DNA of 58,074 nt. Origin: Minisyncoccota bacterium. Lineage in GTDB: Bacteria > Patescibacteriota > Minisyncoccia > 2-02-FULL-40-12 > GWA2-44-9. The position numbers and the translations under genes were made by a program. The notes under the pieces are model-generated. The model was given only the letters and a program-made list of their open reading frames with translations, did no database searches and was not told the DNA's origin. Shown one piece after another: positions 1 to 58,074 of this stretch. Every line of letters starts with the position of its first letter. Positions within the stretch are counted from its first letter, which is position 1. The DNA lies in contig JBBDZW010000047.1 of the NCBI GenBank assembly GCA_040899895.1, positions 1 through 58,074 on the forward strand, written 5' to 3'.

Positions 1-49
1 CTTTGCGCCGCCAACCAAAAAGTCGGTCAATTTGAAAAAAGTCAGATTG

Positions 50-125
50 TGGTGCCGCGGGTCGGAATCGAACCGACGACTCCTGCTTCTTCAGAGCAGA
101 GCTCTAACCACTGAGCTACCGCGGC
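50..125 (-). tRNA. tRNA-Phe (anticodon GAA), CCA encoded
   Basis: The reverse complement folds as a canonical cloverleaf. Acceptor GCCGCGG/CCGCGGC, D arm GCTC-AGTGGTTA-GAGC, anticodon loop CTGAAGA, T arm GTCGG-TTCGATT-CCGAC, A73, CCA. Confidence 0.93.
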
Positions 126-260
126 AATTACTGAACCCTATTTAGTATACCGAATTTCTTACTAAATTCAACTTATCAACTTTTATATCCACAAAAACTG
201 AACCCCTTTGTTATAATAAAGCTATATATTGTAATAGACGTTAATCATAGATATCAACAA

Positions 261-944
261 ATGAGAAAAGATAAAGAAAAAGCCGTTGAATTACGTAAAC
301 AAGGACTTAGTTATAAAAAAATCCGGCAAGAACTTGGTATTCCAACAAGTACCCTTGCGGAATGGTTTAAAAATGAGCCTTGGTCCCAAGAAATAAAGTT
401 TCGCCTATCAAAAGAAGTGTCTCTTTCAAACGAAAAGGCTCTCAAGGCTATGATTGAGGCAAATCGAGAACGTTGGAGATTAAAACATGAGGAATACAGA
501 GAAGCAGCTATAAGAGAGTTTGAGAGATATAAAAACGACCCCCTATTTTTAGCAGGTATTATGCTGTATTGGGGAGAAGGAGAAAAACAACAAAAGTACT
601 CCACAGTAAGACTCTCAAACAGTGAGCCAGAGATGATTAGGATATTTTATCTTTTTTTAACCAAACTATTAAAAATTTCACCCGATAAAATAAGTGGCTG
701 GCTCCTTCTTTACCCCGATCTAGTAGATTCTGTTCAAAGGAACTTTTGGAGCAAAGCTACTGGAATACCAATTAATAAATTCACTAAATCTACGTATATT
801 AAAGGCCGACACCCCAGCAAACGTTTGTCTTACGGCGTTTGCACTGTTTATGTAAGTAGCCGCGCATTAAAAGAGCGGATACTCAAATGGCTAGAACTAT
901 ATCAAAACTTTCTTAGATCTCATGCCTTAAATCTTGAAAAATAG
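261..944 (+). CDS. HTH-domain protein with LAGLIDADG-like motif (putative homing-endonuclease-like protein), paralog A
   Basis: 227-aa ORF. N-terminal HTH-like segment LRKQGLSYKKIRQELGIPTSTLAEW. Central motif FLAGIMLYWGEGEK resembles a LAGLIDADG catalytic helix with two extra residues. Shares the NS(E/D)P..I..F and YW....T.IP...F blocks with ORFs 2290-3063 and 37107-37712. Confidence 0.5.
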   Translation: MRKDKEKAVELRKQGLSYKKIRQELGIPTSTLAEWFKNEPWSQEIKFRLSKEVSLSNEKALKAMIEANRERWRLKHEEYREAAIREFERYKNDPLFLAGIMLYWGEGEKQQKYSTVRLSNSEPEMIRIFYLFLTKLLKISPDKISGWLLLYPDLVDSVQRNFWSKATGIPINKFTKSTYIKGRHPSKRLSYGVCTVYVSSRALKERILKWLELYQNFLRSHALNLEK

Positions 945-975
945 TAAAAAAATGCTAAAATACAATAATTAAATC

Positions 976-1046
976 GCGGGTACAGTATATCGGTTTTACA
1001 TTTCCTTGCCAAGGAAAAAAGAGGGGTTCGACTCCCCTTACCCGCT
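976..1046 (+). tRNA. tRNA-Gly (anticodon GCC)
   Basis: Acceptor GCGGGTA/TACCCGC, anticodon stem TTTCC/GGAAA with loop TTGCCAA, T arm AGGGG-TTCGACT-CCCCT, U73. CCA is not encoded. Confidence 0.88.
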
Positions 1047-1050
1047 CAAG

Positions 1051-1518
1051 ATGTTAGGCATCTTCTCTAAAATCACACGGAAAAACACCATAGTTGAAAA
1101 GGTTCTGAAAAGCGAACCGGGTCTTTATTTTTACTTAGTTTTCCCGATAGCTTTTGCCTTCCTGCTTACTTTTGGAGTAGCCCGTCTTATCAGCTATTGG
1201 AATCCAGCTCTTACTATTCCAATAGTGCAGGATTACCGGATACATCATTTTGTATATGGTTTTTTTATTTTGGCAATTTCCGGTTATCTGGCACTGGTGT
1301 TTTACGGCCCCAGAGCAAAATTTCTGATTGCATTGCTTCACGGTTTTGGGTTGGGTCTTTCTTTTGATGAATTTGCGTTTTGGATACGCCTTACCGATAA
1401 CGACCCGGCCCGTTGGAGTTATGACGGTTTTCTTATAATCATGGGGGTCTTCTTACTGATCATTTCTGCTAAAAGAGGGGTAAAAATGCTCAAAATATTG
1501 TGGCCTTTTGGGGGTTGA
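1051..1518 (+). CDS. hypothetical integral membrane protein
   Basis: Track ORF 1006-1518 begins (TTG) inside tRNA-Gly. The first ATG after the tRNA is at 1051 (MLGIFSK...). Several hydrophobic helices are present. No family recognised. Confidence 0.55.
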   Translation: MLGIFSKITRKNTIVEKVLKSEPGLYFYLVFPIAFAFLLTFGVARLISYWNPALTIPIVQDYRIHHFVYGFFILAISGYLALVFYGPRAKFLIALLHGFGLGLSFDEFAFWIRLTDNDPARWSYDGFLIIMGVFLLIISAKRGVKMLKILWPFGG

Positions 1519-1595
1519 CTTTTTGACCCCATTTTGATATACTTATAATACAACCTGGAGATTGTAGTAGATGGCTTGATAGGCCATTTTTTGTT

Positions 1596-1613
1596 GCCTG
1601 CCTACCGGCAGGC
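1596..1613. repeat. GC-rich palindromic element GCCTGCC-tacc-GGCAGGC (family copy 1)
   Basis: Perfect 7-bp arms in an AT-rich spacer. Nearly identical 24-mer at 9366-9387. Related copies lie inside CDSs at 20447-20465 and 39972-39988. Confidence 0.8.
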
Positions 1614-1657
1614 AGGCCAAACCAGCCTTCTGCAAACAATCTAATCGGGTCAAAAAA

Positions 1658-2188
1658 ATGAATAAAAACATAGCCTTGTCAGCGGTCTTTGTGGCAATAC
1701 TATTGTTCCCTAACAATTCGGCCAATGCTAATACTTATATGTCCGCTCTTTCAAGGGCAGTTGATCAAATTGTGGAGATTCACAAAGGTCCTGAAGTAAT
1801 CAATATTTCAGAACCTGCACCGAAGAAAGAAAAAGCGCAGACAAAAGTTAAAAAAGTAGAAAAAAAAGAGATTAAGAAAATCTTAACGGTGACAGCCACC
1901 GCTTATTCTTCTTCTGTTGATCAAACCGATGATACTCCCTGTATCACTTCTACTGGATATAATGTCTGTAACAAAACCAAAAACATTATCGCCGTTTCTC
2001 GTGACCTTGTGCGTTCGTTGGGATATGGCACTCAAGTTATGTTTCCAGACCTCTTCGGAGACGAGGTCTTCCACATTGAAGACACGATGAATGCCAGATT
2101 CATATCAAGAATAGACTTTCACCTTGATTCAAGGGAAAAAGCCAAGAACTTCGGAGTCAAAAGACAGCTCACAATGGTTGTCTTCTAA
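1658..2188 (+). CDS. secreted 3D-domain (MltA/RlpA-like double-psi beta-barrel) cell-wall protein
   Basis: Signal peptide MNKNIALSAVFVAILLFPNNSANA, then a Lys-rich linker. C-terminal TATAYSSSVDQTDDTPCITSTG...IIAVSRDL...IEDTMNARF matches the 3D-domain signature. Confidence 0.7.
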   Translation: MNKNIALSAVFVAILLFPNNSANANTYMSALSRAVDQIVEIHKGPEVINISEPAPKKEKAQTKVKKVEKKEIKKILTVTATAYSSSVDQTDDTPCITSTGYNVCNKTKNIIAVSRDLVRSLGYGTQVMFPDLFGDEVFHIEDTMNARFISRIDFHLDSREKAKNFGVKRQLTMVVF

Positions 2189-2192
2189 AACT

Positions 2193-2216
2193 AAAAACCG
2201 CCAGAAGGCGGTTTTT
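2193..2216 (+). terminator. rho-independent terminator
   Basis: aaaaaccgcc-agaa-ggcggttttt hairpin with a U-run, 5 nt after the stop codon at 2186-2188. Confidence 0.8.
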
Positions 2217-2226
2217 GGTTGACTTG

Positions 2227-2299
2227 TCCGCCCCCTGGGACTCGAACCCAAAACCTTGTCCTTAAGAGGGACCTGCTCTACCAATTGAGCTAGGGGCGG
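2227..2299 (-). tRNA. tRNA-Lys (anticodon CUU)
   Basis: The reverse complement has D arm GCTC-AATTGGTA-GAGC, anticodon loop CTCTTAA and T arm TTGGG-TTCGAGT-CCCAG. Acceptor is CCGCCCC/GGGGCGG (unusual C1-G72), with A73. End coordinates are +/-2 nt. Confidence 0.8.
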
Positions 2300-3063
2300 G
2301 TATTATGTTTTTTCGATATTTTTTCTTTTGCATATATGGGTACTGACATCCAATTTTTGGGCTCTATATGCTCATCTATGGTCAAATTTAGATATCCATT
2401 AATGGCACCTAAAATTTTAAATAACAAATATGTGCTACCTTGTGTTTTCACAATAATTTTCGCTATTCCGTTTTCTAATCTATTTTTTCTATAACCAGAA
2501 CCTCGAGCTTTTACAAAAATCTTTCTAAAATTATCAGAAGGTATACTTGTAAGGTTTTGCCAGTAACCTTTAATTTTTACTTGGTCCTGGTCGGGATGAA
2601 TATGTATTTCTATGCTTAATTGTTCTGAATTTATGTTGAAGAATTTTTTTAACCATTTAACTATAAATTTGATGACTCGGGGATCAGAGTTCGTCACAGC
2701 TGTACTGCTTTTCTTTGTGCCTTCGGCCCAATACAGCATAAGACCAGCTAAAAATTCGGGGTCTTTTTCAAATTTCTTAATTAGGGCTACTCCTTCCAAA
2801 AAAGCTTCGCATCTTTTTCTCCAGAACATGGTCTGAATGGCCTTAATTCCCTCAATCCCTCTTTTTCTGCTTTTTTCCTTAAGTCTTTTCTCTTGTTCTG
2901 ATGTCATCTTAACGCCACGACACCAAAGGCTTATTGTTGACTTTGCTACCGGTACCTTTTGAAGTATCTCCTTATAGCTAAAACCTTGGGATCTTAATTT
3001 TAAAGCTTTCTCTCTCAGATTATTTTCGAGTAGTATTCTATTTTTACTTGAAACCCCTATCAT
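2290..3063 (-). CDS. HTH-domain protein with LAGLIDADG-like motif, paralog B
   Basis: 257-aa ORF. HTH-like LRSQGFSYKEILQKVPVAKSTISLW, motif FLAGLMLYWAEGTK, TNSDPRVIKFI, YWQNLTSIPSDNF. The last 10 nt including the stop overlap the 5' end of tRNA-Lys on the same strand. Confidence 0.5.
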   Translation of the reverse strand: MIGVSSKNRILLENNLREKALKLRSQGFSYKEILQKVPVAKSTISLWCRGVKMTSEQEKRLKEKSRKRGIEGIKAIQTMFWRKRCEAFLEGVALIKKFEKDPEFLAGLMLYWAEGTKKSSTAVTNSDPRVIKFIVKWLKKFFNINSEQLSIEIHIHPDQDQVKIKGYWQNLTSIPSDNFRKIFVKARGSGYRKNRLENGIAKIIVKTQGSTYLLFKILGAINGYLNLTIDEHIEPKNWMSVPIYAKEKISKKHNTRP

Positions 3064-3130
3064 AGATAATACAATTATATGATACTGGTTTTATTAATCC
3101 AGACCTCCTTGTTGATAAAGAGCCCCATTA

Positions 3131-3202
3131 TGCCCTCGCCAGGGCTCGAACCCGGAATTCCACGTCCGAAGCGTGGCGTGATATCCATTTCACTACAAGG
3201 GC
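3131..3202 (-). tRNA. tRNA-Arg (anticodon UCG)
   Basis: Reverse complement is GCCCTTG-TA-GTGA..., anticodon stem CCACG/CGTGG with loop CTTCGGA, T arm CCGGG-TTCGAGC-CCTGG, acceptor CGAGGGC, A73. Confidence 0.88.
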
Positions 3203-3237
3203 AATGTGAATATATTATACCAGAAAATCTGATATTT

Positions 3238-4470
3238 TCAACTTTTTCCGTACCTCTTTTTCAGGTCGGCAACGATCTTTGGAAGTATTTTTAATACATA
3301 GCCCAAATCCGTCTTAGTGGTTTCCCGTCCCATCGAAAACCTAAGCGCTCCGGAAAGATATTTCTTCTCGACGCCGATGGCTTTCAAGACGTGCGACGGC
3401 TCAACGGAGCGGGCCGTGCAGGCCGAACCGCTTCCGGCAGATATGCCGTACTTGTCCAATTCAAGTAAAAGATTCTCACTATCCATTCCAGGAATAGAAA
3501 TATTTATGTTATTAGGCAATCTGTCCCGACCTTTCGGACCATTCAGTCTGGCCTCGGGTATTGCGTCTTTTATTTCATCAACAAAATAATCCCTTAACAA
3601 TTCCAACCTCTTCCCTTCTTTTCGGTTTATCAATTCAACTGCTTTCGCCAGCCCCATAATTCCAGGCAGGTTTTCCGTTCCTGCCCGCAACCCTCTCTCC
3701 TGTCCCCCGCCCATTATAAAACTGGAGACCGGAGTTCCTTTTCTGATATACAAAACTCCAGTTCCTCGCGGACCATTTATTTTTGACCCATTAAAAGTGA
3801 GGAGGTCGGCGCCAATACTATTTACGTTCATATTAAGATATCCTGCCGACTGGCAGGCATCGGTATGGAAAAGCACGGCTTTTCCATACTTTGCCATTTT
3901 CCATTTGCCATTTTCCATTTTTCGATTGAATTCTTTTATTATTTTTCCGATCTTTATTATGGGTTCGATAGTGCCGATTTCGTTGTTCGCGTACATAACC
4001 GAGACCAGAACGGTTTCCGGGCGCAAAGTTTTTTTAAGTTCCTCCGGGTCAATGAAACCTTCTTTGTCTGCCGGCAAATATGATATATCAAATCCCTCCC
4101 CCGCCAAATACATTATCGGTTCAAGTACGGAAGGGTGCTCTATTTTCGTAGTTATAATATGGGGTTTTGGTTTTTGAGTTTTGGTTTTTATTTGTAATTT
4201 GGGATTTGGAATTTGGAATTTTCTTGCAATTCCTTGAATTGCAAGATTGTTGGCTTCGGAACCCGAAGACGTAAAAACTATCTCTTCCGAATAAGCGCCC
4301 AAAAAACGCGCGACTTTCGTCCTTGCTTTTGCGAGTTCGCCGGCCGCCTTTCGGCCGGCATCGTTGTAAGAAGAAGGATTGCCGTAAAGTTCCATTCCCC
4401 TCTCAACTTCCCTCTTAACCTCCGGGTGGACCTTAGTGGCCGCGGCATTGTCCAGGTAGATATTTTTCAA
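3238..4470 (-). CDS. cysteine desulfurase, NifS/IscS family (class V aminotransferase)
   Basis: Motifs YLDNAAATK, SGSEANNLAI, HTDACQSAGY, FNGSKINGPRGTGVLY (PLP lysine) and SGSACTA (catalytic Cys loop). Contains two low-complexity inserts encoded by 7-nt-period repeats. Confidence 0.88.
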   Translation of the reverse strand: MKNIYLDNAAATKVHPEVKREVERGMELYGNPSSYNDAGRKAAGELAKARTKVARFLGAYSEEIVFTSSGSEANNLAIQGIARKFQIPNPKLQIKTKTQKPKPHIITTKIEHPSVLEPIMYLAGEGFDISYLPADKEGFIDPEELKKTLRPETVLVSVMYANNEIGTIEPIIKIGKIIKEFNRKMENGKWKMAKYGKAVLFHTDACQSAGYLNMNVNSIGADLLTFNGSKINGPRGTGVLYIRKGTPVSSFIMGGGQERGLRAGTENLPGIMGLAKAVELINRKEGKRLELLRDYFVDEIKDAIPEARLNGPKGRDRLPNNINISIPGMDSENLLLELDKYGISAGSGSACTARSVEPSHVLKAIGVEKKYLSGALRFSMGRETTKTDLGYVLKILPKIVADLKKRYGKS

Positions 4471-4859
4471 AATTTTCTACTACGAGGCCAGAGCATCAAA
4501 GACAGGAATGCGCCCATCAGTCCGATGTCTCTAATTAAAACCTCATTGAGTCCGTTGAAAAACATAATACTTAAAAGAAAAACAACGGAAAGTCCGGAAA
4601 ACAAAAATACGAAAATATTTGTTATAAGGCTAACCCCAACCAATATTTCAAATACGGCCGAAACATAAACTATGTCCATTGATTTCAGACCTATACTCTC
4701 CCAAAATACCGCTACACTCTGAGGCACCCAAGCATTAAACCAATAATCCGGATGCAAGAATTTGTCTATTCCGAACCACAAAAAAACACAGGCCAAAGAC
4801 AAACGCAGAGCTAAATTAGAATATTTGAGAGACTGAAACACTCTCAAATTATACCACAC
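4467..4859 (-). CDS. DoxX-like small membrane protein
   Basis: 130 aa with four hydrophobic helices and a DoxX-like N-terminus (LRLSLACVFLWFGIDKFLHPDYW). 4-nt overlap with the downstream desulfurase gene. Confidence 0.5.
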   Translation of the reverse strand: MWYNLRVFQSLKYSNLALRLSLACVFLWFGIDKFLHPDYWFNAWVPQSVAVFWESIGLKSMDIVYVSAVFEILVGVSLITNIFVFLFSGLSVVFLLSIMFFNGLNEVLIRDIGLMGAFLSLMLWPRSRKF

Positions 4860-6129
4860 ATTCTTTCTCCAAATAAATAAGTGTCTTTTCGTTTGCTATT
4901 TTTTCAGCAATATCTTCCTTTATTCTTTCTATGTCTACATTGTCTTGAAGCGTTCCCCCGCGCGTCATTATTGATTGAACCAAGACATTCAATTCCTGGT
5001 CTATTTCTTCAGACGAGGCAATAATTTCCTTGTCTTTGGCTATCTTATGAAGAATCAGGTAAGTCTTGACCTGATTCTCGGCTTGCTCTTTCCAATCTTG
5101 CTTTAATTCATCTTGAGTCTTGCCGATGTGGGCCAGATACAGACCCAATTCCATTCCTTTTGAGTGAAGGTTGTTGTCAAAATCCTGAATCATAGAATCC
5201 AACTGTTTTGTAAGCATAAAATCCGGAACCGCAATACTGGATGTTTTTATAATCTGATTCAATATCTCCAACCGAACTCTTTGCTGTTCTTTTAGTTTCT
5301 TTTCCTGCAATAGGCCGTCCTTAACGCTGGCGACGAGTTCAGAAACGCTATTAAATTTACCGAGAGTTTTGGCAAATTCGTCATTAAGTTCCGGCAATTT
5401 TACCGATTGAATCTTATTTATTTTAACATTAAAATCCAGCTTTTTACCGGCAATGTCTTTTCTGTAGTAATCTTTGGGAGCAACGAGAGAAAAAGATTTT
5501 TCTTCGTCTTTTTTTAAACCAACAAGGCCTTCCTCAAATCCGGGAATGAAATGTTTTTCGCCTAAAATAAGCGGGTGGTTTTTGCTTACACCTCCCTCAA
5601 TAACACTGTTATCGGTTTTGATTTCAAAATCCAATTCAACCCTGTCGCCGTTGTCAGCCGAAGTGTCTTTATCAATATAGCTGGCCCTGGAGTTTTTAAT
5701 CGTGTTGAGAGTATCTTCAACCTCTTTCTCGTCAACTACCGGATCATTTCTGTTCACCTTTAAGCCGGTCATGTCTTTTATTTTTATATCCGGGAAAACG
5801 GTAAGCAAAACCTTAAAAACCAGCTTGTCCGGAGTATTTTCTTTTATCTCCAGGTCCGTAAAATTTATCACGTCCAGCTCTTCTGTTTTTATTACACTGG
5901 CGAGACTCTCCCTAACAGCCACATCCAGAGCTGTCTCTAAAACGGTGGCCGGGTTTAAGTTTTTTTTAAGCTGATCTTTGGAGATCTTGCCCTTCCTGAA
6001 GCCGTCTATTTTGAGTTCTCGGCCAAGAATATTTTCGGCCTTTTCAATATAGACCTTAAGATCATCTTTTGCGAGTTCGACCAGAAGTTCTTTTTGAAAC
6101 TGGCCCATTGTTTTGAATTGATGAGTCAT
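4849..6129 (-). CDS. tig: trigger factor
   Basis: N-terminal ribosome-binding GFRKGK motif, central FKBP-type PPIase segment (HFIPGFEEGLVGLKKDEEKSF) and C-terminal arm domain. Length is typical for trigger factor. Confidence 0.9.
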   Translation of the reverse strand: MTHQFKTMGQFQKELLVELAKDDLKVYIEKAENILGRELKIDGFRKGKISKDQLKKNLNPATVLETALDVAVRESLASVIKTEELDVINFTDLEIKENTPDKLVFKVLLTVFPDIKIKDMTGLKVNRNDPVVDEKEVEDTLNTIKNSRASYIDKDTSADNGDRVELDFEIKTDNSVIEGGVSKNHPLILGEKHFIPGFEEGLVGLKKDEEKSFSLVAPKDYYRKDIAGKKLDFNVKINKIQSVKLPELNDEFAKTLGKFNSVSELVASVKDGLLQEKKLKEQQRVRLEILNQIIKTSSIAVPDFMLTKQLDSMIQDFDNNLHSKGMELGLYLAHIGKTQDELKQDWKEQAENQVKTYLILHKIAKDKEIIASSEEIDQELNVLVQSIMTRGGTLQDNVDIERIKEDIAEKIANEKTLIYLEKECVV

Positions 6130-6149
6130 GCTCGGAGTAGTCTCCTGCG

Positions 6150-7385
6150 TTATTGTTCGTTAATTAGCTCTGTTGCTGGTTTTTCCTCCACCTCGTCAGA
6201 ACTTACTTTTTCTTTGGGGGAACGGACATCTATCTTCCATCCGGTCAATTTTGCCGCCAATCTTACATTTTGTCCGCGCTTGCCTATAGCCAGAGAGAAT
6301 TGGTCATCAGCCACTTCCACCAACGCGTGTCGCCTGTTTTCGTCCAATATTTTTACATCCAAAACCTTCGCCGGGGAAAATGAATTGGAAATGAATTCTT
6401 TTGATTTTTCGCTCCAAAGAATAATGTCTATCTTTTCTCCCGAGAGCTCGTTAATAACAGTCTGGACGCGAACTCCTTTTTGACCGACCAACGAACCAAT
6501 CGGGTCAACCCCTTCTTCTGTAGAAGTCACGGCAATCTTGGTCCTGGAACCGGCCTCTCTGGCAATAGCTTTTACCTCTACGGTACCGTTGTCTATCTCT
6601 GGAACTTCCATTCTAAACAATCCTAAAACTAGTTTGGGATGAGCGCGAGACAAAAGAATAACAGGACCCCTTGAAGTCTCATCAACCTTTGCAATAACAA
6701 ATCTGAAACGTTGGCCGATACGGTAGTTGTCTCCTGGCATTTGCTCGGCCAGAATCAGAAGACCGTTGGTTTTTCCTAAATCAACAAAAACTAATGGGCC
6801 TTCTTTCCTTTGAACCAATCCGCTGATAATATCTCCTTCTTTTTCTTTAAACTCCGAAAAAATGGCCTGCCTCTCGGCCTCCCTTAATCTCTGAATGATA
6901 ACCTGTTTGGCTGTCTGGGCGGCAATGCGTCCGAATTCGGTATGGGGTTCAAGCTTTTCCACTATTTCATCACCCACCTTTGCTTTTTTATTCTTCTTTT
7001 TGGCATCTTCAAGAAGAACATGCTTTTCCGGGTTAAATTTTATTTTAATTTCTCCAGACACCGATGTTTCAACCATTTCCTCATTTCTTTTTCTGCCACG
7101 CCCTTCACCGTCTTCATGTCTATCTTCCATCGCTTTTACGGGAAGTTCGCCGGTTATAGAACCTTCTTCATCTACACCTTCAACCACATAATGAGTTTGA
7201 CTTATCTCAAGCTTCCCCGTTTCCGGATCCATTTTAGCTTTTACGACCTGGCCCTTTTTGCCGTAATCTCTTTTATAGGCGGCGGCTATGGCAGCCTCTA
7301 TTGTCTCCAAAACTTCGGCCTCAGAAATCCCTTTTTCTTCGGAAATCTGTTTTATCGCCGATGTGAATTGTTTTACATCAAACAT
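6150..7385 (-). CDS. nusA: transcription termination/antitermination factor NusA
   Basis: NusA N-domain (AIKQISEEKGISEAEVLETIEAAIAAAYKRDYG) carrying an acidic/basic insert, an S1 domain, and two KH domains (VGQKGVRVQTVINELSGEKIDI; AIGKRGQNVRLAAKLTGWKIDV). Confidence 0.92.
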   Translation of the reverse strand: MFDVKQFTSAIKQISEEKGISEAEVLETIEAAIAAAYKRDYGKKGQVVKAKMDPETGKLEISQTHYVVEGVDEEGSITGELPVKAMEDRHEDGEGRGRKRNEEMVETSVSGEIKIKFNPEKHVLLEDAKKKNKKAKVGDEIVEKLEPHTEFGRIAAQTAKQVIIQRLREAERQAIFSEFKEKEGDIISGLVQRKEGPLVFVDLGKTNGLLILAEQMPGDNYRIGQRFRFVIAKVDETSRGPVILLSRAHPKLVLGLFRMEVPEIDNGTVEVKAIAREAGSRTKIAVTSTEEGVDPIGSLVGQKGVRVQTVINELSGEKIDIILWSEKSKEFISNSFSPAKVLDVKILDENRRHALVEVADDQFSLAIGKRGQNVRLAAKLTGWKIDVRSPKEKVSSDEVEEKPATELINEQ

Positions 7386-7394
7386 GGCTAATTT

Positions 7395-7478
7395 AAAATG
7401 TAAAAATCAAAATGAAAAATTACAGTTCAAAACTTTAAAATTTTACATTGCAATTTTACACTTTGCATTTTTAACTTT
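7395..7478. repeat. 7-nt-period AT-rich tandem array upstream of nusA
   Basis: aaaatgt aaaaatc aaaatga aaaatta ... tacattg caatttt acacttt gcatttt taacttt. About 12 consecutive heptamer-phased units. Confidence 0.7.
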
Positions 7479-7685
7479 TAACTAAATAAGAAGCCCGCCA
7501 CTCAGCGGACTAATCAGGATAAGAGTATTATATCAAAGAGCTGAATTACAGTCAAATCTCTCCGATATCCACAAAAATTCCTTTACAAAAGGGTTGCTTT
7601 GGTTAGATTGCAACAGAGTTCCTTGACCGGCTAAAGCACGGTCAGGAAACCACTCCGAGATGTTAACAAAAGAAGTGGCGGTAAA

Positions 7686-7694
7686 TGCTATAAT
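7686..7694 (+). promoter_or_regulatory. extended -10 promoter (TGcTATAAT), probable leaderless start of the PilB-like gene
   Basis: TGCTATAAT ends 6 nt before the ATG at 7701. No Shine-Dalgarno sequence fits in between. Confidence 0.4.
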
Positions 7695-7700
7695 CAATCT

Positions 7701-9362
7701 ATGTCCACAACCCAGTTGCAGAATAAAGAAACTGAACTAGACAAAAAACTTGTTGATATTCAAATAAAAAGAGTGGAAGAAGAGGCAAGATCTTTGGCTC
7801 AAAAACTTGGTCTGCCATTTTCTGATCTAAAATCTGCGCCGATAGATACCGATGCGCTTATTTTAGTAGACGAACAAACAGCCAGAAAATCACAAATAGC
7901 CGTTATTGTGAAAAACGGGATTAATTTGACCCTGATCGCCATCAATCCTGAAAATCCGGAAACATCTAAAACGCTTGGTGAACTGGAAAAAAGGGGTTTT
8001 AAAATTAATATCATTATTACTACCCCGGCAATATTAGATAAAATTCTTGTCCGCTATAACACAACAAAGGGCCTAGAAATATTTGAAACCGGTTCTATAG
8101 AAGTAAGAGAGGAAGCACTCAAAACATACGAGAGTGAAATAAAAAATATCACGGACCTTAAAAACAAAGTTACCGAAATATCTGCCACTGAAATGCTTGA
8201 AGTGATGATAGCCGGCGCCTTAATGCTGGAAGCTTCTGATATACATTTTGAACAAGAAATTCAGGATATAAGAATACGCTATAGACTAGATGGTGTTCTG
8301 AATGACGTCACAACAATAGACAGAGATTCTTTTTCAAAACTTCTGAGTCGGGTGAAAGTTCTGTCAAAGATGAAACTCAATATTCACAGTACGCCCCAAG
8401 ACGGACGTTTCACCATAAAAGAAAAATCTATTGATATAGAAGTAAGGGTCTCCGTGCTACCCAGCGAATTCGGAGAAACCATTGTAATGAGGTTGCTTGA
8501 TCCCAGAACCATTAAAACCAATCTTGAAGACCTCGGTATGCGCGAAGATCTTTTGAGGGATGTAAAAAAACAGCTGGAAAAATCAACCGGCTCTATCCTT
8601 ACCACCGGACCAACTGGTTCCGGTAAAACAACCACTCTTTACTCGTTTATCCAAGATCTTAATTCGGCCGGGACAAAGATAATCACAATTGAGGATCCTA
8701 TTGAATATCATATAAAAGGAATCTCTCAAACCCAGGTTGATTCCAAAAAGGGCTATACTTTCGCCAACGGATTAAGAGCGATTGTCAGACAAGACCCGGA
8801 TATTATATTGGTTGGAGAGATAAGAGATGAGGAGACGGCTGATATCGCCCTTCAGGCGGCTCTTACCGGTCACTTAGTGCTTTCTACAATACATACAAAC
8901 AATGCGGCCGGTACTATCCCCCGCTTAATTGACCTGGGTATCCAGCCCCAAATAATTGCCCCGGCAATAAATATGGCTTTAGCCCAAAGGTTGGTCAGAA
9001 AACTTTGCCAGAACTGTAAAATAGAAGAGAAAATAAAACCGGAAACATTGGAAGAGACGAAGAAAATGCTGGAACCCTTAAAAGACAGGTTTACCTTGCC
9101 AAAACTAGACAAATCACTCAAAATTTTCTTCCCCGGAAAATGCAAAGAATGCAATGAGACCGGGTACAAGGGACGAATTGGAATATATGAGGCTTTCACA
9201 GTAACAAAAGAGATGGAGAAATTGGTCCTTAAAAGTCCGGCAATATCCGATATTGAAGATTTAGCCGTAGCCCAGGGAATGGTAACCATGCTTCAGGATG
9301 CTTATATGAAGTTGCTAGACGGCACGACATCAGTAGAAGAAATAAAAAGAGTTTTAGGATAA
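7701..9362 (+). CDS. GspE/PilB-family type II/IV secretion ATPase (orphan copy)
   Basis: T2SSE N-terminal domain, Walker A GPTGSGKTTTL, Walker B ILVGEIRD, His box LSTIHTN, C-terminal tetracysteine CQNC...CKECNETGYKGR. Confidence 0.88.
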   Translation: MSTTQLQNKETELDKKLVDIQIKRVEEEARSLAQKLGLPFSDLKSAPIDTDALILVDEQTARKSQIAVIVKNGINLTLIAINPENPETSKTLGELEKRGFKINIIITTPAILDKILVRYNTTKGLEIFETGSIEVREEALKTYESEIKNITDLKNKVTEISATEMLEVMIAGALMLEASDIHFEQEIQDIRIRYRLDGVLNDVTTIDRDSFSKLLSRVKVLSKMKLNIHSTPQDGRFTIKEKSIDIEVRVSVLPSEFGETIVMRLLDPRTIKTNLEDLGMREDLLRDVKKQLEKSTGSILTTGPTGSGKTTTLYSFIQDLNSAGTKIITIEDPIEYHIKGISQTQVDSKKGYTFANGLRAIVRQDPDIILVGEIRDEETADIALQAALTGHLVLSTIHTNNAAGTIPRLIDLGIQPQIIAPAINMALAQRLVRKLCQNCKIEEKIKPETLEETKKMLEPLKDRFTLPKLDKSLKIFFPGKCKECNETGYKGRIGIYEAFTVTKEMEKLVLKSPAISDIEDLAVAQGMVTMLQDAYMKLLDGTTSVEEIKRVLG

Positions 9363-9365
9363 TCC

Positions 9366-9382
9366 GCCTGCCTACGGCAGGC
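9366..9382. repeat. GC-rich palindromic element GCCTGCC-tac-GGCAGGC (family copy 2)
   Basis: Lies 4 nt after the stop of the PilB-like gene and may act as a terminator hairpin. Flanks match copy 1 (tGCCTGCCTAC(C)GGCAGGCAGGCCA). Confidence 0.8.
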
Positions 9383-9400
9383 AGGCCAGACGGCAGAAGA

Positions 9401-9565
9401 ACCTTTTTAATCTGTAGGCAAGGTCCCGAACTTATAAAAATTCGGGATAGGATAATTCCGAGGAGTAGACCAGTCGGAACCAATCTATCCTGACTAGGAT
9501 AATATCCCGGTTGGATCATACGGTATGTAAATACGCCGACCCAATTGCCTACAGATTAAAAAGGT
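9401..9565. other. 165-nt element bounded by a perfect 21-bp inverted repeat (structured ncRNA or MITE-like element)
   Basis: acctttttaatctgtaggcaa (9401-9421) is the exact reverse complement of ttgcctacagattaaaaaggt (9545-9565). The helix extends by ggtc/gacc. Internal hairpins are cccgaa..ttcggg and aggata-attccga..tcggaa-tatcct. A U-rich tract follows. Confidence 0.6.
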
Positions 9566-9633
9566 CCTGATTTTCTTAAATAAACGTCCCGACAATACCC
9601 GGGACTATGGTGTATATTTTAATCCAAATAATC

Positions 9634-10662
9634 ATGAATGTCAACCCCAATAAAAGCCCAAATTTAACTTCAAAACCCGCTGTGCCAGAGGATACACAGC
9701 TTGACCAGGCTCTACGCCCAAAGACGTTTCCTGAATATGTCGGCCAAGATAAAATAAAAGATAATCTCCGGGTTATAATTGGCGCTGCCAAAAAAAGAGG
9801 CGAACCAATGGAACACGTGCTCCTGCATGGTCCTTCTGGTCTTGGCAAAACAACTCTTGCTTATCTTATCGCTAAAGAATTGGGGGCGAATATTAGAATA
9901 ACTTCCGGTACGGCTTTGGAGAAAGCCGGTGATGTTGGGTCTATTTTAAGCAGTCTGAGCGATGGCGATGTTTTGTTTATAGATGAAGTTCATCGTCTAA
10001 ATAAAACCATTGAAGAAGTTATTTATCCGGCGATGGAAAATTTTAAACTGGATATTGTTATTGGCAAGGGCAACTCCGCCAGGACACTCCAAATAGACCT
10101 TCCTCATTTTACCTTGATAGCAGCCACGACTAAAATCTCGCTCCTTTCGGCTCCGTTTAGGTCAAGGTTCGGAGTAAATTTCCGCTTGGATTTTTACAAA
10201 AATGAGGATATAGAAAAAATCATCGGCCGTTCTTCTGAATTATTGAGGGTCAAAATAGATGAAGGTGCCATTAAAACGATTGCAGTTTCTTCAAGATTTA
10301 CGCCTAGAGTGGCAAATAGACTTTTAAAGCGCGTCCGCGACTATGCTCAAATAAAAGATGTCTTAACTATAAACTCTGTTCTTGCTAAAGAAAGTTTAAA
10401 AATGCTGGAAGTGGACGAGGTGGGTCTTGAGGAAACAGATAGAAAAATCCTTCTCGCCATTGCCCAAAAATTCAGCGGCGGTCCGGTGGGAATAAAATCA
10501 ATAGCCGCCGCAATATCAGAAGAAGAAGCCACCATTGAAGATGTTTACGAACCCTATCTTATGCAAATAGGGTTCCTGGCAAGAACCCCAAAAGGCAGAG
10601 TCGTCACCCCCACAGGATATCGTCATCTGGGTATGCCGGAGAAAAACACTTTAGACCTATGA
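9634..10662 (+). CDS. ruvB: Holliday junction branch-migration ATPase RuvB
   Basis: LRPKTFPEYVGQ, Walker A GPSGLGKTT, Walker B LFIDEVHRL, sensor and winged-helix regions. Start moved from the track's 9607 to the second ATG (MNVNPNK), which is more plausible but uncertain. Confidence 0.9.
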   Translation: MNVNPNKSPNLTSKPAVPEDTQLDQALRPKTFPEYVGQDKIKDNLRVIIGAAKKRGEPMEHVLLHGPSGLGKTTLAYLIAKELGANIRITSGTALEKAGDVGSILSSLSDGDVLFIDEVHRLNKTIEEVIYPAMENFKLDIVIGKGNSARTLQIDLPHFTLIAATTKISLLSAPFRSRFGVNFRLDFYKNEDIEKIIGRSSELLRVKIDEGAIKTIAVSSRFTPRVANRLLKRVRDYAQIKDVLTINSVLAKESLKMLEVDEVGLEETDRKILLAIAQKFSGGPVGIKSIAAAISEEEATIEDVYEPYLMQIGFLARTPKGRVVTPTGYRHLGMPEKNTLDL

Positions 10663-10669
10663 AAATAAA

Positions 10670-11149
10670 ATGATAATTTTAGGGATAGATCCGGGCACAA
10701 CAAGAATAGGATTCGGCGTTATTGAATCAGACAAAAATAAGCTTACCGTAATTGATTATGGCATCATAAGCACATCCGGAAAAAATAAATCTTTGGACTA
10801 CGTATCCATATCGGAAAAATTGTCTAAAATAATATCCACTCATAAACCGAATAGGGCCGGTGTAGAAAAACTGTTCTTTTCCAACAACCAAAAGACGGCA
10901 ATGGCTGTTGCCGAAGCGCGGGGCATCATACTGCTGACGTTAGCCAACCATGGCCTAGAAATAAGGGAACTCACCCCCCAAGAGGTTAAGCAAGGCGTTT
11001 CAAGTTACGGCAAAGCGGATAAAAACCAGATCCAGAGAATGGTGCGCCTTATTTTGAACATAAAAGAAGAGATAAGACCGGATGACGCGGCGGATGCCCT
11101 GGCTATTGCAATTTGCTGTGCAAATAATAATATTTGGTCAGATATATGA
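10670..11149 (+). CDS. ruvC: crossover junction endodeoxyribonuclease RuvC
   Basis: ILGIDPGTTRIGFGVIE, EKLFF, DAADALAIAICC catalytic acidic residues. Length is typical for RuvC. Confidence 0.9.
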   Translation: MIILGIDPGTTRIGFGVIESDKNKLTVIDYGIISTSGKNKSLDYVSISEKLSKIISTHKPNRAGVEKLFFSNNQKTAMAVAEARGIILLTLANHGLEIRELTPQEVKQGVSSYGKADKNQIQRMVRLILNIKEEIRPDDAADALAIAICCANNNIWSDI

Positions 11150-11234
11150 CCTAAATTAATAAGCGTCTCATTAATTTTTAGCTGATAGCCGATGGGAAAT
11201 CAGTTAATTTTAAGAGATTTAAACTACGAGTCGT

Positions 11235-11426
11235 ATGTTCACCGAACACGATTATGCAGTTGACAGAGTTCCCCAGGAGTGGGCGATGCCCCACTCCGAG
11301 AACGGAGAAGAGTTAAAAGAAGAAGACGTAGAGTTAGACGAAGAAGAGGATGAGGGGAAAGACGAGGAAGAAGATGATGATGAGGAGGAGGAACTTGATA
11401 AAAACAACCAGCAACAATCCTGGTAA
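11235..11426 (+). CDS. small highly acidic hypothetical protein
   Basis: 63-aa ORF whose C-terminal two thirds are almost entirely Glu/Asp. A strong terminator follows. Coding status is not proven. Confidence 0.4.
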   Translation: MFTEHDYAVDRVPQEWAMPHSENGEELKEEDVELDEEEDEGKDEEEDDDEEEELDKNNQQQSW

Positions 11427-11431
11427 ATAAT

Positions 11432-11458
11432 AAATAACCCCCGGAACGGGGGTTATTT
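11432..11458. terminator. bidirectional rho-independent terminator
   Basis: aaataaccccc-ggaac-gggggttattt hairpin between the convergent acidic ORF and tyrS. Confidence 0.8.
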
Positions 11459-11460
11459 AT

Positions 11461-12633
11461 TTACTTTATTTTTAAGAACTTTTTGGGGCCGATTTGGACC
11501 ACATCCCCGCTCTTAGACACTTCTCTTCTCCACTCCTTAACCACCTCTCCATTAACACTCACTGCTCCCTGATCAATTAATATTTTTGCCTGAGTAGAAC
11601 TTACCGACCCGCTAACTTCAACAATGTCCTTTAGTTTACCGCCAACGACTTCTTCCATAATCGAGGGCAATTCCCCTTTTGAAAAAACCCTTTCCCATTC
11701 TTCCTGAGCTTTTTGAGCTTCTTTTCCTCCGTGATACATTTTAACGAGCTCAAAGGCCAGCCGCTCCTTCCATTCTTTGGGAGGTATTTTCGCAAAAGAA
11801 GGGTCTAGCCGGTCTTTTTTGAGCAGTTCAATATCTTCCTGGGACACATCTGTAAGAAGCGTGAAATATTTAACCATCAGCCCATCTGGTACCGACATCA
11901 CCTTTCCAAACATATCAGTCGGCTCGTCAGAAAGTCCGATATAATTGCCCGAGCTCTTGCTCATTTTCTTAACGCCGTCCAAACCCTCGATTAAAGGTAT
12001 CGTGATTATGTCTTGCTCCGGTTGTCCAAATTTTTTCTGAACCTTTCTCCCCATAAGAAGATTAAATTTTTGGTCGGTTCCTCCGAGTTCCACATCCGCT
12101 TTCACTTCCAATGAATCATAGCCTTGTAAGATGGGGTACATAATTTCGAGTATGCTGATCTCGACATCCTGTTTTAATCTTTTTTGAAAGTCGTCTCTCT
12201 CCAGCAGCCGAGCAACGGTGAATTTACTTGATAGTTCCATTAAAAAATCTGCCTTTTTATCTTTATACCACTCCGAGTTATATCTTACTTCTGTTTTTTT
12301 GATATCTATCACTTTACCTGCTTCCGAAAGGTAGTTTTTCATATTCTCTTTTATCTGTTTCTGGCTTAAGCTTGGACGCAATTCACTTCTCCCGGACGGA
12401 TCGCCTATAGTCGCGGTAAAATCACCAATAATAAAAACGGCCTTGTGTCCCTCGTCCTGAAACTGCTTAAGCTTTCTTAATACAACCGTATGTCCCAGAT
12501 GCAGGTCTTTTGCGGTCGGATCGATACCCAACTTTACTCGGAGTTTTTCTCCCTTTATTAATCTCTCTTCCAAATGTTCTTTCTCTATTATTTCCTCGAC
12601 TCCCTTCTCCAGCAAAGTATCCATATTTTTCAT
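11461..12633 (-). CDS. tyrS: tyrosine--tRNA ligase
   Basis: HIGH-type HLGH motif, KMSKS motif (KKMSKSSGNYI), GDFTATIGDPSGR, C-terminal S4-like RNA-binding domain. Confidence 0.9.
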   Translation of the reverse strand: MKNMDTLLEKGVEEIIEKEHLEERLIKGEKLRVKLGIDPTAKDLHLGHTVVLRKLKQFQDEGHKAVFIIGDFTATIGDPSGRSELRPSLSQKQIKENMKNYLSEAGKVIDIKKTEVRYNSEWYKDKKADFLMELSSKFTVARLLERDDFQKRLKQDVEISILEIMYPILQGYDSLEVKADVELGGTDQKFNLLMGRKVQKKFGQPEQDIITIPLIEGLDGVKKMSKSSGNYIGLSDEPTDMFGKVMSVPDGLMVKYFTLLTDVSQEDIELLKKDRLDPSFAKIPPKEWKERLAFELVKMYHGGKEAQKAQEEWERVFSKGELPSIMEEVVGGKLKDIVEVSGSVSSTQAKILIDQGAVSVNGEVVKEWRREVSKSGDVVQIGPKKFLKIK

Positions 12634-12726
12634 AATAAGTTATTTTATCGATTTTTTCAAACAAAACAGATATTATACCAACTCTTGTAAATAATCGTTT
12701 TTTGTGGCACAATCTTAATATTATTA

Positions 12727-14847
12727 ATGACTAAGACCTGGAGGAAACGACTGAACACAGGACAACTTGTTAAGGCATTGGGAATGCTTTTTTTGTGGTT
12801 TTTTGTAATTGGTTCCATAATTTTCCTTTCTCTTTTTTTATACCTTCAGAGAACCCTTCCCGACCCCGAAACTATAGCCAACAGAAAAGTCGGGGAATCC
12901 ACAAAAATATATGACCGGACGGGAGAAACGCTTCTCTTTTCTATTCACGGCGAAGAAAAAAGAACTGTTATACCTTGGGAAAAAATCCCTGAATCCGTAA
13001 AAAAAGCCACTTTAGCGACGGAGGATTCTAATTTCTACAACCATAAGGGACTAGATATGAGGGGCATTATCAGAGCTTTTTTTAGAAATCTAAAAAATCT
13101 TGAAATATCGGAGGGTGGCTCTACTATAACTCAACAGCTTGTAAAAAAGGCGCTTCTTGGAGATGAACGAACCATCTCTAGAAAGATTAAAGAATTGATT
13201 TATTCAATTGAAATAGAGAGGCGGTTTTCAAAAGACCAGATTTTGTGGATGTATTTAAATCAAATACCCTACGGTTCCAATCTTTATGGTATAGAAGAAG
13301 CCAGCAAAACATTCTTCGGTAAACCGGCACTTGAACTGACTAATACTGAAGCAGCTATCATTGCCGCCTTAATTAAAGCGCCGTCTTATTACTCACCCTA
13401 CGGCAACAATGTTCCCGAGCTTTTAGCTAGAAAAGATTTTGTGCTGGCAAGAATGCAAACATTAAATCTTATTTCTGAAGAAGAGTATGTCACAGCAAAA
13501 GAGCAGGAACTGGAGTTTAAAAAGAGCACTGAAAAATTAGTAGCTCCCCATTTTGTCATAATGGTAAAAGAATATCTGACATCCAAATATGGCGAAGGAA
13601 TTGTAGAAAGCGGGGGATTCAGAGTTATTACCACCCTGGACGCAAATCTTCAATCATTGGCGGAAGAGGTTGTAGGCAAATATGCAAAGATAAATAAAGA
13701 AAAATACAAAGCCTCAAATGCCGCCATGGTTTCCATAGATCCTAAAAATGGAGAAGTGTTGGCCTTGGTTGGTTCGGCTAATTATTTTGACATTGAAAAT
13801 GAAGGTAATTTCAATGTGACTACCGCCAAGAGACAACCTGGATCTTCCTTCAAACCATTCGCTTATGCCACGGCCTTGCAAAAAGGATATACCGATTACA
13901 CTGCCTTGTTTGATTTAAAAACGGAGTTCAATTTCAACTGTTCTCCGGATGCCTCTCAAAAAACTGACCGTTTTGGTGCAAATTGTTACCACCCTCAAAA
14001 CTACGACGGTCTTTACAGGGGTCCTGTGACGTTGAGACAGGCTCTTTCCCAGTCGTTAAACGTCCCTTCGGTTAAAACTCTTTATTTGGCCGGGATTAGC
14101 GATACTATAGATTTAGCTGAAAAGATGGGTATAACCACACTCCAAGAAAGAGAGCGTTTTGGCCTCTCTTTGGTCTTGGGTGGAGCTGAAGTTAAATTAG
14201 TGGACATTACCTCTGCTTACGGTGTTTTTGCCGCTGATGGGGTAAGAAACCCCTGGTCTTTTATCCAAAAAATAGAATCGGCTAACGGCTCGATCCTGGA
14301 AGAAAAAAAGGATGAACCCAAAAGAGTTCTGGATACGCAAACAGCCAGAATGATAAACAATATTCTATCAGACAATTCAACCAGAGCACCCGTATTTGGA
14401 TATTCAAGCTCCCTCTACATAGCTGGTCGTGATGTAGCGGCCAAAACAGGAACGACCCAAGAAAATCGCGACGCCTGGGTAATAGGATATTCGCCCAATC
14501 TCGTAACCGGCGTTTGGACAGGAAACAACAGGCAAGAATCAATGACCCAGCAAGGCGCCGGCATAAGCGCTGCTGGACCAATGTGGCATGAATTCATGGC
14601 CAAAGCGCTCGCTTCTTATCCAAATGATAGATTTGAGAATCCGGCACCTCTTTCTGCTAATAAAGCAATGCTTGATGGTAATTATATTTATAACAGGGGT
14701 GGTTCTTCGTCGCCCGAATATCACTCTATTCTTTTTTACGTTAACAAGGACGATCCCCAAGGGCCTTTCCCTTCCGATCCCAACCAGGATATCCAGTTCA
14801 ACAATTGGGAATGGTCAGTGCAAAATAATTTTAATCGTCCCTTGTAA
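12727..14847 (+). CDS. class A penicillin-binding protein (PBP1A-type transglycosylase/transpeptidase)
   Basis: N-terminal TM anchor, GT51 motifs EDSNFYNHKG and GGSTITQQL, transpeptidase motifs SSFKP (SxxK), SLN (SxN) and KTGTT. Confidence 0.9.
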   Translation: MTKTWRKRLNTGQLVKALGMLFLWFFVIGSIIFLSLFLYLQRTLPDPETIANRKVGESTKIYDRTGETLLFSIHGEEKRTVIPWEKIPESVKKATLATEDSNFYNHKGLDMRGIIRAFFRNLKNLEISEGGSTITQQLVKKALLGDERTISRKIKELIYSIEIERRFSKDQILWMYLNQIPYGSNLYGIEEASKTFFGKPALELTNTEAAIIAALIKAPSYYSPYGNNVPELLARKDFVLARMQTLNLISEEEYVTAKEQELEFKKSTEKLVAPHFVIMVKEYLTSKYGEGIVESGGFRVITTLDANLQSLAEEVVGKYAKINKEKYKASNAAMVSIDPKNGEVLALVGSANYFDIENEGNFNVTTAKRQPGSSFKPFAYATALQKGYTDYTALFDLKTEFNFNCSPDASQKTDRFGANCYHPQNYDGLYRGPVTLRQALSQSLNVPSVKTLYLAGISDTIDLAEKMGITTLQERERFGLSLVLGGAEVKLVDITSAYGVFAADGVRNPWSFIQKIESANGSILEEKKDEPKRVLDTQTARMINNILSDNSTRAPVFGYSSSLYIAGRDVAAKTGTTQENRDAWVIGYSPNLVTGVWTGNNRQESMTQQGAGISAAGPMWHEFMAKALASYPNDRFENPAPLSANKAMLDGNYIYNRGGSSSPEYHSILFYVNKDDPQGPFPSDPNQDIQFNNWEWSVQNNFNRPL

Positions 14848-14851
14848 ATCA

Positions 14852-15130
14852 CTAGCGAATAACTATTTGTTCTGAGTTTATTTTTTCTTCTTTAAAAATT
14901 CTAGAAAGGTCGCTTACTTTAAAAATAAGCTCGTTGGCGACAATTTTACTTGAAGTTTTAATAGTTATTATTTTATTGAAAATACTTACTTCAAAGCTTA
15001 GATTTTTTCCTTCTGGAAAACTTTCGTTCAAAAACCTAGAGAATGCGTGATTCAGACTATTATTTTCTGTTTCAAACTTAGATAAATTTTTCTTGAGTTT
15101 TTCTATCTTATCGCTAATACTTCTAAACAT
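14852..15130 (-). CDS. DUF721/DciA-like small protein downstream of dnaN
   Basis: 92 aa. Its position immediately after dnaN and the segment IITIKTSSKIVANELIFK resemble DUF721 proteins. Assignment is tentative. Confidence 0.4.
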   Translation of the reverse strand: MFRSISDKIEKLKKNLSKFETENNSLNHAFSRFLNESFPEGKNLSFEVSIFNKIITIKTSSKIVANELIFKVSDLSRIFKEEKINSEQIVIR

Positions 15131-15131
15131 T

Positions 15132-16223
15132 TTAGCTTCTGAGGGGCATTATCAAATAAACCAAATCCTTTCTGTTATTGCCGGGGCGCATTACCAACGG
15201 GCTACCCTGCCCTGTATATTCAAGAATAACGTCATTTGTATCCATAATCTTAAGACCGTCAAGAATATAGTGATAATTTAAAGAGATTTCAAACGGTTCG
15301 TTTTTTAATGTTGATGCCACTGCGGTTTCTATTTCTCCTTTATCGGAATTTTTTGCCGTAATATTAGTTTTTGTTTCAGCGCATTGAATTTTAATATCTG
15401 ATATATTTGAAGAAAATAGTCCGGCTAAACGTACATTTTTTTCTAAATCATTCTTATTTAATAAAACCTTTGATATAAATTTGTCGGGTATAACTTTTCT
15501 ATAATCTGGATAAGTTCCGTCTATTAAGCGTGAGACCATTTCAAAATCATCATTAGAAAAAGATATCTGGTTGTCGCTTAAATTCACAACCACTTCCCCG
15601 TCAAGTTCTCCGGATATCCTGGCAAGCTCTAAGACGGTGTTTCTTGGAATTATAAATGCCTGTTTGGATGAATTTTTAAAGTCTACGCTTTTTTCAGTCA
15701 ACCTAAAACTATCAGTGGATGCAAAAATAATTCTATCATTATCAAAACTTACAAATATACCAGCTAATTCCGGTCTTGATTCTGATAAAGCTGCTGAATC
15801 AATAACAGACATTAATGAATTTTTTAAAGATTTAGCGGGAATTATTGCTAATGGTTTATTTTTTATCTTAGGTATGATTGGAAAATCTTTAGCATCAAAA
15901 CCAAGTATTTGTATTTTGTAATGATCAGAGTTTATGTTTAAAATATTATTTTTAACACTTAAAGTTATCTTTTCGTCAGTCACATTTCCTGTAAAATCAG
16001 AAATTATCTTGGCTGGAACAGCAACTTGTCCAATGTCGTCAATTTTTGCTCCGATTATATAATTTATACCTATCTCCAGATTTGTTGCGGATAATCTTAA
16101 TCTTCCGTTTTCTGTTTTAAATAAAATATTGCTTAAAATAGGGAGTGTGGTGTTTCTGGAAACTATTTTTTCAACAACACTCAAAGCTTTTTTAAAATTT
16201 TTTTGATTAACAACTACTTTCAT
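15132..16223 (-). CDS. dnaN: DNA polymerase III beta sliding clamp
   Basis: 363 aa with three-domain clamp architecture. N-terminus KVVVNQKNFKKALSVVEKIVSRNTTLPILSNILF, C-terminus YLIMPLR. Synteny with dnaA. Confidence 0.92.
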   Translation of the reverse strand: MKVVVNQKNFKKALSVVEKIVSRNTTLPILSNILFKTENGRLRLSATNLEIGINYIIGAKIDDIGQVAVPAKIISDFTGNVTDEKITLSVKNNILNINSDHYKIQILGFDAKDFPIIPKIKNKPLAIIPAKSLKNSLMSVIDSAALSESRPELAGIFVSFDNDRIIFASTDSFRLTEKSVDFKNSSKQAFIIPRNTVLELARISGELDGEVVVNLSDNQISFSNDDFEMVSRLIDGTYPDYRKVIPDKFISKVLLNKNDLEKNVRLAGLFSSNISDIKIQCAETKTNITAKNSDKGEIETAVASTLKNEPFEISLNYHYILDGLKIMDTNDVILEYTGQGSPLVMRPGNNRKDLVYLIMPLRS

Positions 16224-16451
16224 ATTTTTATTTATTAATGATAATTAATTATTTTTTAAATTTATTAGTATTATTAAGAAGGTCGTTTTCGTGGAGATCT
16301 TCTATTTACCCATTTTTATCCGCTGATTAACTGGATTTATTTACTTTTAATTATCCTCCGTACTTGTTTATAATCTATGGCTTTCTTGGGAATAGATCGG
16401 GATAATTTTTTATAAAATAAATTATCCACCAAAATATCGACAACTTGTTCA
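16224..16451. other. putative oriC (dnaA-dnaN spacer with DnaA-box-like 9-mers and an AT-rich unwinding region)
   Basis: TTATCCGC (16316-16323), TTATCCTCC (16351-16359), TTATCCACC (16422-16430), and inverted gggataa (about 16399-16405). An almost pure A/T tract spans 16224-16280. Confidence 0.6.
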
Positions 16452-17825
16452 CTACTTTTCAAAAGAATTATAAACACGTTCTTTGATGAGAACCAACTCT
16501 TGTTTGATGTCTTCATCTACAGAAATTCCTCCGCGTATTTTTTCACAAGCATGAATAACCGTAGAGTGATCTCTTCCGCCAAGTTTTTGACCTATCTCAG
16601 GAAAAGAAAGCTTAGTTTCTTCCCTTAAGAGAAACATGGCTACTTGTCTGGGCTTAACCACCTCTTTTTTGCGACTCCTTTTTATTAAATCGTTTGCGGA
16701 GATATTATAAAAATCGGCAACGGCCCTAAGTATTATCTGAGGAGACGTTTTTCTGTACGGCGTGTTTAGATAAGCATTTAAAATATTTTTGACCTCTTTA
16801 AGGTCCGGAATTCTATTATAGATTTGGCTAAATGCGACAACTCTGTTTAATGCTCCTTCAAGTTCTCTGACATTTTTTTGAATATGCGTAGCTATATATG
16901 AAAGGACGTCTTCTTCCAAGGCAGATTTTTTTTCGGAAGCCTTAAATTTGAGAATAGCCAGCCTAGTTTCAAAATCAGGCGCACCAACATCGGCAATCAT
17001 CCCACCTTGGAAGCGGGACTTTAAACGTTCTTCCATTGCCGGAATAGCCTGTGGCGGTCTATCCGAAGACAGTAATATTTGTTTATTTCTGCCGTAGAGC
17101 TCATTAAAAGTTGAAAAAACTATATCTTGAGTTTTTATTTTTCCGGCAATGAACTGAATATCGTCTATCATAAGAAGGTCTAGTTTGGCGTATCTATTTT
17201 TTAAATCTTCAATTGTTTTATTTCCTATAGATTCCACAATGTCGGCGGTTAATCTTTCTGCTGAAATATACAAAACCTTTTTGTCTTTCCCTTCACCCAC
17301 AACCTTGTTTCCTATTGACTGAAGAAGATGGGTTTTTCCCAAACCAACTCCACCGTAAAGAAATAGCGGATTGTAAAGTTTCCCAAGCTCTTTAGTGACT
17401 CTTAAAGAGGCTGCGTGGGCTAACTCATTGTTTGAACCGACAACAAAGGACTCAAATGTATATTTTTTATTTAAATTTGTTTGCTTATCTATGTCATAAT
17501 CTCGGGATGTTTCATCTTTTTCTTCCATCTCGCTATCCAACATAATTTTTGAAAAATCTTGTTTAAGAAGCTCAATTTTAGGCCGGCCTACGGCATATTT
17601 TACTTCTCTTATCTCAGGAGTGAGGACTCTTATTGAATCCAAGATCCTTCTGTTGAATTTATTTTCAAGCCACTCTTTTATAAAACCGTTGGGAACACTA
17701 ACCAAAACACAATTCTTATCACGGGAGAGTATGGTTGTATTTTTAAACCAGGTTGTGAAATTGGCCCTTGATATGGATAATTCCATTTCTCCCAAGACCG
17801 CTTTCCAGAGTTCTTCGTTTGTCAT
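16452..17825 (-). CDS. dnaA: chromosomal replication initiator DnaA
   Basis: Walker A GGVGLGKTHLL, Walker B LLMIDDIQF, sensor motifs, C-terminal DNA-binding domain (GGRDHSTVIHA). Confidence 0.95.
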   Translation of the reverse strand: MTNEELWKAVLGEMELSISRANFTTWFKNTTILSRDKNCVLVSVPNGFIKEWLENKFNRRILDSIRVLTPEIREVKYAVGRPKIELLKQDFSKIMLDSEMEEKDETSRDYDIDKQTNLNKKYTFESFVVGSNNELAHAASLRVTKELGKLYNPLFLYGGVGLGKTHLLQSIGNKVVGEGKDKKVLYISAERLTADIVESIGNKTIEDLKNRYAKLDLLMIDDIQFIAGKIKTQDIVFSTFNELYGRNKQILLSSDRPPQAIPAMEERLKSRFQGGMIADVGAPDFETRLAILKFKASEKKSALEEDVLSYIATHIQKNVRELEGALNRVVAFSQIYNRIPDLKEVKNILNAYLNTPYRKTSPQIILRAVADFYNISANDLIKRSRKKEVVKPRQVAMFLLREETKLSFPEIGQKLGGRDHSTVIHACEKIRGGISVDEDIKQELVLIKERVYNSFEK

Positions 17826-17946
17826 AATTTCATTATAAATAAAATTGGAAGCATGAAAAATAAAAATCGTGCATATACTGTGTATAACAGGTTGAAAACT
17901 GTTGACAATATTGACAAGTTAAAAATTTAATCTGAAAAATTTAAAA

Positions 17947-17975
17947 TTGACTTAGAAGGCAAAAAATAATAAACT
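17947..17975 (+). promoter_or_regulatory. candidate sigma70-type promoter for rpmH operon
   Basis: TTGACT (17947-17952), a 17-nt spacer, then TAAACT (17970-17975), 7 nt before the rpmH ATG. Confidence 0.3.
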
Positions 17976-17982
17976 AAAGGTT

Positions 17983-18120
17983 ATGAAATCAACTACATAT
18001 AGGCCGAAGAAAAAGAAAAGGAAGTCAAAACACGGATTTTTGGGCCGGATGAACACTAAATCTGGCCGCAAAGTTCTGGCTAGAAGAAGAGCCAAGGGAA
18101 GAAAAAGGCTGACTGTTTAA
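17983..18120 (+). CDS. rpmH: 50S ribosomal protein L34
   Basis: 45-aa ORF below the track cutoff: [45 protein letters not shown]. Classic position upstream of rnpA. Confidence 0.9.
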
Positions 18121-18154
18121 ATATTAAAATATTTAAACATTTAAATATTTCAGC

Positions 18155-18487
18155 ATGGCTTTGAATAAAAAAAATAGGCTTAAAAAAAAGAAAGACTTTG
18201 AAAAAGTCTTTAGTAGGGGCAAGTCCGTAAAAGGTAACTTTTTATTCGTCAAATATCTAGAAAATGATTTTGGATATCCCAGGATCGCTTTTGTTGTTTC
18301 TTCTAAGGTTTCAAAAAAAGCGGTTATTCGGAACAGGGTGAGAAGATTATTGTCTGAAACTTCTCGTATGTGGCTTACAAATATTAGACCCATGGATGTG
18401 GTGGTGATAGTAAATAAAAATATTATTAAAACACCCAAAGACAAGATAACCGAAGATCTGTCGGTTGTCTTTAAAAAAATAAAATGA
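18155..18487 (+). CDS. rnpA: ribonuclease P protein component
   Basis: Basic 110-aa protein with RnpA motifs ([31 protein letters not shown]). Synteny rpmH-rnpA-yidD-yidC. Confidence 0.9.
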
Positions 18488-18711
18488 AAAATGCGGCAAT
18501 TAGGATTATTAATATATATAAAAATAATTCCAGTAGATTTTGGATTGGAAGCCCGTTTATTCTTTTCACAAACTGTAAATATCACCCAACGTGTTCAGAA
18601 TACACCACGCAAGCTATTGAGAAGTACGGGTTTTTCAATGGATTAGGCCGAGGAATTTTGAGGATACTGCGATGCAACCCCTTCTCTAAAGGAGGGATAG
18701 ATTTACCATAA
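18484..18711 (+). CDS. yidD: membrane protein insertion efficiency factor YidD
   Basis: [19 protein letters not shown]...[14 protein letters not shown] signature. Confidence 0.88.
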
Positions 18712-19403
18712 TGATGAATATGTTCAGCGAGATAATTTTTAGACCGCTTTTCAATATTACCGTATTTTTGTACAACATTCTTCCTTGGAATGACTTTGGC
18801 CTGGCAATAGTGGTTTTAACACTAATAATAAAACTAATTTTTATGCCTTTGACCCTCAAGTCAATAAGATCCCAAAAGAAACTTAGCCAACTTAACCCCA
18901 AAATAAAAGAAATCAAGGAAAAATATAAAAATGATACCAGAGCGCAATCTGAAGCCACGATGGCTTTTTATAAAGAAAAAGGAATTAATCCTCTGGCTGG
19001 ATGTTTGCCTCTCCTTATTCAAATCCCAATACTCATAGGTCTTTACCAGGCATTTATAGTGGGTCTTAAACCAGAAAGCTTGACCATGCTTTATGGTTTC
19101 GTAAAAAATCCAGGAATTGTAAACCAGATTTCCTTCGGTTTTATAGATATAGGTTCCAAGATGCCTGTTTTGGCTGTTGTTGCCGGTGGACTACAATTTA
19201 TCCAATCACGAACAAACCCCGCTTTGACCCAGGGTCCCGGCATGGCTCCGGAAATGAAAGCCTTGAACTCTCAAATGTTGTATTTTTTCCCGATTATGAT
19301 AATAATTATTGGTTGGAATTTGCCGGCCGGATTGTTGTTATATTGGCTGGCTACAACAGTTTTTTCAATCATTGAACAAACTTATGCTTCTAAATCTGCA
19401 TAA
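18711..19403 (+). CDS. yidC: membrane insertase YidC/Oxa1 (short form)
   Basis: 230 aa and polytopic. Conserved LKSIRSQKKLSQLNPKIKEIKEKYK amphipathic helix, GCLPLLIQIPI, LLLYW. Confidence 0.9.
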   Translation: MMNMFSEIIFRPLFNITVFLYNILPWNDFGLAIVVLTLIIKLIFMPLTLKSIRSQKKLSQLNPKIKEIKEKYKNDTRAQSEATMAFYKEKGINPLAGCLPLLIQIPILIGLYQAFIVGLKPESLTMLYGFVKNPGIVNQISFGFIDIGSKMPVLAVVAGGLQFIQSRTNPALTQGPGMAPEMKALNSQMLYFFPIMIIIIGWNLPAGLLLYWLATTVFSIIEQTYASKSA

Positions 19404-19408
19404 CCAAC

Positions 19409-19921
19409 ATGGACCTTATTGAAACAAACAAGGAAAAGATAATTGAAACTACAAAAAAGATAGTCGGTTTTATGAACCTTGAGTGTCAGGTGGAACTTCG
19501 GGAGGAGTTGGGTCCTGATAATAAAGTTAATTTGATGGTTTCAATGTACACTCCCGACAACGCCAGGTTTCTAATAGGAAAGAACGGACAAAATTTGAAA
19601 GCTTTTGAGCATTTAGTGAGATCAATATTTATGTCTGCCAAAATCGGAAAAGATGAATCATTTGCGCATACAAACCAAAGAATAACCAGTATTTCCGTTG
19701 ACGTTAATGACTATCGGCGTTCAAGGACTTCTTTTGTGATAGATATGGCTAAACAAGCAGTTTCAAGGGTGAGAAACAGCAGAAAGGCGGAAACGCTTCT
19801 TCCAATGTCGGCCTATGAGAGAAGAATGGTTCACTTGGAATTAGCTTCGTGTCCTGATATTGAGACAGAAAGTATAGGAGATGAGCCTCAAAGGAAAATA
19901 GTAATAAAACCTTTTCCATAA
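19409..19921 (+). CDS. jag: Jag/KhpB-type RNA-binding protein (KH + R3H domains)
   Basis: KH-like GKNGQNLKAFEHLV and R3H-like MSAYERRMVHLEL. Conserved position after yidC. Confidence 0.82.
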   Translation: MDLIETNKEKIIETTKKIVGFMNLECQVELREELGPDNKVNLMVSMYTPDNARFLIGKNGQNLKAFEHLVRSIFMSAKIGKDESFAHTNQRITSISVDVNDYRRSRTSFVIDMAKQAVSRVRNSRKAETLLPMSAYERRMVHLELASCPDIETESIGDEPQRKIVIKPFP

Positions 19922-19935
19922 AAACTTCTGCGGGA

Positions 19936-19975
19936 GCTACCGTGTTAAGGGTGACCCTTAACACGGTAGCTTTTT
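19936..19975. terminator. bidirectional terminator (16-bp perfect stem)
   Basis: gctaccgtgttaaggg-tga-cccttaacacggtagc followed by ttttt, between convergent jag and the PD40 gene. Confidence 0.85.
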
Positions 19976-19978
19976 ACA

Positions 19979-21067
19979 CTATTTCAAGCGAAGGGCGTAG
20001 AGTTTATCATCCATGCCATTGAGGACGATTATAAATTCATCCAGGACGGTCAATAGTAATTGATTGATGATGAGGCTTTTCTTGGGAGATGCGAGAAGCT
20101 CTTTTGTCTTATCTATTCCTATCTTATATATATCCTCTCCCCCGGTTCCAGATCTTGGAACCGAGCATATTACATATTCCCCGCCGAGTCCCCAGGCACA
20201 CTTGGAGGCAGTAGTTGAAACCTCAAGGGAGTTCTGTTTGTGGGAAGCCGAATCTCTGACAAATAGAGCTGTCCCGCTTCCTTTTTTGACAGAATAGAGA
20301 AGCTGGTTTCCGTCGGAGGACCACAGAAGTTCCACTTGACCGTCTTCGTCAATAAGTTTGGCCAGATTTCCCGTGACCGAAAGAGTAAAAACAGTGTCCC
20401 GCCCGTCGATACTTGTCTTTAACGCCAAACTGTCCTGAGACGGCTCGCCTGCCGGCGAGGCAGGCCAGTAAATTTCTAGTCCCACCAGGCGGGTATCCAA
20501 TATTTTTTTGGGAGCATCTCCGTCCGGGGCGGATATATAGATAGCGCTATTCAATCCTTGAGATTTAAAATAAGCCAAGCGGGAACCATCAGGAGAAAAT
20601 ACGGCGGATTTAACCAGTGTTCCAAAATCAGCCGTTTTTCTCGTTTGATAGTTGAAATATTTAAATTGTTTCCCATTTTGGGTCTGAAAAACGCTCACCA
20701 CCTCTTTTTTATTGGGAGACCAAATAGTTTCAATCAAATTTGAGAGCGGAGCGGTCGATATAATTTTTTCCTGCCGGTCTAAGGGGTTGACCTGAAAAGC
20801 TCTTCCGTCTCTTTGGTTGTAATACATCAAAGAATCTTTTTCTTTGGACAAGGTGACGGATAAAACCGAATCTTTGCTTAAGGCGACAAAATCTTTAGAG
20901 AGGTTTTCTTTTGAGGTTTGATTGCCATTAAACTTGTTTAGAATATTGTCACTCCCTATGCTGGCCGGTTGAGCGCTGAAATCATTCCGACTTATAAAAT
21001 ACCCGGCCCCAAAAGCCATTAAAGATAACAGTATCACCAGTGATATTAGTAAGAATTTACTGCTCAT
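19979..21067 (-). CDS. membrane-anchored PD40/TolB-like beta-propeller protein (last gene of T4SS-like operon)
   Basis: N-terminal TM helix. Repeated PD40-type blades (WSPNKKEVVSV, FSPDGSRLAYF, WSSDGNQLLYS). Contains an in-frame GC palindrome encoding PASPAGEP. Confidence 0.6.
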   Translation of the reverse strand: MSSKFLLISLVILLSLMAFGAGYFISRNDFSAQPASIGSDNILNKFNGNQTSKENLSKDFVALSKDSVLSVTLSKEKDSLMYYNQRDGRAFQVNPLDRQEKIISTAPLSNLIETIWSPNKKEVVSVFQTQNGKQFKYFNYQTRKTADFGTLVKSAVFSPDGSRLAYFKSQGLNSAIYISAPDGDAPKKILDTRLVGLEIYWPASPAGEPSQDSLALKTSIDGRDTVFTLSVTGNLAKLIDEDGQVELLWSSDGNQLLYSVKKGSGTALFVRDSASHKQNSLEVSTTASKCAWGLGGEYVICSVPRSGTGGEDIYKIGIDKTKELLASPKKSLIINQLLLTVLDEFIIVLNGMDDKLYALRLK

Positions 21068-21479
21068 ATTCTTCTTTTTCGTCTTGAGGCGGTTTACTCA
21101 TCCCTCTGTACATCCAGATAAGGGACAAGGTTCTAAAAGGAATGAATTCCATAATTGAAGCGAGAATAGGAAAGTTTTCTCCTATAAATCCGACCGCGAA
21201 TCTTTTCCACTGCTTCCTTGCGTTTCTGGACAATCCGATGCCGATGAATATAGCAACATCTACCAGAAATCCAAGAGGTACAGAAATTATTGCCCCCACT
21301 CCCGTGTAGGTTGTGATTATCTCAATTATGTCAACAAAAAGAGCAAAAAGTATCAGAACATAAGAACCGGCACCCATTTTGTAGGGTTCCCCCGACGCTT
21401 CGGTCGGGGCAAGCGGCTCTTGGCTTTCTATGTTTCTCTGTGCCTCAAGTTCATTTTGAATATCATATTCATCTGCCAT
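21057..21479 (-). CDS. small polytopic membrane protein (T4SS-like operon)
   Basis: 140 aa with an acidic N-terminus and about 3 hydrophobic helices. Overlaps the downstream gene by 11 nt and starts 2 nt after the VirB4 stop. Confidence 0.5.
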   Translation of the reverse strand: MADEYDIQNELEAQRNIESQEPLAPTEASGEPYKMGAGSYVLILFALFVDIIEIITTYTGVGAIISVPLGFLVDVAIFIGIGLSRNARKQWKRFAVGFIGENFPILASIMEFIPFRTLSLIWMYRGMSKPPQDEKEEYEQ

Positions 21480-21480
21480 G

Positions 21481-23253
21481 TTAGCTTCTTAATTTTGCCC
21501 ACTCTTCTTTGGCTTTTTCTATTTCAAGAAGTTGTTTCGGGTCAGAAGTGATTATTTGATCTTCGGCATAAGAGGCAACAACTCTGATGCCAATGTGGTT
21601 TTGTCCCAAAAAGAATAGACCAAATCCGACTCTGGCCTCAAGCAGGTAATATTTTTCGGCATCAGTCAGGTTGAATGTCTGCTGAGCGGCATCTATTGTT
21701 GCCGGCGATTGTTTCATTAGGACTTGGATTGAAGAGTTTGCGAGAACGCTTTTTCCAGACTCGCTGGCAAGAAATACAGACACATCTTGAGAAATTGTCG
21801 TCAGACCGGCATAATATTTTCTGGCTCGGCGGGCGATGTTTGCAATAAAATCGGCGCCAATAGGATATTTCATCAACAACCAAGCCTCGTCTATGGCTAA
21901 GATTCTCTTTTTTAAAACTCTTCTCATTGTTGTCCAGACATGGTTTAGAACGAGATACATTGCTATCGGTCTTAATTCTTCTTCCATATCTCTTATGCCG
22001 AATACAACCATTTGATTATCAAGTGAAACATTGGTTGGCCTGTTGAGGAATCCAGCAAACGTTCCTTGGGTGTATTTGCGTAGTCTAATCGCCATTGATT
22101 CAGCTCCAGTAAGGCCTTCAAGAATACTCTGGAGGTCGGACAAAAGAGGTGGTGAAGCCTTTGAAAAATCGCTTTCGGGCGTAATGTCTTTTAGGGCATA
22201 AGTTTGAATAAGAGCTTCGTCCAGTATTGCGCTTTCTTCCGGCGTCAGTTCTCCGAGAATGAGTCTAAGTAGCCCAGTTAGGTCAAGTATATGAGATTTA
22301 AAAACATCGGCCGGCGATTCGTCTGGTTTGGGTACGGGCAAATCAAATGGATTTATATGCTGGTCTGAATTTATGGATATTTTTACCGAAGTTCCTCCAA
22401 TGGTATCGGACAGATATTTATATTCATTTTCCGGGTCTAAAATAATAACCTGGGTTCCAAATATAAGGCTCCTCAATATTTCCAGTTTGACCGTGTACGA
22501 TTTCCCTCCGCCACTTTTCCCGAATACGACTGCGTTGGCGTTTTCCAGATTAAATCGGTCAAATAAAACAAGAGAATTGTTGTGGGTGTTGATGCCGTAA
22601 AGAACCCCGGAATTTGAAGTCAAATCAAAAGAAACGAAAGGAAATATTGAAGAGATGGGCTCAGTATTTAATGATGTGTGAATGTTGAGCTTGTCGTCGT
22701 TTAATGGAAGAGTAGAGGCGAATCCCTCGCCCATTCTAAAGATAGCCGATTTGGGATATACGAGTTGGTACTCCAATAAGCCCCGTATCTTGTTTTCTGT
22801 CTCATCAAGTTCTTTGAGGCTGTTTTCGTAGAGGGTGATATAAACCCCAAGTTCAAAAAACTTGTCTGTCCCCTGTTGAAGTTTGTCTCTTAAGATCTCA
22901 ATGTCTTGCATTGCCGTCTCAAGCATCGGGTCTCTGACCTTACCTTTGGAAGTTTCTTCCATGACCTGCGATTGAAGTCTGGCCAGCTGGTCCCGAAGCT
23001 GTTTCAAAACGGCGACGGTATTTTTGGGGAGTACAAAAATTGATACGTCTAAAACTCTATCAAGGTTCAATATCGGAGAAAACCAATTGGTTTGGAGATA
23101 CCTTGGAAATGTTGCTAAAAATATCGTCCGAGCATACTTGCTTCCAATTTGGAAATAATTTGGGGAAACGCTAAATGCTTCTGGCGCCAGAAGCTCGTCT
23201 AATTTTTTGGTTGCCTGCACCCCCCCTAATTGTGGACTTATCTCGTTAGCCAT
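21481..23253 (-). CDS. virB4: VirB4/TrbE-family conjugation-type ATPase, C-terminal (ATPase) portion
   Basis: Walker A FGKSGGGKSYT and Walker B RILAIDEAWLLM, with the C-terminal VirB4 layout. Start set to ATG 23253 (MANEIS...), which overlaps the upstream ORF stop within ATGGCTAA. Confidence 0.8.
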   Translation of the reverse strand: MANEISPQLGGVQATKKLDELLAPEAFSVSPNYFQIGSKYARTIFLATFPRYLQTNWFSPILNLDRVLDVSIFVLPKNTVAVLKQLRDQLARLQSQVMEETSKGKVRDPMLETAMQDIEILRDKLQQGTDKFFELGVYITLYENSLKELDETENKIRGLLEYQLVYPKSAIFRMGEGFASTLPLNDDKLNIHTSLNTEPISSIFPFVSFDLTSNSGVLYGINTHNNSLVLFDRFNLENANAVVFGKSGGGKSYTVKLEILRSLIFGTQVIILDPENEYKYLSDTIGGTSVKISINSDQHINPFDLPVPKPDESPADVFKSHILDLTGLLRLILGELTPEESAILDEALIQTYALKDITPESDFSKASPPLLSDLQSILEGLTGAESMAIRLRKYTQGTFAGFLNRPTNVSLDNQMVVFGIRDMEEELRPIAMYLVLNHVWTTMRRVLKKRILAIDEAWLLMKYPIGADFIANIARRARKYYAGLTTISQDVSVFLASESGKSVLANSSIQVLMKQSPATIDAAQQTFNLTDAEKYYLLEARVGFGLFFLGQNHIGIRVVASYAEDQIITSDPKQLLEIEKAKEEWAKLRS

Positions 23254-23884
23254 TTTGGTTTTGGAACTCTGTTTTAATGCCCGGGTTATACAGTCCATAA
23301 AAAAGGTTCATTAACTCACCCTCTTCAAGCAGTCTCGTTTTTAACCCTATTCCCACCAAACCGTCATATATCAACTCAACCCTTTGGAGCAGTTGATTCT
23401 TGTATGTTTCAAACTGTTCCGGGTTCAGTTCCTTGGCCACGCTTGATGGTTTGAATATGCTTTTCAGACTATTGGTTATTCCCATTTTTGAGGGAGATTC
23501 AAACACGTAAAAAGGGATAACAATATAAATCTTTTTGGACATTATGTTTGAAAGGTCCGAGAGCTCTTTTATGAACTTTGTGTATTCAACAGACTGAATT
23601 TTAAGCAATTCGCTGGTTAAAGATTCAGTAGATTTTTCTATGAGCTTCAAATAGTCGTCAATATCAAGTTTTCGGGAATTAATCACTATCTGCAAAGGAA
23701 AATCTATAGAGTTGAGAAATCTCTGGAAATTCTGCAGAATGGCTATTTGCTCACCCTCGGAACGCAGTTCAAAGTTTATTGCCGACACCTCAATCACCGC
23801 CCGTAAAGACCCGTTCTTAAGAACGACAATATTGCTTACAATGTTGGCAATGTCCACTAAATTTTTTGTTGACTGTGTGGCCAT
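23246..23884 (-). CDS. VirB4/TrbE N-terminal-domain-like protein (separate ORF)
   Basis: 212 aa. NGSLRAVIEVSAINFELRSEGEQIAILQNFQRFLNSIDFPLQIVINSRKLDIDDYL resembles the N-terminal region of VirB4/PrgJ ATPases. Combined length with the next ORF is about 800 aa. Confidence 0.55.
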   Translation of the reverse strand: MATQSTKNLVDIANIVSNIVVLKNGSLRAVIEVSAINFELRSEGEQIAILQNFQRFLNSIDFPLQIVINSRKLDIDDYLKLIEKSTESLTSELLKIQSVEYTKFIKELSDLSNIMSKKIYIVIPFYVFESPSKMGITNSLKSIFKPSSVAKELNPEQFETYKNQLLQRVELIYDGLVGIGLKTRLLEEGELMNLFYGLYNPGIKTEFQNQNG

Positions 23885-23970
23885 ATTAAATATTTATCAT
23901 TTACCATTTCCCAATTTCCATTGAATTAAACATTGTTTCATTTATTCATTTTCAGAAAATGTCTCAACGG

Positions 23971-24270
23971 CTAAATGGTAAATTTATCTCGCTCTTCTTT
24001 CTTGAATATATATTTTTTGGGATTCAATGCATAGGACAGACCGTACGATGCATAAACCAGCAACGGCACTCCGTCTATTTTCACAAAAGCCAGGGCGGTG
24101 AATATTGCCGCTATGGGCAATGCCAGAGCAATAAACAAAAAACCCTTGGTAAACATAAACAAAAGAAAGAGGACAGCCACCCCTCCGGCTACCCATAAAA
24201 ATTGCATGAGCGTGAACGGCCCGACAATCTTCACTTCGGTCTCAATAAATTGTGGCAGTTGGAATCTCAT
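23971..24270 (-). CDS. PrgI-family (VirB3-like) small membrane protein
   Basis: 99 aa. The N-terminal segment IVGPFTLMQFLWVAGG followed by two TM helices is typical of PrgI/VirB3-like proteins placed upstream of VirB4. Confidence 0.6.
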   Translation of the reverse strand: MRFQLPQFIETEVKIVGPFTLMQFLWVAGGVAVLFLLFMFTKGFLFIALALPIAAIFTALAFVKIDGVPLLVYASYGLSYALNPKKYIFKKEERDKFTI

Positions 24271-24782
24271 TGATTATTGTTTCTGTTTCTTAAGTCTACA
24301 ACATTATTGGGATTGGCGGGGGTATTTTGGTTTTTGGGCGACGGCGGGATATATTGAGATTGAGATGGTAAATCTTTTTGTGTTTTTTTGATATCCTCGA
24401 TTGCGGGACCTAATAGTTCACTGATTATTTTACTCTGTATCTGATATGCGGTGGTGGGGTCGGCCCCCAACTTTTCGGAGACTTTACTGGCCATCTCGTT
24501 GATGGAAAGGTCGCCAAGAAGCACGTCTCTGATTATTCTCGTGACCTCTGTTTTTTGTTCTGAATTTAAATTAAAACTTGGACCCAGGTTTTCTTCTATG
24601 AACTCCGCCGTAGGATGATTCATCAAAATATTCCTGACCGGTTCCGGCAAAGCGCGAACTCTTTGAGTGTACTCCGTAAAGAAGTTCTTTGGTTTAGGCA
24701 AAAACAGGTCCACATTGTACGGGGTTGCATAGGTCGACTCTTCCGGGATATCTTCTTGTTGATCTAAAATTTCTTCGTCCAT
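24267..24782 (-). CDS. hypothetical cytoplasmic protein (T4SS-like operon)
   Basis: 171 aa with an acidic N-terminus, a helical middle and a Pro/Asn-rich C-terminus. 4-nt overlap with the PrgI-like gene. Confidence 0.5.
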   Translation of the reverse strand: MDEEILDQQEDIPEESTYATPYNVDLFLPKPKNFFTEYTQRVRALPEPVRNILMNHPTAEFIEENLGPSFNLNSEQKTEVTRIIRDVLLGDLSINEMASKVSEKLGADPTTAYQIQSKIISELLGPAIEDIKKTQKDLPSQSQYIPPSPKNQNTPANPNNVVDLRNRNNNQ

Positions 24783-24791
24783 GTTATTTAA

Positions 24792-26999
24792 TTAAGGTAA
24801 GGGCACTTTCCCGCCTCGAGCAGCTGGAGGGATTGTTCCTGGGACTGGACTCCTTCCTGCGTATGCGGGATCTAGAATGTCACTGTATAAGATTTCAACT
24901 TTCTTATCACCGCCATCCGTATCAAGAAGCGCCTTCTCTAATCGATTTACATAGTTAGTTCGAGCTTTTCCTCTTAAACGGCCAATATATAGCTTTAAAG
25001 ATTCTTTGAAGGCGGCAGCATTCTCCTTTTCTTCCGGAGTGCCATCTTCTCTCCAAACCCGAAGGTTTATACCGGCTGTATCTTTTATGTCCCCGCTCTT
25101 TAAGGAACCGCCAAGCAAGTGGGCCTTTAATTGGAACTCGTTTGAAGGAGGCGCTTTATGGGCTCTCTCGAATCCTTCTGTTGCTTCTTTGTTAAGATCC
25201 GGGTTGCTAAGGTTATAATCCATAACAAAATCCGGACTGACTTTAGCGATTTCTTTCATAAAGGCTTTACTTTCTGCTGTAGTGTGTCCACCAAATACTC
25301 CCAAACCGGCTTCAAATTGTTCTTTGCTTAAGCCCCCCGCAGCTTTTTTATCAGTCTGCACATATCTGTACATCTCTCTTCTGGCCGCAACACTACTTTT
25401 GAGTGAGGTATAGTCGTAAGGTATTCCCGTCTTTGGGTCTACCCCTTTTTCGGCCGCAGCCATTCTCGCCAGATCTGGCCCTTTCATTTTTGAGAATTTA
25501 GAGGCACCGGCCGTTTTGGCGAAATCCTCCGCGGCCAACGGGTTTTTGGATAACTGTGTCAGAGTTGAAGTGAACATGTCGTTATCCAATTGACCGATCT
25601 TTGCAGCCAGTTTCCTGTAAGCAAACCCGCGAGGATCGGTTGCGTTGAATTGTTTGGCCCTGCTTAAGACATCCGCTTCTGTCAGTTGGCCGTTTTGGTA
25701 TTGGCGTTCAAAGTCGGTGTAGTCCTTACCGGCTCTGTCCACGAAAGCTTTTTCATTGGCGCGGCCTGCTCCCCTGACCCCAAATCTCTCTCCAAATCTT
25801 CCCGTCTGTTGCGCAAGACCGTAGTCCCCGCCGTAAAGCTTCTGGCCGATTCGTCCCGGCAGACCTTCTTGTTTGAACTGCTCCAGTCTTTGCTGTGCTG
25901 CCGTTCCGGCTGCAGTCAATCCGAGCCGGCGAGCGACAACTCCTCGTGACCATTTGGCTACTCCGACTACGCCGGTGCCGGAAAACATCGCCGCTTTCAT
26001 TGCCGTGATGGTGCCTCCGATGAGGAAAATAGCGGCTAAGACATAGAAAAACAATAATTGGAAAAAATTCGGAACGCCTGTTCCAAAATCTTGGTTTCTG
26101 GTTTGACTGGCAATCGCCGTCATTATTTCTGTTTGACTGCTTAAAAAATAAAGTCCGAAATAAAGAAAGAAAAGAAAGATGGGCAGAAACATATTCCAGC
26201 CAATAAATGTGCTCCACCATTTTTTATACATTCCCTGGCCGGCCGGAAAGACGCTTAAAATCCAGGCAATTGGCGAGACAACCAGCAGGGCCCATAATAT
26301 CGGAATTCTTATTAAGGCAAAAATAAAGGCCGTTAGAAGACTAAACAAGAATGTAAGGACAAGAATTAAAGAAAATATAATTTGAATTAAGGCGCCGGAA
26401 ATTGTTTGGTCGGTGCCATTGGCTCCGGAAGTTAAAGCAGCTTCAAACCCCGAAGAGGTAGCACCCGGCAATAAATTTGACGGGTTCAACCCTTGACCAA
26501 GCTGAGCGGACATATCACCTATTGAGGTAAGAAATGTGTTTGAGAGTACTTGGGAGGCGTCTATTACTAAAACCCCCAGAACTAGGCTGAAATTAATGAG
26601 TAACGCGGCGATTAAAAATTTAGGAAACAGCGTTCTGGCATCGTATTTAGAGATGTTAAATATCGTCGCAAAGGCCATCATGATGAGGGCGACGATAAAA
26701 AACATATTGGCGAAGTTGCGCATTATTTTCCAGCTTTCATCTATAACGGCTATACCTCCATCCGGGTAAACACGAATATTTATTACGGTATTTAAACCAA
26801 TCGCCAAAAAAGATATAAAACTACCGGCTACGGAGAATAATATAAATGCGGTATAGGCAAAAATATTAAGTACGGCACTATACCCAAATTCCAAAATACT
26901 GATTGCTTTGGCTTCGTGCGTCGGCAGTAAAACCAAAACAACCGCAAACAGAATTGCTAAATAATATTTTCGGTGTTTTTTAATGTTATTCCTTATCAT
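24792..26999 (-). CDS. TrbL/VirB6-like polytopic membrane protein with large C-terminal soluble domain
   Basis: Signal/anchor ending HEAKA and at least 6 hydrophobic helices in the first ~360 aa. The following ~375 aa are hydrophilic, rich in Gly/Ala/Lys and have no TM segment. Confidence 0.55.
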   Translation of the reverse strand: MIRNNIKKHRKYYLAILFAVVLVLLPTHEAKAISILEFGYSAVLNIFAYTAFILFSVAGSFISFLAIGLNTVINIRVYPDGGIAVIDESWKIMRNFANMFFIVALIMMAFATIFNISKYDARTLFPKFLIAALLINFSLVLGVLVIDASQVLSNTFLTSIGDMSAQLGQGLNPSNLLPGATSSGFEAALTSGANGTDQTISGALIQIIFSLILVLTFLFSLLTAFIFALIRIPILWALLVVSPIAWILSVFPAGQGMYKKWWSTFIGWNMFLPIFLFFLYFGLYFLSSQTEIMTAIASQTRNQDFGTGVPNFFQLLFFYVLAAIFLIGGTITAMKAAMFSGTGVVGVAKWSRGVVARRLGLTAAGTAAQQRLEQFKQEGLPGRIGQKLYGGDYGLAQQTGRFGERFGVRGAGRANEKAFVDRAGKDYTDFERQYQNGQLTEADVLSRAKQFNATDPRGFAYRKLAAKIGQLDNDMFTSTLTQLSKNPLAAEDFAKTAGASKFSKMKGPDLARMAAAEKGVDPKTGIPYDYTSLKSSVAARREMYRYVQTDKKAAGGLSKEQFEAGLGVFGGHTTAESKAFMKEIAKVSPDFVMDYNLSNPDLNKEATEGFERAHKAPPSNEFQLKAHLLGGSLKSGDIKDTAGINLRVWREDGTPEEKENAAAFKESLKLYIGRLRGKARTNYVNRLEKALLDTDGGDKKVEILYSDILDPAYAGRSPVPGTIPPAARGGKVPLP

Positions 27000-27008
27000 T
27001 TATGGCGC

Positions 27009-28583
27009 TTAAAAAGCTTGTTCTGGAGGAGGATTTTCTCCGCCACCTCCACCCCCAGCGCCCGTGATACAGCTCAACGGAATGGTGCCTACATAGTCAG
27101 TACCAACAACATCTCTTAGTGGCGCGTTTCCTGCTCCTGAGTTAATAATCACGTCATATCTTTCCCAGTTGGGTTCATTAGGTCTTTGAAGCGCAATCAG
27201 ATCTCCTTGGTTAGGATTGTCATTTCCATTCAAGACTGTGGCGGTAGCATTAAAACCTCTTCGTTCTAGTTCTGGGCCTAAATAGCTTAGAAAAACAAAA
27301 CCATTATTGGCGGTGTTAAGTTCATCGGCTATCCCTCCTGGGTTAGCAGTAACAACAGCACCAATCGCGCCATCAAGTTCCCCCTCATAGATTGGGCCCG
27401 TATTTGTTCCGGCACAGCGACCACCGCCACCAGTGCCAGGGTCTGGCAAATCAACATCATAATCGTATTTTTCATTAGGAATTATGTAGTCTCCTTCGTT
27501 GGGGTTGCTTAAGTTTTCAAGTCTATTAAATAAAACTTCCACCGCCGTAGCGATTAGTTCATTCAGTTCATCTACATTGGCAACCCACGCCAATTCCTGT
27601 TGGAATGTAGCCGCTAGGGCGTCGCTTATTACTGTTCCGGGGGTTTTAATATCCTTGTAGACCAAACATTTGCCGTTTGTATCCCTTTGCAAGCAACTAT
27701 CGTTTGCGTTTTCTCCGCTTCTTCCAATAAGACCTCTGTTCGCCAAAGACTGGTTTATGTCGGTTGATTCTTCCAGAGAGCGTTGTTTGGAGGCTTCATC
27801 TAAAGATTTAAATAGTGCCCCATAAAAATTATTTTGAGGTTCAAGCAAACGGTTCCAGGCATTCCACCCGCCGTTGTCTTTAAAGTTGCTTTGATAGTTA
27901 GTTAAGTTAAATCCGGAAGGCATCGTACAGCCGGTGCTTACTTGGAACGAATCAAAACCACCGGTGCGTGTTTGAGTGTTTGTCGGCAAGAGAGCTTTAC
28001 CATTCGCATCAAAAGTGTTTTTTAAATTTTGGCTAAAATAGTTACACAATTTTGTATTGGATAAAATGGATCTGAATATTCCTTCTCCACGATATTGAGC
28101 ATCAGTCTGAAAACTTCTCCAGTTTTGTATAAAGGCCGGCCCCCCATTTCGTCCACTTGTTCGGGCAATGTTTACAATATCAACATTCATTTGGCTCAGA
28201 ATTTCTCTGGCGGCGCATCGAGCGATTACATCTTGAACTTTTTCTTTATCTTTATAGGTTGGATTAAAAACGACATCGTTTGTCGGAACGGAATTTGCTC
28301 CAACCAAAGTCCCTCCTGTACCCGATAATTTATTTAAAAACCCTCCTAATTTCGGAAATCTTTTTGCCAGACCCTTTAACCCGTCATTTATTTTGTCACT
28401 GAGCCACTGGGCTGTTTTTCCAGCAGAAACACAGCCGGCGAATTTTGCGCCACTTTTAATACTGGAAGCATCCAGTGCCGCCCCAGCCGGTATTGGAGAG
28501 GCAAGGTAAGGCAAAAGAACGGAAAACAAAAAGATGGTTAGACCCACGGATACGGATAATCTTTTTGTTATAATATTTTTCAT
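27009..28583 (-). CDS. exported protein of unknown family with Gly-rich C-terminus
   Basis: Signal peptide (...SPIPAGAALD), scattered Cys pairs, two poly-Gly runs (GTGGGGRC; GAGGGGGGENPPP). Translationally coupled on both sides. Confidence 0.5.
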   Translation of the reverse strand: MKNIITKRLSVSVGLTIFLFSVLLPYLASPIPAGAALDASSIKSGAKFAGCVSAGKTAQWLSDKINDGLKGLAKRFPKLGGFLNKLSGTGGTLVGANSVPTNDVVFNPTYKDKEKVQDVIARCAAREILSQMNVDIVNIARTSGRNGGPAFIQNWRSFQTDAQYRGEGIFRSILSNTKLCNYFSQNLKNTFDANGKALLPTNTQTRTGGFDSFQVSTGCTMPSGFNLTNYQSNFKDNGGWNAWNRLLEPQNNFYGALFKSLDEASKQRSLEESTDINQSLANRGLIGRSGENANDSCLQRDTNGKCLVYKDIKTPGTVISDALAATFQQELAWVANVDELNELIATAVEVLFNRLENLSNPNEGDYIIPNEKYDYDVDLPDPGTGGGGRCAGTNTGPIYEGELDGAIGAVVTANPGGIADELNTANNGFVFLSYLGPELERRGFNATATVLNGNDNPNQGDLIALQRPNEPNWERYDVIINSGAGNAPLRDVVGTDYVGTIPLSCITGAGGGGGGENPPPEQAF

Positions 28584-29491
28584 TGCTCAAAAACGGTAGC
28601 TTTTACGTTTAGTTTTTGTTTGTTAATAATATCAAGGTATGTATCTGCAAGTTTTGGCAAAACATCCATATAGTCAGGCAATCTGTTTAGGGCAATCACG
28701 GCCTTAATCGGATCTTTTGACCCAAAAGTCAGAGATTTATTTATTTCCATCAATTCGGCGGCGAGCTTTAAAAATCCCAAATGGGATTGCTGCCAGTTTT
28801 TAGGGACATAGATTCCGGAAGCATCGTTAAAGATACTTTGAAATTCCGATGTTTTGGAATTAAAATATCCCACCATTCCAATATCGCTAAATCCGGCATC
28901 GCCGATAATGTTCAGATTTTTTTCAAAATGATTCATTTCGTCAAAATAGGCCAGAGTAAATCTTTTAAACAATTCGGAAAATGATTTAAGATAAATTTCC
29001 TGATTATTTTTACTGGATTCTATTGTCGGCAAATTGAGGCCGGTAATATTTTGCTGAAAATCTTTATTTGCGTCTTCAAGGATATTAGCTAATAAATTGT
29101 TAACGGAAGATGTAAAATCAGGATTACTGGGTTTAAGTGAACCCTCGTATAATCCCGAAAGTGTGAGTTTTGAAAATTTCTCGGTTACATTTCCGTTGTT
29201 TAGCAAATCGTCCGGACCGGGTTTTAGCGGATCGTGGCCCGACGACACTTCTTCCCCATCCAAAAAACCATCCCCATCCGTGTCGGGTTTGTTGGGGTCT
29301 GTATTCCAATAAGATTCTTCTTTGTTTGAGAGGCCGTCTTTATCCCAGTCGTTGTCAACAATATCCCAGGCGGATTGTTTTATGTTTGTTAGACTCGGTC
29401 CGCCAAATCTAAAGGAGTTTATTAGAGTTAAAACCGAAAAGAGGGCGATTATCGCCATAAAACCCAAAATTACTTTAATTTTATAAGTCAT
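28580..29491 (-). CDS. membrane-anchored protein with thrombospondin type-3-like Ca-binding repeats
   Basis: N-terminal TM helix. DNDWDKDGLSNKEE and DTDGDGFLDGEE match the DxDxDGxxDxxE repeat. Confidence 0.5.
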   Translation of the reverse strand: MTYKIKVILGFMAIIALFSVLTLINSFRFGGPSLTNIKQSAWDIVDNDWDKDGLSNKEESYWNTDPNKPDTDGDGFLDGEEVSSGHDPLKPGPDDLLNNGNVTEKFSKLTLSGLYEGSLKPSNPDFTSSVNNLLANILEDANKDFQQNITGLNLPTIESSKNNQEIYLKSFSELFKRFTLAYFDEMNHFEKNLNIIGDAGFSDIGMVGYFNSKTSEFQSIFNDASGIYVPKNWQQSHLGFLKLAAELMEINKSLTFGSKDPIKAVIALNRLPDYMDVLPKLADTYLDIINKQKLNVKATVFEQ

Positions 29492-29567
29492 TTTGCGGGA
29501 AAAATTAGATTTTCCCTATGATTAGTATAACATTTCCAATATCAATAAGAGTGTTGATAGTTTGTTC

Positions 29568-30143
29568 TTAATCGCTAGTCCCGATTTTGTAGATTACTCC
29601 TCCTTCGGGGCACGATAAGCTAAAGTTGTAAAAGTCTGCGACGCCTATTGTTATGACGGGTATTTGGTCCAATGCGTCGTTTATTGGATTAAGCACGCCT
29701 CTTTCGAAAAATTCATTGTTGAACGCCAATCCTAGCGTCCATACCCCTACCTTGTTCTGGTTTTTATTTGCGTATATTTGCGAAATGAAAGGAAATGTGA
29801 AAATGTCGTCTGCTGGTATGCCGGGACGGTCTACATCTATCTTTGTTCCCGTAATAGGAATTGGAATGCCGGGGCCTACATAACATACACCAACAGGAGG
29901 ACAGCCACGAACAGTCGTCCAGTAATGTATTTTACAGGCTACGCCCGTATCAGTTATCTTTCCACCAAAAGGAAACGTAACCCTCGCGGTATCCACTGAT
30001 TTTAAAAGATTGGCTACGGCTCGGATGGCGTTTACGACTCTTCTAATAATATTAAAATCTAAACCGTGAGCGGGCTCTGAGACTACAAAAGCGGCCGATA
30101 TTATTACCAACACTAAGATTGTGGCAACAACTTTTTTGGGCAT
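29568..30143 (-). CDS. exported hypothetical protein
   Basis: 191 aa with a signal/anchor helix and conserved-looking Cys residues. TAATG overlap with the upstream gene. Confidence 0.45.
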   Translation of the reverse strand: MPKKVVATILVLVIISAAFVVSEPAHGLDFNIIRRVVNAIRAVANLLKSVDTARVTFPFGGKITDTGVACKIHYWTTVRGCPPVGVCYVGPGIPIPITGTKIDVDRPGIPADDIFTFPFISQIYANKNQNKVGVWTLGLAFNNEFFERGVLNPINDALDQIPVITIGVADFYNFSLSCPEGGVIYKIGTSD

Positions 30144-31111
30144 TAAAATATTTTTTTAATAATGAGTAGAATTTTATTAAAAATACTAACAACAAAATTT
30201 CCACTAGAAACCGGAGGCGCTTTTTGTGGGTCTGTTGTTTCTTGGGCTGAAATAGTCGGACTGATTAATGGCGCGGGAAATAATCCTGTCGGTCTACTCG
30301 AACTCGGAGAAATAAAAACGCTATCCGGGGTTTTTATCGGACTGGAGCTCGGCGTTTTTCCCGGAAGAGGAGACGGTTGGGCTGACGGTGGTTTTAGGGC
30401 GACACAATTGCCATTTTGGGCATAGTAATTAGCGTCATATTTTGATTTGCAGGCCATATTTGCTTCTACGCATCTTTCCCCGAACAAAAAGTAGCCGTTA
30501 TCGCAAAGACAGGTGTCGGTTTCAGAATTATAGGTGGAGTATCCGTAAAAGAGAGGACAAAACACAGCTTTTAATATGGGTTGCACTAATCTGTTTCCGG
30601 GCAAACTGAAGTTCGGGTTGTTATTGTCAACCAAGCATGACTGAAACTCCGCATTCAAAGACCGAAACTCTTGTATTTGTTGCCCGCATTTGTTTAGTTC
30701 ATTTTTACCAAGTTCAGAATTTTCTAACCCCTGGGCCCTTAATCGTTCTAATACACTATTGTAGGACTGGCTGTTCATACACCCCATTTCTGATGGAGGA
30801 AAACAACCGCTTGTCGTCATAAAGTCCGCTTGTTGTTGAGTTAGAAGTTCTATTTCTTCTTGGCACTGAGGAACGGCGTATATAAAAGGCAATGAATCGT
30901 CTTTGGTTCCGTCTTTGCAGGTAACCGAGGCATCTGGCTTTAAAACTGCGCAATCCACTCCCCCGTGTCCGACACAGACATCAATAGTAGGTGCCGTTGT
31001 TAAAGCGAAGACATCGGTAAAATCATTGCCGTAGCCACTCACAAAAAGAGAAAGCAAAAAAGAGAGCACAACAAAACCTGTACCGATAACAATAAAATTT
31101 CTTGCCGTCAT
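30143..31111 (-). CDS. exported Cys-rich protein with Pro/Ser-rich C-terminal tail (first gene of T4SS-like operon)
   Basis: Start set to ATG 31111 (MTARNF...) to avoid overlapping rsmA. TM/signal helix, more than 15 Cys, C-terminal PPSAQPSPLPGKTPSSSPIKTP. Confidence 0.45.
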   Translation of the reverse strand: MTARNFIVIGTGFVVLSFLLSLFVSGYGNDFTDVFALTTAPTIDVCVGHGGVDCAVLKPDASVTCKDGTKDDSLPFIYAVPQCQEEIELLTQQQADFMTTSGCFPPSEMGCMNSQSYNSVLERLRAQGLENSELGKNELNKCGQQIQEFRSLNAEFQSCLVDNNNPNFSLPGNRLVQPILKAVFCPLFYGYSTYNSETDTCLCDNGYFLFGERCVEANMACKSKYDANYYAQNGNCVALKPPSAQPSPLPGKTPSSSPIKTPDSVFISPSSSRPTGLFPAPLISPTISAQETTDPQKAPPVSSGNFVVSIFNKILLIIKKIF

Positions 31112-31119
31112 GGTTATAA

Positions 31120-31902
31120 TTATAGAACAGAAGAAATTTTTAACCAATCTGATATGGCCAGTTCTTCCGGCCTTGTTTCCGGGTTGATGCCCAGTGTTTT
31201 GAGATTGATTTCGGGGAGAGTGTTTTTGAGTTGCTTTCTTTTTCCGGCGAAAGCCTTCTTGGCTGTCTGCAGTATCTTCTCATTTCTCGCCCTTGTTGTT
31301 GGTTGCAAGTCGTGGGTTATCAGTTTTATTATTGCGGAATCCACTTTTGGTACAGGTCGAAAACTGTTTTTGGAAACGTTCATTATTATCTCCGGCTCGG
31401 AATACAACTGAATGGAAAGAGCCAAAAGATTCATATCGCCCGGCTTGGCCGTTATTCTTTTGGCCACCTCTTTCTGGACGGTTAAGACGATTAGTTTTGG
31501 AGTTGGCCATTTGCTGAATATTTTTCTTAGGAAATGAGAGGTTATGTAATATGGGATATTACCAATTACTTTGTAATTGGAATTTCTAATTTCTAATTTC
31601 AAATTTCTAAACAATTTTTCAATATCCAAATCCAAAACATCACCTTCAACTATCTCTACATTTCCGGCGTAGGCTGAATTTGGAGAAAATTCATTTTTAA
31701 GGAATTCAATAAGGCGATGATCTTTTTCTATTGCAATAACTCGGCCAGCTTTTTCAGCAAGTTTTTTGGTCAGATTGCCTGTCCCGGGGCCTATTTCTAT
31801 AACAATGTCTTCTGGGCCGACTTCAGCGGCCTGAACTATTTTATCTAAAACCCCTTCGTTGATAAGAAAGTTCTGGCCTAAAGATTTTTTTGCCCTAATC
31901 AT
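31120..31902 (-). CDS. rsmA: 16S rRNA (adenine1518/1519-N6)-dimethyltransferase RsmA/KsgA
   Basis: KKSLGQNFL, SAM-binding IEIGPGTGNLT, GNIPYYITS. Carries an in-frame AATTTCT x4 repeat. Confidence 0.9.
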   Translation of the reverse strand: MIRAKKSLGQNFLINEGVLDKIVQAAEVGPEDIVIEIGPGTGNLTKKLAEKAGRVIAIEKDHRLIEFLKNEFSPNSAYAGNVEIVEGDVLDLDIEKLFRNLKLEIRNSNYKVIGNIPYYITSHFLRKIFSKWPTPKLIVLTVQKEVAKRITAKPGDMNLLALSIQLYSEPEIIMNVSKNSFRPVPKVDSAIIKLITHDLQPTTRARNEKILQTAKKAFAGKRKQLKNTLPEINLKTLGINPETRPEELAISDWLKISSVL

Positions 31903-31913
31903 AAAATCAAATT

Positions 31914-31948
31914 GTGCAACATAAACACGGCCGTATTAATCTTGCGAC
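31914..31948. repeat. 35-nt palindromic element with ACGGCCGT core (family 2, copy 1)
   Basis: Its reverse complement GTCGCAAGATTAATACGGCCGTGTTTATGTTGCAC matches 55611-55645 at 31 of 35 positions. Confidence 0.7.
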
Positions 31949-31949
31949 G

Positions 31950-33962
31950 CTAATAATTTATTATTTTGTCCTCGCTGTCGTCATTTGAATAAAAATCTGA
32001 CATTGACGTTTTGACATCCAAAACATTGCCGGGCATCTCACCAATGAATCTTGAAGGAAGATTGGCTTCCGTTGAGCCGAAGATGTGTCGGTATTTTGCG
32101 TAAGATACGACAAGTTTTTTCTTTGCTCTGGTGACCGCGACATAGCAAAGGCGTCTTTCCTCTTCTATTTCTTTGGGATCAAGAAGCGAACGGGAATGGG
32201 GGAAAAGACCTTCCTCCATTCCCGTTATGAACACTACCGGAAACTCTAATCCTTTTGAGGAATGGACGGTCATAAGAACGATTTTGTTATCGGCATTTTT
32301 AAGCTTATCAGCATCCTGCAGGAGGGCAATTTCTTCTAAAAATCTGTTTATTCCCTCCCCGTTCTTCAAGGGGTCATGTTTTTTAGCCACGGTCAGCAGT
32401 TCTTTTATGTTCTCTATTCTATCTAAAGCCGTCTCGTCGTTCCCTGATTTTCGGTAAGTGGTCATTAAGTAGTCTTCGTAGTTGGTTTTTTGGACAACGC
32501 TTTTGACAAGTTTTGATAAAGGTTCAGATTTTTTTTTATCGTCTAAATACTTGAGAACATGATGCAATTCTGTCAGCCCAGCCTCTTGTTTGATGCCCTT
32601 GGCCTCTTTGGCCGACGCTTCGACCGCTTTTATTAGATTCGATTCCCCGGCCTGTTCTGAGTTTGCCGAATGGATTTTTAATATTTTTTGCAAAGTGGCC
32701 GGACCTATGCCTCTGGGCGGTGTATTGTATATTCTTTCAAAACCGACGATATCCGACGGATTGGCAAGGACACGGAGGTAAGCCAAAATGTCTTTTATTT
32801 CTTTTCTCTCGTAGAATTTTATGCCACCCACTATTTGATAAGGGATACCTCGTGAAATGAGCGCTTCTTCAATGGCCCTTGACTGGGCGTGTGTGCGGTA
32901 AAGAACGGCAAAGTCGTTTACCTTGTAGCCCTGACCGGAGAGTTCTTCCACGGTTTCGATTATGTGATTTGCCTCATCTTTTTCGTTAAGTGTCTCGCGA
33001 ACCGATATTTTTTCCCCGCGGTCGTTGTCGGTCCATAGCTCCTTGGGCATCTGGGCTCGATTGTTAGAAATTATGTTTTGGGCGGCGGAGATGATGTTTT
33101 TGGTTGAACGATAATTCTGTTCAAGCATGACGACCTTGGCTTTGGGGTAATCTTTTTGGAAGTTAAGAATATTTCGTATGTCGGCATCTCGGAACATATA
33201 GATCGATTGCGCATCGTCCCCTATCACGAAGAGATTCTTATTTTTTTCCGCCAATAATTTTACAAATTGGTATTGGTCATGGCTGGTGTCCTGATATTCA
33301 TCAACCAAAATGTAATGCCAAATGTTTTGGTATTTTGCGAGAGTATGAGGATTTTCTTTGAAGAGCCTGACCGTAAGAACAATAAGGTCGTCAAAATCAA
33401 GCCCATTCATTTCCTTGAGTCCCTTTTGGTACTTTTCGTAAGCGCTGGCGACTATTTTTGAAAAGAAATCCTCGGGTTCATAGTCTGCGGGGGTGATCAA
33501 GTTGGTTTTCAGCCGTGATATTTTTCCGAGGATCGCCCGCGGGTTGAATCGTTTGGTGTCCAGTTCCAAATCGGCCATAACTCTCTTTATCAAGCCGAGC
33601 TGGTCATCGCTATCAAGAATAGAAAAATTATTGCCGTAGCCCAGTACAGCGATCTCTCTTCGAAGTATTCTCAGGCAAATTGAATGGAAGGTGCCCACCA
33701 CAGGTGAAATTGATGGATTTTTTCCGCTTTCGACAGACAATAAATTCTGAACACGCTCTTTTATTTCCTGACTGGCCTTGTTTGTGAAAGTTATACATAG
33801 AATATTTTCGGGCGCTATCCCTTGCGAAATAAGATAAGCTACTCGATGGGTCAGGCATCTCGTCTTGCCGGAGCCCGGACCGGAAATAACCAAAACAGGG
33901 CCTTGAATGGCCCGGACCGCCTCTGTTTGTTTGTCGTTCAGTCCCTGGAAAATTTTGTCCAT
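31950..33962 (-). CDS. pcrA: UvrD/PcrA/Rep-family ATP-dependent DNA helicase
   Basis: LNDKQTEAV, Walker A GPGSGKT, DEYQDT, and helicase motifs III-VI (VTRAKKKL). Start set to ATG 33962 (MDKIFQGL). Confidence 0.88.
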   Translation of the reverse strand: MDKIFQGLNDKQTEAVRAIQGPVLVISGPGSGKTRCLTHRVAYLISQGIAPENILCITFTNKASQEIKERVQNLLSVESGKNPSISPVVGTFHSICLRILRREIAVLGYGNNFSILDSDDQLGLIKRVMADLELDTKRFNPRAILGKISRLKTNLITPADYEPEDFFSKIVASAYEKYQKGLKEMNGLDFDDLIVLTVRLFKENPHTLAKYQNIWHYILVDEYQDTSHDQYQFVKLLAEKNKNLFVIGDDAQSIYMFRDADIRNILNFQKDYPKAKVVMLEQNYRSTKNIISAAQNIISNNRAQMPKELWTDNDRGEKISVRETLNEKDEANHIIETVEELSGQGYKVNDFAVLYRTHAQSRAIEEALISRGIPYQIVGGIKFYERKEIKDILAYLRVLANPSDIVGFERIYNTPPRGIGPATLQKILKIHSANSEQAGESNLIKAVEASAKEAKGIKQEAGLTELHHVLKYLDDKKKSEPLSKLVKSVVQKTNYEDYLMTTYRKSGNDETALDRIENIKELLTVAKKHDPLKNGEGINRFLEEIALLQDADKLKNADNKIVLMTVHSSKGLEFPVVFITGMEEGLFPHSRSLLDPKEIEEERRLCYVAVTRAKKKLVVSYAKYRHIFGSTEANLPSRFIGEMPGNVLDVKTSMSDFYSNDDSEDKIINY

Positions 33963-33988
33963 TTTTGGTAATATTATCGGATCAAAAT

Positions 33989-34059
33989 GGGCCCGTCGTA
34001 TAGTGGCAATATACGGCATTCGCATTGCCGGGACGCGGTTTCGATTACCGCCGGGTCCA
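33989..34059 (+). tRNA. tRNA-Ala (anticodon CGC)
   Basis: Acceptor GGGCCCG/CGGGTCC with the G3:U70 alanine identity pair. Anticodon stem CGGCA/TGCCG with loop TTCGCAT. T arm GCGGT-TTCGATT-ACCGC, A73. Confidence 0.85.
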
Positions 34060-34527
34060 CAAGAGAGAGAATTTCTTCATTGTGTCATACATGACTGGCA
34101 GTTCCAAATAATCTATGCCTATTGCTGTCCATGCCAGCCATACCGGCAATATTATATCAGAAGTGTCCTTGAATTGCTTGATGACGAATTCATCCGTTAT
34201 CCAGAACAAGTGAAGCCATTGAGAGTTTAGCAGAACAAGAAACATTACGCTTTTCTTGATATCCCTTCTCGCGCGCAACTCATTCATGTATACCAGTGAG
34301 ACGGCAATGAGCGCCGGTATCTCCGTGTAATCAACCAGAATTATCAGCAGTTCCCAATTTGCGCCAAGGTTGGAAAATCCATAATCCAAAGTGCCTGGCA
34401 GGACAACGTTTGTGGTCAGCCAGAGAAGATGTATCAGCTGCCAGGAAAAAAGAATAGCGGCTATGCCGATATTTAGGTGAAGATTCTCTTCATACCAAAA
34501 CCAAAATTTATTTATTACTTTTTTCAA
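34045..34527 (-). CDS. hypothetical integral membrane protein
   Basis: 160 aa with 4 hydrophobic helices. Its 3' end overlaps tRNA-Ala on the opposite strand by 15 nt. Confidence 0.5.
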   Translation of the reverse strand: MKKVINKFWFWYEENLHLNIGIAAILFSWQLIHLLWLTTNVVLPGTLDYGFSNLGANWELLIILVDYTEIPALIAVSLVYMNELRARRDIKKSVMFLVLLNSQWLHLFWITDEFVIKQFKDTSDIILPVWLAWTAIGIDYLELPVMYDTMKKFSLLWTRR

Positions 34528-35390
34528 GTTAGTTTATTTAAAATTTTATCCAGGCAATTTGTGGGATATAAGTCTTTCGGATAAATTCCAATTAAATTAA
34601 TCTCGTTCTTTTTGCACAGTTTCTTTTTAAGTTTTATCTCTCGATCATAACGAGGGCTATCTTTGGCAAGACCAAAATATTCTATAAAAATTTTGCCATT
34701 ATTTATGGCCCAATCCGCCAAATGCCCGGTATTCGGATAGCAGGCGTTTCGCTCGTGAGGAATTTTATTTTTATGAAGCCAGTTATCAATAACAGCTTCA
34801 GAAATCGAATCACAGATGTGGCCATCTAATGATTTTGTTTTGGATCGTTTGTACATGCGGTGATCGTGTGAACGGTTGGGAGTAAGCCCGGCGGCTAAAA
34901 TGGTGTTATTCCAAGAACCAAACATATTGGCCGCTTTATCTGATATTTCCAGCACTTCTCTTTTGGCAGGAATCCGGTTGTTTTTCTGGGAGAATTCTTT
35001 TATTAAATCAATCATCTGCTCCTTTGTATATTTAAATCTACCCAATTTTCCACACTCTACGGAACAATATGGAGACCCCCGCCTAAATGGTTTTTCGCAT
35101 TTTTTACAGTACTTTTCAGGCCACTTTGGGAATTTTTTGTTATTTATAGTAGCAGAACAGGATCTTGAGCAGTAATTAAAAGAAGAGATTCCAGATAAAA
35201 TTCTATAAAATGTTTTCTTGCAACCGTCATTGCTACATATTAGCCATTTTCCGGTTTTCCTATATTCTCCTTCGCAATTTTTAGAACAAAAAGAGCGGTA
35301 ACCCAGCTGCTTATTAAAAACAACGTAAGACGTTTTGGTTAGGAATTGTCTATTACAAAAGTGGCACTGAACTTTAATTTTCGAGGCCAT
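34524..35390 (-). CDS. zinc-ribbon-rich protein with homing-endonuclease-associated repeat and nuclease-like C-terminus
   Basis: Three CxxC...(F/Y)CSxxC modules (FCSKNC, YCSRSC, YCSVEC). A middle repeat IPAKREVLEIS...FGSWNNTILAAGL. C-terminal DSISEAVIDNWL...DW...IEYFG resembles PD-(D/E)XK/Vsr-like endonuclease cores. Confidence 0.45.
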   Translation of the reverse strand: MASKIKVQCHFCNRQFLTKTSYVVFNKQLGYRSFCSKNCEGEYRKTGKWLICSNDGCKKTFYRILSGISSFNYCSRSCSATINNKKFPKWPEKYCKKCEKPFRRGSPYCSVECGKLGRFKYTKEQMIDLIKEFSQKNNRIPAKREVLEISDKAANMFGSWNNTILAAGLTPNRSHDHRMYKRSKTKSLDGHICDSISEAVIDNWLHKNKIPHERNACYPNTGHLADWAINNGKIFIEYFGLAKDSPRYDREIKLKKKLCKKNEINLIGIYPKDLYPTNCLDKILNKLT

Positions 35391-35468
35391 GCTCGAATTA
35401 TATCAGAATACAATTAAACCACCAAGACTCGAACCAGGCTTTCTACCCACCACCCAAAGTTTTTGCTT

Positions 35469-35543
35469 TCGGGACGCCGGGATTCGAACCCGGAAAAATC
35501 TCCTGAACCCGAATCAGGCGTGTTACCGTTACACTACGTCCCG
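35469..35543 (-). tRNA. tRNA-Pro (anticodon CGG)
   Basis: Reverse complement has acceptor CGGGACG/CGTCCCG (C1-G72, typical of bacterial tRNA-Pro), anticodon stem CCTGA/TCAGG with loop TTCGGGT, T arm CCGGG-TTCGAAT-CCCGG, A73. Confidence 0.82.
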
Positions 35544-35584
35544 TATCACAAAACCTTACCCCATTTTATGATATTTTTCCAGTA

Positions 35585-37018
35585 TTACACGTAATATTTT
35601 TTTCTCCTTTCCTCTTCGTCTCTCTCTATCGCATCTTCCACCTTCTTCAACGATTCACGGAGTTTTTCCGGGGATTTTTTGTCGAGGTCGTGGATTCTCT
35701 GCATCAGCTTCTCTTTCACATTTTTTGACGGGTCTTCCACAACTTCGGCAAGAAGCGAGTTCAGGATAAGGCCGATTTTGGGCCCCGGCTGGATATTCAG
35801 CTCTTTCATTACATCTTCTCCGCCAACTTTTAGCATTTTGGCCGATATCGGGTCGTCGGAGACCTTGTCTATTATGTATTTAAGATGCCTTAACTTATAT
35901 GGGACCGCTTTGGGACGCCCAGAGCCGATGCGGTCGGCCTCCCGGACTTTCAGAAGGTCTTCTACGTTTTCTTTGCCTATCCTGACCAAAAGGCGCCTTA
36001 CCGATGATTCCGTGACTTCTTCGGGAGTATAGTAGAACATATGATACCTGACCAGCTTAATAATGCTTTCCGCTTGTTCTTTTGGAAATTTAAGTCGGTT
36101 CATTATTCTTGAGACAATTCTTGCGCCCACCACCTCATGTCCGTAAAAGGTGGAATTTTTGCCCTCTCCCCTTTTCGTTTCCGGTTTTCCGATATCGTGA
36201 AAAAGAGAAGCCAAACGGACTTCCAGAGAATAGTTTTTCTCGGCCGTATATTTTAAGGCGCGGGTTAAATGTTCCCAGACAGTATAAATATGATGGAGAT
36301 TTTGTTCCACGCCTATTCCTTCGCGCAGTTCCGGAATAACAAATTTCAAAAGCCCCGTTTCTTCCAACAGCAGAACTCCCGGATAGGCGTTTTCCGAGCC
36401 TATTATTTTTATAAATTCGTCCCTTATCCTCTCTTTTGATATTGCCGCCAACCACTCCGAGTTTTCTTTTAGAGCTTTTAAGGTTGTTTCTTCCAGTTTG
36501 AATTCAAGCGATGTTGCAAAACGGACGGCTCTCAACATTCGCAACGCATCTTCATTGAATCTGTCGGCAGGATTTCCGACCGTTTTAACTAATTTATTTT
36601 TTAAATCTTTTTGTCCATTGAATAAGTCAATAGTTTTTCCGGTTTTATCTATCGCCATTGCATTTATTGTAAAATCTCTTCGAGATAAATCATCTTCAAG
36701 TTTATCCGCAAATTTAACTTCATCGGGATGGCGTTTGTCGGTATATTTCCCTTCAATGCGATAAGGGGTTATTTCTACTAAAGTTAGCGTAGAGTCTTCT
36801 GAACCCGTCTTTACGGCTACTGTTCCAAATGTGTTTTCGTAAACATTGTCGGGAAAAATCTTCTGAATTTCCTCAGGTTTTGCGTTTGTAGTTATATCCC
36901 AGTCCTTCGGTTTTTTGTCCAACATCAAATCACGGACGCATCCGCCTACGGCGTAGGCTTCGTATCCGCCATCATTTAATTTTTCTATAATTTCGCTGAC
37001 TTCTTCGGGCAATTTCAT
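35585..37018 (-). CDS. cca: CCA-adding tRNA nucleotidyltransferase with HD domain
   Basis: GGCVRDLMLDKKPKDWDITT polymerase-beta motif, RRDFTINAM, HD-domain LFHDIGKP. Start set to ATG 37018 because the track start lies inside tRNA-Arg. Confidence 0.88.
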   Translation of the reverse strand: MKLPEEVSEIIEKLNDGGYEAYAVGGCVRDLMLDKKPKDWDITTNAKPEEIQKIFPDNVYENTFGTVAVKTGSEDSTLTLVEITPYRIEGKYTDKRHPDEVKFADKLEDDLSRRDFTINAMAIDKTGKTIDLFNGQKDLKNKLVKTVGNPADRFNEDALRMLRAVRFATSLEFKLEETTLKALKENSEWLAAISKERIRDEFIKIIGSENAYPGVLLLEETGLLKFVIPELREGIGVEQNLHHIYTVWEHLTRALKYTAEKNYSLEVRLASLFHDIGKPETKRGEGKNSTFYGHEVVGARIVSRIMNRLKFPKEQAESIIKLVRYHMFYYTPEEVTESSVRRLLVRIGKENVEDLLKVREADRIGSGRPKAVPYKLRHLKYIIDKVSDDPISAKMLKVGGEDVMKELNIQPGPKIGLILNSLLAEVVEDPSKNVKEKLMQRIHDLDKKSPEKLRESLKKVEDAIERDEEERRKKYYV

Positions 37019-37021
37019 AAG

Positions 37022-37097
37022 TGGTACCCCGGGCAGGGGTCGAACCTGCAACCTTTCCCTTAGGACGGGACTGCTCTTCCATTTGAGCTACCGGGGC
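37022..37097 (-). tRNA. tRNA-Arg (anticodon CCU), CCA encoded
   Basis: Reverse complement is GCCCCGG-TA-GCTC-AAATGGAA-GAGC, anticodon loop GTCCTAA, T arm GCAGG-TTCGACC-CCTGC, acceptor CCGGGGT (G1-U72), A73, CCA. Confidence 0.82.
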
Positions 37098-37106
37098 AAT
37101 TAATAA

Positions 37107-37712
37107 CTATTTACAAATCTCGCTAATTATAGCTCTAAACAATTTCAAAGTATATCCGCCTTTCCTTACTATTATTCTGCACATTCCGTGGTTTCTTCCA
37201 TGATTTCCACCATCGTTTTCTAAAATAGTAAATCTATTTTTTGGTATTTTTGTGATACTTGACCAATAATTTAAGCACACTGTCTTATCGTGATTTGAAA
37301 AAATTCTTAGTATGGGCTGAATTCTATCCTCAGAAATTTTGAAGTAATCTCTGAGTATCTTTAAATATAATTTTATCATTTCCCCATCTGTATTAATGAG
37401 TTCACATCTTCCCCTGCTCCCTTCGGCCCAATACAGAGAAGCCGCCGTAGCATAAAGATATTTATCAGGAGAATTGAGAAGTATTTTTGCCTCTTCTTTG
37501 GCGCGTATTAGGTCTTTTTCCATTTTTAACCTGCTTCCGCCCTGGTTAGATCTCAATATCTTTTTATATTTTTCCGGCAATTTAATCTTATGAATATGAT
37601 GCCATACTGTGCTTTTGGGGAGTGAAAGCTCCCTCATTAATGTCTCAATGCTATGGCCCTTTCTTCTCAAATATTTTAAGCGTGAAATGGTTTGATTACT
37701 ATGAATCTGCAT
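37107..37712 (-). CDS. HTH-domain protein with LAGLIDADG-like motif, paralog C
   Basis: 201 aa. HTH-like LRRKGHSIETLMRELSLPKSTVWHH, motif ASLYWAEGSR, INTDGEMIKLY, YWSSITKIPKNRF, GMCRIIV. Its stop is 9 nt upstream of tRNA-Arg(CCU) on the same strand. Confidence 0.5.
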   Translation of the reverse strand: MQIHSNQTISRLKYLRRKGHSIETLMRELSLPKSTVWHHIHKIKLPEKYKKILRSNQGGSRLKMEKDLIRAKEEAKILLNSPDKYLYATAASLYWAEGSRGRCELINTDGEMIKLYLKILRDYFKISEDRIQPILRIFSNHDKTVCLNYWSSITKIPKNRFTILENDGGNHGRNHGMCRIIVRKGGYTLKLFRAIISEICK

Positions 37713-37777
37713 GCTACAATAATATCATAGTACACGAACTAATAAAAGGGTAATAGTTTATACTCGTTAGTTCTATT

Positions 37778-37848
37778 GGGCCTATAGTGAAGCGGTATCA
37801 CGCGACCATGGCATGGTTGAAGTCGGGGTTCGACTCCCCGTAGGTCCA
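37778..37848 (+). tRNA. tRNA-Ala (anticodon GGC)
   Basis: Acceptor GGGCCTA/TAGGTCC with G3:U70. Anticodon stem CGACC/GGTTG with loop ATGGCAT. T arm CGGGG-TTCGACT-CCCCG, A73. Confidence 0.88.
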
Positions 37849-37853
37849 CCCAA

Positions 37854-37891
37854 CACTATAAACGGCTCACTGATGTGAGCCGTTTATAGTG
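37854..37891. terminator. bidirectional terminator (17-bp perfect stem)
   Basis: cactataaacggctcac-tgat-gtgagccgtttatagtg. It includes the stop codon of the convergent gene 37884-38450. Confidence 0.8.
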
Positions 37892-38450
37892 CATGCAATT
37901 CTTTTAGAGTTCTTTCGTAGAGGATGACCGCTTTCTTTGCTTCCGTGTATCTTAAGAAATAATTGGAGTCGTGAACCAGACGATTTCTTATTTTATGGGC
38001 TTCCCATAATCCATCGAGCGTTTCCAGTTGGCCTTTGCCTATGTTCAAAAGCCGCTCTCCCATTGTTTCGCCGGGGTACGAATTTTTAAGAATATCATCC
38101 ATTATTTTGTCGGCTTCAATAACGGCAAATTTCCACTCGGCTTCTCTGGTGGACGTGATATGTTTCTGAACCTCGGCCCAGCGGGCATTGACACCGGAGG
38201 TGGCCGAATCCGGCGGGAGGATAGATTTTATGATATTTATTTTTTTGACTGTCAGTCTGTTGAGTTTTGTCGTTACAAATACCAATAGCAAAAAAATGAT
38301 TACTGTTAGTCCGATCATTATTAATTTTAGTATTCCCAGCCCCTCTTTTAAAAAAGGAAAGCTATCCGCCAATTGAGCCAACTGAAAAACGCTGGTTTCG
38401 GATACGGAGAACAGACTGGCTATTGTTGATGACACGATGTTGTAATCCAT
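37884..38450 (-). CDS. hypothetical membrane-anchored protein
   Basis: 188 aa with one central TM helix and a helical C-terminal domain (ARWAEVQKHI...EADKIMDDIL...WEAHKIRNRLVHD). No family recognised. Confidence 0.5.
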   Translation of the reverse strand: MDYNIVSSTIASLFSVSETSVFQLAQLADSFPFLKEGLGILKLIMIGLTVIIFLLLVFVTTKLNRLTVKKINIIKSILPPDSATSGVNARWAEVQKHITSTREAEWKFAVIEADKIMDDILKNSYPGETMGERLLNIGKGQLETLDGLWEAHKIRNRLVHDSNYFLRYTEAKKAVILYERTLKELHAL

Positions 38451-38453
38451 GTT

Positions 38454-39875
38454 CTACTTTAAAGATTGTTCAAGATGATAAGCCAGGCGGAGAACGGTCT
38501 CCTCGTCAAAATATTTGCCGATTATTTGGAATCCTACGGGCATTTTACTCTCTCGTCCAGTCCCGCAAGGGATGGAAATTCCCGGCAGGCCGGCCAAATT
38601 TACTGGCACCGTGTAGATGTCCTCCAAGTAAAGAGATAAGGGGTCGGATGCTTTCTCCCCTATTTTAAAAGCCGTAGTCGGAGAAACCGGACCGACTATC
38701 GCATCTACTTTCTCAAACGCCTTATCAAAATCTTGCCTTAAGAGAGCGCGGACTTTTTGAGCTTTGAGATAGTACGCATCGTAATATCCTGAAGATAAGG
38801 CATATGTCCCCAAAATTATTCTTCTTTTAGGTTCCGGTCCAAAACCTTCTGAACGCGAATCCTGATAGACATCCAACAGGCTCTGGGCTCTGGGCTCTGG
38901 GCTCTGGGCTGACGAGTGGCCGTATCTTATACCGTCAAATCTAGCTAGATTTGAGGAAACCTCCGAAGGAACTAAGACGTAGTAAGATGCAAGGCCAAAT
39001 TCAAAGTTTGGCAGAGACACTTCTTTTATATTACATCCAAGATTTTCTAGTTTGATTATTGATTCTCTGACTCGTTCTTCAACTTCCGGACTAAGCCCTT
39101 TCCCAAAAAATTCTTTTGGCACCCCGATTTTTAGTCCTTTAATATTTTCGTTGAGTTTTTTTGAAATCTCGGGAACTAATTTATTTGAAGTTGTGGAGTC
39201 AAATTTATCATGTCCGGCAATAGTTTCAAAGACAATGGCGGCGTCTTCAACGTTTTTGGTAATTGGCCCGATCTGGTCCAAGGACGATGCCATCGCTATC
39301 AAGCCGTGGCGGGAGACTCTTCCATAACTTGGCTTGAATCCAACCACTCCGCAAAATGAAGCTGGTTGACGTATGGAACCGCCTGTATCTGAACCTAAAG
39401 CGAAAACTGCCAGATCGGCGGCAATCGCGGCAGCTGAACCCCCGGAAGAACCACCGGGAACTTTTTTGTGGTCATGAGGATTTTTTGTAGGGCCGAAAGC
39501 CGAATTTTCAGTTGATGTTCCCATCGCGAACTCGTCCATGTTGGTTTTTCCCAGAAATTGCACCCCGGCTTCCTTAAGTTTTTTTATTACCGTGGCATCA
39601 TAACTGGAAATATAGTTCTTCAGTATTTTTGAACCAGCGGTGCAGATTGTGCCATCAATCAGCATATTGTCTTTGATGGCGGCGGGAACACCGGCAAGCG
39701 GAGCTTGCGAGTTTAATGTTGAAAGTTTAAAGTCTAAAGTTGAAAGAAAAGCATTCAGATTTTTATTTTCTTTTTTTATCTTTTTTTGGTAATGCTTAAA
39801 TATTTCTTCAGCCGAAAAATGACCCTTGGTAAGGCCTTCACGGATATCTTTAATTGTGTAGGACTTATTTTCCAT
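38454..39875 (-). CDS. gatA: Asp/Glu-tRNA amidotransferase subunit A
   Basis: Amidase signature [13 protein letters not shown], Ser-cisSer-Lys catalytic layout, synteny with gatC. Contains (GCTCTGG)x4. Confidence 0.92.
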
Positions 39876-40224
39876 CTTTATTCAAAACAGATTTAACTTT
39901 AACAAAACGGTCTTGTCTATGAGGTGCTTGGCTTATTAAATTTTCATTCAATTTATCATTTATTTCACCCGCCTGCCGGACGGGCAGGAAATCTTTTCTG
40001 TATTCGTCGCTTCTGAATGAATTAGACAACCCTGTTGTGGATTCGACAGGCTCACCATCCTGAGGAATCGAATGGACCTGGTGGGCCGGATCTATCCCTG
40101 ATGTATCGGCTTTGTTGAGCTGGTCTATAAAATTCAAAATTGAACCAAGTTCTTTTTTGAATTGTCCCTCTTCTTTTTCCGCAAGTTTTATCCTCGCCAG
40201 TTTGGCGATATGTTTTATATCCAT
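39865..40224 (-). CDS. gatC: Asp/Glu-tRNA amidotransferase subunit C (extended)
   Basis: N-terminus [38 protein letters not shown] is GatC-like. The protein is longer than usual and carries the in-frame GC palindrome encoding LPVRQAGE. Confidence 0.8.
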
Positions 40225-40240
40225 ATTCTTTGACTTTACT

Positions 40241-42256
40241 TCATCTTAACATTTTAAGAAAATCGTTTTCGTCAATTATTTTTATTTTTAATTTTTGAGC
40301 GTTGTCGTACTTGGAGCCAGGATTTTCACCAGCGACTAGATAGTCGGTTTCTTTGCTGATAGTTGATGTTGTTTTGCCGCCGAGGTTGCGGATGCGTCGC
40401 GAAGCCTCTTCCCGGCTCATTGAGTCCAAGGTGCCGGTAATAACAAAAGTTTTACCGGATAATCTGCCTTTTGCAGGAGATTTTTCTTTAAGTATTTTCA
40501 GGCCGGCTTTATTGAATTTATTGAGAAGATTCTTGTGATACGGCCGTTTGAACCATTCGGTAATGCTGTGCGCTACCACCGGCCCGACGCTCTCAATTGC
40601 GGTAAGCTCTTCCTCTGTTGCTTGAAAAGTTTTTTCTATTGTGTGGAAATGTTGAGCTATGATGCGAGCCGTTTCCTCTCCTACATGAACGATACCCAAA
40701 GCGTAGATGAATTTTGAAAGGGGAACCTCTTTTCTTTGAGAGATTGCTTTGATGACATTACGGCTGGAAATTTCGGCAAAACGATCCAAATTCTGAAGAT
40801 CGCTCTCTTTTAGGAAGAATAGATCGGCATAATCTTGAACAAGACCGGCATCCATAAGAGCGTCAATAATTTTGGGACCGACACCGTCAATATTCATAGC
40901 GTTGCGGGATACAAAATGATAGATGGTTTCACGCTGGCGAGCCGGGCAATCAAGGTTTGGACAATAAGATGCGACTTGCTTGGGGTCTTTCTTGATGAGT
41001 GTGCCGCAAATTGGACATTTCGCGGGGAGGCGAAATTTTTTTTCTTTGCCGGTTCTAAGCTCCTTTAAAACCTGGAGAATATCAGGAATAACATCACCGG
41101 CGCGCCCAACGACGACTGTGTCTCCAATTTTTACCCCAAGACGTTCAATTTCATCCATGTTGTGCAATGTTGCCCGGCTTACGGTTGTACCGCCGATTTG
41201 AACAGGTCGTAGATGCGCGACGGGGGTGAGGGCGCCGGTGCGTCCGACTTGGATTTGGACGTCTTCCACAATTGTCTGGGCTGATTTTGGAGAGAACTTA
41301 AAGGCAATGGCTCCGCGGGGAGATTTCCCGACTATGCCAACCCGATGATAGGTTTCGTTGTCGTTTACAGATATTACCACTCCGTCAAATTCATAATCAA
41401 GAGTGTCGCGCTTTTTTTCCCATTCATTGTGGAAAGCGAGAATATCATCAGTTGTTTTGGCAATACGGCCATGCGGATTAGTGCCTATCCCCCATTCATT
41501 CAAGGCTCTATATTCAGCGTCATGGGTTTTGAAATAACTACCGTAAGCGCCATCAGTGTCGACAACACTATAGGCATAAAAAGAAAGTTTACGTCCGGCA
41601 GTAATGCTTGAATCCAGTTGGCGGATAGTACCAGCGGCGAAATTTCTTGGATTGGCATAGAGCTTTTCATTTTTTTTATTCTGCTCCTTATTAATACGGG
41701 CAAATTCTTTTTTGGTGATAAATACCTCCCCTCTGACTAGAAGCTCTTTTGGTACAGGTTTGCCGCCAGACTTTAATTGAAGCGGCACCGCCTCAACGGT
41801 GCGGATATTTTGAGTGACATTTTCTCCGATTAGTCCATTTCCGCGAGTTGATGCTTGAACTAAAATCCCGTCTTCATAACGGAGCTCTATTGCTAAACCA
41901 TCCATTTTTAAATCCGCATAAAAATATCCACCATAAGACCGATCAAGAAAATTGTTTAGCCGTTTTTGCCAGGCCAACAAATCCTGATAGTCAAAGGCAT
42001 CGTTGAGTGAGACCATTCGGCTGGGATGCGTTACTTTAGCAAAGCCTTTTAATGGTTTGCCACCGACTCTTTGGGTTGGTGAATCAGGAGTAATCAGTTC
42101 CGGAAATTCTAATTCCAAGTCAAACAACTCTTTTTTTAAAGAATCTAGGGCTTCTTCGGATATCTCTTGTTTATTAAGAACGTGGTAGAGATAACGATGG
42201 TGATTTATTGATTGACGCAGTTTCTCAATCCTTTTTTTAGCTTCTTCCTTGGTCAT
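40241..42256 (-). CDS. ligA: NAD-dependent DNA ligase LigA
   Basis: Adenylation motif KMDGLA, OB fold, four-Cys zinc site (CPICG...CPNLDC), HhH repeats, C-terminal BRCT (GKTFVITGTL). Start set to ATG 42256 (MTKEEAKKRIEKLR). Confidence 0.92.
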   Translation of the reverse strand: MTKEEAKKRIEKLRQSINHHRYLYHVLNKQEISEEALDSLKKELFDLELEFPELITPDSPTQRVGGKPLKGFAKVTHPSRMVSLNDAFDYQDLLAWQKRLNNFLDRSYGGYFYADLKMDGLAIELRYEDGILVQASTRGNGLIGENVTQNIRTVEAVPLQLKSGGKPVPKELLVRGEVFITKKEFARINKEQNKKNEKLYANPRNFAAGTIRQLDSSITAGRKLSFYAYSVVDTDGAYGSYFKTHDAEYRALNEWGIGTNPHGRIAKTTDDILAFHNEWEKKRDTLDYEFDGVVISVNDNETYHRVGIVGKSPRGAIAFKFSPKSAQTIVEDVQIQVGRTGALTPVAHLRPVQIGGTTVSRATLHNMDEIERLGVKIGDTVVVGRAGDVIPDILQVLKELRTGKEKKFRLPAKCPICGTLIKKDPKQVASYCPNLDCPARQRETIYHFVSRNAMNIDGVGPKIIDALMDAGLVQDYADLFFLKESDLQNLDRFAEISSRNVIKAISQRKEVPLSKFIYALGIVHVGEETARIIAQHFHTIEKTFQATEEELTAIESVGPVVAHSITEWFKRPYHKNLLNKFNKAGLKILKEKSPAKGRLSGKTFVITGTLDSMSREEASRRIRNLGGKTTSTISKETDYLVAGENPGSKYDNAQKLKIKIIDENDFLKMLR

Positions 42257-42343
42257 TTTAAGGGTATAAAGATGACCAAAGTATATCAAAGTTTGGCTAA
42301 AATTAAACCCCCACACTCAATGCCTGAATGTGGGGGTAAAGCC

Positions 42344-42700
42344 CTACTCCTCTATTTTAAAAGACCTGGTGACTCCCCGGTATGTTCCGGTAATGGTGTG
42401 ATTTAGAGGATTTTCAGCGGGCGCGCACGTTGCTGGTGCAATACCAAAGGTTATGGTATAGGTTGCTCCATTTGACATTATCGGCTGGGGAACCGAGGGC
42501 GACTTTTCTCTTTGAGTATACAAACACCATTCCACAGCGCTGTCGGCCGCGTAAAGAGCAGCCACGGAGCTAAGAGAATCGGTCGCTGACCTCAAGCGCG
42601 GAAGAAGGGTGTTCGCCAAAGTCAGGGTTATAGTCAATATCACTCCCAGCATCAGGACCGAAAAAATCAACACTGAACCATTTTGTTTGTTTTTATGCAT
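42344..42700 (-). CDS. pilus-associated small protein (PilX/GspK-like pseudopilin candidate)
   Basis: N-terminal hydrophobic helix GSVLIFSVLMLGVILTITL without a clear G-F/M-T-L-x-E site. Last gene of the minor-pilin block. Confidence 0.45.
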   Translation of the reverse strand: MHKNKQNGSVLIFSVLMLGVILTITLTLANTLLPRLRSATDSLSSVAALYAADSAVEWCLYTQREKSPSVPQPIMSNGATYTITFGIAPATCAPAENPLNHTITGTYRGVTRSFKIEE

Positions 42701-42701
42701 A

Positions 42702-43241
42702 TTAAGGACTTTGAAATTCAATACCCACATCTCTAGATGAAACTGTTGTTTGAAGATTAACCTTAAGGGTTTCTCGCCCGGAAACGTTTTCTACGGTTGT
42801 TAAAATCGCGATACGAGGAGTTAGGTTGTCGCTTGACAATGAACCGGTTATACAAAAATTAAATCTGGCAAACCGAACATCCGACCCACTTATAGCTACA
42901 TAAGATCCTCCTGCTTGGCTCTTTTCTATGGCGCCGTTGTTTAATCTGAAAATTACATCCCCTTTCGTTGGATGGTTTATTGTTAACGTCGTGGCGGTGC
43001 AATCTGGAGATTCTTGATCGGCAACCAGACTTACTCTTATATCTCTGGACATGCTTTCTAAAACAAACAGAGCATTATCTTGTATTTTTTGTGCCGCCGA
43101 AGCTCTTCTTTGTAACGCTAATGTTTGGACAAATATTGAGGCGACCGTCAACGCAATAATGGAAAAGACGGCCGAAGTTACCAAAACTTCCATTATTGTG
43201 AACCCGGATTGAGATTTTTTAATATTTGAATATTTAAACAT
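42702..43241 (-). CDS. type IV minor pilin/pseudopilin (prepilin-type N-terminal methylation motif)
   Basis: QSGFTIMEVLVTSAVFSIIAL class III signal peptide with Glu+5. Confidence 0.75.
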   Translation of the reverse strand: MFKYSNIKKSQSGFTIMEVLVTSAVFSIIALTVASIFVQTLALQRRASAAQKIQDNALFVLESMSRDIRVSLVADQESPDCTATTLTINHPTKGDVIFRLNNGAIEKSQAGGSYVAISGSDVRFARFNFCITGSLSSDNLTPRIAILTTVENVSGRETLKVNLQTTVSSRDVGIEFQSP

Positions 43242-43251
43242 TTATTTTTTG

Positions 43252-43764
43252 TCACCTCCAATTAAAAAGATGGGACTCAACAAGAGCGTTTCTATCTCTG
43301 GCTCCTCGTTCCTGCCATGTGACATTGCTTATTATACGTAATTCCCCCGCATTAACTTTTAAAATAGAAATTGTTCTTCGGAAAACCGTATCGTTCCCGC
43401 TTGAGTAATTATAAAGCCCGGAACCTTCTTTAATGGGTGGATTAGCCCCTAACGAAATAAGAGCGCTGGAATTCCATTCAACTCGGTATGTGCCATCTGT
43501 GAGTCCTGTGTCAAAAGCGATTCCGTTAAACCAATTGGTATCTCTCATTCCCCTAATCACTTCTACCCCCTCTTGAGCAAGATTGGCGGCGATAAGATTA
43601 TTTCTAACAACTGAAGCCGTACTGCTTATATTGTTGGTTAGAATTAAGGATGGTCCAAGGGCTATTGAAAGGACGACCAAAGTCACAAGGGCTTCAACCA
43701 ATGTAAATCCATTTGAGTGGTTTTTGGTAAATTTACTATTCAATTCTTCCGGAAGTATATACAT
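43252..43764 (-). CDS. type IV minor pilin/pseudopilin
   Basis: SNGFTLVEALVTLVVLSIAL class III signal peptide. Confidence 0.75.
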   Translation of the reverse strand: MYILPEELNSKFTKNHSNGFTLVEALVTLVVLSIALGPSLILTNNISSTASVVRNNLIAANLAQEGVEVIRGMRDTNWFNGIAFDTGLTDGTYRVEWNSSALISLGANPPIKEGSGLYNYSSGNDTVFRRTISILKVNAGELRIISNVTWQERGARDRNALVESHLFNWR

Positions 43765-44266
43765 TTATTGTTTTGCAATCGGCCGGACAAGTCCCGCCTA
43801 TTTTTCCGATAGTAATCGCTTGAGGCGGAAGTGTCAGAGTTGAATCGTTGTTAAGATATGTCTTTGGATCTGGCGGTTCAAAAAATATGTCATTAAAAGA
43901 AGATTTAAACTCTATCTTAGCATCCGTAAAAACCTTTGTTGTTATTACAAAGTCTGCGGCATCAAAGTTTTTATTAAGCGTCGAGCAGACAACCGAAGAG
44001 GCATCAGGGCCGACATAAGTTGTATAAGACGTCGCATTTATATAGCGGACACCATACCCACATCGTATTTTGAGACCGCTACCGGTATCGTGTCTGGCGC
44101 TGGATTGGGCTTTTGTCTGGGCTACCCGCAGGACCCCGATAAATTCGTTCGTTGTCAGGGTCAAGTCAACCCTGCTTCTTTGGAAATTAACAATCATAAA
44201 AGTGGCTATGATGCCGGTAATGGTGGCCACTACGGCAACTTCGACAAGAGTAAAACCTTTACTCAT
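43736..44266 (-). CDS. type IV minor pilin/pseudopilin
   Basis: MSKGFTLVEVAVVATITGIIA class III signal peptide. Confidence 0.75.
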   Translation of the reverse strand: MSKGFTLVEVAVVATITGIIATFMIVNFQRSRVDLTLTTNEFIGVLRVAQTKAQSSARHDTGSGLKIRCGYGVRYINATSYTTYVGPDASSVVCSTLNKNFDAADFVITTKVFTDAKIEFKSSFNDIFFEPPDPKTYLNNDSTLTLPPQAITIGKIGGTCPADCKTINVYTSGRIE

Positions 44267-44696
44267 ATTTAATTACGACACTATCCCCCGGTTTTAGTTT
44301 TGTTCTATTCATGTCCCTGGAATCCGCAAGCTTTTCATTGATGTAAAAAGTGAAATGCTTATTTACCAGGCCGTTGATGTGCCCGTCTATTTCCATGAAC
44401 CAGGTTTGGTTCTCGTCGTCCAGGACATAGTTGAGTTTTATCTTGCCGACGCCCATGGCAATGTTCAGGGCGTCCAGCACGGTCATGCCGTCATAGACCT
44501 CCCCTTCGAACAACCTGTTCTCGGTCTCGAAGTTGATCGCTAATGTCGCCAGACCGTTATTGTTCTCGGTCTCGTCTTTCAGTTGGTCGACGGAGACCTT
44601 AAAGGCCGAAGCAAGTATCAGTAAAACAACTATCGAGACGATTTCGATCAGGTAGCGTTTCTTAAAAAGATGTTTGAACGATTTTTTGTAGCTCAT
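44259..44696 (-). CDS. membrane-anchored DUF4430-like (beta-grasp) protein
   Basis: N-terminal TM helix. The C-terminus GMTVLDALN...MEIDGH...W.FYINEKLA...LKPGDSVVIKY resembles DUF4430. The DNA is visibly more GC-rich than its surroundings. Confidence 0.45.
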   Translation of the reverse strand: MSYKKSFKHLFKKRYLIEIVSIVVLLILASAFKVSVDQLKDETENNNGLATLAINFETENRLFEGEVYDGMTVLDALNIAMGVGKIKLNYVLDDENQTWFMEIDGHINGLVNKHFTFYINEKLADSRDMNRTKLKPGDSVVIKYE

Positions 44697-44757
44697 TTTG
44701 GGCAGACCTGTTGCCTAATATTTTTCGTTACGAAATTTTTAAATTTTGAGACAGAAG

Positions 44758-44809
44758 TTGTTGAAATTTTTGATGAATAGTTGATACTATTCAGAGGAAA
44801 TTTCAACAA
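44758..44809 (-). terminator. compound hairpin immediately downstream of pilD
   Basis: ttgttgaaattt...aaatttcaacaa outer arms with gaatagt-tgat-actattc inner arms. It starts 3 nt after the pilD stop. Confidence 0.5.
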
Positions 44810-44811
44810 TC

Positions 44812-45570
44812 TTATGGCCAAAATTTAAAGATTGCAGTAGAAAGAATATTAGGTAGCAGGTCTGATAGTATTATAAACAATATTGAGCTTGAGGCCAGGA
44901 AGGTTCCGAGAGGCAGAGCGGTTTTAAGGGTTGCCTTTTTTACTGTGATAAGGGCTATACCGACCAACGCCGCTGCCCAAACAGAAAGTAATACCGCCAA
45001 TATTCCTAACGGATAACCGAGCAACAGTCCCATCAGGAATACAAGCTTTACGTCCCCAAATCCCATCCATTGTCCTCTAGACGCTAAATATATTATAGCA
45101 AATATGGAACTGATGGCCAAAGCAACCAGAAGACGATTCAAAAAATCAGGCGCGGCAATGCCATAAACAAAAGATACAATTATGAGAGGAAATATTATTT
45201 TATCCGGAATCCACAAAGCAGTCAGGTCTGAAAAAATTATGATTATCAGTCCGGATATTATGAAAAGGTCAAAAATGGCTGAAAATTGGTAATTATTTCT
45301 GAAATAGAAATAAGCGAAAAAAGAAAGGGCAGCCACAATTTCCACAAAAGGATAGGTGAAAGATATTTTGTGTTTGCAGTAGCGGCACTTTGCTTTAAGT
45401 GTTAAAAAACTTAAAACTGGAATCAGGTCATACCACTTCAAATTATGGTTGCAGTGGGTACACTCTGATCTGCCCCAAAAAATCCCATCCTTTTTGTCAA
45501 GTCTAAAAATTACAACATTTAGAAAACTACCGACACATAACCCAATTAAAATTATGAACAAATATGTCAT
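44812..45570 (-). CDS. pilD: prepilin peptidase/N-methyltransferase (A24 family)
   Basis: N-terminal CxxC...CxxC (CTHCNH...CRYCKH), polytopic, catalytic Asp motifs including GFGDVKL. Confidence 0.88.
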   Translation of the reverse strand: MTYLFIILIGLCVGSFLNVVIFRLDKKDGIFWGRSECTHCNHNLKWYDLIPVLSFLTLKAKCRYCKHKISFTYPFVEIVAALSFFAYFYFRNNYQFSAIFDLFIISGLIIIIFSDLTALWIPDKIIFPLIIVSFVYGIAAPDFLNRLLVALAISSIFAIIYLASRGQWMGFGDVKLVFLMGLLLGYPLGILAVLLSVWAAALVGIALITVKKATLKTALPLGTFLASSSILFIILSDLLPNILSTAIFKFWP

Positions 45571-45601
45571 AGCTTTGTCAGATAATTAATTATATCAGAT
45601 T

Positions 45602-45638
45602 AAAAACAAAATCCGCCATAAAAGCGGATTTTGTTTTT
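45602..45638 (-). terminator. rho-independent terminator after pilA
   Basis: aaaaacaaaatccgc-cataaaa-gcggattttgttttt, 15 nt downstream of the pilA stop. Confidence 0.85.
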
Positions 45639-45652
45639 AATAATTAAGGAGT

Positions 45653-46150
45653 TTAGTTTTGGCCCTGATCGTATACACAATCTATTACCGCTCCCGTTGT
45701 ACAGTTAACACCGTTTGCGTCTGCTCCATCTCGACCTTGTCCGGTCCAACCGACAGAAGAGTTAATATCCGCATCGCTTTTTAGCGCTTGGGAGGCTTGC
45801 TCAAGTTCTGCCCAAATCATATACCTATTGCCGCCATTGTAGGCGTAGTTATAAGTATGGGGAGCAACATTTAGCGGGTCATTTGGCAATTGAGTCAAAT
45901 ATTTAGGAACTAAAAGAGCGGCTAGTCCGGCATATGTTGCCTGCTGGGGATATGTCCCGGCATCATCAAAGTACAACTCCGATGCAGTTCGGACCTGGTT
46001 TACATCGGCAATTCTCTTGGCGTCCCTGGCTCTTTGTCTGGCTATTCCCAACTGAAGCAAGAGGAGAGAGGCAAGAATACCGATGATTGCTATTACGACC
46101 AAAAGCTCGACCAAGGTGAAACCTTTTTGAAGTTTTTGTTTTTTATTCAT
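45653..46150 (-). CDS. pilA: major type IV pilin
   Basis: MNKKQKLQKGFTLVELLVVIAIIGILASLLL class III signal peptide. 165 aa with a C-terminal Cys pair and its own terminator. Confidence 0.88.
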   Translation of the reverse strand: MNKKQKLQKGFTLVELLVVIAIIGILASLLLLQLGIARQRARDAKRIADVNQVRTASELYFDDAGTYPQQATYAGLAALLVPKYLTQLPNDPLNVAPHTYNYAYNGGNRYMIWAELEQASQALKSDADINSSVGWTGQGRDGADANGVNCTTGAVIDCVYDQGQN

Positions 46151-46269
46151 CCCGTACGAAGTAGCTGCTGTGCAGTTATGGAACGACCACTATCTGCGCA
46201 TAACAGCTATATTAATTAGATGACATCCCGCTCGTTTAACCTGTTAAGGCTACTTCGTTCGGGATTCAT
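46151..46269 (-). promoter_or_regulatory. structured 5' leader of pilA (15-bp closing helix, decoy ATGAAT, 17-codon uORF)
   Basis: Minus strand reads ATGAAT-CCCGAACGAAGTAGCC-(82 nt)-GCTACTTCGTACGGG-ATGAAT(pilA). TATAAT at 46277-46282 lies 7 nt upstream of the first ATG. Same architecture as 47534-47654. Confidence 0.65.
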
Positions 46270-46324
46270 AGTTTTAATTATACTACACTTATTAAATTTA
46301 AGTTATCAACATTACATTAGTCAA

Positions 46325-47533
46325 CTAACTGACCCCAACTAAGTTATAAATCGGTAACAAAATGGCTGATACCAGAATTGCGACGGCTACGCCAAGGACC
46401 AGGACCAAGATCGGTTCAATAAGCTGGGAAATACTTCCAATGGCGTTCTCCGATTCCGATTTATAGTATCGGGAGATATGAGCAAGCATAAAGTCAAGTT
46501 TACCCGTTTTCTCGCCTATGGCCACCATAGAGGTGACCAGAGGCGGGATCTCGGTATATTTGGAGAATGATTCGGATATGGTACCCCCTCCCCTGACGTT
46601 CTCCTCGGCATCGAGAAGTATTTTTTGGTAATTTATGTTCCCGACCAGGTCGGAAGTGATACGCAGGGCGTCAAGGATGGGTATGCCCGACTTGATAAGA
46701 GTAGATAAGCTTTCGGATATGCGGGCAAGATATAAGCTTCGGACAACCGAGCCAAGAGATGGCATGGTGATCTTAAGATTGTCCAGCCACGCTCTTCCCG
46801 AAGGAGTTCCGATATATCTCCAGATCCCGACGATTAAGCCGACCCAAAACACAACGAGGAAAAGAAGATACTGGTTAACAAAGGACGTGACCCATATAAG
46901 CATCCTGGTGGTTATGGGAAGTTGAACGTCGCCTATGTCTTTGAATATGGTCAACAACTGCGGAAGCACATAGACGACCATTATCGCTGTTACCAGTATT
47001 AAGGCGAACACAACGAATGCCGGATAGGCCAAGGCGCCTTTTATCTTAGAGTTAATGGACTGGCTTCTTTCCAGGTAATCGGCCAGATATAGCAGGGATT
47101 CGTGAAGTTTTCCCGAGACTTCTCCGGACTGGACGAGCTTAATGTAAAAAGATCCGAAAAGTTCGGGGTGAGCCGCCAAAGCGTTGGACAAAGATTGTCC
47201 GCTCTCCACCGCCTCGGATACTTCGGTGAGGACCTTTTTGAATATCGTCTTTTCAACTTGCTTGGCCAGCGTTCTTAACCCCTCGGCCAAGGGCATATCC
47301 GCGTCTATTAGCGTGGATAATTGTCTGGTGAACAGAACCACATCTTTATTAGACGTTTTAGAGAAATATTTTGATACGTCAGAGGTTAAAACTCCGGTAT
47401 CAGTCGGGTTAAGGGATAGAATCGTATAACCTTTTAACTGCAGAGTTGTAACAGCAGTGTTTTCGTCCGGAGCTTCTACTGCTCCTTCAAGCATTTCTCC
47501 TGTTTGAGTTCGGATTTTATATTTAAAATTCAT
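46325..47533 (-). CDS. pilC: type IV pilus platform protein PilC (GspF family)
   Basis: 402 aa, duplicated T2SSF domains, 3 TM helices. Confidence 0.9.
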   Translation of the reverse strand: MNFKYKIRTQTGEMLEGAVEAPDENTAVTTLQLKGYTILSLNPTDTGVLTSDVSKYFSKTSNKDVVLFTRQLSTLIDADMPLAEGLRTLAKQVEKTIFKKVLTEVSEAVESGQSLSNALAAHPELFGSFYIKLVQSGEVSGKLHESLLYLADYLERSQSINSKIKGALAYPAFVVFALILVTAIMVVYVLPQLLTIFKDIGDVQLPITTRMLIWVTSFVNQYLLFLVVFWVGLIVGIWRYIGTPSGRAWLDNLKITMPSLGSVVRSLYLARISESLSTLIKSGIPILDALRITSDLVGNINYQKILLDAEENVRGGGTISESFSKYTEIPPLVTSMVAIGEKTGKLDFMLAHISRYYKSESENAIGSISQLIEPILVLVLGVAVAILVSAILLPIYNLVGVS

Positions 47534-47654
47534 CCCGTACGAAGTAGCGCAAAGCGTGTGAGGTCAAACTTCATCCGCCATGCGCTAATTATTATTGTTT
47601 TATTGATAGTCATATTTATTTAAACCCGTTAGGGCTACTTCGTACGGGATTCAT
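47534..47654 (-). promoter_or_regulatory. structured 5' leader of pilC (15-bp perfect closing helix, decoy ATGAAT, 12-codon uORF)
   Basis: Minus strand reads ATGAAT-CCCGTACGAAGTAGCC-(84 nt)-GCTACTTCGTACGGG-ATGAAT(pilC). The arms are identical to the pilA leader except for one base. Confidence 0.65.
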
Positions 47655-47665
47655 TTCAGTTTAAT

Positions 47666-48727
47666 TTAGACAAGATTTTTTAGTTCACTCGGATTTTGTG
47701 AATAGAATTCCGCTCTTTCCCAACTTATCTCCTTTCTTCTAACAAGGTTAGCCAAAGATCTGTCCAAGCTTATCATTCCTATATCTTGACTGGTTTCTAT
47801 AACCATATCCATTTGTCTGGGGCGGTTATCGCGGATAAGAGTTCTTATGGCCGGCGTGGCTATCATCACCTCGACTGCCGGGATAAGCCCACCCTTTATT
47901 CTTGGAATTAGCCTTTGAGAGATGACCCCGGAGATTGTATTAGCCAACTGGTTTCTTATTTGAGATTCCTGGTTGGGTGGAAAGCTGTTTAAGATTCTTT
48001 CAACCGTCTGGGAAGCGCTGTTGGTGTGCAGGGATGCAAAAACGAGATGGCCCGTTTCCGCCGCCGTAACCGCAGCGCTCATTGTTTCATAGTCTCTCAT
48101 CTCCCCAACCATAATAACATTTACGTTTTGTCTGAAAGTTGATCTTAGCGCTTTATGAAAAGAAAAGGTATCTTGGTAAACTTCTCTCTGGTCAACAACG
48201 CTTTTATCCGGAGAAAATATGTACTCAATCGGGTCTTCTATGGTAATTATTTTTTCGGCTCGTTCTTTGTTTATCAAATTTACTATTGAAGCCAGAGTTG
48301 TGGATTTCCCATGTCCGTTCGGCCCGACCACAAGTACGAAACCTTGGGAAAGTTTGGAGAATATCTTGACTATCGGAGGCAGATTCAACTCTTCGACCGT
48401 CATTATTTTATTGGGTATCAGCCGCAGGGAGGCGGCAAGACCGCCTTTGGTTTGATAGGCATCTACTCGGAATCTGTTTTTTCCCGGAATTTCAAAAGAA
48501 AAATCAAGCTCCTTTTCGGATAAAAATCTGTTTTTTCTTTCTTCTCCAAGAAGAGCGAAAACCAAGGTTTCTGCCGTTTGAGTATCAAGGATGCTGTAGT
48601 TGCTAAGCATTACCAATCTCCCGTCTATTCTTATGACGGGATAATGCCCGGGAGAAATATGAAGGTCGGTCGCCCCTTGTTGAGCGGTTAATAAAAGTAA
48701 TTCTTCTAAATATTGTTTTGGTTCCAT
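47666..48727 (-). CDS. pilT: twitching-motility retraction ATPase PilT
   Basis: 353 aa, Walker A GPNGHGKSTT, Walker B VIMVGEMRD, His box, PilT-type C-terminus. No N-terminal T2SSE_N domain. Confidence 0.88.
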   Translation of the reverse strand: MEPKQYLEELLLLTAQQGATDLHISPGHYPVIRIDGRLVMLSNYSILDTQTAETLVFALLGEERKNRFLSEKELDFSFEIPGKNRFRVDAYQTKGGLAASLRLIPNKIMTVEELNLPPIVKIFSKLSQGFVLVVGPNGHGKSTTLASIVNLINKERAEKIITIEDPIEYIFSPDKSVVDQREVYQDTFSFHKALRSTFRQNVNVIMVGEMRDYETMSAAVTAAETGHLVFASLHTNSASQTVERILNSFPPNQESQIRNQLANTISGVISQRLIPRIKGGLIPAVEVMIATPAIRTLIRDNRPRQMDMVIETSQDIGMISLDRSLANLVRRKEISWERAEFYSQNPSELKNLV

Positions 48728-48758
48728 TTTTATATTTAAATATTTAAAAATTTAAACA

Positions 48759-50507
48759 TTATGCCGAATCGCCGGCTGATGCGACCTCAAGCAGTTCTTC
48801 TAATGATACTATCCCTTGAAGCACTTTCAAAATTCCATCTTGGAACATGGTTATCATCCCCTGGCGTTTCGCCTCTTGGCGCATCGCCGCCTCGCTTATG
48901 GTTCCCAAAATTATCTTTTCTAATTCATCGGTCATTTCCATCATTTCAAATATACCTATTCGGCCCTTAAACGCCTTCCCGCCGCATTTTTTGCAAGGAT
49001 TTTCTTTGTTTGGTTTGAAAATATCATAACCGTTTTTTGACAGAAGTTCTTTTTGATATTCTTCCGGCATTTCAAGAATAGAATTGTTTATCATTTTTTC
49101 TTCAGCCGTATTAGCTTTTGCTTGAACTTTACAATCCGGACAGAGCCGTCTTAACAATCTTTGAGCCGCCGCGACATTAAGGGTTGAAGGTATCAAATAA
49201 TTTTCAACACCCATATCTATAAGACGTGGAATTACGCCCGCGGCGTCATTAGTATGTAAGGTTGAAAGCACAATGTGTCCAGTTAGAGCGGCTTGGGTGG
49301 CGAGAGCAGCGGTTTCTCTGTCTCTAATTTCACCAACCATTATAATATCCGGGTCTTGTCTTAAAATGTGCCGTAAACCACTTGCAAATGTATATCCAAT
49401 TTCTTCGTGAATTTGAGATTGGTTAACTCCGTCTACAAAATATTCTATTGGGTCTTCCAGGGTGACGATATTTACGTCCTCGCTGTTTACCATTTTTAAC
49501 ATTCCAGCCAGAGTTGTTGACTTACCCGAACCGGTGGGACCGGTTATCAAAATGCTTCCAAAGGGCTTAGCCAGAGCTTTCTCTATAATTTCAGCCGATC
49601 TTCCAACAAGTCCCAATTCCGGCAAATCTATCTTGTTGGTTAAAGGATCCAAGATACGCATTACCACCTTTTCTCCGTTTTTTGTCGGAAAAGTGGAAAC
49701 ACGGAAGTCTACTTTTCTGCCGCTAATCTTTGTTGAGAATCGTCCATCTTGAGCTAGTCTGGTCTCGTCTATTTTCAGGTCGGTGAGAATTTTTATTCTT
49801 GTAACAACCGCGGACTGCAGATTCTTGGGAAGAGTTAGAGATGTGGCCAAAACACCGTCTACTCTAAAACGAGTTCTTATTCTGTCTTCAAACGGTTCTA
49901 TGTGAATATCCGAAGCCCTTAATTCTACGGCATGTTTTACAATAACGGCAACAATACGGGTTATCGGAGCTTCGGCGGTTATTTCCTCCAACGATTTGAT
50001 CGGTCCCTTTTTTTCGTCAAGTTCTTCAGAAAGGGACTCTAACGCTTCTCCAACTTCGCCGGTTAAGGTATTGTAGCTTTTAACAAGATTATCAAAGTCT
50101 CGGTAACTAATTACATATTTTTCAACAGTGATGCCCCTGTCTTCTCCGATAAATTTTAAAGCCTCAAGCGCTCCGATATCTTCCGGATCTAAAACACCGA
50201 CTCGCAAAACACCATTTTCTTTAGAAAAAGGAACTGAATGATAAAAATTAATAACATCCTCCGAGACCTCTTTTAAAACTGACCGATCTACCCCAACCCC
50301 CTCAAGGTCTACTATCGGCAGTCTGTAAAGGGCCGATTTTAATTTAAGGAGTTCCTGATCAGAGATTGTTCCCCTCTCAATCAAGATTCGCTCTATATCT
50401 TTTTCTTCTTTTTGAGCCTGTTGGATTACCTGGTTCAGTTCATCTTGAGAAATAATATTCTGACGAATAAGGTCGTCTAGGAGTGTTCGGGGTATTTTAA
50501 TGGCCAT
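48759..50507 (-). CDS. pilB: type IV pilus assembly ATPase PilB (GspE family)
   Basis: T2SSE N-domain, Walker A GPTGSGKSTTL, IMVGEIRD, tetracysteine CPDC...CKKCGGKAFKGR. Confidence 0.9.
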   Translation of the reverse strand: MAIKIPRTLLDDLIRQNIISQDELNQVIQQAQKEEKDIERILIERGTISDQELLKLKSALYRLPIVDLEGVGVDRSVLKEVSEDVINFYHSVPFSKENGVLRVGVLDPEDIGALEALKFIGEDRGITVEKYVISYRDFDNLVKSYNTLTGEVGEALESLSEELDEKKGPIKSLEEITAEAPITRIVAVIVKHAVELRASDIHIEPFEDRIRTRFRVDGVLATSLTLPKNLQSAVVTRIKILTDLKIDETRLAQDGRFSTKISGRKVDFRVSTFPTKNGEKVVMRILDPLTNKIDLPELGLVGRSAEIIEKALAKPFGSILITGPTGSGKSTTLAGMLKMVNSEDVNIVTLEDPIEYFVDGVNQSQIHEEIGYTFASGLRHILRQDPDIIMVGEIRDRETAALATQAALTGHIVLSTLHTNDAAGVIPRLIDMGVENYLIPSTLNVAAAQRLLRRLCPDCKVQAKANTAEEKMINNSILEMPEEYQKELLSKNGYDIFKPNKENPCKKCGGKAFKGRIGIFEMMEMTDELEKIILGTISEAAMRQEAKRQGMITMFQDGILKVLQGIVSLEELLEVASAGDSA

Positions 50508-50513
50508 CTTTCA

Positions 50514-50583
50514 GCGACTAGCGACTAGCGACTAGCGACTAGCGACTAGTTTTTCTATTCGCTATTGGCTATTCGCTATCGGC
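50514..50583. repeat. two adjacent heptamer arrays: (GCGACTA)x5 and (TAT[T/C][C/G]GC)x4
   Basis: 50514-50548 holds five perfect GCGACTA units. 50556-50583 holds tattcgc tattggc tattcgc tatcggc. The arrays are imperfect reverse complements and can form a long hairpin with periodic mismatches. Confidence 0.85.
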
Positions 50584-50586
50584 TAT

Positions 50587-50865
50587 TTAAATTGGGGCGA
50601 ATAGATCGTTTTTTCCGGTGGTTCCTGGGTTGACGGGCGATTCCCCGAATATTTGGAGGGCTTTAAATTTATTATTAGCAAGAATGCTAAAATCTATTTG
50701 AAAACCTTCAAACGATTTCAAGTCGTCGCTTGCCGCTATCGGTGGGGGCAGTACCGGTTCTACCGTTGGAACCACAAAACCTGAATAATAAAAATATCCT
50801 AAAGCCAATCCCAAGATGACTATCATTATCTGCATTAGAAAATTTTGATTTTGTTGCGCTGCCAT
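50587..50865 (-). CDS. small membrane-anchored protein in pilMNO operon
   Basis: 92 aa with one TM helix and a Pro-rich linker. Occupies the position after pilO. Confidence 0.45.
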   Translation of the reverse strand: MAAQQNQNFLMQIMIVILGLALGYFYYSGFVVPTVEPVLPPPIAASDDLKSFEGFQIDFSILANNKFKALQIFGESPVNPGTTGKNDLFAPI

Positions 50866-50869
50866 GTGT

Positions 50870-51394
50870 TTATTTTAGATAATAAGCGTTTCCTTTTATG
50901 GAAAAATTCAATAATGTGTTTTCCGTTGAGCCCGATGCCGCATCAATTGATGTTATGTCAATAATGCGCAGATTCTTTTCGGCTGATTGCAGAAAATTTA
51001 CCAACCCAAGATAAGTACCGCTCAAAGAAAGTTCAATGGGCATTAAATTATATGTTCCAACACTTGATGGTAAGCCGGACATGCTGGTGCCGACAAGTTG
51101 TAATCCGCTTTGGGTTGATATTTTTTCTATAGCCGATACGGCTTCGGCTAAACTCTTTTTGTCTGGGAGAATAGAAGAAATTCGGGTTATGTCGGCAGAT
51201 CTTTTTTGATACTCAATGTTTAGGTCGTGGATCTTTTTAATTATCTCACTCCTTGAATCATATAACGCACGCCTCTCGTTTATAGCCATATTAAGCTCGG
51301 AAATTTTGTTGTATTCCGGTAGAACCCAACCCCAGGCGCCGATTAACGCTAAAGAAACCAATATTGCACCGAGGTAATTCTTATTTGGGTTCAT
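50870..51394 (-). CDS. pilO: PilO-like pilus assembly protein
   Basis: 174 aa, N-terminal TM helix then a coiled-coil, followed by a ferredoxin-like C-terminus. Overlaps pilN by 14 nt. Confidence 0.6.
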   Translation of the reverse strand: MNPNKNYLGAILVSLALIGAWGWVLPEYNKISELNMAINERRALYDSRSEIIKKIHDLNIEYQKRSADITRISSILPDKKSLAEAVSAIEKISTQSGLQLVGTSMSGLPSSVGTYNLMPIELSLSGTYLGLVNFLQSAEKNLRIIDITSIDAASGSTENTLLNFSIKGNAYYLK

Positions 51395-51947
51395 TGTCTT
51401 TTATGAATTTTCCTTTATCAAAAGTTATTTTTATTATGAATTCCAATCTTCCGGTTGTGAGCGTCTTTACGTCATTTAGGTCAATATCTTTTATTGAGTC
51501 ATCCGAAACATATGCCGCAATTTGTCTGGCCAAAACAGTATAATTGGTCGTGATTGCCTTTATCTCAAATCTTCCGTCTTGGGCTCCGGCTGAAAAAGTT
51601 GAAAATTGAACTTGAGGCTGGGTTAGGGATTGTATTTTGCTTAATGCTTTTGACCAGAATATATGATCATTTAATAACTGGGTTGTTACGGACAACTGTT
51701 TGTTGAGAGTAAGAAGATTGGCCTCAACTTTTTTATCGCGTTGTTTTTCTAGGTTGGTTAAGCTGGTATCAAGTTCGGTAATTTGATTTTCCAGACCGCT
51801 ACGATAAAAAATCAAACCCAAAACAACGACAGCAACCAAAACAAGAGCAGATATTCCTGCATAAATCCACCGGTTCTCTCCGGGAGTTTTTATGTCTATT
51901 TTTCTCCTAGACTCCGGAAGTAATTGTATCCCCCCTTGATCGGGCAT
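51381..51947 (-). CDS. pilN: PilN-like pilus assembly protein
   Basis: 188 aa. Conserved short cytoplasmic N-terminus (IQLLPE), a TM helix and a coiled-coil. Confidence 0.65.
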   Translation of the reverse strand: MPDQGGIQLLPESRRKIDIKTPGENRWIYAGISALVLVAVVVLGLIFYRSGLENQITELDTSLTNLEKQRDKKVEANLLTLNKQLSVTTQLLNDHIFWSKALSKIQSLTQPQVQFSTFSAGAQDGRFEIKAITTNYTVLARQIAAYVSDDSIKDIDLNDVKTLTTGRLEFIIKITFDKGKFIKDNEPK

Positions 51948-52018
51948 TTATTTATAGTATAACTCAATACTAGATAAAACTTATACACATAGTTTGAGCT
52001 CGTTAATACTGCTTTCAG

Positions 52019-52039
52019 TTTACATTTTACATTTTACAT
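52019..52039. repeat. (TTTACAT)x3 heptamer repeat between pilM and pilN
   Basis: Three perfect units. The same tttaca(t/c) motif recurs in the nusA-upstream array. Confidence 0.8.
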
Positions 52040-52044
52040 TTCTG

Positions 52045-53121
52045 TCACAGTTCTCTCATAGCTAGTCCCGTGGCGATTGTGAAGGCGTTTGCGAGTTCTT
52101 GAATGACGGGGCTTAATTGTTGGGGGTAAATGATCCTGGCAAAAGCGTTGGCGCCGTAAATTTCGAGGTTTAGTTTCTTTTTGAAGTACTCCATAAAGTG
52201 GGGCATATTGGCCAAACCGCCAACCAGAAGTATTTTGGATATTTTTATATTCTTTGAGCTTTCGTAATTGGAAAGAGTTTTTTTTGTTTCAAAAACCATC
52301 ATATCAACCAGCGACATCATTGCTTCGTTAACAATATTTTCATCTGACTGTTCCAACCCAATTTTGCGTTTTAACTCCTCGGCTTTTTCCAAACTGACAT
52401 TAAGGGAGCGGGCGATTGATTTTGTTATTTCAAATCCACCCACTTCGTAATTGTGACTGACTCTTTCATAACCCTTGTTTATTATGACGATTGAAGTGCT
52501 TCTGCCACCAATGTTGACGATGGCCGTCGGTGAAAGGTCATTGCCAAGCAGAGCTCTTATAAGGGCGGTGTTTTCCAGTTCTAATGCCCGAAGATTTAAT
52601 CCGGCCCCTTTCATTATTCTTTGATAGCGAGCGGTTTCATCTTTTGGGACGGCGGCGACGAAAACCTCTACGGTTGCCGGTTTGGAACCAATGTTGTTGG
52701 TTGTGTTTGGATTAGAAATGTCTATGATAGACCAGTCTAAAATAACCTCATTTAGGGGAATTGGGATATATTTTTTTGCCTCAAACGGCAAAGCCTTGGC
52801 CAAATCCTGTTCAGAAAGATAAGGCATTTCTATTATTGTGCTGAAAGTTGAAAAGGCCGGAATAGAAGACACAACATCGGTGGACTTGATTGAGCCTTTT
52901 TTAATAACTTCTCTTATTCCCCAGATTATTTCTTCGTCCGGAAGTTTTAAAATTCCCCTCCCGGCCGTCGCCGAGGAATTGGAAACTCCGCTCTTAAGTT
53001 CAAAGAGGCCATAATTGGATAATTCAAACCGAGGCCCCCTCTTTTGAAGTTCCACCAATTTAATTGAAGCGGTGCCAATATCAATTCCCAGTTTGCCTTT
53101 TTCTTTGAAAAGATTAAACAT
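52045..53121 (-). CDS. pilM: PilM (actin-like ATPase of the pilus alignment complex)
   Basis: Start set to ATG 53121 (MFNLFKEKGKLGIDIGTASIKLVEL). Actin/FtsA-like phosphate-binding motifs. Confidence 0.85.
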   Translation of the reverse strand: MFNLFKEKGKLGIDIGTASIKLVELQKRGPRFELSNYGLFELKSGVSNSSATAGRGILKLPDEEIIWGIREVIKKGSIKSTDVVSSIPAFSTFSTIIEMPYLSEQDLAKALPFEAKKYIPIPLNEVILDWSIIDISNPNTTNNIGSKPATVEVFVAAVPKDETARYQRIMKGAGLNLRALELENTALIRALLGNDLSPTAIVNIGGRSTSIVIINKGYERVSHNYEVGGFEITKSIARSLNVSLEKAEELKRKIGLEQSDENIVNEAMMSLVDMMVFETKKTLSNYESSKNIKISKILLVGGLANMPHFMEYFKKKLNLEIYGANAFARIIYPQQLSPVIQELANAFTIATGLAMREL

Positions 53122-53148
53122 AACTACATTATTTAGTATAACAGCAAT

Positions 53149-53811
53149 ATGAACAGAAATTACCCACAGCACATATTAAAATTTGTAATGGATGCTGTTT
53201 TCCCGATTCGTTGTATTGATTGCGGAGTTTTTGAGTCTTATTTTTGCAATTCCTGTCTGGCCGGAGTGAAAATAAAAAATGATTCGGAAATTGTCGGGCA
53301 AGTTCACCTTTTCTCTGTTGCCGGTTATGGCGGTAAAAACATAGAAAAAGCAATCAAGATCTTCAAGTATGGTTTTGTAAAAGACATGGCCGAGCCCTTG
53401 GTTGAGCTTGTCAGGATTTATATTGATTTAATTTCCGCTCACAATCTCAATGTATTTCGCAACAACCCCGTATTAATTCCGGTTCCACTTCACAAAAAAC
53501 GCCTTAACTGGAGAGGCTTCAATCAGTCGGAAATTTTGGCAGACAATATCGCCCATATATACAACCTTGAGACAAGACGGGATATTTTAATAAGAAACAA
53601 AAATACAGAACCCCAGGCGGAGATAAAAGACAAAGAAACCAGGCTTGTAAATGTAAAAGATTCTTTTGATTGTTCAGAAAATCTTAAAGGAAGAAATATT
53701 GTTCTGATTGATGATCTGTGCACCACCGGCGCTACATTGAACGAATGTGCCAAAGCACTGGCGGCCAAAGGAGCCGGTAAAATAAGGGCTCTCGTCGTTG
53801 CTAGGGGCTGA
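53149..53811 (+). CDS. comFC: ComF-family protein (ComFC, phosphoribosyltransferase fold)
   Basis: N-terminal Cys pairs (CIDCG...CNSC), RGFNQSEILA, PRTase motif IVLIDDLCTTGATL. Confidence 0.85.
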   Translation: MNRNYPQHILKFVMDAVFPIRCIDCGVFESYFCNSCLAGVKIKNDSEIVGQVHLFSVAGYGGKNIEKAIKIFKYGFVKDMAEPLVELVRIYIDLISAHNLNVFRNNPVLIPVPLHKKRLNWRGFNQSEILADNIAHIYNLETRRDILIRNKNTEPQAEIKDKETRLVNVKDSFDCSENLKGRNIVLIDDLCTTGATLNECAKALAAKGAGKIRALVVARG

Positions 53812-53854
53812 AAAATGTGGTAAAATCAGTTGAATTTAGTAAGAGTTGCGTTGA

Positions 53855-53942
53855 GGAGAGGTGCGGCGAATGGTAAGCCAGCGGTTTGCTAAACCGTAAC
53901 CGTGTAAAAAGCGGTTTGTGGGTTCGACTCCCACTCTCTCCG
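53855..53942 (+). tRNA. tRNA-Ser (anticodon GCU), long variable arm
   Basis: Acceptor GGAGAGG/TCTCTCC, anticodon stem GCGGT/ACCGT with loop TTGCTAA, ~20-nt variable arm, T arm GTGGG-TTCGACT-CCCAC, G73. CCA is not encoded. Confidence 0.88.
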
Positions 53943-53943
53943 C

Positions 53944-55593
53944 ATGGCAGATAATGATAAAAACAAGGTCAAACAAATGCGGCCACCCGTAGTGGTCGTT
54001 TTGGGTCATGTTGATCACGGCAAGACCAAGCTTTTGGACACCATCAGAAAATCAAGTGTTGCCGAGAAAGAATCAGGGGGCATTACCCAGCACATCGGCG
54101 CATATCAGGTTGAGATTCCATCGGAATCGAAATCCCGAGAGAATCGAGGGATCCCTCACGATGTTCGGGCCTTCGGCTCTGAGGTCTTCGACCGTGAGGC
54201 TCAGACCGAATCGGCTCAGGCTCGAAGAGATGATTTTTCAATAAATCGAAAAATCACCTTTCTGGATACTCCCGGACATGAGGCTTTCTCCGCCATCCGT
54301 TCCCGTGGAGCCAAGGTTGCCGACATTGCTATTTTGGTTGTTGCCGCTGATGAGAGCGTAAAACCGCAAACCCAGGAAGCCATAAAGATAATCAAGAGTG
54401 AAAAAATACCGTTCATCGTTGCCATAAATAAAATTGATAAAGAAGGCGCAAATACCCAGAAAGTTAAACAAGATTTAGCCGCTGAAGAAGTTTTGGTTGA
54501 AGACTGGGGAGGCACGGTGCCCGTGGTCGAGATATCGGCCAAACAGGGCAAGGGAATAAATGAATTGCTTGAAATGATACATTTGGTTGCTGATCTTGAG
54601 GATCTTCAGGAGGATCTAATCTCCCCTGCCCAAGGACTCATAATTGAATCAAATCTTGATAAGAGAGTTGGGCATGTTGCCACAGCCCTAGTTTATAAAG
54701 GGATACTAAAGATTGGGGATTGGCTTGTTGCCGGGACAGTGATTGGAAAAATAAAAGCCATGGAAGATTTTACGGGTAAGCCGATTCTTCAGGCAAAGCC
54801 ATCCCAGCCGGTCCGAATAATCGGCTGGTCAAAGCCCCCAAATATCGGTATTGAGTTTATTTCCGCTGAAACAAAAGACGAAGTTGTTAAGATTGCCGAA
54901 GACAACGTGAATTTCGCTCCGCTCCTGTCATTTTTTTCAAGCGCCCAAGAAACTCCGGAAAACAAATCTATGCTGAACATCGTTTTTAAATCCGATGTCA
55001 CCAGTTCTCTTGAAGCCATTGACTCTGTTCTTAGGGCTATAAAATCCGAAGATGTCGGATATCGGGTTATCGGACACGATATTGGCAACATCAATGAGGC
55101 AGATGTCAAAACGGCCATTGCCGGACATGGTCAGGTAATAGGTTTTAGGGTTACAGTGGATGAATCCGCCAAAAAACTTGCCGATAGGGAAAATGTGAAG
55201 ATTTCTACGTTTGATGTAATTTACGAGCTTGTTGAATATGTAAGGGAACAGATGGCCGAACTTTTGGGTCCTGTCGTTACCAAGATTTCGCTTGGAAAAC
55301 TCAAGGTTCTTGCTACATTCAAAAAAGATCCCAGGTTTCAGGTCGTCGGCGGACGGGTTCTTTCCGGTAAAGTTGTCAGGGGTTCTTTGGTAGAAGTTAT
55401 CAGAAACGGTTCAGTCATTTGTTTCGGTCGTCTTAGTCAACTTCAGCACAACAAGGAAGATCTCGCAGAAGTAAAAGATGGATTGGAAGCTGGAATTAAA
55501 TTGGAATTGGTTCCCGGCCAACCATTCGGAGAAATTAAAGAGGGTGATATATTGGAGATATACGAGGAGCAGAAGACGAGGAGAACATTATAA
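53944..55593 (+). CDS. infB: translation initiation factor IF-2 (N-terminally minimal, with G-domain insert)
   Basis: G1 GHVDHGKT, G2 GGITQHIG, G3 DTPGHEAF, G4 NKID, and the C-terminal IF2 domains. The G domain starts at residue ~15. Confidence 0.92.
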   Translation: MADNDKNKVKQMRPPVVVVLGHVDHGKTKLLDTIRKSSVAEKESGGITQHIGAYQVEIPSESKSRENRGIPHDVRAFGSEVFDREAQTESAQARRDDFSINRKITFLDTPGHEAFSAIRSRGAKVADIAILVVAADESVKPQTQEAIKIIKSEKIPFIVAINKIDKEGANTQKVKQDLAAEEVLVEDWGGTVPVVEISAKQGKGINELLEMIHLVADLEDLQEDLISPAQGLIIESNLDKRVGHVATALVYKGILKIGDWLVAGTVIGKIKAMEDFTGKPILQAKPSQPVRIIGWSKPPNIGIEFISAETKDEVVKIAEDNVNFAPLLSFFSSAQETPENKSMLNIVFKSDVTSSLEAIDSVLRAIKSEDVGYRVIGHDIGNINEADVKTAIAGHGQVIGFRVTVDESAKKLADRENVKISTFDVIYELVEYVREQMAELLGPVVTKISLGKLKVLATFKKDPRFQVVGGRVLSGKVVRGSLVEVIRNGSVICFGRLSQLQHNKEDLAEVKDGLEAGIKLELVPGQPFGEIKEGDILEIYEEQKTRRTL

Positions 55594-55613
55594 ATCTGAT
55601 CACAAGTGTTGTC

Positions 55614-55643
55614 GCAATATTAATACGGCCGTATTAATATTGC
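55614..55643. repeat. 30-nt perfect palindrome with ACGGCCGT core (family 2, copy 2), possible infB terminator
   Basis: gcaatattaatacgg/ccgtattaatattgc. Homologous to 31914-31948. Confidence 0.8.
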
Positions 55644-55658
55644 ACGTGTATTTTGAAT

Positions 55659-55731
55659 GGTGCAGTGGTGAAGTAGTTAACACGGCGGTCTGCAAAACCG
55701 CTACTCGCGGGTGCAAATCCCGCCTGCACCT
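55659..55731 (+). tRNA. tRNA-Cys (anticodon GCA)
   Basis: Acceptor GGTGCAG/CTGCACC, anticodon stem GCGGT/ACCGC with loop CTGCAAA, T arm GCGGG-TGCAAAT-CCCGC, U73. Confidence 0.88.
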
Positions 55732-55733
55732 CA

Positions 55734-55944
55734 ATGAAAATCATTCTCGTAACCGGCGGATGTGGGTTTATTGGCAGCCATTTTGTCAGACGATTCCAAG
55801 CTCAGAAAGGAGCTCGGCTGGAGGCCCAAATACCGATTGGAGAAGGCATTAGCCCCAACAGTTTGATGGTACGGTGAAAATCCAAAGTGGGTCAAAAGCG
55901 CGCTAAAACGATTGAAGAAAGTAAATCCGCACATAGAGATTTAA
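55734..55944 (+). pseudogene. remnant of an NAD-dependent sugar epimerase/dehydratase (RfbB-like) gene
   Basis: MKIILVTGGCGFIGSHFV (Rossmann GxxGxxG N-terminus) is joined, in a different frame, to SKLRKELGWRPKYRLEKALAPTV*WYGENPKW (family C-terminus with an in-frame TGA). About 270 internal codons are missing. Confidence 0.65.
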
Positions 55945-56003
55945 TGGTAAACGTGTTGATATGTTCTTTGTAAATTAGTTTTCCGTTTGGTATAATTAAC
56001 TTA

Positions 56004-56498
56004 ATGCCACGGAAACGAACATGGACAGTAAACCAACTGGAAGAGGCGGTTAGAACCTCTTTTAGCTATCGAAAAGTTTTATCAAAACTTTGCTTAGTGG
56101 AAGCTGGCGGAAACTATGATCAGATAAAGAAATACACAAAAGAGCTTGGATTAGACACCTCTCATTTTAAGGGTATGGCATGGAATAAGGGATTAAGGGG
56201 TATCGGGAAACCTTTTATACCTCTTGAGAAAATCCTTGTTAAGGGTAGCACCTATCAAAGTTTTAAACTGAAAAATAGATTATTTAAAACAGGATTAAGG
56301 CCGATGCATTGTGAGGAATGTAAATGGTCAAAAACTTCGGACCAGGGACACCTTCCACTGGAGTTGGATCATATTAACGGGGATAGGCACGATAATCGCA
56401 TTGAGAATTTGAGAGTTTTATGTCCGAATTGTCACAGCCTGAAACCTACACATAGAGGAAGGAATAGAAACAAAAACACAAAGAAAATATTTTTATAA
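56004..56498 (+). CDS. HNH homing-type endonuclease
   Basis: HCEECKW...LELDHINGDRHDNRIENLRVLCPNCHS HNH/zinc motif. Its stop codon ends 1 nt before tRNA-Leu. Confidence 0.8.
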   Translation: MPRKRTWTVNQLEEAVRTSFSYRKVLSKLCLVEAGGNYDQIKKYTKELGLDTSHFKGMAWNKGLRGIGKPFIPLEKILVKGSTYQSFKLKNRLFKTGLRPMHCEECKWSKTSDQGHLPLELDHINGDRHDNRIENLRVLCPNCHSLKPTHRGRNRNKNTKKIFL

Positions 56499-56499
56499 T

Positions 56500-56583
56500 G
56501 CCCAGGTGGTGTAATTGGTAGCCACGCATCACTTAAAATGATGTGGGAGAAATCCCGTGCCGGTTCGAGTCCGGCCCTGGGCA
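56500..56583 (+). tRNA. tRNA-Leu (anticodon UAA), long variable arm
   Basis: Acceptor GCCCAGG/CCTGGGC, anticodon stem CATCA/TGATG with loop CTTAAAA, variable arm TGGGAGAAATCCCGT, T arm GCCGG-TTCGAGT-CCGGC, A73. Confidence 0.88.
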
Positions 56584-56625
56584 CACCACGTTGATTTTCC
56601 ATAACGCTTTTGTTAATATGGAGGC

Positions 56626-56871
56626 ATGAAAAAATCACAAACCCAATATTACGTTTCTTATGAACGGGATGCTAAGGGTGGATACATTGCCTCAATTCCG
56701 GCTATCTCTGGCTGCGTTATTTACGGCAAAACACTCAAAGAAGCCCACAAGAACGTGGAGATAGCTGCAAAAGAATGCCTTGAGGTGATACGTGATTTTA
56801 AAAGAAAATCTCCAAAAGAAACTATGGATCTTCAGAATATTAGAAGGTTTTCATTTGTTAAAATTTCATAA
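56626..56871 (+). CDS. hicB: HicB-family antitoxin
   Basis: YYVSYERDAKGGYIASIPAISGCVIYGKTLKEAHKNVEIAAKECLE matches the HicB/UPF0150 RNase-H-like fold signature. Confidence 0.7.
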   Translation: MKKSQTQYYVSYERDAKGGYIASIPAISGCVIYGKTLKEAHKNVEIAAKECLEVIRDFKRKSPKETMDLQNIRRFSFVKIS

Positions 56872-57093
56872 ATGTCACGAGCTAAGCCGATTAGTTATGA
56901 AGTTCTGACAAAGAAACTTCAAAGAGGCGGTTATGTTCCTATAAGGAAAACAAAGCACACAATTTATTTTAACCCAACTAAAGAAGTTACTGTGCCGATT
57001 CCCCACAAACACCAAAGCGACGTGCCAAAAGGTCTCTTACATAAAATCATCAAAGAGATGAAACTGTCGGTGGAAGAATTTAACGAGTTGTAA
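56872..57093 (+). CDS. hicA: HicA-family mRNA interferase toxin
   Basis: 73 aa. The pattern ...KKLQRGGYVPIRKTKHTIYFNP...VTVPIPHKHQSDVPKGLLHKIIKEMKLS is HicA/YcfA-like, including a conserved His. Starts 1 nt after the hicB stop. Confidence 0.7.
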   Translation: MSRAKPISYEVLTKKLQRGGYVPIRKTKHTIYFNPTKEVTVPIPHKHQSDVPKGLLHKIIKEMKLSVEEFNEL

Positions 57094-57178
57094 ATAACCC
57101 GCTAAAAACATCGGCTCGCCTGTCCGCCTCTGGAGGGAACCACATTTTAATTTTGGGGGAAGAAATTTTTTTAATCAT

Positions 57179-57421
57179 ATGAGTCAGGAAAAAAGTTGGC
57201 CAAAAGATTATAGCGATGAAGAGATAAGGGATATAATAGCTGAGGGAAATTCAGCCAAAGCTAATGGTATGGCGAGCTGGAAGGAAGCAGGAATCGTTGA
57301 GTTAGGATTAAGGCAAAAAGTTTCATGGAAAAAATCCGATAGCAGAATGTTTAAACTTTCCATCGCTATTCTTGTTGTCTCGATTTTGGGTTTAGCGGTT
57401 TCCATAATTTTAAATTTATGA
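57179..57421 (+). CDS. hypothetical small protein with C-terminal TM helix
   Basis: 80-aa ORF. 4-nt overlap with the next ORF suggests a small operon. Confidence 0.4.
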   Translation: MSQEKSWPKDYSDEEIRDIIAEGNSAKANGMASWKEAGIVELGLRQKVSWKKSDSRMFKLSIAILVVSILGLAVSIILNL

Positions 57422-57648
57422 TATTTCCAAAATCTATGATTGCGATAAGAGGCTTTCTGCGCGCTCTTTTTGGTTTACCTTATAATGTGGAGCATACAAG
57501 AGAGGCGATTCGGCTTTCCTACAAGAGGCACGTTCTCGCGGCTCAACAAGGAAAAATCCCACTAAGAGAAGGCGAAACTTCTCATACAGCTGGTCTTTAC
57601 GGGGCATTAGCATCGAGATATATGGCCGCCGGTATACCAATTGGTTAA
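57418..57648 (+). CDS. hypothetical small protein
   Basis: 76-aa ORF coupled to its neighbours. No family recognised. Confidence 0.35.
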   Translation: MIFPKSMIAIRGFLRALFGLPYNVEHTREAIRLSYKRHVLAAQQGKIPLREGETSHTAGLYGALASRYMAAGIPIG

Positions 57649-57653
57649 GCAAA

Positions 57654-57890
57654 TTGATAAACGGCACTTTAAGAACCGTAAAAGACGCGAATCCGAACTG
57701 GAATGCAATGGCAACCGAAGTTCTGCTCCATCGAGATATTTACTGGCGAAACTTTTTAGAAAAAGACGTAAACGATCTTTTAGAAAATGAATTTCTAAAA
57801 ATGCTTCCACCAAATGGAGAAATTGCCACGGAAGCATATGCTTTGATGGACGAGGGATTGCGCATAAAAGTTGACGAGTTGAAATCATAG
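57654..57890 (+). CDS. hypothetical small protein (TTG start)
   Basis: 78-aa ORF beginning at TTG, 6 nt after the previous stop. No family recognised. Confidence 0.3.
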   Translation: MINGTLRTVKDANPNWNAMATEVLLHRDIYWRNFLEKDVNDLLENEFLKMLPPNGEIATEAYALMDEGLRIKVDELKS

Positions 57891-58074
57891 AATTAAATTT
57901 GCCGCCAAAGAAAAACTTGTCATGCCAGAGGCATATCCGCCTCTGGCGGAAAATTGTCAGCGGTGCGGCTCTCTAAGCCGTGCGAGGCACGGCCGAGCAA
58001 TAGGCCGCCACCTTTCCGGATTTTCGCGGGGGGATTTTTTCGGAAAAATGCGTTCGGACTAATTCAAGAATACT

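Follow-up and report, generated by a model that had tools for sequence, protein, structure and literature searches.

An intact, relaxase-less type IV secretion locus beside the replication origin of a Candidatus Paceibacterota genome

A row of type IV secretion genes that comes without genes for DNA processing raises the question of whether it is the remnant of a conjugative element or a machine that the bacterium uses on its host, and whether it is new. The locus studied here lies in a window of 58,074 nucleotides, which is an entire 58-kb contig of a Candidatus Paceibacterota MAG. A sequence-only reading had described it as a minimal, relaxase-less type IV secretion system (T4SS)-like operon of 11 overlapping co-directional genes in a putatively host-dependent small-genome bacterium, and gene layout and profile searches agree with that description. 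It had also suggested a host-interaction machine rather than a conjugation system, in agreement with profiles, comparative genomics and the literature (PMC12102498, PMC10633639, PMC12857230). The locus is a real, intact copy of the known Patescibacteria chromosomal relaxase-less T4SS beside the replication origin, and is not new. We consider it highly probable that this T4SS copy is a host-interaction machine derived from MPF-FATA conjugation machinery without the DNA-processing module.

The cluster occupies positions 19979-31111 on the minus strand as 11 tightly packed co-directional genes (g1 to g11), with rpmH-rnpA-yidD-yidC-jag/dnaA-dnaN on one side and ksgA-pcrA on the other. Its features and nearest landmarks are as follows.

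31120-31902, flank: ksgA
30143..31111, minus strand: g1, 322-aa Cys-rich protein, anchored at its N-terminus (hydrophobic segment 6-24) and ending in a Pro/Ser-rich tail
29568..30143, minus strand: g2, 191-aa predicted secreted, Cys-containing protein (N-terminal hydrophobic segment 5-23)
28580..29491, minus strand: g3, bacterial TSP3 (calcium-binding) repeat protein with an N-terminal anchor (Pfam TSP3_bac, 1.2e-11)
27009..28583, minus strand: g4, 524-aa predicted exported protein whose cysteines are conserved and which resembles no recognised family or fold
24792..26999, minus strand: g5, extended VirB6/TrbL-like polytopic membrane protein (homologue domains, topology, position)
24267..24782, minus strand: g6, 171-aa predicted soluble protein, acidic at the N-terminus; conserved gene between virB6 and prgI
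23971..24270, minus strand: g7, PrgI/VirB3-like small membrane protein (Pfam PrgI)
23246..23884, minus strand: g8, TrsD-like, separately encoded VirB4 N-terminal domain homologue (NCBIfam)
21481..23253, minus strand: g9, VirB4 ATPase, by its best curated model of the monoderm (MPF-FATA, CD1110-like) type (NCBIfam, Pfam and PDB matches)
21057..21479, minus strand: g10, 140-aa small membrane protein (alignment of 32 positional homologues)
19979..21067, minus strand: g11, final gene of the cluster, PD40/TolB-like beta-propeller with an N-terminal anchor (Pfam PD40, 9e-05)
19935..19971, no strand: inverted repeat I10, perfect 18-nt, 100% complementary, 1-nt loop
18155-18487, flank: rnpA
17983-18120, flank: rpmH
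16452-17825, flank: dnaA
15132-16223, flank: dnaN

From 31111 toward 19979, the gene junctions are TAATG (1-nt overlap, 30143), a 76-nt gap, ATGA (28583/28580, a 4-nt overlap of the g4 start with the g3 stop), two gaps of 9 nt, ATGA (24270/24267), an 86-nt gap, an 8-nt overlap (23253/23246), a 1-nt gap and an 11-nt overlap (21067/21057). All cluster ORFs are intact. The inverted repeat sits where jag and g11 converge, in a 57-nt spacer, and is probably a bidirectional terminator hairpin marking the 3' end of the cluster. The flanks, 20 kb and 27 kb long, hold housekeeping and type IV pilus genes; the latter form a cluster, and the contig also has a ComF-like gene. The origin-proximal chromosomal context reported for these systems (dnaA, dnaN, ksgA, rnpA, rpmH; PMC12102498) is present here and is kept in relatives.

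The VirB4 and PrgI assignments pass curated thresholds in profile searches, and the profile assignments of VirB4, the TrsD-like protein and PrgI are solid. VirB4 (g9) matches NCBIfam conju_CD1110 at 1.1e-103 (347.9 bits, cutoff 325; profile positions 185-733 of 752), Pfam P-loop_TraG at 2.4e-20 and also AAA_10, and its nearest solved structure is the VirB4 4AG5 (8.4e-41). Among the curated models, FATA-type CD1110 fits it best. The nucleotide-binding motifs are intact (Walker A GKSGGGKS, Walker B ILAIDE), and the gene could start at ATG 23253, giving the 8-nt overlap, or at ATG 23298. VirB4 is 53-93% identical across 80 related loci, all of them MAG records of uncultured organisms with mostly Patescibacteria-type names; these record names are not uniform, some of them reading Saccharibacteria or Bdellovibrionales. 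The VirB4 N-terminal domain is absent from g9 and is provided by g8, which matches NCBIfam VirB4_plasma (Mbov_0397) at 2.6e-13 (profile positions 102-233), CD1110 at positions 9-119 and, in NCBIfam, TrsD/TraD at 7e-07. The VirB4 that had been read as two pieces is not a broken gene but a conserved pair: in 76/78 related loci the TrsD-like gene precedes virB4 as an ORF of its own, and the two are fused in frame in L020 and L021. The PrgI match of g7 (9.6e-11, 42.5 bits against a gathering score of 27) comes with two predicted transmembrane helices (hydrophobic segments 15-33 and 45-63), and a PrgI/VirB3-like gene is present in 72 of the 80 related loci.

The TrbL/VirB6-like assignment of g5 is backed through homologues and a weak fold match. 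Residues 1-335 form about 6-8 hydrophobic helices, followed by an all-helical hydrophilic C-terminal domain of about 400 residues. The protein itself has no direct Pfam match at E<=0.1; among its full-length homologues, PF19590 is found in 25/120 and PF04610 in 2/120, the carriers being 34-70% identical to it, and TrbL was matched by 4/28 rescanned homologues (best 1.6e-06), not by g5 itself. The AlphaFold model (mean pLDDT 76) has as its top-probability Foldseek matches the R388 TrwI/VirB6 chains 7o3v_F, 8rt9_F and 8rtd_L, at probabilities of 0.84-0.92 for these three (0.77-0.92 over the R388 chains matched) but weakly, with E-values of 0.6-1.1 and target-normalised TM-scores of 0.33-0.42. 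Position and topology also fit a VirB6-like identity for g5.

The g6 protein has no Pfam or NCBIfam match, no hydrophobic segment and no profile match in the PDB, and homologues occupy the same position in 19/40 close loci. The cluster closes, as had been read from the sequence, with a small membrane protein and a membrane-anchored PD40 propeller. The topology of g10 comprises an acidic N-terminal tail, a hydrophobic hairpin with a D..D/E motif, a basic loop and an E..P....P segment; a protein of this type comes after virB4 in most related loci examined, and its 39 database homologues are all unnamed. No member of the 32-homologue alignment has a Pfam family, and a PF18895 or PF04956 pilin identity for g10 was rejected on that ground. 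The propeller g11, anchored through residues 7-25, partially matches an NCBIfam TolB propeller at 2.7e-10 and is present in 38/40 close loci at a mean identity of just 32%.

The four upstream proteins had been regarded as possible cargo. Because their N-terminal hydrophobic (Sec-type) segments would be signal peptides or membrane anchors, a cargo role is unlikely, and these proteins are more likely envelope or surface parts; the TSP3 and 524-aa proteins are, moreover, conserved syntenic components. The TSP3 protein is collinear in 29/40 close loci, with its anchor at residues 7-25 and a helical C-terminal domain of no recognised family; its profile match to the PDB is confined to the repeat region (7c7u, 2e-06). 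The 524-aa protein is found in 30/40 close loci and has three invariant cysteines (C180, C297, C306). None of 90 homologues carries a Pfam domain, and the protein matched nothing in the PDB by profile or by Foldseek with its AlphaFold model (mean pLDDT 71; best E 0.9). The g2 family is small and patchy, lies just upstream of the TSP3 gene and shares the motif FGG[RK]I...C...GTS. It includes a protein 49% identical to g2 (L003:3477-4037) and shorter relatives of 115-131 aa at the same position in L007, L009, L012, L018, L037 and L039, none of them, nor g2, with a Pfam match. The outermost gene, g1, fills a variable slot of the locus: it has no Pfam match, and tblastn detected it in none of the 80 related loci, yet it is not an orphan, with 25 cluster representatives at E<=1e-30 among 1.84 billion proteins.

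Gene order is collinear throughout the 30/30 close loci, running pcrA-ksgA-[variable]-TSP3-g4-VirB6-g6-PrgI-TrsD-VirB4-g10-PD40, with a conserved set of nine syntenic genes plus the variable slot. The identities of VirB4 and DnaA rise and fall together (Spearman 0.94, n=41), and mean identities over 40 close loci are 76% for VirB4 and 74% for DnaA. This co-divergence and equal conservation point to vertical descent under strong purifying selection, and, with the collinearity, they place the cluster in the core genome rather than in an integrative element. GC-rich stretches had been noticed by eye, and the 25-26 kb bin does reach 0.50 against 0.41 overall. However, mean GC is 0.421 in the cluster genes against 0.406 +/- 0.033 elsewhere, and the cluster does not deviate in its tetranucleotides; foreign DNA was rejected as their source, as the patches reflect Ala/Gly/Arg-rich protein segments.

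The architecture, including the origin-proximal position, has been published (Quinonero-Coronel et al. 2025, Microb Genom, PMC12102498), with the Paceibacteria gene set and order VirB6, x, VirB3, TrsD, VirB4 near dnaA/dnaN/ksgA/rnpA/rpmH. Our locus shares with it a VirB4 that best fits an MPF-FATA-type model, with PrgI/VirB3 and a separate TrsD-like gene ahead of it, a VirB6-like gene two genes further upstream, the origin-side position, and no relaxase or type IV coupling protein (T4CP) nearby. It differs in that neither this locus nor its close relatives have a detectable PF18895 pilin or VirB1-like hydrolase, whereas that study counts 1,135 assemblies with pilins close to virB4 and finds VirB1 associated in Paceibacteria. 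The TSP3, 524-aa, small membrane protein and PD40 genes are unnamed in its main text and in part of its supplement. The homologous Saccharibacteria T4SS of Southlakia epibionticum ML1 (SEML1_0006-0019), without which, by Tn-seq, epibiotic growth fails (Wang et al. 2023, Cell, PMC10633639), is likewise chromosomal and origin-proximal, resembles Gram-positive conjugative systems, has no recognisable coupling protein or relaxase and co-occurs with type IV pili. However, it carries an essential pilin array and peptidase/lysozyme genes downstream of virB4, none of which is detectable here, and it is for that one Saccharibacterium that essentiality is known. With Gram-positive conjugative systems (pGO1/pIP501 trsC-trsD-trsE, C. 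difficile CTn2 CD1110, pCF10 prgH-prgI-prgJ) it shares CD1110 as best VirB4 model, the pGO1 order of a TrsD-like gene followed by VirB4, a PrgI-family VirB3 and the lack of outer-membrane core components; in contrast to them, the cluster is chromosomal and vertically inherited rather than on a mobile element, and is without relaxase, T4CP, VirB1-type hydrolase, VirB8-like protein (PrgL/TraM) or PrgB-type adhesin. The effector T4SSs of Bordetella (Ptl) and Brucella (VirB) also operate without a coupling protein, and the Ptl substrate first crosses the membrane by Sec and is then exported, but these are diderm systems with VirB7/VirB9/VirB10 core complexes, unrelated at the VirB4 subfamily level.

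The components listed as missing from the sequence alone stayed missing. Pfam scans at E-value cut-offs of 0.001-0.1, which covered about 60 of the 65 ORFs called in the window (all but five short ones of 60-93 aa), gave no family match for T4CP, relaxase, integrase, VirB11, VirB1 or VirB2. No cluster protein matched a VirB8-like bitopic protein (NTF2-like domain) in Pfam, NCBIfam or PDB profiles; VirB8 is rarely found in Patescibacteria too (PMC12102498). T4CP homologues occur in most genomes, far from virB4 (PMC12102498), and one could lie elsewhere in the genome of this organism.

A T4SS without relaxase or T4CP is also what H. pylori ComB and archaeal Ced look like, and a T4SS running inward in their style could take up host DNA and scavenge nucleotides for a bacterium unable to make them, an idea raised in a PNAS perspective (PMC11665869). 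The type IV pilus cluster and ComF-like gene on the contig fit this, as does the similarity of VirB4 to CedB and CedD (2.3e-05 and 3e-04), although the scores, 23 bits for CedB (cutoff 700) and 20 bits for CedD (cutoff 600), fall far short and the CedB match is generic P-loop similarity. No CedA/A1/A2 or ComB2-4, 6-10 partner was matched in the cluster. Moreover, Patescibacteria have a conventional competence route of type IV pili and ComEC, which accounts for transformation in S. epibionticum, where comEC is dispensable for growth (PMC12857230). We regard DNA uptake as an unlikely function.

We similarly give little credence to a system that mainly assembles a pilus or adhesin on the surface rather than translocating substrates into the host. 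Many Patescibacteria T4SS loci do encode VirB2-like pilin arrays (PMC12102498, PMC10633639), and the cluster encodes several exported or anchored proteins. However, neither PF18895 nor PF04956 matched in the window, with PF18895 detecting L059:11730-12143 as a positive control, and g10 and g2 match no pilin families. A jackhmmer search seeded with the L059 pilin matched none of the window's 325 ORFs of 40 aa or more; its 47 pilin-like ORFs came from about 30 more distant related loci and none from the close, Yanofskybacteria-type loci. One further rival is a decayed or incomplete integrative conjugative element (ICE) that has its relaxase, coupling protein and integrase in another place or lost them recently. 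VirB4, TrsD and PrgI do have homologues among Gram-positive conjugation proteins and the window reaches the contig ends, but the origin-region synteny, the VirB4 conservation and co-divergence matched to DnaA, the normal composition, the intact ORFs with overlapping stop/start junctions, the lack of integrase, flanking direct (att-like) repeats or adjacent tRNA, and the finding of relaxases in just 103 of 3,035 genomes (PMC12102498) make such an element extremely improbable. An ordinary ICE with these genes just outside the window, an outcome named as refuting the sequence-only reading, is improbable as well: none of them was found in the flanks up to the contig ends, and an integrative element would not be split by dnaA, dnaN, PBP and ruvABC.

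A host-interaction machine remains our preferred interpretation. The cluster encodes a cytoplasmic-membrane translocon set (VirB4, TrsD-like protein, PrgI/VirB3 anchor and extended VirB6-like channel protein), flanked by the conserved TSP3 protein, 524-aa protein, small membrane protein and PD40 propeller, which have N-terminal hydrophobic segments or lie in the membrane. Such a machine would descend from monoderm (MPF-FATA) conjugation machinery that lost its DNA-processing module. VirB4/TrsD, docked on PrgI and VirB6, would power assembly and translocation through a VirB6 channel, and the envelope proteins, probably Sec-exported, may, judging from position and predicted topology, extend the conduit across the wall and contact the host cell. 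Instead of conjugating DNA, the machine would move proteins or other macromolecules between the epibiont and its host bacterium.

We also entertain, as a tentative and rather doubtful extension, that the Yanofskybacteria-type lineage including this locus runs a pilin-less, T4CP-less T4SS in which a conserved lineage-specific module replaces VirB1/VirB2/VirB8 and coupling functions. This module may comprise the roughly 400-residue helical C-terminal domain of the extended VirB6, the post-VirB4 membrane protein, the TSP3 and 524-aa proteins and the PD40 propeller and, if the reading is true, would be a new kind of envelope-spanning host-contact apparatus. The locus itself opens no new question and reveals no new kind of system. 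Few conserved machines may account for the way in which ultrasmall epibionts exploit their hosts, and Patescibacteria T4SSs, essential in the one species tested, are among them; as a clean, intact Paceibacteria example this locus, through its gene set and apparent lack of a pilin, could help to define the minimal working parts.

Eleven minus-strand ORFs lie between 19979 and 31111.

ORFs of the cluster (g1-g11, in transcription order)
30143-31111, minus strand: g1, of a modest family found elsewhere
29568-30143, minus strand: g2, predicted small secreted family, patchy upstream of the TSP3 gene
28580-29491, minus strand: g3, N-terminally anchored, with calcium-binding repeats of the bacterial TSP3 type (1.2e-11)
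27009-28583, minus strand: g4, 524 aa, predicted exported, with invariant cysteines
24792-26999, minus strand: g5, VirB6-like
24267-24782, minus strand: g6, predicted soluble, no recognised family
23971-24270, minus strand: g7, PrgI/VirB3
23246-23884, minus strand: g8, TrsD-like
21481-23253, minus strand: g9, VirB4
21057-21479, minus strand: g10, predicted small membrane protein
19979-21067, minus strand: g11, anchored PD40/TolB-like propeller

The compact co-directional layout described in the sequence-only reading was accurate, with overlaps of 1 nt (TAATG), 4 nt (ATGA, twice), 8 nt and 11 nt, and gaps of 1, 9, 9, 76 and 86 nt. The first ORF begins 8 nt past the ksgA stop codon; therefore, the cluster prolongs a long co-directional block. 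In the convergent spacer between the cluster and jag, an inverted repeat of 18 nt with fully complementary arms (19935-19971) marks its end. Consensus scans were uninformative, as promoter-like sites fell within one standard deviation of shuffled sequences and terminator-like sites only ~1.5 standard deviations above them. An Rfam scan returned tRNAs only, none adjoining the cluster.

Profile searches placed the core in a type IV secretion system (T4SS). VirB4 matched NCBIfam conju_CD1110 over profile positions 185-733 of 752 (347.9 bits, 1.1e-103), exceeding the curated cutoff of 325, and also matched Pfam P-loop_TraG and AAA_10. Its Walker A and Walker B motifs are intact, and among solved structures the nearest is 4AG5, the ATPase domain of Thermoanaerobacter VirB4 (8.4e-41). 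The TrsD-like protein matches VirB4 profiles in their N-terminal part (Mbov_0397 positions 102-233, 2.6e-13; CD1110 positions 9-119) and matches TrsD/TraD at 7e-07, such that the two ORFs jointly tile a full-length VirB4. This much of the earlier description of a VirB4 "in two pieces" stood, but there is no lesion: a VirB4 broken by frameshift or pseudogenisation was rejected because 76 of 78 related loci have two distinct ORFs here, in differing frames and with spacings of -49 to +853 nt. Both states exist inside one family, as two loci of the 78 carry an in-frame fusion.

TrsD-VirB4 read-through ORFs encoding a single full-length VirB4
L020, 5154-7292: in-frame ORF
L021, 9326-11728: in-frame ORF

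Because of these fusions, the sequences support TrsD being a detached N-terminal domain of VirB4.

PrgI/VirB3 exceeded the Pfam PrgI gathering score (9.6e-11), and with VirB4 it bore out the T4SS reading, a real finding whose interpretation was largely right. VirB6 is the weakest assignment among the core genes. The protein itself had no Pfam match at E<=0.1; among 120 listed homologues, 25 matched PF19590 and 2 matched PF04610, and TrbL was matched by 4 of 28 rescanned homologues (best 1.6e-06). Its AlphaFold model (mean pLDDT 76) gave R388 TrwI/VirB6 chains as the highest-probability Foldseek matches (0.77-0.92), at E values of about 1 and with low TM-scores. The predicted layout, roughly 6-8 hydrophobic helices and then a hydrophilic all-helical domain of ~400 residues, is that of the "extended VirB6" architecture (PMC12857230). 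The C-terminal half (24792-25800, residues about 390-710) is all-helical at pLDDT 85-91, carries the conserved motifs ATDPxGYAYRK and FGGHTTAEGK, and had no convincing structural match.

Of the 65 ORFs called in the window, about 60 were scanned against Pfam (E cut-offs 0.001-0.1; five ORFs of 60-93 aa left out). None matched a coupling-protein, relaxase, integrase, VirB11, VirB1, VirB8 or VirB2 family, bearing out the absences claimed from the sequence. As a positive control for pilins, PF18895 detected the pilin in L059, a more distant locus. A jackhmmer search seeded from it recovered 47 pilin-like ORFs in about 30 more distant loci, and none in the window (325 ORFs of 40 aa or more) or in any close, Yanofskybacteria-type locus. 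The comparison set the more distant loci (L038-L080 and L059) against L001-L037, L039, L066 and the window. Pilin ORFs of the VirB2-like, PF18895 type are found, frequently two to a locus, in the more distant Paceibacteria loci, whose VirB4 is 53-58% identical. Their absence from the window and from every Yanofskybacteria-type locus looks like a lineage-level loss or relocation of pilin genes. We rejected g10 as a VirB2 pilin, since none of its 32 positional homologues matched a Pfam family, whereas the true pilin was detected.

The same combination has been described. Quinonero-Coronel et al. (2025; PMC12102498) reported, within MPF-FATA, a VirB4 clade specific to Patescibacteria that associates with TrsD (their name for the gene adjoining virB4; 1,664 Patescibacteria cases), PrgI/VirB3 and VirB6, with relaxases almost always absent. 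Their dataset takes in Yanofskybacteria genomes, their Paceibacteria loci lie near dnaA, dnaN, ksgA, rnpA and rpmH, and the window shares the gene order of their Table S3 (VirB6, unknown, VirB3, TrsD, VirB4, unknown). The cluster is very probably this system, which is already in the literature. Wang et al. (2023; PMC10633639) showed by Tn-seq that epibiotic growth requires the homologous Saccharibacteria cluster, SEML1_0006-0019; like the window cluster, it has no recognisable coupling protein or relaxase.

We consider it very probable that the cluster encodes a Patescibacteria-type, non-conjugative T4SS for host interaction. At the cytoplasmic membrane, VirB4 and its TrsD-like N-terminal domain would dock on PrgI and VirB6, energising assembly and translocation, and the accessory proteins would take the path across the wall and touch the host. 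Proteins or other macromolecules would then pass between epibiont and host, with no DNA conjugation. Reviews describe the role of the Saccharibacteria T4SS as unknown, with effector delivery or nucleic-acid import as proposals (PMC11665869, PMC12857230); for the present system, we regard an import role as rather improbable.

The window spans the whole of a contig (58,074 bp) from an NCBI MAG that bears the label Candidatus Paceibacterota bacterium, with ksgA and pcrA on one side of the cluster and jag, yidC, yidD, rnpA, rpmH and the divergent dnaA-dnaN on the other. A VirB4 scan of the genome collection returned 80 loci, every one from MAGs of uncultured organisms. In the 40 with VirB4 at least 67% identical, the origin genes keep their relative position and gene order is collinear on a single strand (30/30 having enough genes). 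VirB4 and DnaA are equally conserved (mean identity 76% and 74%), and their identities covary (Spearman 0.94, n=41); VirB6, g4, the TSP3 protein and PD40, the membrane or exported parts, are only 32-38% identical. Composition of the cluster is ordinary both in GC (0.421 versus 0.406 +/- 0.033 for the rest) and in tetranucleotide distance. The GC-rich patches seen by eye are present, but encode an Ala/Gly/Arg/Lys-rich VirB6 segment (25.3-26.0 kb) and a Gly/Asn/Pro-rich tail (27.0-27.5 kb), and horizontal acquisition was rejected on these grounds. No att-like repeats or adjacent tRNA were found at the cluster. Collinearity, co-divergence with DnaA, ordinary composition and the lack of att or tRNA sites therefore exclude an integrative conjugative element for practical purposes. 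A decayed mobile element is likewise extremely improbable given the conserved synteny, the VirB4-DnaA correlation, the composition and the lack of att-like repeats.

No part of the contig is more AT-rich or deviates more in composition than the origin region at 15-20 kb. There, dnaA and dnaN (15132-17825) diverge from plus-strand rpmH (17983-18120), rnpA (18155-18487), yidD (18484-18711), yidC and jag (together 17983-19921), a classic origin arrangement. Of 18 near-consensus DnaA boxes in the window, seven fall within 14-18 kb. A minus-strand ORF at 18133-18585 (150 aa) is a spurious shadow of rnpA.

Elsewhere on the contig, 11 kb from the T4SS and on the same strand, lies a type IV pilus (T4P) gene cluster (42344-53172).

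T4P and other genes on the contig
52045-53172, minus strand: PilM
51381-51947, minus strand: possible PilN, by position only, with no PilN match
50870-51394, minus strand: PilO
48759-50507, minus strand: PilB
47666-48727, minus strand: PilT-like
46325-47533, minus strand: PilC
45653-46150, minus strand: pilin (T4P)
44812-45570, minus strand: prepilin peptidase PilD
42344-44696, minus strand: five small ORFs, three with an N-terminal methylation (prepilin) motif
7701-9362, plus strand: second PilB-like ATPase
53149-53811, plus strand: phosphoribosyltransferase-domain protein, candidate ComF-like
34524-35390, minus strand: homing-endonuclease-associated HNH_repeat domain protein
56004-56498, plus strand: HNH endonuclease, adjoining a tRNA
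56626-57093, plus strand: HicB/HicA antitoxin-toxin pair

T4P and T4SS are reportedly the two essential envelope machines of S. epibionticum. The last three entries are small mobile or selfish-type genes dispersed among housekeeping genes.

The accessory genes surround this core. No counterpart of g1 was found in the 80 related loci, but it is not an orphan, as a small family of similar-sized proteins exists outside them. Between ksgA and the TSP3 gene lies a slot, here occupied by g1 and g2, that in other genomes is empty or holds a g2-like gene or an ORF of ~495 aa. Since its content differs between genomes, the conserved unit is nine genes (g3-g11) plus a variable 5' slot. The ~495-aa ORFs (480-540 aa, polytopic) resemble, by eye, apolipoprotein N-acyltransferase (Lnt, CN-hydrolase type).

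Lnt-resembling slot ORFs (by eye) in related loci
L004, 2076-3563
L006, 1818-3335
L014, 1595-3088
L024, 1572-3056
L026, 1141-2757
L030, 2480-4066

In profile searches against the PDB, g3 matched in its TSP3 repeat region and its C-terminal domain matched nothing; g6 had no match. For g4, neither the protein nor any of its 90 homologues carries a Pfam domain. PDB profiles (no match) and Foldseek (no match below E 0.9, from a model of moderate quality) gave no support for a known fold, that of a VirB1-type hydrolase included; its family lacks the invariant His needed for an NlpC/P60 or CHAP triad. Positional homologues of g10 follow virB4 in most related loci examined and share a common motif pattern. 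All four upstream proteins (g1-g4) have an N-terminal hydrophobic segment, which suggests Sec-dependent export or anchoring and makes their earlier label as T4SS "cargo" unlikely; more probably they are parts of the apparatus that sit in the envelope or at the surface.

The TSP3 protein, the 524-aa protein, the post-VirB4 membrane protein and the PD40 propeller are conserved here and unnamed in the accessible part of PMC12102498. At the lineage level, this conserved accessory set is possibly new, as is, possibly, the apparent lack of a VirB2-like pilin in Yanofskybacteria-type loci. Both merit a note rather than a claim of discovery.

Follow-up and report, generated by a model that had tools for sequence, protein, structure and literature searches.

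The hairpin described here lies in a type IV pilus operon of a Minisyncoccota bacterium, on the stretch of 58,074 nucleotides that was analyzed as a whole and is called the window below. Pfam domains on the window identify the operon as encoding PilM/N/O, PilT and PilB (T2SSE), PilC (T2SSF), a pilin (N_methyl), PilD, and minor pilins. Two palindromic elements sit within it, one immediately before pilA and one immediately before pilC. Read along the minus strand, the pilA copy consists of TATAAT, 7 nt, ATGAAT, the 5' arm, 83 nt, the 3' arm, and the pilA ATG. The features of the two copies are as follows.

46282-46277, minus strand: TATAAT, apparent -10 box of the original leaderless pilA promoter, outside the element and 7 nt before the old start
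46269-46264, minus strand: ATGAAT, old pilA start and 5' copy of the duplicated target, now a decoy (the empty sites of relatives have a single ATGAAT)
46269-46216, minus strand: decoy uORF of the pilA copy, 17 codons, MNPERSSLNRLNERDVI plus stop, as read from the sequence
46263-46151, minus strand: inserted palindromic element, pilA copy, main subfamily (nhmmer 95 bits, E = 2e-27)
46263-46249, minus strand: 5' arm of the pilA copy, CCCGAACGAAGTAGC
about 46249-46240, minus strand: small hairpin CCUUAACAGG in the pilA copy
46175-46165, minus strand: hairpin CUGCACAGCAG in the pilA copy
46165-46151, minus strand: 3' arm of the pilA copy, GCTACTTCGTACGGG
46150-45653, minus strand: pilA, type IV pilin, 165 aa (PF07963 N_methyl, E = 1.5e-9)
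47654-47649, minus strand: ATGAAT, old pilC start, now a decoy, 11 nt past the pilT stop (judged from the empty sites of relatives)
47648-47534, minus strand: inserted palindromic element, pilC copy, another subfamily with its own interior (profile score 66 bits)
47648-47634 and 47548-47534, minus strand: arms of the pilC copy, perfect, 85 nt apart
47533-46325, minus strand: pilC, T2SSF platform protein, 402 aa, its start being the rebuilt ATG at 47533

The layout given in the initial annotation, i.e., ATGAAT, a 15-nt arm, a spacer, the complementary arm, and the ATGAAT of the gene start, was found at both copies. The sequence also bears out, for the pilA copy, the pairing of the arms at 14 of 15 positions (the exception is a single A.A mismatch), the 3' arm abutting the pilA ATG, and the uORF of 17 codons; the distance between the arms is 83 nt and had been miscounted as 82 nt. 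The center of the pilA copy is A-rich and holds the uORF stop, and the decoy ORF of the pilC copy runs for 12 codons and ends at 47616. The pilA ATG, at 46150-46148, is built from the last base of the element and the duplicated TG.

The arm sequence occurs in the 58-kb window at these four places only. When up to three mismatches are allowed, five matches are found where 1.3 would be expected, and in 100 shuffles the count was always below five. The predicted RNA folds of the two copies have z scores of -4.3 and -6.3 relative to shuffled sequence, with none of 200 shuffles equally stable. The copies belong to different subfamilies and their interiors are 55% identical; the sole close relative of the pilC-type interior among the loci collected lies before rplB (L032:197-323). 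ARAGORN found no tRNA-like structure at the element, and Rfam searches of the whole window at the gathering threshold and of 2 kb at E <= 10 returned only tRNAs and chance-level matches. No known ribozyme (self-cleaving ribozymes included), riboswitch, or leader family was among the matches.

PilC homologs with identities of 89, 85, 82, 74, and 72% were traced to their contigs, and the six relatives considered here (L141 to L146) span 71-89% identity. The pilT-pilC gap is 1-19 nt in five of the six (L141 to L145), compared to 132 nt in the window, and the pilC-pilA gap is 0-91 nt in all six, compared to 174 nt. No copy was detected in the loci of the six relatives by the element profile, even at E <= 10. 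At the empty pilC junctions, ...cttgtctaaGAT runs directly into atgaatttcaaatat in L141 and ...taaAATAAG into atgaattttt in L144. At the empty pilA junctions, TATAATTAAAAC is followed by atgaataaacaa in L144 and TAAAATTAAAACT by ATGAATAAAAGA in L145, both with a single ATG, and TATAATTAAAAT is followed by ATG in L146. The pilA -10 box is kept at the window spacing in L144, L145, and L146, all of them element-free, and several of the empty sites keep a single ATGAA start. The single ATGAAT at the empty junctions, an allele for which the initial annotation had suggested a search, together with the shared pilA -10 box, indicates that each window copy is a lineage-specific insertion, in which the bases at the start of the gene became duplicated.

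These comparisons bear on the first proposal made for the hairpin, that it is a conserved translational switch of the pilus, in which a uORF couples the synthesis of pilin and platform protein. In its favor are the two copies within one operon, as both pilA and pilC are preceded by a decoy AUG and by a helix that ends against the real AUG. However, no copy lies upstream of pilA or pilC in the six relatives, the two copies come from different subfamilies, dozens of unrelated genes are preceded by the element as well, and the uORF varies from 3 to >30 codons among copies with no frame kept. The proposal had named a lack of the arms and uORF upstream of pilA and pilC in related genomes as grounds for giving it up, and that is the situation found in the relatives. 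We consider a pilus-specific switch very improbable.

The element belongs to a family confined, as far as the scans go, to Yanofskybacteria and related Paceibacteria. An exact-pattern scan, for which only the inner parts of both arms were used, recovered 104 stretches from public metagenomes, mostly groundwater (Hainich and Rifle), and 26 stretches from the GTDB species representatives. Nearly all of the GTDB matches come from MAGs of Candidatus Yanofskybacteria or of other Paceibacteria/Patescibacteria, and a single Yanofskybacteria MAG can contain as many as five exact copies. A profile search of all fetched loci gave 142 copies, 107 of which are unique. The long form measures ~105-125 bp, and the layout common to the copies is ATGRAT, CCCGWACGAAGTAGC, a small hairpin CCYUAACRGG, a variable A-rich interior, a small hairpin, GCTACTTCGTWCGGG, and ATGRA.... 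The ends are terminal inverted repeats of the form YCCCGWACGAAG(TAGC)...(GCTA)CTTCGTWCGGGR, as in a MITE, with arms of 15-17 bp conserved in every copy; in diverged subfamilies both arms are altered together, e.g., CCCGTTAGAAGTCGC/GCGACTTCTAACGGG and ...ACAAAG.../...CTTTGT....

Directly 3' of the 3' arm an ATG opens a real gene in 106 of the 107 unique copies, and the orientation of the element relative to that gene is identical in all 107. The genes themselves are unrelated and include rpmJ, infA, ssb, secE, rpsQ, rpmI, rplB, hppA, tig, and nusA, as well as topA, polA, hpf, murJ, the gene for RNase HII, pilT, and a pilin gene. Copies are thus found at nonhomologous loci and are polymorphic for presence or absence, again as in a MITE, and identical elements stand before two different genes within one metagenome sample (L033 and L053). 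The window has tig and nusA without the element that precedes them in other genomes.

The interiors are 55-84% identical between hosts with saturated synonymous (third codon) sites. Copies before the same gene are barely more similar than random pairs (0.72 vs 0.66), a result that rules out vertical inheritance with neutral decay. Copies within one contig often belong to different subfamilies, and two infA copies with identical flanks differ by 10%. Such a pattern resembles that of a family which is active and undergoes turnover or gene conversion, and a selected RNA function would fit it too.

Conservation across the copies sets in abruptly at -6 and stops at +5. The motif TGRA is the same on both flanks in 89 of the 107 unique copies, and at position 4 the 5'/3' flanks are AA in 78, GG in 19, AG in 8, and GA in none. 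The 5' hexamer co-varies with the first bases of the gene itself (ATGAAT/ATGAA, ATGGAT/ATGGA, ATGAGT/ATGAGT, and GTGAAT/ATGAA), and a rare variant, ATAAAT/ATAAA, is duplicated as well, with the true ATG 15 nt downstream. Every 5' hexamer ends in T, and every 3' arm is followed by A; the hexamer begins with A in 86%, with G in 5%, and with T in 8% of copies. Among the 107 copies the 5' triplet is ATG in 87, GTG in 5, and TTG in 1, so that ~13% lack a start codon there; in 105 the 3' copy reads ATG, among them copies with GTG or TTG at the 5' flank. The duplication depends on the site, as it does for MITEs, TGAG, TGGA, TAAA, TTGA, and TCAA being duplicated locally. In what seems the simplest parse, an element YCCCG...CGGGR would be flanked by a 4-bp T-G-R-A duplication, and its terminal A together with TG would rebuild the ATG in the original frame. 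An element end ...CGGGA followed by the duplicated TGRA recreates ATG-RAN right after the 3' arm, so that the ORF is left intact. Because ends and target overlap, the sequence fixes the element boundaries no more precisely than this.

We consider it probable that the hairpin before pilA is a copy of a nonautonomous, palindromic mobile (MITE-like) family of Yanofskybacteria and related Paceibacteria (CPR) that rebuilds start codons, a reading that includes the relay of translation described below. A MITE with terminal inverted repeats and a duplicated ATGAAT had been listed in the initial annotation as an alternative to the switch, and it is this alternative that the inverted repeats, the varying duplication, the empty sites, and the many loci support. 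No transposase or autonomous element with the same ends was found among the Pfam matches on the window, in ~1 Mb of related loci, or in IMG/VR. A phage origin was rejected, since a single-arm scan of IMG/VR gave only 10 one-armed chance matches.

A plain MITE, with many copies at random positions, describes the family only in part: many further copies do exist, but 106 of 107 are at start codons and all have one orientation. ATGRA occurs 267 times in the window, and 15 of these occurrences (5.6%) are start codons; even among the noncoding ATGRA sites only 33% are starts, far below the figure for the long form. Insertion in either orientation with siting by the motif alone, as in a plain MITE, is not what the copies display. 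An element with symmetric terminal inverted repeats should insert in both orientations and at intergenic ATGRA, and the long form does not, so more than a plain MITE is at work. The extra factor could be either strand-specific selection or directional targeting, and the start-codon exclusivity with the fixed orientation is the interesting part of the element.

Three further ideas were tried and rejected. A need for the uORF to stop does not account for the fixed orientation, since a simulated inverted element still stops the uORF in 85 of 107 copies, compared to 100 of 107 observed. An antisense terminator does not account for it either, as none is predicted for the two copies of the window. 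An internal outward promoter was discarded since other copies and subfamilies do not preserve the -10-like TATAAC of the main subfamily; the consensus scan gave promoter-like sites at chance level. Tentatively, we see it as possible that the long form is not just a tolerated parasite but a start- and strand-specific module, either because its machinery finds the starts of expressed genes (e.g., by way of coding-strand ssDNA or a core sequence brought from the donor site) or because it has been recruited as a portable leader that controls translation or stability in a host initiating without SD sequences. If that were true, a transposable element that recreates start codons would represent a new mode of life for mobile DNA in essential bacterial genes.

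The initial annotation was correct that no SD sequence is visible at either gene, but this is not special to them, an SD-like motif being present at only 3 of the 54 window genes. TATAAT lies 6-8 nt before the ATG of many window genes. From the scarcity of SD motifs and the closeness of TATAAT to the ATG, the host appears to start translation mostly without SD, often on leaderless mRNAs. At 37% of the insertion sites a -10 box lies where it would give a leaderless transcript, as at pilA; a further 27% are 0-13 nt past an upstream ORF, as is pilC. As judged from these sites, what they have in common is apparently a working start codon, with no shared promoter. Targeting of leaderless transcription start sites was ruled out, a suitable -10 box being found at only 37% of sites.

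A second form of the element occurs in part inside ORFs. These short forms, 48-75 nt long, retain only the outermost 11-12 bp of each arm, enclose a GC-rich interior unlike that of the long form, and are stop-free in all six frames. Nine were found. Four are in frame within conserved proteins, namely the S1 domain of PNPase, ribosomal protein L23, a GH1 glycosidase, and Ndk, where each adds 16-25 codons and is read in the codon phase of the decoy ORF; the remainder are intergenic or at a start codon. The insert in L23 is missing from the ortholog in L038, and the duplications TGAG, TCAA, TTGA, and TGGA at short forms are consistent with the 4-bp rule. Of the 107 long copies, 94 carry stops in each of the three frames, and for this reason long forms cannot survive inside ORFs. 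The stops do not explain the missing intergenic copies or the fixed orientation. Removal of the element in the manner of an intron was ruled out, because long forms never occur inside ORFs.

In the window one element inserted into the first codons of the leaderless pilA and another, separately, into the first codons of the operon-internal pilC. The old start stayed behind as a decoy with the 5' arm right after it. The transcript would fold into a helix of 15-17 bp or more with both AUGs at its base. Since the 5' arm directly follows the old AUG and the rebuilt AUG directly follows the 3' arm, the closed helix should mask both. Ribosomes would load at the old AUG by way of its native context, as a 5'-terminal AUG or through reinitiation past an upstream stop, enter the 5' arm, unwind the helix, and terminate in the stop-rich, A-rich center. 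The unwinding would expose the rebuilt AUG for SD-independent initiation, and exposure of this AUG would make the insertion nearly neutral for the host gene. On such a scheme long forms would persist only at start codons, and short, stop-free forms in frame within ORFs.

We infer that ribosomes starting at the old ATG and melting the helix are the favored route to translation of the downstream gene. The initial annotation had in essence the same idea of melting, and it is reasonable to see the melting as a consequence of insertion rather than as a control device of the pilus. In 100 of 107 copies the uORF terminates ahead of the second AUG, the median distance being 65 nt, and in a few copies the stop is a UGA overlapping that AUG. 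Given the ~13% of copies that lack a 5' start codon and the median distance of 65 nt, the relay can explain only part of what happens. The arms contain 8 wobble pairs of the G.U type and 8 of the A.C type and have no sense-strand bias, so that a sense-strand G.U bias, considered as proof of RNA pairing, is uninformative here. Beyond the arms, pairing is kept through two-sided changes in the two small hairpins only, and covariation outside P3 is weak.

These last observations are pertinent to the suggestion that the element is a domesticated cis-acting RNA module, spread by transposition and kept at start codons, in one orientation, for a useful RNA. Its possible roles include a stem that stabilizes leaderless mRNAs, a standby or landing platform in the absence of SD sequences, and a site for a global regulator of growth-related genes. 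The module would account for the single orientation in 107 of 107 copies, for the start-codon position of 106 of 107 where 33% would be expected of noncoding ATGRA sites, for interiors far more conserved than synonymous sites, for a set of downstream genes enriched in highly expressed housekeeping functions, and for the arm-adjacent small hairpins, which keep their pairing (P3 is C-G in 41, U-A in 20, and U-G in 4). Against it, the interior is swapped wholesale between subfamilies and is missing from the short forms, and beyond the arms and one hairpin there is no conserved core that could bind a ligand or protein. The same genes of the closest relatives lack the element, with no visible compensation, and neither the Rfam comparison, which gave no family, nor the weak covariation outside P3 favors a dedicated RNA. 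We think a domesticated module rather unlikely.

The main mechanistic rival of the relay is cleavage of the helix, e.g., by RNase III in the manner of the Correia elements, which would remove the decoy and hairpin and leave a short or near-leaderless 5' end at the rebuilt AUG. Together with the flanking A-U/U-A pairs the helix reaches ~17-22 bp, the size of an RNase III substrate. Translation in the host is independent of SD and frequently begins at a 5'-terminal AUG, and intact essential genes are found downstream even of the ~13% of copies that have no 5' start codon. All of this agrees with such processing. However, the short forms inside ORFs share the arms and would be cut too, so that those mRNAs would be destroyed, no known self-cleaving ribozyme is matched, and the sequence data are silent on cleavage. 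Processing at the helix seems to us improbable.

Improbable in the extreme is a programmed bypass or shunt, with the first AUG-RAU as take-off site and the second as landing site, which had also been put forward for the hairpin. Identical pentamers or hexamers do surround a stable hairpin, as bypass would require, but the sequence data lend it no support. The gap would be 105-125 nt, no stop follows the take-off codon, and take-off after 1-2 codons makes a nascent-peptide signal impossible. Many of the genes have AAA, AAG, or GAA as their second codon, compared to AAU/GAU in the 5' copy, a difference at the third base or in the amino acid encoded, and ~13% of copies have no 5' start codon at all. 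Bypass is also unnecessary, because a normal AUG stands at the landing site.

On the preferred reading, that of a mobile family which rebuilds start codons, selfish DNA would persist in a streamlined, gene-dense CPR genome by inserting into first codons and rebuilding the ATG, with short versions being translated through. The dozens of natural constructs before essential genes, each with an old AUG, a stable helix, and a new AUG, make the choice of start without SD directly testable. There are consequences for annotation as well. Gene callers and readers will take the insertions for regulatory leaders, uORFs, or N-terminal extensions, and conserved proteins gain 16-25 residues through the in-frame short forms; in addition, the repeats can disrupt or mis-join metagenome assemblies. 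In the one library covered, the literature on start codons, inverted repeats, and SD sequences of CPR/Patescibacteria and on start-codon MITEs contained no description of such an element.

Among known systems, the closest in kind are perhaps the Rickettsia palindromic elements (RPE), reportedly described by Ogata et al. in 2000 as selfish palindromic DNA inside protein-coding genes. Both consist of palindromic repeats, 50-150 bp long, in a genome that is small and reduced. Shared, too, are copies translated in frame inside conserved proteins (here the short forms), the lack of a known transposase, and presence or absence between orthologs. Unlike RPE, the present family has clear terminal inverted repeats and a 4-bp duplication, and its long form is not translated through and sits at the start codon, which it rebuilds; only the short forms are in-frame, translatable palindromic inserts of the RPE kind, and the likeness meant is one of kind, a sequence relationship not being expected, as the host clade is unrelated. 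We know of no report of RPE rebuilding a start codon.

Bacterial MITEs such as the Correia/NEMIS elements of Neisseria are likewise small and noncoding, with terminal inverted repeats, a target duplication, many unrelated loci, and interior subfamilies, and they too are co-transcribed with an adjacent gene to give a long RNA hairpin. Correia elements duplicate TA and lie in either orientation at various intergenic places. The present family differs in its T-G-R-A duplication, its fixed orientation, the placement of long copies precisely at start codons (106 of 107), and its low copy number (2-5 or more exact copies per genome).

Two other classes of repeat were considered and set aside. Palindromes derived from IS200/IS605 (PATE and REP/RAYT) have subterminal hairpins, no terminal inverted repeats, and no duplication, and they insert 3' of a fixed tetra- or pentanucleotide; they are ruled out by the long terminal inverted repeats and the duplicated flank, which varies with the site. 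Integron attC sites carry the inverse core RYYYAAC and the core GTTRRRY at their ends and mark the 3' end of mobile gene cassettes. They are ruled out by ends of the form YCCCGWACG...CGTWCGGGR and by flanks that are syntenic housekeeping genes rather than cassettes.

In the arrangement of its RNA the element resembles leader-peptide systems and starts masked by long-range pairing (MS2 replicase and erm/cat), where a uORF overlaps one strand of a helix and the other strand abuts the real start, which translation of the uORF would uncover. Those are conserved, gene-specific devices, whereas the arrangement here appears to be a by-product of insertion, with a variable uORF and no conserved peptide; the element is not confined to one gene family across relatives, as a gene-specific leader or riboswitch would be. 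It also differs from bypass of the T4 gene 60 type, with no stop after AUG-RAU and only 1-2 residues made before the hairpin. Introner elements of algae and fungi are DNA transposons whose target duplication completes a splice site, and the spliceosome removes them. Nothing points to removal from RNA in the present case, and the gene would be re-started, not spliced. The concept is nonetheless alike, in that the end of the element and the duplicated target together recreate a signal of the host, an ATG here and a splice site there, and the insertion is tolerated.

The two terminal arms of the element differ in how far they vary. The 3' arm, CGTACGGG, is nearly invariant across copies. The 5' arm is CCCGAACG, giving an A.A mismatch, in 58 of the 107 unique copies found by profile search, and CCCGTACG in the other 49. 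Both states of its position 5 occur in the window, and this position switches between copies that are nearly identical elsewhere:

46259, position 5 of the 5' arm in the copy before pilA: A
47644, position 5 of the 5' arm in the copy before pilC: T

Sequence exchange between copies is suggested by a comparison of three elements at loci outside the window:

L033:8355-8478, element at infA
L051:2785-2909, element at infA
L053:480-603, third copy, at another gene

Flanks and coding third positions are the same at the two infA loci, whose elements nevertheless differ by ~10%. The L033 element is identical to the one that precedes a different gene at L053 in the same sample. This combination suggests gene conversion or replacement between element copies. 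At hppA, four loci (L001, L003, L079, and L093) have differing flanks joined by the same element. L001 and L093 have hppA in common on the downstream side but differ in what lies upstream, and in L003 the ATG of the element is joined to hppA codon ~31, so that the first ~30 codons are deleted. Such junctions arose either biologically, with the element as the site of a rearrangement or deletion, or as assembly chimeras at a repeat.

Immediately 5' of some intact copies are arms that stand alone or have degenerated (ATGAATCCCGAACGAGACAGC...), as well as remnants reading CGGGAT. These sites may have received an insertion before, or lost one by excision:

L069 ~7590-7620, minus strand
L027 ~666-681, minus strand
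L014, L028, and L030, 5' flanks

A different palindrome lies at the pilT-pilC junction of L146, an element-free relative whose PilC is 71% identical. Its spacer (L146:2230-2500) is filled by a nearly perfect palindrome of 271 nt with a predicted fold of -99.9 kcal/mol. The 3' end of the palindrome is the ordinary spacer of the relative L145 and the 5' end is an inverted copy of that spacer. The palindrome thus resembles the product of an inverted duplication, or else a second kind of palindromic insertion at this junction.

Relatives of the element measuring only 48-75 nt have the same outer arms as the long form and are free of stops in all six frames. Four lie inside open reading frames:

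L023:10291-10338
L032:616-663
L012:1667-1735
L073:6035-6109

The host frames encode PNPase (in its S1 domain), ribosomal protein L23, a GH1 glycosidase, and Ndk, and the proteins gain 16-25 residues, e.g., PERSREGSQRASASYG. The L23 ortholog at L038 is without the insert.

Other features of the window are as follows:

15132-16223, dnaN
16452-17825, dnaA
18711-19403, yidC
34524-35390, minus strand, 288-aa ORF matching PF18780, “homing endonuclease associated repeat” (E = 1.8e-9)
35469-35543, tRNA-Pro, adjoining the 288-aa ORF

Apart from this PF18780 match, no protein signature suggestive of mobile DNA was seen in the window, and the match has no demonstrated link to the element. Between ~2.3 and 53 kb, the minus strand carries most of the genes. 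With the dnaA-dnaN region inside the window, the chromosomal replication origin probably lies there as well. Across all 54 long ORFs of the window (example starts, 9362 on the minus strand, 17825, 35390, 37712, and 56004), Shine-Dalgarno motifs are essentially absent (3 of 54 genes), and a TATAAT-like box stands 6-8 nt 5' of the ATG in many of them. This spacing suggests that leaderless mRNAs are widespread in this organism.
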